NCBI GenBank assembly: GCA_003168235.1 | Contig: PMSZ01000129.1 | Location: forward strand, 2,917 to 27,454 | Length of the DNA: 24,538 nt | From: Acidobacteriaceae bacterium | GTDB taxonomy: Bacteria > Acidobacteriota > Terriglobia > Terriglobales > Acidobacteriaceae | Reading direction: 5' to 3' | In this document: in pieces, positions 1 through 24,538 of the stretch | How the letters are laid out: each line of letters opens with the position of its first letter | Position numbering within the stretch: the stretch's first letter is position 1 | Position numbers and translations under genes: made by a program | The notes under the pieces: generated by a model | The model's database searches: none | The model's input: only the letters and a program-made list of their open reading frames with translations | Told to the model about the DNA's origin: nothing

Positions 1-2
1 CC

Positions 3-860
3 TACATGCTGCACCAGTTGCCGCTAGACTGGAAGATTCGACAAACGGATCCGCTGAGTCTCGTCACTCCGCCCGTTAATCATCGAATGATTGAGATTCC
101 GTCCGGCACGGCGACGCTGGGCCTTCCCCCCGGTAGTTTTGGGTGGGACAATGAGTTCGAGGCGCACACCGCGCAACTTCCCGCGTTTGAAATCGACCAA
201 TACATGGTGACGAACCGGCAGTATTTGGAGTTCATGACTGCAGGCGGCTATGAAACGAGAGTTTTCTGGAGCGACGAGGACTGGGAATGGAAGACAGCTC
301 ACGCTGTGTCGCATCCTGTGTTCTGGCGGCACACGCGCAATGGATGGATCTATCGCACGATGTTCGAAGAGACTGCGTTGCCTCTCGACTGGCCGGTCTA
401 TCTGAGCCATGCCGAGGCCAACGCGTATGCTCGCTCGGTAGGAAAGTCGCTTCCTACAGAAGCGGAGTGGCATCGCGCTGCTTACGGCTCGCTAAACGGT
501 GAAGAACGGTATTACCCGTGGGGCCACGAAACACCCGATTCACGGTTCGGCAATTTTGATTTCGACCGTTGGAACCCCACGCCCGTAAATGCATCTCCGC
601 AAGGCCAAAGCGCTTTTGGAGCGCAAGGCATGTTGGGGAATGGCTGGGAGTGGACATCCACTATGTTCGCTCCATTTAACGGGTTCCAGCCGTTTCCGTT
701 TTATCGCGGATATTCGGCAGATTTTTTTGATGGCAGGCACTTCGTCATGAAAGGCGGCTCGGCGCGCACCGCCGCGTCAATGCTGCGGCCCAGCTTTCGC
801 AATTGGTTCCAGGCGCATTACCAGTACGTATACGCGGGGTTCCGTTGCGTCAGCCGCTAG
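3..860 (+). CDS. egtB: EgtB-like non-heme iron sulfoxide synthase (SUMF1/EgtB/PvdO family), C-terminal FGE-sulfatase domain; 5'-truncated by window edge
   Basis: Frame open from window start (TAC ATG CTG...). Motifs LPTEAEWHRAA, GNGWEWT, YSADFFDGRHFVMKGGS, RPSFRNWFQ...AGFRC. Directly upstream of egtD. Confidence 0.8.
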   Translation, partial: YMLHQLPLDWKIRQTDPLSLVTPPVNHRMIEIPSGTATLGLPPGSFGWDNEFEAHTAQLPAFEIDQYMVTNRQYLEFMTAGGYETRVFWSDEDWEWKTAHAVSHPVFWRHTRNGWIYRTMFEETALPLDWPVYLSHAEANAYARSVGKSLPTEAEWHRAAYGSLNGEERYYPWGHETPDSRFGNFDFDRWNPTPVNASPQGQSAFGAQGMLGNGWEWTSTMFAPFNGFQPFPFYRGYSADFFDGRHFVMKGGSARTAASMLRPSFRNWFQAHYQYVYAGFRCVSR

Positions 861-891
861 TGCAAGAAATCGGATCGGTAAGGAGTCGGAA

Positions 892-1860
892 ATGCTCGTC
901 CATGCAATAACCACAAATGCCACCTACGAATTTGCCGCTGACGTTCGCGCCGGCCTCACACGGCCGGGACAGAAAGAACTTCCATCCAAATATCTTTACG
1001 ACGAACTGGGGTCGGCCCTCTTTGAAGCCATCAGCCACCTGCCGCAGTACGGTCTCACCCGCGCTGACGAGCGCTTGCTGCGCCGACACTCGCACGAGAT
1101 CGTAGACCGTCTCGCCGGACCGGTCGCCGTCGCTGAACTTGGCAGCGGCAGCGGCATAAAAACTCGCTGGCTGCTTGAGGCGCTTTCTCGACGCCAGCGC
1201 ACATTTTACTATCCTGTAGAAATCTCTCCTTCGGCTTTAGCCCGGTGCGAGCAGGAACTTCGAGACATCGAGTCGGTCAGCATTGTCGGCTTTGAACGCG
1301 AGTATCTTGATGGCTTGCTGGAAGTCGCTGCGCGGCGCAAGAGCGACCAGCACTTACTGGTATTATTCCTCGGCAGCACCATAGGGAATTTCGATCGCTC
1401 CGCTGGCGTGAAGTTTCTGGCTGAGGTACGGCGAATTCTCGAGCCCGCTGATTCGCTCCTGCTCGGGACGGACCTGGAAAAGCCCGGTACTCGGCTGCTT
1501 CAGGCCTACGACGATGATCTCGGCGTGACCGCTGCGTTTGACCTAAACCTGCTTGCGCGCATCAACCGCGAACTGAACGCCAACTTTGACTTGAGGCAAT
1601 TTGCCCACGTGGCAAAGATCAACGAGGATTCGCGGAGTGTCGAGATGCACCTGCGCTCAAAGCAAAGGCAGACGGTGACGATTGCGGCGGCTGACATCGA
1701 GGTCGAGTTCCTTGAAGGCGAAACGATCTGGACAGAGAGCAGCCACAAATATTCGGCGGAAGAGATACCGCAGATCGCGAGAGATGCCGGTTTCCGCTGC
1801 GAAGCCCAGTGGATCGACGATCAGTGGCCGTTTGCGGAAAACCTGCTTGTCGCCCACTGA
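892..1860 (+). CDS. egtD: L-histidine N-alpha-methyltransferase (EgtD, Methyltransf_33), 322 aa
   Basis: KELPSKYLYDELGSALFEAI, ELGSGSGIKT, FLGSTIGNF, LLLGTDL, YDDDLGVTAAF, IWTESSHKY. RBS AAGGAG at 880-885. Confidence 0.92.
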   Translation: MLVHAITTNATYEFAADVRAGLTRPGQKELPSKYLYDELGSALFEAISHLPQYGLTRADERLLRRHSHEIVDRLAGPVAVAELGSGSGIKTRWLLEALSRRQRTFYYPVEISPSALARCEQELRDIESVSIVGFEREYLDGLLEVAARRKSDQHLLVLFLGSTIGNFDRSAGVKFLAEVRRILEPADSLLLGTDLEKPGTRLLQAYDDDLGVTAAFDLNLLARINRELNANFDLRQFAHVAKINEDSRSVEMHLRSKQRQTVTIAAADIEVEFLEGETIWTESSHKYSAEEIPQIARDAGFRCEAQWIDDQWPFAENLLVAH

Positions 1861-1931
1861 AATCGTATAGCATTGCCGAGCACGTTGCACCTGCAGGACC
1901 GTTACGCCAGCTGAACCGTGGAGGAGAACCG

Positions 1932-2204
1932 ATGCCTACAGAATGCACTCACCTGGACCAGACAAAAATCAGGACCACCACCACGCACGTGTGTCCCGAG
2001 TGCGTCAAACTCGGCGATTCGTGGGTTCACTTGCGCCTGTGCCTCATCTGCGGACATGTCGGTTGCTGCGACTCATCCAAGAACAAACACGCGACCAAGC
2101 ATTTCCACAAAACGCAGCATCCTCTTATCCGTTCCATCGAGGGCGGGGAGTCCTGGGTCTGGTGTTACGTGGACGAGATCGAAGCCGGCGAACTGGCCGC
2201 TTAA
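1932..2204 (+). CDS. UBP-type zinc finger protein, 90 aa
   Basis: CTH...CPEC...WVHLRLCLICGHVGCCDSSKNKHATKHF...WCYVD. ATG at 1932 follows GAGGAG (1921-1926); the ORF track's upstream extension from 1809 overlaps egtD and is unlikely. Confidence 0.9.
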   Translation: MPTECTHLDQTKIRTTTTHVCPECVKLGDSWVHLRLCLICGHVGCCDSSKNKHATKHFHKTQHPLIRSIEGGESWVWCYVDEIEAGELAA

Positions 2205-2315
2205 TAACTAAGCATTCATACAACCAGAACGAATCTTCTGGATTGACTCAATGTAGTTCTGGTTCGACAGAGTCTCTGCATCTGCTACCTATTATTTGGA
2301 AGAGCTACAGGCGTC

Positions 2316-3986
2316 ATGGCAAAGCCCATACTACTTAGCGTGGACGACGATCCCGATGTCTTGCGTGCCATTGAGAGGGATTTGCGTTCGCAGTACGGCG
2401 CAGACTATCGCGTGATGAGCAGCGACGCTCCCGAAGCGGCGCTCGACATTCTCAAAGAACTTAAGGTTCGCAACGACAGTGTGGCGCTCCTGCTTGCCGA
2501 CCAGCGCATGCCGCGCATGGATGGTGTCGGGTTTCTGCAGCACGCGAAGCAGATTTTTCCAGACGCGAAACGCGCGCTGCTCACGGCCTATGCCGATACC
2601 AACGCGGCGATCAGCGCCATCAATCAGGCGGGCCTCGACTACTTTTTCATGAAGCCGTGGGACCCTCCGACCGAGCATCTCTATCCGCAGCTCAACGACC
2701 TGCTCGATGATTGGCGAGCTTCGTATAGGCCGGCTTACGACGGAATCAGGGTTTTGGGGACGCGATGGTCGCCGCGATGTTACGAGCTCCGTGATTTTCT
2801 CGCGCGCAATCGCGTTCCTTATCAGTGGGTCGACGTGGAGTACTCGGCCAATGATCCGGAAACCAAACTGATTCTCGAAACCCTGGGTTCAGAGGCGGCC
2901 AATCTCCCCGTCGTTCTTTTTCCCGACGGGACGAAGCTGTTCGAAGGCGTACCTGCGGACGTGGCGCAGAAGGTCGGGTTGCGTACGCGGGCGCAAACCA
3001 CCTTCTACGATCTGGCAATTGTAGGCGGCGGCCCGGCCGGCTTGGCGGCGGCTGTTTATGGCGCTTCCGAGGGTTTGCACACGGTAATGGTCGAGCGGGA
3101 AGCGCCCGGCGGCCAGGCTGGAATGAGTTCGCGTATTGAGAACTATCTCGGGTTTCCCAGCGGTCTCAGCGGAGGCGATCTCGCGCGCCGCGGGGTGACG
3201 CAAGCCCTGCGGTTTGGTGTCGAGATACTGTCCCCGCAGGAAGCTGTCGGCGTACGAACGGAAGGATCGTACCGGATCATCAAAATGGTCGACGGCCACG
3301 AAATTTCCTGTCACGCCTTGATGATTGCGACGGGCGTCCAGTGGCGGCGTTTGGAGGCTCCGGGAATCGACCGGTTGCAGGGTGCGGGCGTCTACTACGG
3401 CGGCGGCGCTTCAGAGGCTTTGTCCTGCAAGGGAGAAATCGTCTACGTTGTGGGCGGCGCGAATTCCGCCGGACAAGCGGCGATGAATTTCTCCAGGTAT
3501 GCGGAACGCGTCGTGATCCTGGTGCGCGGAACCTCGCTCGACGCCACCATGTCGAAATATCTGATTGACCAGATCAAAGAGACCTCCAACATCCAATTGT
3601 GGAGTCACGCCAGCGTGACCGAGGTGCACGGTGAAACGCATCTCGAGGAGATTTCCGTCCTCTGCTCCGACACAAGCAAACTGGAGCGAGTGCCGGCCAG
3701 TGCCATGTTCATTTTTATTGGAGCTCTGCCGCGGACGGATTGGTTGGCAGGCATGGTCGAGCGCGACGAGCGCGGATTTCTTTTGACCGGCCCCGATGTG
3801 ATGCAAGGCGGAGAACGTCCCAGGGGCTGGGCACTCGACCGCGATCCGTTTCTTCTGGAGACGAATGTGCCGGGCATTTTTGCCGTTGGTGACGTGCGGC
3901 ATGGCTCCGTCAAACGTGTGGCCTCCGGGGTTGGCGAGGGATCTGTGGCTGTTCAATTCATTCATCAATACTTAAGCAAGGTGTAA
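2316..3986 (+). CDS. Response-regulator receiver domain fused to a thioredoxin-reductase-like FAD-dependent oxidoreductase, 556 aa
   Basis: N-terminal REC (ILLSVDDD...LLADQRMP...LLTAY...FFMKPW). A glutaredoxin-like middle segment. FAD motif IVGGGPAGLAAA, GGQAGMSSRIENYLGFP, NADPH motif VVGGANSAGQAA, C-terminal TNVPGIFAVGDV...RVASGVGEG. Confidence 0.9.
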   Translation: MAKPILLSVDDDPDVLRAIERDLRSQYGADYRVMSSDAPEAALDILKELKVRNDSVALLLADQRMPRMDGVGFLQHAKQIFPDAKRALLTAYADTNAAISAINQAGLDYFFMKPWDPPTEHLYPQLNDLLDDWRASYRPAYDGIRVLGTRWSPRCYELRDFLARNRVPYQWVDVEYSANDPETKLILETLGSEAANLPVVLFPDGTKLFEGVPADVAQKVGLRTRAQTTFYDLAIVGGGPAGLAAAVYGASEGLHTVMVEREAPGGQAGMSSRIENYLGFPSGLSGGDLARRGVTQALRFGVEILSPQEAVGVRTEGSYRIIKMVDGHEISCHALMIATGVQWRRLEAPGIDRLQGAGVYYGGGASEALSCKGEIVYVVGGANSAGQAAMNFSRYAERVVILVRGTSLDATMSKYLIDQIKETSNIQLWSHASVTEVHGETHLEEISVLCSDTSKLERVPASAMFIFIGALPRTDWLAGMVERDERGFLLTGPDVMQGGERPRGWALDRDPFLLETNVPGIFAVGDVRHGSVKRVASGVGEGSVAVQFIHQYLSKV

Positions 3987-5375
3987 ATGACCGAATTATC
4001 TGAACTACTGCGGCGTGTGCCCGTCTTCGTGGATCTGCCCGACGATCAGATCTCATGGTTCCTCAGCCAATCCCAAGATCTGCAACTCAAGGCCGGGGAA
4101 TACTACGCACGTCAGGGCGATCCTGCGGACACGATGTCTGTCGTCCTCGAAGGACAACTAGAGCTCCGAGGCGAATTGTCCGGCGAAATGGTCGTGATTC
4201 CCATAGATGCGGGTGAAGTGACCGGCGTGCTCCCTTTCTCAAGGATGAAAAGTTTTTCCGTCAGTGGCCGCGCCATTGCCGACAGTCACCTCCTGCGATT
4301 TCCCGCGACACGCTTTCCGGAACTCGTGCAGAAAATGCCGGAGCTTACGAAGCGCCTCGTGGGCCTGATGTCCGACAGGGTCCGCGAAGCCACCCGGTTC
4401 GAACAACAGCGGGACCGGCTTTCCGCTCTGGGCAAGCTTTCGGCGGGTCTTGCTCATGAACTTAACAATCCTGCCTCTGCCGCAAAACGCGCCGCCGGTC
4501 AGCTGCGCGATCTTCTGATTAAAATCCGCAACGCGAGTCACGATCTGGGAAGGCGCGATCTCTCTTTGGCGCAGAAATCCGAGATTGAAAAAATGGAGGC
4601 CTCATTTACCCAGGGTGACGCGCCTCCGCCCGACGCCCTCGCGGCCAGCGCTCTGGAGGATCAGATTGACTCTTTGTTTCGGAATCACGGTCAGAACGAT
4701 CTGTGGCAACTAGCTGCCGATCTCGCGCGAAAGAATGTAAAGCCCGCAGCGTTGGAACAGCTTTTCACGACGCTGGACGCTGGTACCGCGCGTGCCGCGT
4801 TGGTGAGGATCTCGGCTTCTGTGGAGATTGCCGATCTGCTCAACCAGATTGAGAGCAGCACCTCGCGGATCTCGGAGTTAGTCGGGGCGATCAAGGAATA
4901 CACCTTCATGGACCAGTCGCCCTTGCAGAACGTCGATATCGTCAAGAGCCTGGAGAACACACTGGTCATCATGAATCACAAACTCAAGCAGGGAGTAAAC
5001 GTCCAGCGCGATTATCAGAAGGTTCCGCTCCTGGTGAACTCGTTCGGCAGTGAACTTAACCAGGTATGGACCAACATCATCGACAACGCCGTCGATGCAA
5101 TGGGTGGGGAAGGTGAACTTCGAGTGCGCGCTTATCGCGACGACAATTGCGCTTTGGTGGAGATTGGCGATAATGGCCCGGGGATTCCTCCTGACGTCCT
5201 GCCCCACATTTTCGAACCTTTCTTTACCACCAAGGGAGTGGGAGAAGGAACTGGACTTGGCCTTGACACGACGCAACGCATCGTGAAGAAACACCGCGGC
5301 AACATTCAAGTCAACTCACAACCGGGCGATACACGCTTTCAGGTTTGGCTGCCGCTCGCAGAAAGTTCTGTCTAG
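3987..5375 (+). CDS. Soluble sensor histidine kinase with N-terminal cyclic-nucleotide-binding (Crp-like) domain, 462 aa
   Basis: N-terminus LRRVPVFVDL...YYARQGDPADTMSVVLEG. H-box LAHELNNP, N-box ELNQVWTNIIDNAVDA, G boxes DNGPGI, FEPFFTTKGVGEGTGLGL. ATG directly abuts the upstream TAA. Confidence 0.9.
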   Translation: MTELSELLRRVPVFVDLPDDQISWFLSQSQDLQLKAGEYYARQGDPADTMSVVLEGQLELRGELSGEMVVIPIDAGEVTGVLPFSRMKSFSVSGRAIADSHLLRFPATRFPELVQKMPELTKRLVGLMSDRVREATRFEQQRDRLSALGKLSAGLAHELNNPASAAKRAAGQLRDLLIKIRNASHDLGRRDLSLAQKSEIEKMEASFTQGDAPPPDALAASALEDQIDSLFRNHGQNDLWQLAADLARKNVKPAALEQLFTTLDAGTARAALVRISASVEIADLLNQIESSTSRISELVGAIKEYTFMDQSPLQNVDIVKSLENTLVIMNHKLKQGVNVQRDYQKVPLLVNSFGSELNQVWTNIIDNAVDAMGGEGELRVRAYRDDNCALVEIGDNGPGIPPDVLPHIFEPFFTTKGVGEGTGLGLDTTQRIVKKHRGNIQVNSQPGDTRFQVWLPLAESSV

Positions 5376-5411
5376 GGTCAGTTGAGGAACCGCACATCCA
5401 CCGTCCAGACT

Positions 5412-5510
5412 CTTCGCCGGCTGAGGTCAGAAAATGGCGGTCGCTGCCGCCGAGAGCGCAGAGGATGAGTTGGGGAGCAAACGTGGGGCTGCGCCCAACA
5501 GCCGGCGAAG
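5412..5510. repeat. Intergenic element bounded by a perfect 12-bp inverted repeat, with internal hairpins
   Basis: CTTCGCCGGCTG (5412-5423) and CAGCCGGCGAAG (5499-5510). Internal GGCGG/CCGCC (5436-5451) and GTTGGG/CCCAAC (5469-5499). Lies between convergent genes. Confidence 0.65.
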
Positions 5511-5537
5511 GGACGCGATCGTGCCACGGGCCGCAAA

Positions 5538-6143
5538 CTACCGCAACGATGGTCGTTTCGCGGCAGGGTTGGATGCTGCGCCACTCGCTGCGGCCGTGGA
5601 TTCCGAGGCCGCTGGCGAAGGATCCGGCAACGTTGATTCTTTGATCTTTTTGGCTACATTGCGAGCGAGATTATGGGTCGCTCGCAGGTTACTTCCGAAA
5701 AAGTGGACGTCGCCCTCGACCGTGAGTTCCAGAACAACTTTGCCGTCTCGAGCACAGAGCTGGCTGAGGACGTTTAACTTGGTGGCCCCACTCACCGTGG
5801 TGACCGCACGCTTGGTTTCGCTGCCCGCCGTATATTTCTGCACTGTTGTTTTCAGCAGCAGCAAGTCCGGAACATCTTTAGCATTGCGGTCACCGCTGCG
5901 AAATACCTGTTTGAATCGCTTCGTCTTGCCCACCTCATCCAACAGGTTCTCGTAAATCGCGACCTGGAAGGCGGACTCCAAGTCGACGTCGCCGGGGTTG
6001 ATCTTGTCCACCTCCACGCTCCATTGCGCGGTAGAAGATTTGTTGGCTGCGGATTTCGCGTCTGCCGCGAGCCGGTAGGGGAGCGCAAGAATAACCATCA
6101 CGATAATCGCGGCTAATGCGCTGTACTTGCTATTTGCTTTCAC
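5538..6143 (-). CDS. Exported hypothetical protein (possibly DUF4410-like), 201 aa
   Basis: GTG at 6143 preceded by GGAG. Signal-like N-terminus (KANSKYSALAAIIVMVILALPYRLAA). Core ...KYTAGSETKRAVTTVSGATKLNV... The domain call is a recollection only. Confidence 0.7.
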   Translation of the reverse strand: MKANSKYSALAAIIVMVILALPYRLAADAKSAANKSSTAQWSVEVDKINPGDVDLESAFQVAIYENLLDEVGKTKRFKQVFRSGDRNAKDVPDLLLLKTTVQKYTAGSETKRAVTTVSGATKLNVLSQLCARDGKVVLELTVEGDVHFFGSNLRATHNLARNVAKKIKESTLPDPSPAASESTAAASGAASNPAAKRPSLR

Positions 6144-6660
6144 TTGAGATCTCCGGAGCATTTTGTTTTGCGGCCTTGTTTTCGGCCTGGACCACACGTG
6201 CACCCTTGGCTATCAGTTGGCTCCTGAAGCCCTCCGCTTCTCCTTTGACGAGCTCGAAGATGGCTCCATGCAACGCGCCATTGCTGTCGAGGTATTGCAG
6301 CGTAAGAGTGTCGTATTTCTTGTGGGAAAACAGGCTGACCACACGCCCGCCGCCATAAGGCGTTGCCGCTTTGCTAAGTGTCATCGGCAGGCCGCCGACT
6401 TGCCGGTTTTCTTCGCCGAGGACGACATCCTGAATGGAAGCGAGGCTGACCTGCACGGCAGTGTCTCCGCTTTTCTGAAACTGCAATGCAGTGTCTTGAA
6501 TGGACAGTTTCCCTTTCGTGTTCTTCGCCGTGCCTTCGAACCCCATGATCTGCGTCACGTTGACCTCATTCGTGGTGGCTGCACTCGCTGCTCCGCTCGG
6601 CGTTTGGGCAAACATTGCTGTGCCACACCAGAGCAGGAGGATCGGGGAAAGCTTTTTCAT
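6130..6660 (-). CDS. Exported hypothetical protein, 176 aa
   Basis: MKKLSPILLLWCGTAMFA-Q is a signal-peptide-like start, with AGAGG upstream. The beta-rich segment GKLSIQDTALQF...VSLASIQDVVLG is PH-like. Overlaps the next gene by 14 nt. Confidence 0.7.
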   Translation of the reverse strand: MKKLSPILLLWCGTAMFAQTPSGAASAATTNEVNVTQIMGFEGTAKNTKGKLSIQDTALQFQKSGDTAVQVSLASIQDVVLGEENRQVGGLPMTLSKAATPYGGGRVVSLFSHKKYDTLTLQYLDSNGALHGAIFELVKGEAEGFRSQLIAKGARVVQAENKAAKQNAPEISSESK

Positions 6661-6942
6661 AAAGCCTCTTCTCATCGAGGATCTCCATTCGTCGTTACCG
6701 CGCGCACACACTATACACCGAATGGCGTCCCCCTGCGCTCTTTCTGCTGGGATGAACCGCGACTGAGCGCGAGAGATGCGCTCTTTAATCTCACCCGTGA
6801 GTCGGATGAGTTTCTCGGAAATCTTACTCTCTCCCACCAGGTTATAAATCCGACAAAAGTAGGAGCGCTCAAGCGTAGAGACTGACCGGGTCCCGACTTC
6901 TGGTTGGACATGTAAGGCCAATATCCTACAGAATGGTTCTCG

Positions 6943-7488
6943 ATGCCGCCATCGCTTAGTGGGCAACTCGCCGGAGTCGTCTTGTCCGACGCTGAGGGAC
7001 GTTCAGTCCAACTGGGCTCACTTTGGGCGAGCGGAACTGTGGTGGTTACCTTCCTTCGCCACTATGGTTGAATCTTCTGCCGCGAGCACATTGCGCGGTT
7101 GCGCGATCACGAGCGGGCGTTCACGGAGAAAGGTGCTCGGCTGGCCGTAATCGGTCTTGGCGATCTGCAGTACGCCCGGGCTTTCCACGCAGAGAGTGGA
7201 ATCACGTTCCCGCTTCTGGTCGACGAACAACGGCTGGCCTATCGTGCGGCCGGTCTTCGCAGCGCAACCCTGGCCCATCTGCTGTGGCGGGAGAATTCAG
7301 TTGCGCGGTCTAGAGCCCAAGCCGCGGGGCACCGGCAACATCGCCTGGGCAAGAATCCCTTTCAATTGGGTGGAAGCTTTGTTTTCGGCCCCGGGAACGT
7401 CGATCTGTACATACACATCAGCCAGACATTCGGAGACAATGCGTCGCCCGCCGATCTTCTGGCAGCGATTCCGTCAAAGCTGTCCTAA
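6943..7488 (+). CDS. Probable selenoprotein: peroxiredoxin-like / AhpC-TSA (thioredoxin-fold) protein with UxxC motif, 181 aa including Sec43
   Basis: Manual translation: MPPSLSGQLAGVVLSDAEGRSVQLGSLWASGTVVVTFLRHYG-(TGA 7069-7071)-IFCREHIARLRDHE...FPLLVDEQRLAYRAAGL...QLGGSFVFGPGNVDLYIHISQTFGDNASPADLL. The UGA sits at the first position of the CxxC motif and is in frame with ORF 7099..7488. Confidence 0.85.
7090..7107 (+). promoter_or_regulatory. Putative bacterial SECIS hairpin
   Basis: AUUGCGC-GGUU-GCGCGAU: 7-bp stem with one G-U pair. The loop starts with G, 25 nt after the UGA. A possible lower stem forms between 7078-7083 and 7113-7119. Confidence 0.65.
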
Positions 7489-7555
7489 GCCGGTTCACGC
7501 CGGACGGCGACGATGTGTCTGTGCGTTTCGATCTGGATATCGAGTAGAATCCGTC

Positions 7556-8239
7556 TCACAGTGCCGCCGACGGGCTTGTTCCCGCTGCCGCGAAGACGTC
7601 GGCAGTTTCCTGCTCCGCGATCGGGATGAACGTTTGTACCACCTCGGAATCGAATTGTGTTCCGCTGTTTTCCAGCAAACGGCGAACTGCTTCTTCGTGC
7701 GCGAGACCCGGCCGGTAGCATCGGTTAGAGACCATGGCGTCGTACGCGTCAATGACACAGATAATTCGCGAAACAAGAGGAATGTCGGTCCCCTCCAGGC
7801 CGGCCGGATAACCCTTCCCATCTATGCTTTCGTGGTGGTGCAAGGCATAGAGGCTCGCTTCTTCAAGGCCTGGGAAGAGACGAAGAATCGACCAGCTATA
7901 TTCGGGGTGGCGGTTGATAATCGCTCGTTCTCCCGCAGTGAGGGGTCCGTTCTTTTTCAGGATAGCGTCCGGGACGCCCACCTTGCCGATGTCATGCAAC
8001 AGCGCGGCGACTTCCACCTGGTATGAGCTCTCTTCGGGAATATTCATCTTGCGAGAAACCCGAAGCGCCCACTCGGCCAATCGCGTGCTGTGGACTCCCG
8101 TGCTGATGTCTTTCAGGTCGAGCAACTGATTGAACGCGCAGACCAGCGAATTGCGGAAGGCCAGATGCTGTTCCTCCAACTCCTTGACCCGCAACAGCAG
8201 CCCCGAAACCTCAAGCACCGAATTGTCGACACCCACCAT
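7556..8239 (-). CDS. Stand-alone HD-GYP domain protein (putative cyclic-dinucleotide phosphodiesterase), 227 aa
   Basis: HSTRLA...ALLHDIGKVGVPDAILKK.GPLT..E...I..HP...HHHESIDGKGYPAGL.G.DIPLVSRII.VIDAYDAM...RCYR. ATG at 8239 lies 20 nt downstream of the S8 stop. Confidence 0.88.
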   Translation of the reverse strand: MVGVDNSVLEVSGLLLRVKELEEQHLAFRNSLVCAFNQLLDLKDISTGVHSTRLAEWALRVSRKMNIPEESSYQVEVAALLHDIGKVGVPDAILKKNGPLTAGERAIINRHPEYSWSILRLFPGLEEASLYALHHHESIDGKGYPAGLEGTDIPLVSRIICVIDAYDAMVSNRCYRPGLAHEEAVRRLLENSGTQFDSEVVQTFIPIAEQETADVFAAAGTSPSAAL

Positions 8240-8259
8240 GCGTGGCCTGTCCCCGTGTC

Positions 8260-9597
8260 TTAAGGAAGTAAATTGCAGGCCTGCATCGCCTGGTACGTAT
8301 CCAGTCGTCCAAAGCCGAGGTTGATGTCCCCAATGTAGTGGGCATTGGCCAGGCCGACCGGAACGGTCCAGTTCGGACAGTTGCTGTTTGCGCCCAACAT
8401 CAAGGCTGCAGCACCAGCGACAAACGGAGTACTGAACGATGTTCCCCACCCGGCGGCATACGTGCCCCACGGATAAGTGGTGACGACGCCTTCTCCCGGC
8501 GCAGCCATAAACACCGGCGGCACACCATAGTTCGTGAAGGTCGACTGCGAGTCTTCGTTAGAAGTGGAGGCGACGTCGATCACGCCCGGCAGGCCGCCAG
8601 GATAGACCATGGTGTATTCTCCGCTATTACCCGCTGACGCGACCGAGATCACACCCTTGCTGTTCGCATATTTGATGGCCTGCGCGAGATCGCTCGAGTA
8701 GCTGGAGTAATTCCAGCTCATATTCATGACTTGAGCTCCATTGGCTACCGCGTAATAAATTGCGCGAAGAATATCGGAATCGTAGGCCGACCCGTTCGCG
8801 CTAAATGCCTTCAACGGCATGATCTTTGCCTGCGGCGCTACCAGGTGGATGATGCCGGCGGTCATGGTGCCATGGCCAAAGTCGGAGTAAGAGCCACCGT
8901 CCAGGACCGCGACGGTGCGCTGATCGAGAACGGCAACCGTGCGCTGATCCAGGACCGTGGGCGATGCCTCGGCATTGTTCTGGCTCGTGGTTGGACCTCC
9001 GCTAACGTCGGCGAGTTCGGACCCGCCGCTCACATTTCGCGTGAAATCATAGCCGTCGAAGAGCACGCCCTGCAACACCGGATGTGTTGGATCCACACCG
9101 GTATCGATATCGGCCACAATGACGCCATTGCCGGCAGCGTTGAACGCTGCTTGCGCCTGGCCGGTTCGCACCAGTTGATTTCCTGTTTGCACCAGATAGC
9201 CTTGCCAGACGGTAGTGCCATAGTAAGTCACCGGCGTTTCGTCGGTCATATATGACGGCGTGCCAGTGCTCACAGGCCCTTGCTGGCTCACCACCTGATC
9301 GACTTCTACCGACAGGACGCCGAGTTGCAGACTGATCTGCAACAGTTTGGTGACGGGATTCAGGATCGGCGGAAGCGTCACCAGGAACAGCTGGCCGTTC
9401 GGATCGCCAAGACCGCGGACCACGTTGCAACCCATCAGGAGGCAGGTTAAGTTAATGCCCGGCAAGCCAAGCGAGTCGGTCACGATGAGTCTCGTCTGTG
9501 CTTCTGCCGCGGGCGTACATGCCGAGACAACTACCAGAACCAGGCACGCCAGCCACCCCATGCCATTCCTTCGTCGCTGATCTTTCTGTTCCTTCAT
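8260..9597 (-). CDS. Secreted S8 (subtilisin-family) serine peptidase with short prodomain and internal octapeptide repeat, 445 aa
   Basis: Signal peptide ending AEA-Q. Triad motifs IVADIDTGVD, DFGHGTMTAGII, GTSFSTPFVAGAAAL. Oxyanion motif SAGN. Confidence 0.92.
   Translation of the reverse strand: MKEQKDQRRRNGMGWLACLVLVVVSACTPAAEAQTRLIVTDSLGLPGINLTCLLMGCNVVRGLGDPNGQLFLVTLPPILNPVTKLLQISLQLGVLSVEVDQVVSQQGPVSTGTPSYMTDETPVTYYGTTVWQGYLVQTGNQLVRTGQAQAAFNAAGNGVIVADIDTGVDPTHPVLQGVLFDGYDFTRNVSGGSELADVSGGPTTSQNNAEASPTVLDQRTVAVLDQRTVAVLDGGSYSDFGHGTMTAGIIHLVAPQAKIMPLKAFSANGSAYDSDILRAIYYAVANGAQVMNMSWNYSSYSSDLAQAIKYANSKGVISVASAGNSGEYTMVYPGGLPGVIDVASTSNEDSQSTFTNYGVPPVFMAAPGEGVVTTYPWGTYAAGWGTSFSTPFVAGAAALMLGANSNCPNWTVPVGLANAHYIGDINLGFGRLDTYQAMQACNLLP
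8899..8955 (-). repeat. In-frame tandem peptide repeat VLDQRTVA-VLDQRTVA-VLD inside the S8 catalytic domain
   Basis: Minus-strand codons: GTC CTG GAT CAG CGC ACG GTT GCC / GTT CTC GAT CAG CGC ACC GTC GCG / GTC CTG GAC. Confidence 0.9.
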
Positions 9598-9733
9598 AAT
9601 TTCTTACCTTTCCGAAAATGGGTCCGGTTTTGGGATGTTTCGCGAGTCTAACGTGCTGACTCTCGACCCGCCACTTACACCCGTAATCTCTTACCAGTAA
9701 CCAATTGCGGTTCCTTTCGTAAGGGGATGCATG

Positions 9734-10357
9734 TTACTTCAAGTTCGTGAGCGGGATCTGCACTCTGCGGCGCCCTACCCTCGCCGTTAGACGAAGGTGT
9801 TCCTGCGGCTCAAATTCGAGCTGAAACTCTCCAAACCCGTTGGCTGCAGCGGTCGCCACCAGCTGCCCGTCTTCGACCCAGACCACGATGGTTGCGCCCG
9901 TTACTGATTCGCGCGGAACTCGCTTATCGAGTATCTGTCCCACCGCAGAAACCCTGCGGGACGGCACAATCGGGTCGAAGCGCAAATCGACAGTCAGTCC
10001 TTCCGCTTCATAAACCACTTGCCGGGTGGTCGCAGCGCTGCTGCGAACGCCAGCCGTCAGAGGCTGCGAAAAGCTGTCAAACAGCAGACTGGCCAAGCTC
10101 CAATTCTCAGACTCAAACTTCGGCTTCGCTGCAGACTGCCGGGCTGTGAATTCGAACTTAGCCATGCGCACCAGGTTTTCGGGTGGAGCGTATGCGCTCT
10201 CTGCCAGTGCCACCGCCTGCAGATGTTCCCAGAAGTCGTAGACGGCCTTGCAATCCAGACAACCGGCGGTGAGATGGGCGTTGATACCCTGCGCTTTCCC
10301 AGGCACATCAAATCCTCGCGCAAAATCAGCCCATGCTTGCTCCGAAAAGTGCTCCAT
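9734..10357 (-). CDS. Soluble anti-sigma-factor-like protein (N-terminal zf-HC2/ZAS-like Zn motif, C-terminal beta-sandwich), 207 aa
   Basis: H-x4-C-x2-C (HLTAGCLDC) near the N-terminus, following MEHFSEQAWADF. Linker FDSFSQPLTAGVRS. C-terminal VGQILD...VVW..DGQLVATAAANGFGEFQL resembles carboxypeptidase-regulatory-like domains. No transmembrane stretch. Confidence 0.7.
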   Translation of the reverse strand: MEHFSEQAWADFARGFDVPGKAQGINAHLTAGCLDCKAVYDFWEHLQAVALAESAYAPPENLVRMAKFEFTARQSAAKPKFESENWSLASLLFDSFSQPLTAGVRSSAATTRQVVYEAEGLTVDLRFDPIVPSRRVSAVGQILDKRVPRESVTGATIVVWVEDGQLVATAAANGFGEFQLEFEPQEHLRLTARVGRRRVQIPLTNLK

Positions 10358-10464
10358 GCTTAACCTCGATTGAGAGGATTCGATAACGACCTCTCGATCT
10401 ATTGAATAAGGGACACCAGACCAGCGAAAAATATAGGTGATGAATAAAAATGTTAGGGCGCCGC

Positions 10465-13323
10465 TTATCCCTTTCCTACCAATGAGAAAGGAGCCCAGTG
10501 GTAAGGATGGGGATAGCGCTCTCGCAACTCGATCATGGCCGCTTGCATGGACGCAGCCTTCGACTGCCCGCGCTGTAGCCGTGCGTAGAACGCGATCATG
10601 AAGTCCTTCGTGCTCTCGTCGTGGACATCCCAGAGGCTGAGAACCAGCGACTGCGCTCCGGCCTGCAGCAGGCCACGCATTAATCCAATCAGCTCATCCC
10701 CAGGAGTAACAACGTTCAGTCCCGTGGCACAGCCGCTCAGGACAATCAGTTCCGCCGGCAATTGCAGGTGGTAAATGTCGTAGAGGCTTAAGTGCGAGTT
10801 CCCCAATCTAATCGAGGAGAACATTGGATTGTCTTGACGGAAATAGCCATGCGTTGCAATGTGGACAATCCGGCTCTTCCCACCGTGGTGCCGTAACACT
10901 TCCTCCGTTGCCCGCTCGCCTACAAACAGCTTGGCGTTGGGAAGCATCGCACTCAGCGCATCCACCTCGGTTTGAATCGAAGGCGTTTGCGCATCGGGAA
11001 TCCCAAGGATCAGAGGATCTCCCGTAGCGTTCGCCGGCTTGGACTGGCACAACGCGTATATGCTGGCGCTCGGAGCGTACGAAACCGAAAAACTATCAAT
11101 CAGGTACGACTCCCCGTCGTGCAGAGCGTGAAATGGAACGTAGTGGAGCGGCCCGTGCTGTACAAAGACCAGATGTTTCGTGTTGAGCTGATGACGGACC
11201 GGCGCAATCAGCTCCTGGTAGAGGTTCTTGAGATGTGCCTGGGTCGACTCCAGCAACGATTGGCTGAACGTCTCCAGATAATGCGGATCAAGACGGAATT
11301 TCGACATCTGGAATTGCAGCAATTGCAACAGCTTCTGAATGCGCGGCTGCAATGTTACCGGAATGATTCGCAATTCGTCTCGCGTCAGGATGCAAGCTAG
11401 ATATCGGTCTTGCACGCGGAAGTATTCGACCAGCGTTGCATCGGCCGGAAGTACGGAGCGAATCTGCTCGAGCGAGACGGTCGTGGCCACTTCCAGGCCA
11501 GCTTCGTGGGCCTCCGCAATTGTGGCCTCCTGCATGGCCCGCATCAGGTCGGTCTCGCGAAGACGTGCCTCTTGCTCGAGTTGTTTAATTCTTTCCTGCG
11601 ATCGCTCTTCGGGGCGCAATTGCTCCCGTTCGATCAGGTTGTAATACCAGTTCAACTCCTCGCGCAGGTTGCGGATCGAGCGCACTAGGTCACTTTGTCC
11701 CGCGTCGCTCGCCGACGGCACATGGATAGGATGACTCAGAAGATCGGCCAGAGTCCTGGACTTTGCCTGCTCGATGTAGCCAAACGCCTCTTCCACGCTG
11801 TTCTGTCGGCGGAGGCACAAATCCACCAGGTTTTCGTAAACTTCTAATTTATTCTGGAAAAATGCGAGCTTCAGCTCTTCGCCCCGCAAACTTCCGCGCA
11901 GCTGTTCTACAGCTTCCCGAGCGCGGCCATAGCACCGGTAGGCGTCTTCATCTTTCCTCGTAGCCCGCGAAATTTCACCCATCAGAAACTCGGCCTGATA
12001 TAGGAGCACGGGCGAATCCAGATTGGCCAAGTCCGAAAGCGCTTTCTGGCAGTGTGTATGCGCGGTGCCGGTGTCGCTCATGCGGAGAGCGATTCGCGCC
12101 ATCAGCAATTCTGCAAGCACGGCCTTGCCGGGCATCGCTGAGTCGCGAAAGAATTCATGGGCCGACACGCACAGCCGTCGTGCCTCAAACAAGCGTCCTT
12201 CATTGAAAAGAACCAGCGCTTCGTAAAGATCGATCAGCGAAGGCCACACCAGGTTCTTGTCTTGGACGAACATCTGCTTCGCTTGCGCGAATAGCTTGAC
12301 ACTCTCGAATGCCTGTCCCATGCGACTGGCCGCGATGGCGGCGAAGGCGAGTGCCTTCGCACCTTCATAACCAAACCCCAACTGCCGGAAGCCTTCGTTC
12401 GCTGCCCGTCCCAACTCGCCAGCCTCGGCGCTAAGATTCAGTTCAAGATAAATTTCAGAAAGGTCGAGATTGCACAGCGCTAGCTGATAAGCGTCACTTG
12501 CTTTGCCCGCGCTGTCGGAGGCATCGCGAAGCATCTGGATCGCGCGCCCGTACTCGCCTCGCAGAAAATAAAGATAGGCAATGTTGTAGTCGGCGTACGC
12601 GACCAGAATCGGCATGCCTCTTTGCTCGCAATGCTGGCGCGCGATGCGGTGGAATTCCAGGGCCTTCGGAAAATCATTGAGGCTGATATAGCAGAGAGAA
12701 AGATTACTCAGGACCGCTGCCAGTGCCTCGCCATCGTCATGTTTCAAAAGCTCATGATAGGCGCGTTCGTAAAATGCCAGTGCCTCGGCGAAACGGTCTT
12801 GCCGGTGGTAAATGTTGCCAAGATTGATTTCGAGCCGCGCCAAACGGCGCGTATTGCCCTGTTTCCGGAAGATTTCCGCCGCACGTCTTCCCGTGGCGGC
12901 GGCTTGATCGTACCGTCCAAGCAGCAACAAAGGCTGAATCGAGCCGCTCAGGCTGCGCGCCAACTCGGTGTCATCGCCGGCCTGTTCGAAGCACGCCGCA
13001 GCTCGCTCGTGATACTCAATCGATTGTGCATGCCGATCGAGCGCGTACAACGCATTCGCCTTCGCCCGGAAACTCCTTGCGAGTGAGATTTGACTGCCTG
13101 TGGCTTCAGCGACATCGATCGCCGCATCCGCAATGCGGTCGGCGCGATGCGTGTCAATCCTGACCTCCTGCCAGACGCGTTCGGTTAGCGTCGTGACCGC
13201 TTCGTCCCAGGCGATTTCAGGATTTTCTGTCATGAACTCGCGGCGCCCCTTCGCGTCTTCCAACGCGAGCAGCCGCTTGATCATGGCCTCCGACTCTGTC
13301 TGCCGCGCCGGCTGGGTGCTCAT
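10465..13323 (-). CDS. TPR-repeat + CHAT (caspase/HetF-like) cysteine protease, 952 aa
   Basis: Multiple TPR-like helices (ARLEINLGNIYHRQDRFAEALAFYERA; AAVLSNLSLCYISLNDFPKALEFH). CHAT motifs PLHYVPFHALHDG, VHIATHG (His at 10849-10851), LIVLSGCATG (Cys at 10729-10731), SLVLSLWDV, HPYHWAPF. ATG at 13323 overlaps the sigma TGA. Confidence 0.92.
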   Translation of the reverse strand: MSTQPARQTESEAMIKRLLALEDAKGRREFMTENPEIAWDEAVTTLTERVWQEVRIDTHRADRIADAAIDVAEATGSQISLARSFRAKANALYALDRHAQSIEYHERAAACFEQAGDDTELARSLSGSIQPLLLLGRYDQAAATGRRAAEIFRKQGNTRRLARLEINLGNIYHRQDRFAEALAFYERAYHELLKHDDGEALAAVLSNLSLCYISLNDFPKALEFHRIARQHCEQRGMPILVAYADYNIAYLYFLRGEYGRAIQMLRDASDSAGKASDAYQLALCNLDLSEIYLELNLSAEAGELGRAANEGFRQLGFGYEGAKALAFAAIAASRMGQAFESVKLFAQAKQMFVQDKNLVWPSLIDLYEALVLFNEGRLFEARRLCVSAHEFFRDSAMPGKAVLAELLMARIALRMSDTGTAHTHCQKALSDLANLDSPVLLYQAEFLMGEISRATRKDEDAYRCYGRAREAVEQLRGSLRGEELKLAFFQNKLEVYENLVDLCLRRQNSVEEAFGYIEQAKSRTLADLLSHPIHVPSASDAGQSDLVRSIRNLREELNWYYNLIEREQLRPEERSQERIKQLEQEARLRETDLMRAMQEATIAEAHEAGLEVATTVSLEQIRSVLPADATLVEYFRVQDRYLACILTRDELRIIPVTLQPRIQKLLQLLQFQMSKFRLDPHYLETFSQSLLESTQAHLKNLYQELIAPVRHQLNTKHLVFVQHGPLHYVPFHALHDGESYLIDSFSVSYAPSASIYALCQSKPANATGDPLILGIPDAQTPSIQTEVDALSAMLPNAKLFVGERATEEVLRHHGGKSRIVHIATHGYFRQDNPMFSSIRLGNSHLSLYDIYHLQLPAELIVLSGCATGLNVVTPGDELIGLMRGLLQAGAQSLVLSLWDVHDESTKDFMIAFYARLQRGQSKAASMQAAMIELRERYPHPYHWAPFSLVGKG

Positions 13324-13934
13324 CAGAAGCCCCTCTTTTCCAGTCGTTTCTTGAGCTGGGCGAGACACCGTCCCCGGATGAATCCGATCGAGCCGATTGC
13401 AAGTCCGAGTTCCTGCGCAACCTCCTCGTAGGGGCGTGAGGGAGTCTCGAAGAAAAGCATCTGGATCATGCGCTCGCAACGCTCCGGCATCTCGGAGATC
13501 GCGTCGCGCAGCGATTGTTCTTGCTCGAGTTGCACCAACATGCTGTCCGGGAGCTCATGATCGCTGTTGTCGTGCGGCCTTTCCGCAACTTCTGGTTCGA
13601 GTTCGACAAGTCGGCCGGCGCTGCGTCGGTAATGCACGCATTTGTGATAGCAAGCCTGCATCAGCCATTTCGGCAGCGCCCGGTGTTCCCGCAAGCGCGG
13701 CAGTTCCAAAAGTAGATCCACGCATACCGCCTGAAAAATGTCGGCCGCATCCTGATACATGCCCAGCTTGATCGGGATGGAGTAGATCAGGTTCTTGTAT
13801 TTATCGATGAGTGCAGCCCAGGCCTCCGGGTCGCCGTTAAGGCAATTCTTGATCAGTTTGTCGTCCGAAAAAAGAGCTGGTGCGCGTGCCGTCGCCGCCC
13901 GCTCTTTCTGACGCTTGGCCGCAGGACCTGTCAT
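13323..13934 (-). CDS. ECF-type sigma-70 family RNA polymerase sigma factor, 203 aa
   Basis: Region 2 (LIKNCLNGDPEAWAALIDKY...DAADIFQAV...LPKWL) and region 4 (LRDAISEMPERCERMIQMLF...YEEVAQELGLAIGSIGFIRGRCLAQLKK). Confidence 0.9.
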   Translation of the reverse strand: MTGPAAKRQKERAATARAPALFSDDKLIKNCLNGDPEAWAALIDKYKNLIYSIPIKLGMYQDAADIFQAVCVDLLLELPRLREHRALPKWLMQACYHKCVHYRRSAGRLVELEPEVAERPHDNSDHELPDSMLVQLEQEQSLRDAISEMPERCERMIQMLFFETPSRPYEEVAQELGLAIGSIGFIRGRCLAQLKKRLEKRGF

Positions 13935-15718
13935 CGCGTTCCCGCATTCTCCAGGCCGCCGCGAATGTAGAGTTCATCGGCATTCCACAGCGTGTTCGGG
14001 TCCAGTACAGCAGGATGAAAATTTCCCAGGCGCCCGTCGGCTCCTGCCAGAGTGTTTGGTGTTGCCAAAAAAATAAACGGCAGATTTTCAGAAATGATTT
14101 GCTGCACGCGATCGTACGTCCGTTTGCGCTGGTTGTAATCGAGCTCGACCATTTGCCGTTGCATCAGCTGGTCGATCTCGCGTTCCCAGTCGGTGGCCGG
14201 TTGTTTCTCGCCGAGGTTCCACAGGTGGGAAGTGCCGCTCGACATCCAGACATTCATCTCCGGATTCGGGTCGGCATCGCCGCCTCCCAACCCCATGATG
14301 GCCGCGTCATAGTCGAAGCTCTGAAAAACGCGGTCGATGAGCGCGCGAAACTCCAGCGGAACGACATGCACCTGCATTCCCAGATGCGACAGGTCATCTT
14401 GCAGCAGCGTTGCCATCTTCATCCGCTGGGCATTCGACGAACTGGTGACGATGGTGAAATCGACGGTCTCCCCGGAGCCATCCACAAGCTCCCCATTTGT
14501 CTTCCAGGAAAATCCGGCGGATTTCAGCAATTGGCGCGCCGTTTCGAGCGAGCGCTGCGGATGCGAGATTGCTTGATTGATCCAGAGCTTGTTCCCCGGT
14601 CCAACGTTTCCCCACAGGGGCGTGCCGCGCGTTCCGTAGACCAGACGGACGATTCCGTCGCGGTCGATGGCAGCATTGACCGCTTGCCGAAATTTGAGAT
14701 CGCGAAACCAAACCTGTTTGCGTGCAATCGCGTCCAGCTTCTTGCCAGTCAAATCGTTTTGGTTGAAGACCACAAAGTTGTATTCCAGGCTGGGGCCAAG
14801 ATCCGCCAATTGCGAACTGACACGCGTCCCTTCGTGGGCGAGCAGATTGAAGTTCTCCGAACTGAGCCGGCTGATAATATCCGTTTCGCCGGCTTCAAAA
14901 CGTAGGACCTGCGCGTTTTCCGTGCCGACGAAGAGAAACACCATTTCATCCAGATAAGGCAGCCGGTGGTTGTCGCGATCGACCTTCCAGTAGTAAGGAT
15001 TGCGTTCCGCCACGATGCGCTGTCCCGGCACGTACTGCTTCAAGCGAAATGGACCAAGACCTGCGATCTCGGAGGGTTGCGCGTTGAGCGACCAAGCCTG
15101 CGCAAATTTGCCTTCGCGATAAGGTTTCTCGAGCAGATGCCTCGGCAGCATGGCGAGCCCGTCGAAGATGCGTTCCGCCGCCGCATACGGCCGTGGCAGC
15201 GTGAACCGCACCGTGTACGGACCGATCTTGGCGACCGTCATCGGCTTGCCATCGATAATCAGCAGGTCGCGCTGCGGAGAATCGATGTTTTCATCCATGT
15301 AGACGGCGAAAGAAAAAATCACGTCATCGGCATCGAATGCATGACCATCTGAAAACCGGATACCCCGCCGAAGTTGCAACGTGAAAATGCGGCCATCCGC
15401 CGACGTCTTCCAGGACTTGGCCAGCGCCGGCTCGGTTTGCTGCGTGGCGCGATTGATTTCGATCAGATCGGCATTCAAGCGTCCGATCACCTCGCGCGAA
15501 ACGGCATCGGTAGCGATCACCGGATTCAGCGTCTTCGGCTCCGCGCGCTGACCGACGGTCAAGTGTCCGCCATAGCGGCCGGAAGTGTCCGCCACGCGCT
15601 GAAGTTCTTCATTCTTGCCCGGGTTTTCGGGAGCAGGATTTTCTGCGGAAGACGCACCCGCTACGCACACGCCAGCGAGCAGACACACGAGTAGGGATAG
15701 GCGAGCAATGACGTTCAT
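13931..15718 (-). CDS. ABC transporter substrate-binding protein, family 5 (OppA/DppA/NikA-like), 595 aa
   Basis: YGGHL...EPKTLNP, EPALAKSWK.S.DG..FTL.LR.GI.FSDGH.FDADDVIFS, GLGPFRLKQY.PGQRIV..RNPYYW, FRQAVN.AIDR. Signal-like N-terminus and RBS GGAGG. Confidence 0.92.
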   Translation of the reverse strand: MNVIARLSLLVCLLAGVCVAGASSAENPAPENPGKNEELQRVADTSGRYGGHLTVGQRAEPKTLNPVIATDAVSREVIGRLNADLIEINRATQQTEPALAKSWKTSADGRIFTLQLRRGIRFSDGHAFDADDVIFSFAVYMDENIDSPQRDLLIIDGKPMTVAKIGPYTVRFTLPRPYAAAERIFDGLAMLPRHLLEKPYREGKFAQAWSLNAQPSEIAGLGPFRLKQYVPGQRIVAERNPYYWKVDRDNHRLPYLDEMVFLFVGTENAQVLRFEAGETDIISRLSSENFNLLAHEGTRVSSQLADLGPSLEYNFVVFNQNDLTGKKLDAIARKQVWFRDLKFRQAVNAAIDRDGIVRLVYGTRGTPLWGNVGPGNKLWINQAISHPQRSLETARQLLKSAGFSWKTNGELVDGSGETVDFTIVTSSSNAQRMKMATLLQDDLSHLGMQVHVVPLEFRALIDRVFQSFDYDAAIMGLGGGDADPNPEMNVWMSSGTSHLWNLGEKQPATDWEREIDQLMQRQMVELDYNQRKRTYDRVQQIISENLPFIFLATPNTLAGADGRLGNFHPAVLDPNTLWNADELYIRGGLENAGTR

Positions 15719-15754
15719 GACACCCCTCCCCCACAGAACGGTGTTTTTCTGGGA

Positions 15755-16762
15755 TTATCGTGATTCTAACCGGGAATGAAGGGCATCAGCGAGCAGGTAA
15801 TAGATTACGGAGGTAACGAATAATGCAGCAGCTGGAGCCAGAAGCCAGCCATAAGAAATCAGCACGCTGTATTGTTGCAAAGCGCTCAGCATGTTTCCCC
15901 AACTCGCAGTCGGTTCGTTGACTCCCAACCCAAAAAATGACAAAGCTACTTCCGCCGCAATGTATCGCGGGACTAACATCGCCGCCTGCGTGAGCAACAC
16001 GCCGAACGTCTCCGGCGCGATGTGTCTCCGTAGTAGGTAGAAGTCGGCCCCCCCGAAACCACGCGCAGCAGAGACATAATTTCTGGTTCTTGAGCTGAGC
16101 ACCACTCCTCGTACCAGCCGCGCGGGCCGTGCCCAGCCAATGAGCCCGATGACGCAAGTCAGTAGAAAAAATGTTCGGACCGCACTCACATGCAACGGCA
16201 GAAACGCCCGCACGCCAAGCAGAAAATAGAGCCACGGCAGGGAAAGGAACAGCTCGGTCGTTCCCATTAGCGTCTCGTCAATCCATCCACCGTAATAACC
16301 GGCAACAACGCCAATCACGCTGCCAACGAAAAGAGTCACAGCGGTTGCGACAATTCCCGCTGCCACCGAAATCTGTCCGCCATACAACACGCGCGAGAAC
16401 TCATCACGGCCGAACGCGTCTGCTCCCAAGAGCAGGCATTTTCCGGGATTCTCCACTCCAAATAAATGGAGGTTGGATTCGAAGAGACCAAGAAACCTAT
16501 AGCTGTCTCCCCGGACGAACGCATGAACCGGATACGCCTGGCTGCGATCTTCCCGATACCCGTCATCCACCGGACTCCACGGGTAAACGAACGGCCGCAG
16601 GTGGAATCTAGAGCTGTCCCAGAGATGTAATCGTGTCGGCGGAGCGTAAGGCAACTCGCGATTTTGCGCGGCCGGATCGTAAGGAGCGACAAAACCCGCC
16701 AGCAGTAACAGCAGGTGCAGCCCAACTAGCAGAATGATCAGCCAAGTAATCTTGCCGCTCAT
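15755..16762 (-). CDS. ABC transporter permease (OppC/DppC-like), ~335 aa
   Basis: LLGADAFGRDEFSRVLYGGQIS, AGYYGGWID, GWARPARLVRG, EVALSFFGLG...SWGNML. Alternative start at 16786. Confidence 0.9.
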   Translation of the reverse strand: MSGKITWLIILLVGLHLLLLLAGFVAPYDPAAQNRELPYAPPTRLHLWDSSRFHLRPFVYPWSPVDDGYREDRSQAYPVHAFVRGDSYRFLGLFESNLHLFGVENPGKCLLLGADAFGRDEFSRVLYGGQISVAAGIVATAVTLFVGSVIGVVAGYYGGWIDETLMGTTELFLSLPWLYFLLGVRAFLPLHVSAVRTFFLLTCVIGLIGWARPARLVRGVVLSSRTRNYVSAARGFGGADFYLLRRHIAPETFGVLLTQAAMLVPRYIAAEVALSFFGLGVNEPTASWGNMLSALQQYSVLISYGWLLAPAAALFVTSVIYYLLADALHSRLESR

Positions 16763-16775
16763 TTTACATCGCACC

Positions 16776-17753
16776 CTAACCTGCATCGGCCGCGCCTGTC
16801 CGAATCCTGGGATCGGATACCATCAGCATGATGTCCGCAACCATGTTTCCGCCGAGCATGAAGAGCGCGGAAAACATGATGCCGCCGATCACCACGTAGA
16901 GGTCGCGAGAGAAAGTGGCGTCGAGCACCAGCGGCCCCAAACCGGGCCATCCGCAGATCACCTCCACCAGCATCGACCCGCTGATCAACCCGGCTAGGGA
17001 AAAGCCGAAAAGAGAAATCGCAGGATTGGCCGCGACCGGCAACACGTGGCGGAAAAGCAACCTGCCACGGCTGATGCCAAGACCGCGCGCAGTTTGCACG
17101 TAGGAAGCGCCTAACACTTCAAGTACACTCGCGCGGACGTGCCGTACTATCACTGCGCTTTCGCACAGCACCAGAATCACTACCGGCAATGTCAAGTGCG
17201 CGACGACATCTCTGAATTGCTCCCACCCCGAGAGCTCCTCAAAATTGCTCGATACCATTCCGCCGACCGGCGTCAACCGCCAGCGTGCGGCAGTAGCAAG
17301 CAGCGCGAGTGCAATCACAATCTCCGGGACTGCAATCAGCAGCGAACTTATGACGGTGATTGCTCGATCCAGCACCCCGCCTCGCTTGGCCGCAGCCCAA
17401 AGTCCCAGCGGTAGCGAAATGCCCCACGTGAGAACCATCGCTGTTAGTGTCAGCAATAAAGTATTTTTCGCACGGCTCCAGAGCAGCGGAGCCACGGGTG
17501 TGTTGTAAGCGATGGAATAGCCGAGGTCCGCATGCAACGCCGATTTCACCCACCGTCCGTACCGGACAACGAGCGGTTGATCCAGGCCATGCTGGGCGCG
17601 CAACCCGGCAATGGTTTCGGGCGAAATCTGCGGGTTCACTCGCATCTCATCAAAAAAGCTCCCCGGTGCCATCTCTGTGAACAGGAAGCAGAGCACGGAT
17701 ACGCCTGCGAGCAACAAAATCCCGCGTACAAGTCGACGGACAAGATAGCTCAC
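16776..17753 (-). CDS. ABC transporter permease (OppB/DppB-like), 325 aa
   Basis: YLVRRL...GLDQPLVVRYGRW...DLGYS, YVQTARGLG...HVLP, GSMLVEVI.GWPGLG...RDL. The GTG start overlaps the upstream TGA. Confidence 0.9.
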   Translation of the reverse strand: MSYLVRRLVRGILLLAGVSVLCFLFTEMAPGSFFDEMRVNPQISPETIAGLRAQHGLDQPLVVRYGRWVKSALHADLGYSIAYNTPVAPLLWSRAKNTLLLTLTAMVLTWGISLPLGLWAAAKRGGVLDRAITVISSLLIAVPEIVIALALLATAARWRLTPVGGMVSSNFEELSGWEQFRDVVAHLTLPVVILVLCESAVIVRHVRASVLEVLGASYVQTARGLGISRGRLLFRHVLPVAANPAISLFGFSLAGLISGSMLVEVICGWPGLGPLVLDATFSRDLYVVIGGIMFSALFMLGGNMVADIMLMVSDPRIRTGAADAG

Positions 17754-18607
17754 AGCGAAGCTCCCGTAATCGCCGCCAGATTGGTCTGCGCAGCACGTGC
17801 CGATCTCAAAAGCCGAATCGTCTCTTCATGTTTCGGAGCGGTCATCATCTCTGCTGTTGAGCCCATCTCCACTATCCGCCCACCCGCCATCACCGCGATT
17901 ACATCAGCCATGCGGCCAACCACCGCCGGATCATGCGAGATCAGGAGATACGTGAGCGAGTGCGCCGCCTGAAGATCCAGCAACAGATTCGCAATCTGCC
18001 CCTGCGTCGACAAATCCAAACCGGTGAGAGCTTCATCCAAAACCAGGAGCTTTGGACGCACCGTCAGCGCACGCGCAATCGCCAGCCTCTGCCGTTGTCC
18101 ACCGCTGAACTGCATCACCGACCGTTCGATCCCGTCCACCGACAGTCCAACCTCGTTCACCGAGCTTCGGACCGTTTCTCTGCGGAGCGCTTCGTCTTTC
18201 CCCATGATTAGTAATGGCTCCTCCACGGCCTCCGCCGCCGTGAAACGCGGATTCATCGACGTAACTGCATCCTGAAAAACCATCTGGACTTGCGTGCGCC
18301 ACGGAAGCAGCGCGCTCAAGCTAAGGCTCGCGATGTCTGTGTCGCCGATCCATATTTGCCCCGCGTCCGATTTTTCCAGCAGCGCCACGCACCGCGCCAC
18401 AGTCGATTTCCCCGAGCCCGATTCTCCCACCAGCGCCAGTGTTCGGCCTGCCGCAATTTCGAAGTCCACACCGCGCACCGCCTCCACAACGCGTTCCCGC
18501 CACAGTCCTCCTCGAACGTAGCGTTTCGCCAGACCGCTCACGCGCAAGAATGCATTTTGCGACTCGGGCTCCCGCGACATCGGCCGAGTTGGAAAGTTAC
18601 TCACCAT
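17750..18607 (-). CDS. ABC transporter ATP-binding protein (OppF/DppF-like), 285 aa
   Basis: Walker A GESGSGKS, QMVFQD, signature SGGQRQR, Walker B LVLDE, ISHD. Confidence 0.9.
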   Translation of the reverse strand: MVSNFPTRPMSREPESQNAFLRVSGLAKRYVRGGLWRERVVEAVRGVDFEIAAGRTLALVGESGSGKSTVARCVALLEKSDAGQIWIGDTDIASLSLSALLPWRTQVQMVFQDAVTSMNPRFTAAEAVEEPLLIMGKDEALRRETVRSSVNEVGLSVDGIERSVMQFSGGQRQRLAIARALTVRPKLLVLDEALTGLDLSTQGQIANLLLDLQAAHSLTYLLISHDPAVVGRMADVIAVMAGGRIVEMGSTAEMMTAPKHEETIRLLRSARAAQTNLAAITGASL

Positions 18608-19583
18608 ACTTGAAGCAGCTCACTGGCCTTGCGGGCATCGGCACAAAAGATGGCGGATACCTCTGCACGCAAATTTCCATCCGTTCCCGGCAGCGTGGCT
18701 CAAAGCGGCATCCAACCGGAAACGCAGCGGGGTTAGGCGACTCGCCTTCGATCGACGCGAAATGCGTGCGCACTGGTGCGCCCACGGCCGACTTTGCCAT
18801 CTCAACCAATGCCTGTGTATAGGGATGTAAGGGCTGCCGGAGAATCTGGGCCGTGTTGCCAATCTCGACAATCTTTCCCGCATACATCACGGCAATGCTA
18901 TCGATGAATCCAGCGAACATCGCTGGATCGTGACTGATGACTAGAATTGCCGTTCCATGTTTTCGGCGAATTTGCGCCAGCAGCGCGACAATTTCCTCCT
19001 GCAGGGGCGCATCCAGCTTACTGGTTGGTTCGTCGGCGATCAGCAACGCAGGTCGGCACGCAACTGCCTGCGCAATCGCGATTCGTTGCCGTTGTCCGCC
19101 ACTGAGCTGATGTGGATACGCATCATAGATTTCTTCCGGACGGACGAATCCAACCTCGCCTAGCAACTCAAGAACGCGTGCCCGGCGCTGCTTTCGGCCC
19201 AAGGGTAAATGCGCGCGAAGTATTTCAGCCACCTGGCTGCCGACACTCAGCACTGGATTCAACGAGAGCGCTGGGTCCTGAGGGACGAACGTAACTTCGC
19301 GGCCCCTAATTGCGCGCAGCTCCCGTTCCGACATTCGCAGTAAATTGCGTCCGCGAAAAAGTATTTCTCCTTGTTCGCAAACCGCGCCCGCCGGCAACAG
19401 CCGCAGAAGCGCATTCGCGAGCGTGCTTTTGCCGCAGCCGGATTCTCCGAGGATTCCGACAATCTCCTCGCTGCCGATGGCAAGACTGAGATCGTCGACC
19501 GCCGGAATACGGCTCCCATTGGCTAGGGTATAAGCTACCGACAACCCTCGTACCGCGACAAGAACTTTCCCTGTGCCGTCCAC
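18597..19583 (-). CDS. ABC transporter ATP-binding protein (OppD/DppD-like) with C-terminal HPY/Cys domain, 328 aa
   Basis: GESGCGKS, YPHQLSGGQRQR, LIADEPTSKLD, HPYTQAL, GCRFEPRC...VSCF. GAGG upstream of the GTG. Confidence 0.9.
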   Translation of the reverse strand: MDGTGKVLVAVRGLSVAYTLANGSRIPAVDDLSLAIGSEEIVGILGESGCGKSTLANALLRLLPAGAVCEQGEILFRGRNLLRMSERELRAIRGREVTFVPQDPALSLNPVLSVGSQVAEILRAHLPLGRKQRRARVLELLGEVGFVRPEEIYDAYPHQLSGGQRQRIAIAQAVACRPALLIADEPTSKLDAPLQEEIVALLAQIRRKHGTAILVISHDPAMFAGFIDSIAVMYAGKIVEIGNTAQILRQPLHPYTQALVEMAKSAVGAPVRTHFASIEGESPNPAAFPVGCRFEPRCRERMEICVQRYPPSFVPMPARPVSCFKYGE

Positions 19584-19708
19584 TTTGTAGAAACCTCGTC
19601 AGAATAAGTTTCGTCGGCGCAACTGCTCTTCGCAATTGGCGAGTAAGGAGCCTGGAAGAGACTGCTCCCAAAATGTATTAAGAATGGGTCGGGTGGCGCG
19701 TTTGAAAC

Positions 19709-20650
19709 CTATCGCGCCTGACGATGGGTGTCGTGCCGGCGAATAAATTCTTGCATTCGATCTCCGTTTCGAAATGCTTCGGTGCCTCCACACTCGGTGG
19801 TGGAAAAGGCTCCGCACAGATTTCCGTATGAAAGGCACGTCGCGATGTCCGCTCCGCGCAAAAATTGGTGGAGAAACCCGGCGTCAAAACTGTCGCCCGC
19901 GCCAATAGGATCGACGACTGCTACCGGAACGGCGGCTGCGCTAAGTCGGCGACCGTCGCGCATGGCAACAGCACCGCTGGCGCCCATCTTGACGACGACA
20001 GTCTCAACCCTCTGTGCCAAACGCGAAAGAGCGGTCTCCACATCGCCAGCGCGGGAAATCCTCATCGCTTCACGTTCGTTCGGCAACAAAATGTCCACGT
20101 GAGGCAGGATCTCATCGAGACCGCTGCCCCAGAGGTCATCGGGATCGTCATTCGTGTCGAGCGAAGTAGCCAAGCCAGCCGACTTCATATGCCGAAACAG
20201 TTCGGGCACGTGCGGCAGCAGTTCGCGCTGCAAGAAAAGCGACGACATATGAAAGTGGCGTGCCGATGCCAGATAGTCGAGATCGAGATCCTCAAAGCGT
20301 AACTCAGAGATTGTGCCAGGATATGTGAGAATATGCCGCTCGCGCCCATGGGGCAGAATAAGTGTCACGCCGGACTTGGGTCCGCAGGCCACGCACTCCA
20401 GATTGACGCCGCGTTCGCGTAGGCGGTCCAACGCGAGGCTTCCGAAAAGGTCGTTGCCGATCTTAGTGACGAATCCAACGCGGCTGCCAAGAGCGGCAAG
20501 ATTGTGTGCCAGGATGGCCGACGAACTGCCCAGCGTAATCGCAAAGTCGCTCGCCAGTAGTTCCCGCTCGGTGGGCATTTGCTCTGGCAGACCGTAGAGG
20601 ATCAGGTCAAGGTTGATCTCCCCGACGATGGCGATATCGAGCTTAGACAT
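19709..20650 (-). CDS. PfkB-family carbohydrate kinase, ~313 aa
   Basis: GSSSAILAHNLAALG, ILLPNEREA, VVVKMGASGA, DPIGAGDSFDAGF. Alternative GTG start at 20668. Confidence 0.9.
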   Translation of the reverse strand: MSKLDIAIVGEINLDLILYGLPEQMPTERELLASDFAITLGSSSAILAHNLAALGSRVGFVTKIGNDLFGSLALDRLRERGVNLECVACGPKSGVTLILPHGRERHILTYPGTISELRFEDLDLDYLASARHFHMSSLFLQRELLPHVPELFRHMKSAGLATSLDTNDDPDDLWGSGLDEILPHVDILLPNEREAMRISRAGDVETALSRLAQRVETVVVKMGASGAVAMRDGRRLSAAAVPVAVVDPIGAGDSFDAGFLHQFLRGADIATCLSYGNLCGAFSTTECGGTEAFRNGDRMQEFIRRHDTHRQAR

Positions 20651-20701
20651 GGAGCAAAAGGTCGGCACTGTTGTTAAATGCCGACTGCTTAATGTGCGTT
20701 G

Positions 20702-21784
20702 TCAATGGCCGTCCGCGAGTTCGACGACGCGTGACAGGTTCCTTGGCGAGTCAGGATCGAGCCTCTTCTTGATCCCGTAGTAAGCCCCATACAGTTGGCC
20801 CCAAATCGCAAAAGCCGCAACGCGCGCGTATTCCGGTAACTGCAGGCCGAGTTCGATGGCGAAGTCCGCGGCGCGCCGCGCCCGGTCATCGACGCGATTC
20901 GCAATCACCATGGTGGCCGCGCCGAGAGCCTTCATTTCCTCGAGTAACTCCAGTTCCGCCTCGTAAGAAGTCTCCGACATAAGAAACGTGATCAGTGTTT
21001 CCGGACCCGCGATGGACTTCGGACCGTGCCTAAACTCCAGGGAATGAAATGCTTGCGCGTAGGAGCAAGAGGATTCAGTCACCTTCAGCGCGCACTCCGA
21101 GGCAACCCCGAAAAGCGGACCCTGCGCCAGGAAGACGAAATCCGAAAAGCTGCAAGAGTCAGCGAACGTTTGCAAACGGCGCGGAATGTCCTCAAGTAGA
21201 GGTTCGACGTGCTGGGGTAGATCGATCAATGCCCGGCGGAACGCGACATCGCCGGCCACAATTGCCCCGAGATACTGCAGTGCCAGCAGCATAGAAGTGA
21301 ATGACCGCGTCATTACCGTGCTTTGTTCGTCAGCGTCCGAAAGTTTCGACGTTACACTGCAAGTCTGCTCGAGCGGTTGGCCATCGGCACAGGTGATAGC
21401 AATCGTACGCAGATTGTAATCGGTTTCCAGCATCTGCCCGGCGCGGACCGCCTCCGAGGTGCGCCCCGATCGCGAAATGACGACCGGAACATACTCTCGT
21501 CCCGGGTGTAGAGTCAGCGCTGGATACAGCATCAGCTCAGAAGCGGCGACAGCTCGTGCCGGTAGCCTGAGATAGTTGAAGCTCGATGCGGCGGCTTGTG
21601 CGAGATAGTAGCTCGTTCCGCAACCGACAAAGATCCACTCTGCTCCTGGCCGCGCGAGTTGAGCGGCCGCGCGCAGTTCTGCGCTCGCCGACAGTTGGCT
21701 TAGACACGCGCTCCAGCACTGCGGCTGAGAAAGAATTTCGTTCAGCGTGTGTTGGCCTGGTTCTTTGATTGCCGTCGATTTCAT
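20702..21784 (-). CDS. Two-domain SIS sugar-phosphate isomerase/deaminase (AgaS/NagB-II/GlmS C-terminal-like), 360 aa
   Basis: EILSQP, FVGCGTSY, ISRSGRTSE, EQSTVMTRSFTSM, ALKVTE, EFRHGPKS. No N-terminal glutaminase domain. Confidence 0.85.
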   Translation of the reverse strand: MKSTAIKEPGQHTLNEILSQPQCWSACLSQLSASAELRAAAQLARPGAEWIFVGCGTSYYLAQAAASSFNYLRLPARAVAASELMLYPALTLHPGREYVPVVISRSGRTSEAVRAGQMLETDYNLRTIAITCADGQPLEQTCSVTSKLSDADEQSTVMTRSFTSMLLALQYLGAIVAGDVAFRRALIDLPQHVEPLLEDIPRRLQTFADSCSFSDFVFLAQGPLFGVASECALKVTESSCSYAQAFHSLEFRHGPKSIAGPETLITFLMSETSYEAELELLEEMKALGAATMVIANRVDDRARRAADFAIELGLQLPEYARVAAFAIWGQLYGAYYGIKKRLDPDSPRNLSRVVELADGH

Positions 21785-21803
21785 TGCTATCAGCTGGCTC
21801 CAA

Positions 21804-22580
21804 TTACACTAATGTCACTTTCACTCCCACGTCTCTCAGCGCGTGCAAGTCCGATTTCGGAATCTGTTTGTCGGTAATCACCTCGTGGACTGCGGTGACC
21901 GGCATAATGTTGCACAAACTGCGGCGTCCGAATTTGCTCGAGTCACAAACTGCGACCGTTCTGCGGGCAATGTCGACCATAGCGCGGTTGACTCCAGACT
22001 CCAACAGGTTCGGAGTAAAAAGACCCGCTTTGGTGTCGAAGCCATCTACACCCAGGAACAAAATGTCGGCGCTAAGTTGCCGCAGCGTTCGTTCTGCTAA
22101 GGGACCGACGAGAGAAAAGGAGTTTTTTCGCAGCACGCCTCCGGTCAAGACCACTTCAACCTGCGTGCCCGCCATCTCTGCCGCGATATTGATCGCATTG
22201 GTGATCACTGTGAGCTGTTTCATTTCTTTGAGCGACCGCGCAATGGCTGTGGTGGTTGTACCCGAATCGAGCAATACGGACTGGCCTTCTTCCACCAGTC
22301 GGACTGCCGCGTGCGCAATCCGCGCCTTCTCGCTCCGGTGAAGCTTCTCTTTCTCGCGCAGCGACGGATCGAGCAGCGCCCCAGCCTGCACCGGTAGCGC
22401 GCCACCGTGCGTGCGCTGAATTACACCTTGGCCATCCAGAAACTCCAGGTCTTTGCGGATCGTGATCTGTGAAATACGGAAACGCCGCGCCAGTTCCTTG
22501 ACGAGCACCCGCCCATCGCGGTGCAGGACCCCGAGGATCTCGCGACGGCGTTCTTCGTTAAGCAGACCATTGGAAGACAT
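21804..22580 (-). CDS. DeoR/GlpR-family transcriptional regulator (AgaR-like), ~258 aa
   Basis: ERRREIL...VKELARRF.IS.ITIRKDL..L...G.I.RTHGGA, LLDSGTTT, VITNAINIA, DILFLGVDG, DSSKFGR. Confidence 0.92.
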   Translation of the reverse strand: MSSNGLLNEERRREILGVLHRDGRVLVKELARRFRISQITIRKDLEFLDGQGVIQRTHGGALPVQAGALLDPSLREKEKLHRSEKARIAHAAVRLVEEGQSVLLDSGTTTTAIARSLKEMKQLTVITNAINIAAEMAGTQVEVVLTGGVLRKNSFSLVGPLAERTLRQLSADILFLGVDGFDTKAGLFTPNLLESGVNRAMVDIARRTVAVCDSSKFGRRSLCNIMPVTAVHEVITDKQIPKSDLHALRDVGVKVTLV

Positions 22581-22649
22581 GATTGTTTCGTTTTGTTCCG
22601 AATACTGACTCTCGTGGCTGGCCGCCGGAATTGTCAAGCCTCCGATCCT

Positions 22650-24536
22650 TCAGAAATAAAACTTCAGCGCCACCTGGATCTGTCGCGGCGCTCGTGCCGC
22701 CAGAGGATATCCAAAGCCGCTCTGCCCCATTTCCAGCGGGGTGGGTTCGGCGCTGATCGCGCCAAACTGACCAAACAAATAGTTCACATGGTTGAGCACG
22801 TTGAAAAATTCTGCCCGGAATTCGAGATGCTTTTGTTCGGTGATCGCAAATTGTTTGACTAGCGACGTGTCCCACGTTGTATATCCGGGTCCTTCGATAA
22901 TATTCCGCCCGGCGTTGCCGAATGTGCCTAGCGGGACGATTCCGGGGTTGGTGTTGTCGTCCGCAAAAGCGCAGGTGTTAAACAGCGTTCCCGGAATGCA
23001 TGGCTTGGTATTGGGATTACCAACTCGCGCCGGACGCGAGCAATAGTAGCCAACCGTTCCACCGCAATCGCTGCCTGAGACGGAGACGTCATTGATGTCC
23101 GTAGCGGTGTAGTAATTCCCCGTCGCCGCCGACAATACGCCGGTCATCTGCCAATCGCCAATGATCTGGTTCACGACGCCGGAAGCGTCTTTGCCGAACG
23201 TCCGGCCCCGGCCGAAGGGCAAGTCGTAGAGATAGCTAAACACGAGACGCTGACGCACGTCGAAGTCGGCATTGCCATAGTTCTGGTTAGGGTACCTCTG
23301 GTCCTGAAAATCTCCGTTGTTCACCGATCCCAGGCTGGCGCTGGAAGCATTGTCCAGGGCATGCGCAAAGGTATATGCCAGTTCATACTGGAGTCCGTGA
23401 GAATAGCGTTTCTCCAGGCGAACCTGCAGCGAGTCGTAGTTGGACTGTGTATTCGACCGAAAGGTGTCGATGGTTGTATCCAAGGCCGGATTGCAGTTTT
23501 GCGGGTTCGCCAGCGTGCAGGGACCGGTAGCGCCGGGCGCTTCATCGTTGGCGGGCCGCCGCGGTGCCGTGGGAAGCGAGTCCGTCCCGAGTACCGGAAC
23601 GGCCTGATTGCCATTGTAGAAGGCGAAGAGTTTCAATCCGCGCGAACCTGCATAGGAGACTTCGAGAACGGTGTCAGCCGGAAGCTGATATTCGAGACCC
23701 AGATGCCACTGCTGAGTGTACGGCGTGACCAGATGCGGATCGAGTGAATAGAGTTCCGGCGAATTCGGATCGCTAAGCGAGGTTGCGGGAAACCCCTGTG
23801 ACAGCACGTTGAGCGGCAAGCCGTTGTTGTTCGCAGCAGAAATCGAGCAGTCAAGCTGACTGCCGTTGGCAGACGGCGCCTGACACGGAGCGTTGAACGC
23901 CTCGGACGAGAGGAACGGAGGATTGAAGCCGGGGCTTGGATTCGAGAATGGACCGTTTTCCTGTCCGCCATAAAAAATTCCGTAACCGCTGCGGAGAACG
24001 AGCTTGTCCGCAAATTGATAAGCCAATCCGATACGGGGCGCGAAATTGTTTAGGTCCGGCGAAATGAGCCCGCGAGAGCCATTGTTCTGAATCGCAAGCT
24101 CGGTGCCCAGTGTGGGTGTCAATACGCGGTTTTGTCCGCTGGGAGCTATCAGCGAAAGAGTATTGAAATTGAAAGTGTCCTGGTTATTGTTGGCCTCCTT
24201 GATGGTGGTGAAGAGTTCGTAACGAAGGCCCAGATTCAGCGTGAGCTTCGAATTTACTTTGATATCGTCGAGACCATACACCGCATAAATCTGCCGGCGA
24301 TAGTCGATGTTGGGGTTCACGCTCGTGATTGATCCGCCATCGGAAATGCCCTGCATGAAGCTGGCGAACGCTTCGCCGCCCGTGCCCGGATCGGCGAGAT
24401 TGTCGTTGATGAGGAAGCCGCCGCCAAAATCCATCGCTCCACGCGCCGCGGCCGGTTCGAGAATCGTGAACTCTTCAAACCGCAGCTCGGCGCCGAACTT
24501 AGCGGCATGGCGTCCACGGGTCCAGCTCAGATTGTC
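22650..24536 (-). CDS. Oar-like TonB-dependent outer-membrane receptor, C-terminal part (5' end outside window)
   Basis: Frame open to the window edge (DNLSWTRGRHAAKFGAELR). D.IKVNSKLTLNLGLRYE, NNFAPRIGLAY, TQQWHLG, YDSLQVRLEKRYSHGL, FRAEFFNVLNH, terminal PRQIQVALKFYF. Confidence 0.92.
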   Translation of the reverse strand, partial: DNLSWTRGRHAAKFGAELRFEEFTILEPAAARGAMDFGGGFLINDNLADPGTGGEAFASFMQGISDGGSITSVNPNIDYRRQIYAVYGLDDIKVNSKLTLNLGLRYELFTTIKEANNNQDTFNFNTLSLIAPSGQNRVLTPTLGTELAIQNNGSRGLISPDLNNFAPRIGLAYQFADKLVLRSGYGIFYGGQENGPFSNPSPGFNPPFLSSEAFNAPCQAPSANGSQLDCSISAANNNGLPLNVLSQGFPATSLSDPNSPELYSLDPHLVTPYTQQWHLGLEYQLPADTVLEVSYAGSRGLKLFAFYNGNQAVPVLGTDSLPTAPRRPANDEAPGATGPCTLANPQNCNPALDTTIDTFRSNTQSNYDSLQVRLEKRYSHGLQYELAYTFAHALDNASSASLGSVNNGDFQDQRYPNQNYGNADFDVRQRLVFSYLYDLPFGRGRTFGKDASGVVNQIIGDWQMTGVLSAATGNYYTATDINDVSVSGSDCGGTVGYYCSRPARVGNPNTKPCIPGTLFNTCAFADDNTNPGIVPLGTFGNAGRNIIEGPGYTTWDTSLVKQFAITEQKHLEFRAEFFNVLNHVNYLFGQFGAISAEPTPLEMGQSGFGYPLAARAPRQIQVALKFYF

Positions 24537-24538
24537 GG

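Follow-up and report, generated by a model that had tools for sequence, protein, structure and literature searches.

A mis-annotated Prx-like2 gene of an Acidobacteriaceae bacterium very probably encodes a UxxC selenoprotein

Introduction

Within 24,538 nucleotides of DNA from an Acidobacteriaceae bacterium (this whole stretch is called the window below), a thioredoxin-like reading frame is interrupted by one TGA. Does this codon end the gene, or is it read as selenocysteine (Sec)? A preliminary description, made from the DNA letters alone, had favoured the second answer and pointed to a UxxC motif and to a hairpin just behind the TGA.

Since the Sargasso Sea and GOS data were analysed, UxxC selenoproteins of Prx-like or Trx-like fold have been known as a large class (PMC2398784, PMC1794560). 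Inventories list a “Prx-like thiol:disulfide oxidoreductase” with the motif UxxC or UxxU, assigned to pfam00578 (PMC9312934, PMC13188914, PMC2398784), and an “AhpC/TSA family protein” with the motif UxxS, assigned to pfam13911 / cd02970 (PMC9312934, PMC13188914). SelL is also mentioned as a Prx-like selenoprotein (PMC2398784).

Results

A single frame with one TGA

The frame had been described correctly: its coordinates and sequence were confirmed on re-reading. On the plus strand a single frame runs from ATG 6943 to TAA 7486–7488, and its sole interruption is the TGA at codon 43 (Table 1). Upstream of it lie 42 sense codons, ending ...VVVTFLRHYG; downstream, IFCREH follows in frame and 138 codons lead to the TAA. 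With the TGA read as U, the product has 181 residues and contains the motif RHYG-U-I-F-C. Homologues align to this read-through protein from residue 1 to about 177. The promoter match found ahead of the start codon is not conserved, and chance alone would give 0.3 such sites in the region.

Of the 20 ORFs in the window with at least 250 codons, 7 end in TGA, which is therefore not generally a sense codon in this host. Genetic codes 4 and 25, in which TGA stands for Trp or Gly, were rejected on this ground and because relatives have Cys at the site, neither Trp nor Gly.

Table 1. Positions of the features discussed in the text (numbering of the window).
Feature	Position	Strand	Evidence
Complete coding sequence, very probable UxxC selenoprotein of Prx-like2 / AhpC-TSA_2 fold, 181 residues	6943..7488	+	Frame; Pfam; homologue alignment; AlphaFold2 model
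UGA codon 43, very probably read as Sec; first position of the U-I-F-C redox motif	7069..7071	+	TGA in 160/160 related loci
TGC codon 46, second (putative resolving) Cys of UxxC	7078..7080	+	Invariant in 126/126 distinct genes; aligns with Cys47 of PGFS
Bacterial SECIS-type hairpin within the coding sequence	7090..7107; arms 7090-7096 and 7101-7107; conserved 5-bp core 7092-7096/7101-7105	+	Fold; core pairing in relatives; codon invariance
Apical tetraloop, GGUU in the window (family consensus AGUU), conserved G then U	7097..7100	+	Sequence; homologue alignment
129-aa gene-caller product, an artefact of annotation; the supposed TTG start codon encodes the invariant Leu53, in the SECIS loop	7099..7488	+	ORF list; database entry
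Weak putative sigma-70-like promoter match, 9 nt upstream of the start codon, uncertain	6905..6934	+	9/12 consensus positions

Family and predicted fold

Against Pfam, the protein scored 60.6 bits with PF13911 AhpC-TSA_2 (cut-off 27), 44.5 with PF00578 AhpC-TSA and 34.5 with PF08534 Redoxin. The weaker AhpC-TSA and Redoxin matches begin at residue 14, upstream of the TGA. The score and a thioredoxin fold with the redox motif at the start of helix 1 together place the protein in PF13911. The only NCBIfam match was NF040769, “SelL-related redox protein”, in which residues 13–175 align with model positions 7–172; at 113 bits (104.1 in a six-frame search), against a curated cut-off of 120, the protein falls outside this family, as a near neighbour.

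A profile of the family matched human prostamide/prostaglandin F synthase (PGFS, PDB 9us9) with an E value of 7e-11, residues 10–176 aligning with 11–180. When position 43 is written as C, LRHYG-C-IFC-R aligns with LRRFG-C-VVC-R of PGFS, and since the CxxC motifs align, Sec43 and Cys46 would match the catalytic Cys44 and Cys47 of the human enzyme. An AlphaFold2 model, built from a 19-sequence alignment, reached a pLDDT of 91.3 and a pTM of 0.88. Residue 43 lies in this model at the N-terminal end of helix 44–55, directly after strand 32–37, which in the predicted structure is the classical CxxC position of the thioredoxin fold. In a Foldseek search with the model, PGFS structures ranked highest (TM 0.77/0.85), ahead of BCP/PrxQ peroxiredoxins and ResA; the peroxiredoxin structures match the general fold only (TM 0.6–0.7).

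Two neighbouring identities were considered and rejected. A canonical peroxiredoxin (Prx/BCP/AhpC) would have the PxxxT/SxxC motif, which is absent: the residues before Cys46 are R-H-Y-G-U-I-F, with neither Pro nor Thr/Ser. SelL proper has UxxU, and the motif here is U-I-F-C, with TGC at the second position and Cys46 invariant.

Codon 43 in relatives

Among 5.8 billion clustered proteins, 2,344 matched the query. Most of the best 120 of these 2,344, which were inspected, are fragments of 125–137 residues covering only the C-terminal 63–74% of the query, the typical database pattern of genes cut at a Sec codon. The entry of the window itself has 129 aa, is 100% identical and starts at TTG 7099. 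It had been foreseen that automated pipelines would call the gene truncated, and both this entry and the fragments listed for most relatives bear it out. At position 43, full-length database entries carry either C or W; the one W entry that was checked translates only if TGA is set to W.

Two scans of contigs from one genome per species yielded 80 loci each (160 in total), with 126 distinct coding sequences. The check that had been proposed was whether homologues have Cys or TGA at codon 43, with conservation on both sides. TGA was present at the aligned codon in all 160 loci, and six verified Cys forms have TGC or TGT there and translate with the standard code. The 160 loci belong mostly to Terriglobales, Acidobacteriaceae, Candidatus Angelobacter, Acidoferrum and Bryobacteraceae, together with a few bins labelled Binatus, Verrucomicrobiia, Methylomirabilota, Dormiibacterota and Thermoanaerobaculia. 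Upstream of the TGA, residues 14–42 are conserved at the protein level and their synonymous sites vary freely; for the 126 distinct genes, purifying selection at the protein level was found on both sides of the TGA. The alignment thus contains an in-frame UGA that faces Cys in homologues and is flanked by conserved sequence.

A hairpin under RNA-level constraint

The hairpin that had been reported, of 7 bp and 25 nt 3′ of the UGA, is there as described: it has seven pairs, one of them U-G, the loop GGUU, and 25 nt between the UGA and the first loop base. In the single sequence, its folding energy was not above chance (z = 0.22 against shuffles, for a 62-nt stretch). Evidence for the hairpin must therefore come from relatives. 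A consensus structure derived from 79 distinct 66-nt stretches starting at the TGA has a 5-bp stem (CGCGC/GCGCG) and a 4-nt loop, and this core with its loop is kept in 79 of the 79 sequences, the single pairs forming in 77–79 of them, so that the core of the reported stem is conserved in homologues. Variants of the stem among relatives consist of G-U pairs and one compensatory G-C to A-U change; the two outer pairs of the window are often unpaired. A covariation test on the 7-bp stem was largely uninformative, since the stem is almost invariant and has one compensatory pair only. Four of the five measures were unremarkable relative to controls, and the number of cells changed on both sides (4) was reached by only 7 of 500 shuffles. 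As a nearly invariant hairpin gives almost no covariation, the RNA argument rests on suppressed synonymous change.

Codon usage at the hairpin was inspected in the 126 distinct Sec genes. Ala51 is GCG in 125/125, Gln52 is CAG in 125/125, Leu53 is TTG in 126/126 and Arg54 is CGC in 117/122. Codon entropy is about 1.2–2.3 bits at conserved residues of 4–6-fold degeneracy elsewhere in the gene, whereas codons 51–54 have nearly none, and other conserved Leu columns use five to six codons, versus TTG alone at Leu53. This near-absence of synonymous variation is confined to the Sec genes. Cys forms that keep the A-Q-L-R residues use different codons, for example CTC, CGT and GCT, and their stem is broken; the local hairpin energy is −2 to −7 kcal/mol in the Cys forms versus about −9 to −10 kcal/mol in the Sec genes. 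In one Cys form a 4-bp remnant of the SECIS stem persists, and remnant hairpins are known in Cys genes derived from Sec ancestors (PMC1794560).

The hairpin, which had been called SECIS-like, is therefore a real, conserved element on which the near-invariant synonymous sites reveal an RNA-level constraint. Its structure, its distance from the UGA, these codons and its loss in the Cys forms agree with the SECIS of a bacterial selenoprotein gene. An Rfam scan of the whole window gave no family at the gathering score; a short hairpin of such a kind is not expected in Rfam.

The loop base at 7097 in independent sequencing runs

Many metagenomes and metatranscriptome libraries from peat and permafrost contain the locus at 99% identity or more. 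Contigs of three RNA-library runs and of one independent DNA run (X10) were compared with the window over 6800–7600. The TGA at codon 43 is unchanged in all four other runs. At 7097 all four have A, which gives Gln52 (CAG) and the loop AGUU, where the G of the window gives Arg52 and GGUU. At 6969 all four have T versus C in the window, a synonymous difference. A also stands at 7097 in all 78 other homologue sequences of the alignment, and the window alone has Arg52 among the 126 distinct genes, the other 125 having Gln52 (CAG). G7097, and with it the GGUU loop, is private to this assembly, and is either a strain variant or an assembly error. Since the four other runs and the 78 homologues read A, the usual loop is AGUU, with the G in second place. 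The “G-initiated GGUU loop” of the preliminary description thus holds for the letters of the window but not for the loop as it normally occurs; the window loop still has G followed by U.

One RNA-library contig, of 445 nt, covers 6889–7333, that is, from upstream of the start codon across the TGA. It is compatible with one transcript but is no proof of it, since RNA libraries can contain DNA. Differences were also seen further 3′: RNA-library contigs of two runs have a frame-breaking 1-nt deletion at 7344, and one of these also has a 2-nt CT insertion behind 7281. Coverage of the third RNA run is interrupted at 7334–7382, and the DNA run X10 has no indel at 7281 or 7344.

Sec machinery in the genome

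The window is part of contig C133 of a 3.7-Mb assembly of 567 contigs, estimated to be 71% complete. It had been proposed to look for selA, selB, selC and selD, and all were found except selB. Profile searches of the genome gave selA with 533 bits and selD with 368 bits, the latter on contig C110 (locus L005, about 455–1600, + strand). SelD appears itself as a selenoprotein, with an in-frame TGA in the motif VKAAG-U-ASKLSP. Two genes were called as tRNA-SeC with the anticodon UCA, C19:3984-4076 (L009) and C162:5291-5382 (L008).

These two tRNA-Sec-like genes are about 65–70% identical, as counted from their alignment. A single tRNA-Sec of 91–94 nt, mostly 93 nt, the length of the C19 copy, is found in 14 of 15 relatives of the genus. 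The C162 gene lies at a contig end, and could come from a contaminant contig or be an extra selC-like tRNA.

No selB was found in the assembly with TIGR00475 or with the SelB winged-helix profile PF09107, the best GTPase match being TypA. In the same search EF-Tu, for which nearly all relatives give about 195–200 bits, was also absent from the assembly. A selB above cut-off was detected in 20 of the 20 relatives searched, 12 of them of the same genus. With an assembly that is 71% complete and without EF-Tu too, and with selB in all these relatives, the missing selB is best explained by assembly incompleteness.

The genome also contains a second candidate selenoprotein gene, on contig C362 (L182) at 968–1999 of the + strand, with a TGA at 1163–1165 and a product of 343 aa. 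Its N-terminus resembles a signal peptide; an AhpC-TSA match of 91.7 bits contains FFRSADW-U-PFC, and a DsbD_N match of 32 bits lies at the C-terminus. A hairpin stands right after this TGA.

Distribution, tree and neighbourhood

Probing with NF040769 showed an orthologue (about 104–120 bits) in the genome itself and, beyond it, in one of 18 further members of the genus and in 2 of 12 genomes from a second family of the same order. Each of these orthologues has exactly one TGA. Weaker paralogues (44–48 bits) in the relatives have no TGA, whereas the C362 match of the genome itself (47.7 bits) has one.

A maximum-likelihood tree was computed with the Sec/Cys site masked; its root is not established. 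Within a well-supported group of 12 members, the window clusters with an Acidobacteriaceae MAG (78% identity). Two Cys forms make up a separate deep clade (100/100). The four other Cys forms (L185, L186, L187 and L179) are placed singly inside the Sec clade, one of them as sister to a Sec gene (100/89). The simplest reading of the tree suggests several independent, recent replacements of Sec by Cys.

In 80 homologue loci, the 3 kb around the gene contain none of the ORFs that flank it in the window, and gene context consequently gives no functional clue. At 2316–3986 (+) in the window, a response-regulator receiver is fused to a pyridine-nucleotide-disulfide oxidoreductase of thioredoxin-reductase-like type, an unusual redox/signalling fusion, and a cNMP-binding histidine kinase follows directly at 3987–5375 (+). 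This pair (2316–5375) is not conserved beside the selenoprotein gene in other genomes. Downstream, on the opposite strand (7556–13479), an HD-GYP (HD_5) protein, an S8 subtilase and a TPR-CHAT protein are encoded.

Discussion

How is UGA 43 read?

The TGA might be a nonsense mutation, and the locus an ordinary CxxC Prx-like gene inactivated by it. If only one MAG is considered, an in-frame TGA does resemble such a mutation, and further indels are present in the 3′ part of the RNA-library contigs of two runs. However, 126 distinct genes that belong to different species and phyla share this TGA in intact frames, both of its flanks are under purifying selection, and the independent DNA run has the frame of the window without indels. 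The comparative data effectively refute a pseudogene, which is left with next to no probability. Scarcely more credible is a stop at the TGA followed by a restart, which would yield a 42-residue peptide and a separate 129-residue product from TTG 7099. It is the model adopted by gene callers here and in most of the listed relatives, and TTG 7099 is indeed invariant, but the invariance reaches the GCG, CAG and CGC codons, which are not start codons, and the hairpin explains that of TTG. Moreover, the 129-residue piece cannot form a thioredoxin-fold active site because it is without strand 32–37 and the whole UxxC motif. The two parts always share one frame, and full-length Cys forms exist.

UGA 43 could also be decoded as Ser, Cys or Trp by a suppressor-type or tRNA-Sec-like tRNA with the anticodon UCA. 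This possibility, for which the two different UCA genes on C19 and C162 and the translation of the codon as W by JGI pipelines in some relatives may be quoted, is very improbable. The Sec pathway is complete apart from selB, and selD is itself of the Sec type; the constrained hairpin fits SelB-dependent decoding, and a plain suppressor needs none. In relatives the site alternates only with Cys, and does so at the catalytic CxxC position, the JGI “W” being an artefact of gene calling with code 4. Elsewhere in the window TGA is a normal stop, and the C162 tRNA, at its contig end, may be a contaminant.

The very probable reading is that 6943–7488 form one intact gene, whose product is a cytoplasmic thiol/selenol oxidoreductase with a thioredoxin fold, of the Prx-like2 type (AhpC-TSA_2, PRXL2/SelL-related), in which Sec takes the place of the first Cys of CxxC; the actual incorporation of selenium, the substrate and the reductant are inferred. 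The selenoprotein proposed in the preliminary description is thereby supported, and of the refutation tests named there, all of which were run, none refuted it.

Proposed decoding and chemistry

By analogy with E. coli fdhF, the hairpin at 7090–7107 would be bound by SelB while the ribosome stands at the UGA. SelB with GTP would carry the Sec-tRNA(Sec), made by SelA from Ser-tRNA(Sec) with selenophosphate from SelD, and Sec would be inserted at UGA 43 in place of termination.

The fold and the precedents of PGFS and CxxC proteins suggest a chemistry in which the Sec43 selenolate would attack an oxidised substrate, at the O-O bond of a peroxide or endoperoxide or at a disulfide. The resulting selenenic acid or mixed intermediate would be resolved by Cys46 to a selenenylsulfide, and a thioredoxin-type reductant would regenerate the enzyme.

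A more far-reaching proposal, which we consider unlikely, is that the UxxC clade would be more than one further Prx-like selenoprotein, namely a selenoenzyme in its own right that is horizontally mobile among peat and soil Acidobacteriota. Its chemistry would be PGFS-like, with lipid endoperoxides or hydroperoxides reduced at the expense of thioredoxin. Since the SECIS lies inside the coding sequence, the gene could be passed on as a complete unit from one Sec-competent lineage to another. In line with this proposal are the spread over several phyla, the presence in only 1 of 18 genus relatives and the repeated Sec-to-Cys reversions. In a bolder variant of it, the C162 tRNA-Sec-like gene would provide an alternative decoder of UGA 43.

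Comparison with known systems

Like other prokaryotic Prx-like / AhpC-TSA selenoproteins, the protein has a thioredoxin fold with Sec first in the redox motif, an in-CDS SECIS just 3′ of the UGA, many Cys homologues and a routine mis-annotation as truncated. It shares PF13911 with the catalogued UxxS entry, which comes from a marine worm symbiont metagenome; in contrast to that entry, the present clade is UxxC (RHYG-U-IF-C) and belongs mainly to soil and peat Acidobacteriota. We found no paper describing this UxxC Acidobacteriota clade specifically, and the BSepDB paper does not mention the family.

SelL, reportedly first described by Shchedrina et al. (PNAS, 2007), has two Sec residues (UxxU) in its proper form, which is aquatic. 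SelL and NF040769 resemble the present protein in the Prx-like2 fold and in the place of the redox motif, but here one Sec is combined with one Cys. The closest solved structure, both by sequence profile and by fold, is human PGFS (PRXL2B; PDB 9us9, 9usa), with an identity of only about 22–24% and with Cys in the human enzyme where Sec is expected here. Bacteria are not expected to contain prostaglandin H2, the substrate of PGFS, so that what carries over is the chemistry alone, in which an O-O bond or a disulfide is reduced with thioredoxin.

The SECIS of E. coli fdhF, whose loop sequence is GGUC, is likewise an in-ORF hairpin immediately downstream of the UGA, with a conserved G in a small apical loop. 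Compared with it, the conserved stem here is shorter (5–7 bp) and no conserved bulged U was seen, and the distance from the UGA to the loop is about 7 nt greater than in fdhF.

Significance

The gene is an additional mis-annotated member of the known Prx-like selenoprotein class, and its biology is ordinary. No new mechanism or class is opened, and the practical value lies in corrected annotation. With it, the Prx-like2/SelL-related selenoproteins gain a well-supported UxxC clade. The finding also provides a clean natural example of a coding-region SECIS that is seen as near-invariant synonymous sites, and of Sec-to-Cys reversions with remnant hairpins. In public databases, the gene and the majority of the relatives listed from soil, peat and permafrost Acidobacteriota appear as fragments of 125–137 residues without the active site, or with a spurious Trp, and as a consequence the redox function and the selenium dependence of abundant soil bacteria are under-counted.

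Follow-up and report, generated by a model that had tools for sequence, protein, structure and literature searches.

Introduction

In Firmicutes, the RRNPP systems (Rap-Phr, NprR-NprX, and PlcR-PapR) communicate through short peptides that are secreted, processed, re-imported by Opp, and recognized in the cytoplasm by a TPR receptor. In the type III-E Craspase, the TPR-CHAT protease Csx29 cleaves Csx30, a protein that holds an RpoE-type sigma factor (PMC10028731). In another example, an anti-sigma domain of the zinc type, tied to a TPR-CHAT module, governs the ECF sigma factor DdvS of Myxococcus xanthus; domain and module both reside in DdvA, a single transmembrane protein whose TPR-CHAT portion is periplasmic, and release of the sigma via CHAT-mediated proteolysis has been proposed (PMC11506125). 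Finally, in the ECF54-type gene context, the neighbours of an ECF sigma factor are a subtilase, a CHAT protein, and a carboxypeptidase-like protein (Huang et al. 2015; Casas-Pastor et al. 2021; reviewed in PMC8999054). This context has been described for Actinobacteria and is stated to be without an anti-sigma; control of its sigma by proteolysis has been proposed but never tested (PMC8999054).

The DNA analyzed here (the window) is a 24,538-nucleotide stretch from an Acidobacteriaceae bacterium. It carries a block, found in soil Acidobacteria, that comprises an importer, a sigma factor with its inhibitor, a caspase-like protease, and a subtilase bearing identical, genome-specific eight-residue cores, and that looks like a peptide-signalling circuit.

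The ten-gene block

An earlier note on this DNA had described ten co-oriented genes, and all ten are indeed on the minus strand between 7556 and 19583, with domains as it gave them according to Pfam or, for the sigma factor, NCBIfam (Table 1). The overlaps it reported at stop and start codons can be read directly, being ATGA between the binding-protein and sigma genes and TGATG between the sigma and CHAT genes; translation of CHAT in fact begins with the ATG at 13323 (952 aa) rather than at the start of the longest ORF. The HD-GYP gene begins at 8239, not 8470, and thus has no overlap with the S8 gene, which it follows in about 19 related loci as well. Its product displays both HD and GYP motifs (LLHDIGK and HHHESIDGKGYP).

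Table 1. Features of the block, in coordinates of the window
Feature	Position	Strand	Basis
ABC ATPase 1, first gene of the block	18597..19583	-	Pfam ABC_tran and oligo_HPY; synteny kept
ABC ATPase 2	17750..18607	-	Pfam ABC_tran; 11-nt overlap with ATPase 1
ABC permease 1	16776..17753	-	Pfam BPD_transp_1 and N-terminal domain
ABC permease 2, OppC-like	15755..16786	-	Pfam BPD_transp_1
Exported family-5 solute-binding protein, Opp/Dpp/App type	13931..15718	-	SBP_bac_5 E 2e-78
Divergent ECF-type sigma factor, 203 aa	13323..13934	-	TIGR02937; complex model with 207-aa protein
Cytoplasmic TPR-CHAT protease, 952 aa	10465..13323	-	CHAT E 2e-66, TPR_12; His825/Cys865
Bipartite motif TATATTTTT-N14-CCCTTAT, candidate sigma-dependent promoter	10406..10435	-	Conservation 5' of anti-sigma gene
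Predicted soluble anti-sigma, 207 aa	9734..10357	-	Conserved residues; complex model; PF13620 on some homologues
Conserved intergenic region 5' of S8 gene	9598..9733	-	Alignment of 10 orthologous spacers
Exported pro-subtilase S8 (signal peptide, propeptide-like domain, flexible Asp-His insertion)	8260..9597	-	Peptidase_S8 E 8e-38
Two QRTVAVLD core copies, S8 residues 218-233	8899..8946	-	Direct sequence reading
Stand-alone HD-GYP domain protein, 227 aa	7556..8239	-	HD_5 E 3e-39

The ten genes form one conserved functional unit, and the same block recurs elsewhere in Acidobacteria. Specifically, some 29-30 further loci from several acidobacterial orders combine the binding protein, sigma, CHAT, anti-sigma, and S8 genes, their sources including Terriglobales, Acidoferrum, Bryobacteraceae, Angelobacter, and Vicinamibacteria. 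The order of all ten is identical in nine genomes of the same genus; in another family all ten are present but rearranged, and a genome of another family (G054) also has the full set. The earlier note had staked its proposal on the ABC genes staying beside the sigma and CHAT genes in relatives, and there they are kept.

Eight-residue cores in the subtilase

The secreted S8 protease was said to contain two identical octapeptides, as it does, although the register first proposed (DQRTVAVL) fails. When boundaries were set on 253 copies from 52 loci, the conserved unit proved to be QRTVAVLD, or more generally Q...D/N, with 100% within-locus identity at positions 1 (Q) and 8 (D/N) and agreement of only 0.6-0.8 in the flanks. 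The repeat is far above chance; all orthologues retain it, as does most of the S8 clade. The edges of the eight residues are sharp and the spacers between cores variable (0 to 28 residues). The two copies in the window differ at six of 24 bases, all silently; generally, cores with the same protein sequence differ in 3-7 of their 24 bases, and within a genome the cores stay identical although silent differences are near-saturated. Between loci L078 and L081, from two related genomes, a Ser/Thr difference extends to all seven copies, across two S8 paralogues, and because the Ser codons are of both the AGY and the TCN kind, the copies must have changed in parallel. Together, these patterns support selection for identity at the level of the peptide.

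The cores co-occur with the pair formed by the binding protein and TPR-CHAT. In genus g3, five genomes with this pair each hold two unlinked core-bearing S8 genes (3-6 copies of QSTASVLN), and two further genomes lack the pair, their S8 genes of this subfamily carrying no cores; cores are thus confined, within this genus, to pair-holding genomes. In genome G028, where no CHAT was found, only a frameshifted remnant of the anti-sigma, S8, and HD-GYP genes was seen.

In the AlphaFold2 model of S8 (mean pLDDT 89.8), ten-residue block means fall to 48-74 over residues 201-240, low confidence of the kind expected of an exposed loop. The cores sit between the catalytic Asp and His, and their excision would therefore nick the catalytic domain.

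The earlier note had also proposed to check whether the repeat covaries with the TPR and SBP pockets; for the TPR region, no excess covariation with core type was detected. Over the whole TPR region the Spearman coefficient was 0.62, and it was 0.56-0.62 for the sigma and S8 domains; sliding windows along the TPR region gave partial r of 0.2-0.3 (z about 1). Moreover, QSTTSILD is common to L079 and L081, yet their TPR regions are 50% different.

This missing covariation suits the view that the block senses protein nutrients: S8 would digest environmental proteins, the importer would take up mixed oligopeptides as both food and cue, and the TPR-CHAT/anti-sigma/sigma switch would boost protease and uptake, the cores being tethered pseudo-substrates or docking elements that hold the zymogen latent, rather than signals. 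Subtilisins have a P4-P1 preference compatible with a hydrophobic-hydrophobic-D/N ending, and the cores end in just this manner. In addition, S8 windows 241-320, in which substrate-binding segments lie, belong to those that track core type best (partial r 0.41-0.48), and there are core-bearing S8 genes apart from CHAT or ABC neighbours (L057/58, L059/60, L073, L091, and L093). A pseudo-substrate, however, need not be identical in all copies and in two paralogues, whereas the parallel seven-copy Ser/Thr change, sharp edges, and variable spacers point to one discrete recognized entity, and the restriction of g3 cores to genomes having the pair is likewise at odds with it. On balance, nutrient sensing strikes us as rather unlikely.

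The importer and its attachment to the cassette

The block holds a full PepT/Opp-type gene set, namely a family-5 binding protein, two BPD_transp_1 permeases, and two ATPases, with the Pfam oligo_HPY tail on ATPase 1 only; the permease 2 orthologue in L055 has a weak OppC_N match. Both the binding protein and S8 have hydrophobic N-termini. Among solved structures, oligopeptide-binding AppA is closest to the binding protein (1xoc, E 5e-36); relatives of the binding protein also include binders of nickel, opines, and sugars, and its ligand is not readable from sequence.

The Opp-type importer accompanies only those cassettes whose subtilase bears Q-x6-D/N cores, and the S8 genes of importer-less cassettes are without them. 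The earlier note knew of no such circuit in this lineage. The core cassette itself has precedent in the ECF54-type context, already catalogued, while the linkage of importer and cores is new here.

That same catalogued context bears on the possibility that the cassette answers a cytoplasmic cue unrelated to imported peptides, as in other phyla, and that the importer is co-transcribed cargo or a regulon member. Consistent with this, the four-gene cassette (sigma, anti-sigma, TPR-CHAT, and S8) is widespread without an importer: of 401 Acidobacteriota genomes, 25 have matches to the anti-sigma profile, and among the contexts read about 15 were of this importer-less kind. Against this, translational coupling ties the binding-protein gene to the sigma gene; the binding-protein gene adjoins TPR-CHAT even where rearrangement has occurred or sigma, anti-sigma, and S8 are non-adjacent (L023-L025, L028-L030, L044, and L113); and L061 retains it with the permease genes missing. 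We thus regard a passenger role for the importer as distinctly improbable.

The sigma factor, its predicted inhibitor, and the TPR-CHAT protease

The sigma factor passes NCBIfam TIGR02937 (74.3 bits, cut-off 42.9), and its Pfam r2 and r4 scores are weak, under the cut-off; it is of the ECF type, with regions 2 and 4 only. The 207-aa protein has an HxxxCxxC domain at its N-terminus and a CarboxypepD_reg-like beta-sandwich at its C-terminus, joined by a linker in which R105 is invariant; PF13620 is listed for some of its homologues. Residues H28, C33, and C36 are invariant, and conservation among 55 homologues is 90% or more for these and for R105, D124, G140, Q141, and G176-E177-F178. Its assignment as an anti-sigma is supported by a model that docks the HxxxCxxC domain on sigma regions 2 and 4, predicting contacts of anti-sigma residues 6-74 with sigma residues 31-75 and 138-203. 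The complex scored 0.81 (best control 0.00), and the mark used for such scores was attained by 55 of 80 solved complexes versus 3 of 110 mismatched pairs; modelling thus supports binding of the sigma by this protein. As previously claimed, it appears cytoplasmic: a hydrophobic segment is missing, and the Kyte-Doolittle 19-residue mean (KD19) peaks at 1.08.

The TATATTTTT-N14-CCCTTAT motif lies 5' of the anti-sigma/S8/HD-GYP genes in 21 of 33 importer-type loci. There is one match in the window versus 0.03 expected, and per genome one copy in three genomes (G000, G021, and G009) and two in G004. The element is promoter-like and a candidate sigma-dependent promoter; an attempt to tie the motif to the block's sigma yielded no tie. 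Farther along, the intergenic region 5' of the S8 gene is rich in GTAAC, GTTAC, CTTAC, and GTAAG words across the 10 aligned spacers; an RNA fold is unsupported there (-2.09 kcal/mol), and an Rfam search of this region returned no match.

The TPR-CHAT protein likewise has no hydrophobic segment (maximum KD19 1.41). Its CHAT domain resembles Csx29 (E 5e-11) and matches NF041237 (E 6e-15), and the His/Cys dyad noted earlier, His825 and Cys865, is invariant across 42 homologues. Three binding-protein-linked TPR-CHAT proteins (L028-L030) are without the catalytic His and Cys; hence, proteolysis is not needed in every case. Matches to the TPR profile include RapJ, RapF, and NprR (E 5e-10 to 8e-8), a generic likeness in that LGN and kinesin light chain score higher.

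By analogy with Craspase, an anti-phage or conflict system with the CHAT protease as its death or arrest effector could be imagined from the Csx29-like domain, the multiple cassettes of some genomes (seven anti-sigma profile matches in G331), and the accessory nature of the block within its genus (present in 10 of 24 genomes, absent from five near-complete ones), but it is very improbable, as PADLOC returned no system-level match (weak generic TPR and subtilase hits only), the window is without CRISPR, nuclease, or NTPase partners, and an exported subtilase with a nutrient-type importer and HD-GYP is unlike known defence layouts.

A proposed peptide-gated switch

We assign a probability of roughly 45% to the reading that the block is a peptide-gated proteolytic sigma switch, in which an ECF54-type cassette has gained its own Opp-type ABC importer, with HD-GYP as an output. 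Several observations speak against it: the TPR region shows no excess covariation with core type, core-bearing S8 genes exist apart from CHAT or ABC neighbours, three TPR-CHAT proteins are without the dyad, and excision of the cores would cut into the S8 catalytic domain. Extracellular proteolysis would free the QRTVAVLD core from the flexible Asp-His loop of the exported pro-subtilase, and the ABC transporter, with its family-5 binding protein, would carry the peptide into the cytoplasm. There, the CHAT protease may sense it through its TPR region, whereupon the His825/Cys865 site would cut the soluble anti-sigma, perhaps in the conserved linker around R105. The freed sigma would then transcribe the anti-sigma/S8/HD-GYP unit from the TATATTTTT-N14-CCCTTAT element, so that the signal would reinforce its own production, the anti-sigma would exert negative feedback, and cyclic-di-GMP signalling would be altered.

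It is tempting to go further and to suggest a peptide language of Acidobacteria, spoken from cell to cell or to self and kin, in which a Q-x6-D/N pheromone housed within a subtilase is imported by Opp and read by TPR-CHAT to free a sigma factor; this wider proposal is possible, if doubtful. If true, a genome-specific, eight-residue pheromone would arise from multicopy cores that a secreted subtilase carries in its catalytic domain, with no small precursor gene, an arrangement previously undescribed.

Comparison with known systems

Among importers, the gene set fits the PepT (Opp/Dpp/Nik) group, oligo_HPY being limited to one ATPase. As in Craspase, genes for a sigma factor and for a protein that binds it accompany that of a cytoplasmic TPR-CHAT protein with His and Cys. 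Unlike Csx30, however, the anti-sigma here is a zinc-type HxxxCxxC protein, and the activator would be a peptide rather than a target RNA; Cas7-11, crRNA, and a CRISPR array are absent, in that no cas gene was found among the window genes, nor was any CRISPR RNA family matched in 7000-20000. The block shares with DdvA an N-terminal HxxxCxxC anti-sigma domain, modelled here on sigma regions 2 and 4, but its anti-sigma and TPR-CHAT are separate and both cytoplasmic, and DdvS/DdvA is without a subtilase or importer.

With RRNPP systems, the proposed logic of secreted peptide, Opp-type importer, and cytoplasmic TPR receptor would be held in common, and the TPR profile matches, though generic, include members of that group. 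In contrast, the candidate receptor ends in a CHAT protease instead of an HTH or phosphatase, and the importer is dedicated and locus-linked, in a phylum other than Firmicutes. The block's ORF list holds no RRNPP-style small propeptide gene, the cores being inside the S8 catalytic domain. Finally, the same four protein types adjoin here as in the ECF54 context, a likeness at the level of gene context. Here, however, the CarboxypepD_reg-like protein bears an HxxxCxxC domain that is modelled on the sigma, and the block adds an Opp-type importer, an HD-GYP protein, and peptide cores within the subtilase itself.

Conservation of the ten-gene block

All ten co-oriented genes described in the earlier note are present on the minus strand between 7556 and 19583, and the sequence features claimed for them hold on closer inspection. 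Specifically, stop and start codons overlap at the binding protein/sigma junction (ATGA) and at the sigma/CHAT junction (TGATG), the CHAT catalytic dyad (His825 and Cys865) is invariant across 42 homologues, and the 207-aa protein, proposed as a non-membrane anti-sigma factor, has no hydrophobic segment and retains invariant H28, C33 and C36. The N-termini of the S8 and the binding protein are hydrophobic. Judging by the names that homologues carry, the source organism belongs to Candidatus Sulfotelmatobacter in the order Terriglobales. The observation made in the earlier note is thus confirmed, and its interpretation is partly supported by the evidence presented here.

Features of the window and their annotation
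Feature	Coordinates	Strand	Basis or remark
FGE-sulfatase-like (EgtB-like) gene, then histidine-specific methyltransferase (Methyltransf_33, EgtD-like)	6-1860	plus	Probably an ergothioneine biosynthesis pair
Receiver domain fused to pyridine-nucleotide disulphide oxidoreductase, translationally adjoining a histidine kinase with cyclic-nucleotide-binding domain	2316-5375	plus	Unusual two-component pair
ABC ATPases (two; first with oligo_HPY tail)		minus	Pfam/NCBIfam
BPD_transp_1 permeases (two)		minus	Pfam/NCBIfam
Family-5 solute-binding protein	13931-15718	minus	Pfam/NCBIfam
ECF-type sigma		minus	TIGR02937, 74.3 bits (cut-off 42.9); Pfam r2/r4 below cut-off
TPR-CHAT protein, 952 aa	ATG at 13323	minus	Pfam/NCBIfam; corrected start
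207-aa protein	9734-10357	minus	No family match in Pfam or NCBIfam
Anti-sigma/S8 spacer	9598-9733
Peptidase_S8	8260-9597	minus	Pfam/NCBIfam
Peptide cores within the S8	8899-8946	minus	QRTVAVLD, two copies
HD_5/HD-GYP protein	start 8239	minus	Pfam/NCBIfam; corrected start, about 20 nt past the S8 stop
PfkB kinase, SIS-domain protein, DeoR regulator, TonB-dependent-type outer-membrane barrel	19709-24434	minus	Separate sugar-use cluster upstream of the block

Of 24 same-genus genomes, 10 have a CHAT orthologue, and in the nine whose flanks were examined all ten genes are found in the same order, one of these loci (L014) ending at a contig edge just inside the binding-protein gene. A genome from another family of the same order also possesses the full set of ten, differently arranged. 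Finally, an S8-alignment scan of one genome per species found about 29 further loci with binding protein, sigma, CHAT, anti-sigma and S8 genes, mostly after four transporter genes and followed by the HD-GYP gene in about 19, from Terriglobales, Acidoferrum, Bryobacteraceae, Angelobacter, Vicinamibacteria and others. At L035, L067 and L070 the gene order is circularly permuted. Synteny across Acidobacteriota, put forward in the earlier note as a check, is thus supported, with the ABC genes conserved next to sigma and CHAT, and the ten genes constitute one unit. Five near-complete same-genus genomes that lack a CHAT orthologue lack the S8 as well; the block is thus an accessory one that moves in one piece. 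The sugar-use genes at 19709-24434 were not found beside the block in relatives; the sole trace is a weak, partial hit on the barrel gene in L017.

One same-genus genome carries a second, more divergent copy (L031; G016:C13:47707-64467), with the sigma gene in two pieces, the CHAT gene in many frames, and about 2.5 kb between the CHAT and anti-sigma genes. Either the copy is decaying or the assembly is at fault here.

A catalogued cassette with a modelled sigma/anti-sigma pair

Homologues of the 207-aa protein were detected by profile in 25 of 401 Acidobacteriota genomes, and in most of the 20 contexts examined they lie in a four-gene cassette of sigma, 207-aa type, TPR-CHAT and S8, usually with no transporter and in several copies in some genomes. 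This core cassette has already been catalogued. In its treatment of the ECF54 group, a review notes an existing proposal of proteolytic control, based on the conserved adjoining carboxypeptidase, subtilase and CHAT proteins, and describes the group as one without an anti-sigma factor (PMC8999054; see also PMC7826278). In its gene content the cassette is of the ECF54 type, with a sigma/anti-sigma pair as modelled here, and its “carboxypeptidase-like” protein is, on the predicted complex, a hidden anti-sigma factor. Specifically, the model places residues 6-74 of the 207-aa protein on sigma residues 31-75 and 138-203, with a score of 0.81 versus 0.00 for the best control. Of 80 solved complexes 55 attain the mark used, as do 3 of 110 mismatched pairs; because sigma/anti-sigma complexes are already among solved structures, a pass indicates likeness, not proof of binding.

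Peptide cores in the subtilase

The two identical octapeptides reported in the S8 are present, differing from one another by six silent base changes, and the register has to be shifted from DQRTVAVL to QRTVAVLD. The boundaries come from 253 copies at 52 loci, aligned on their six inner residues. Within any one locus, Q at position 1 and D or N at position 8 do not vary, and flanking residues agree at only 0.6-0.8. Cores are separated by 0, 1, 2 or as many as 28 residues. Such sharp ends and variable spacers indicate a discrete eight-residue entity rather than a structural repeat of fixed period. More broadly, 81 of the best 150 S8 cluster representatives contain a near-exact tandem unit, nearly always of period 8 and of the form xQSTxAILD, between the catalytic Asp and His. 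AlphaFold2 predicts the S8 confidently as a whole (mean pLDDT 89.8), but across residues 201-240 the averages over ten-residue blocks drop to 48-74, consistent with an exposed loop.

In nearly every locus, copies with the same amino-acid sequence differ at 3-7 of their 24 nucleotides, which excludes recent slippage and demonstrates that the peptide is under purifying selection. Two Angelobacter relatives, 9% diverged in sigma, show a Ser/Thr difference in each of the seven copies carried by two S8 paralogues; since Ser is encoded by AGY as well as TCN codons, the change must have occurred in parallel across the copies rather than through one conversion event.

Two further arrangements were observed. 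L151 (G040:C222:4027-7464) has six cores in the S8 loop and, in the same or a neighbouring gene, ten head-to-tail units, PVRMN(QSTASVLN)x10 GATEP. In an importer-less cassette, L038 (G331:C69; S8 at 9889-11514), PRTIVFID occurs twice upstream of the catalytic Asp, and peptide repeats of cassette subtilases are thus not confined to the Asp-His loop.

The cores are also co-distributed with the binding-protein/TPR-CHAT pair. The S8 proteins of importer-less cassettes possess no such cores in the Asp-His loop, with partial exceptions at L099 (a degenerate pair) and L038 (its two-copy 8-mer elsewhere in the S8). In five genomes of the genus g3, permeases, binding protein and TPR-CHAT lie together, with no sigma, anti-sigma or S8 there, and each genome has two S8 genes elsewhere, unlinked, in which QSTASVLN is repeated 3-6 or more times; in two g3 genomes where the pair was not found, the same S8 subfamily has no cores. 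Finally, G028, 97% complete and with no CHAT match or orthologue found, has only a frameshifted anti-sigma/S8/HD-GYP remnant. This co-occurrence, seen in small numbers of related genomes, is the pattern that a functional link predicts. The G028 remnant (L152; C38:79963-83325) consists of anti-sigma residues 2-64 only, an S8 in two frames that keeps NQYAMAVVN twice, and an HD-GYP gene in two frames.

Receptor candidates for the peptide

Covariation of the repeat with the TPR region and the binding protein, raised in the earlier note, found little backing. The correlation of peptide distance with TPR distance (Spearman 0.62) does not exceed those with sigma or the S8 domains (0.56-0.62). When windows of the TPR, CHAT, binding-protein, sigma, anti-sigma and S8 sequences were compared with core type, controlling for overall divergence, TPR windows gave a partial r of 0.2-0.3 (z about 1), and only the S8 windows containing the cores stood out (z 3.3-3.4). 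Next came binding-protein window 41-80 (partial r 0.49, z 2.1), S8 261-300 (0.48) and binding-protein 441-480 (0.39). These values are too weak to sustain a claim of core-linked covariation. Judging by OppA and DppA structures, the two binding-protein windows presumably lie near segments that hold the ligand backbone, and constitute a lead rather than a result.

The TPR covariation test argues against the peptide-to-TPR step, as do two further observations: repeat-bearing S8 genes are also found alone or beside unrelated genes, and the TPR-CHAT proteins of L028, L029 and L030 (G037, G036 and G029) lack both catalytic residues (His replaced by R, S or a gap; Cys by V, Y or Q). All three are nonetheless retained at full length, with their genes adjoining that of the binding protein (convergently in L029 and L030), which suggests a non-proteolytic, sensor-only role.

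Cis elements and transcription

In 21 of 33 importer-type loci, the anti-sigma start is preceded at a distance of 20-75 nt by a bipartite motif, TATATTTTT-N14-CCCTTAT, which occupies 10406-10435 in the window. Of four genomes searched, three contain it once and one contains it twice. The motif is a good promoter candidate for the anti-sigma/S8/HD-GYP unit. We infer that it may depend on the block's sigma. A search ahead of the sigma gene in 17 cassettes lacking the importer found neither this motif nor any shared dyad, and the motif is therefore not assignable to the block's sigma family. In the anti-sigma/S8 spacer, GGTAAC, CTTACCAAAGGAAC, GTTACT and GTACGGGTGTAAGTGG blocks are kept across ten species; these GTAAC/GTTAC-type words look like repeated TTAC/GTAA half-sites of a DNA-binding protein. 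A structured RNA there was rejected (unsupported consensus fold, -2.09 kcal/mol), and Rfam gave zero matches over 7000-20000 at E up to 1. A sigma-70 promoter scan of 7000-20800 returned zero sites, and terminator-like sites were at chance level.

Contigs from peat and permafrost metatranscriptomes cover the locus, in pieces in three runs (X2-X4), where the S8 bins are deepest. A fourth run, X1, yielded a 23.7-kb contig spanning the whole stretch, which points to possible DNA carry-over; transcript ends are unreadable from such contigs.

Proposed mechanism and relation to known systems

In the proposed circuit, the core would be released from the S8, imported, and sensed by the TPR region; the anti-sigma would then be cleaved, and sigma-dependent induction would follow. 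We place the probability of this overall mechanism at roughly 0.45, and that the S8-borne core is itself the signal is more doubtful. To our knowledge, import-based peptide signalling has so far been a Firmicute trait, and a working circuit would extend it to a soil phylum that is both abundant and poorly understood. Such a circuit would likewise represent a natural CHAT protease with a small-ligand switch instead of CRISPR RNA, a first mechanism for the ECF54-type sigma context, and a new form of signal encoding, namely selected multi-copy cores within an enzyme. Should the peptide prove to be just a zymogen element, the preservation of core identity through evolution would still be an unexplained phenomenon, and one that is easy to test.

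No description of such a block was found in the searchable literature, and a known defence system was rejected, PADLOC giving no system-level match. Among the closest characterised relatives are the Craspase components Csx29-Csx30-RpoE, with the block's CHAT domain matching Csx29 (E 5e-11), and DdvS/DdvA, in which the anti-sigma is instead fused to a periplasmic TPR-CHAT (PMC11506125).
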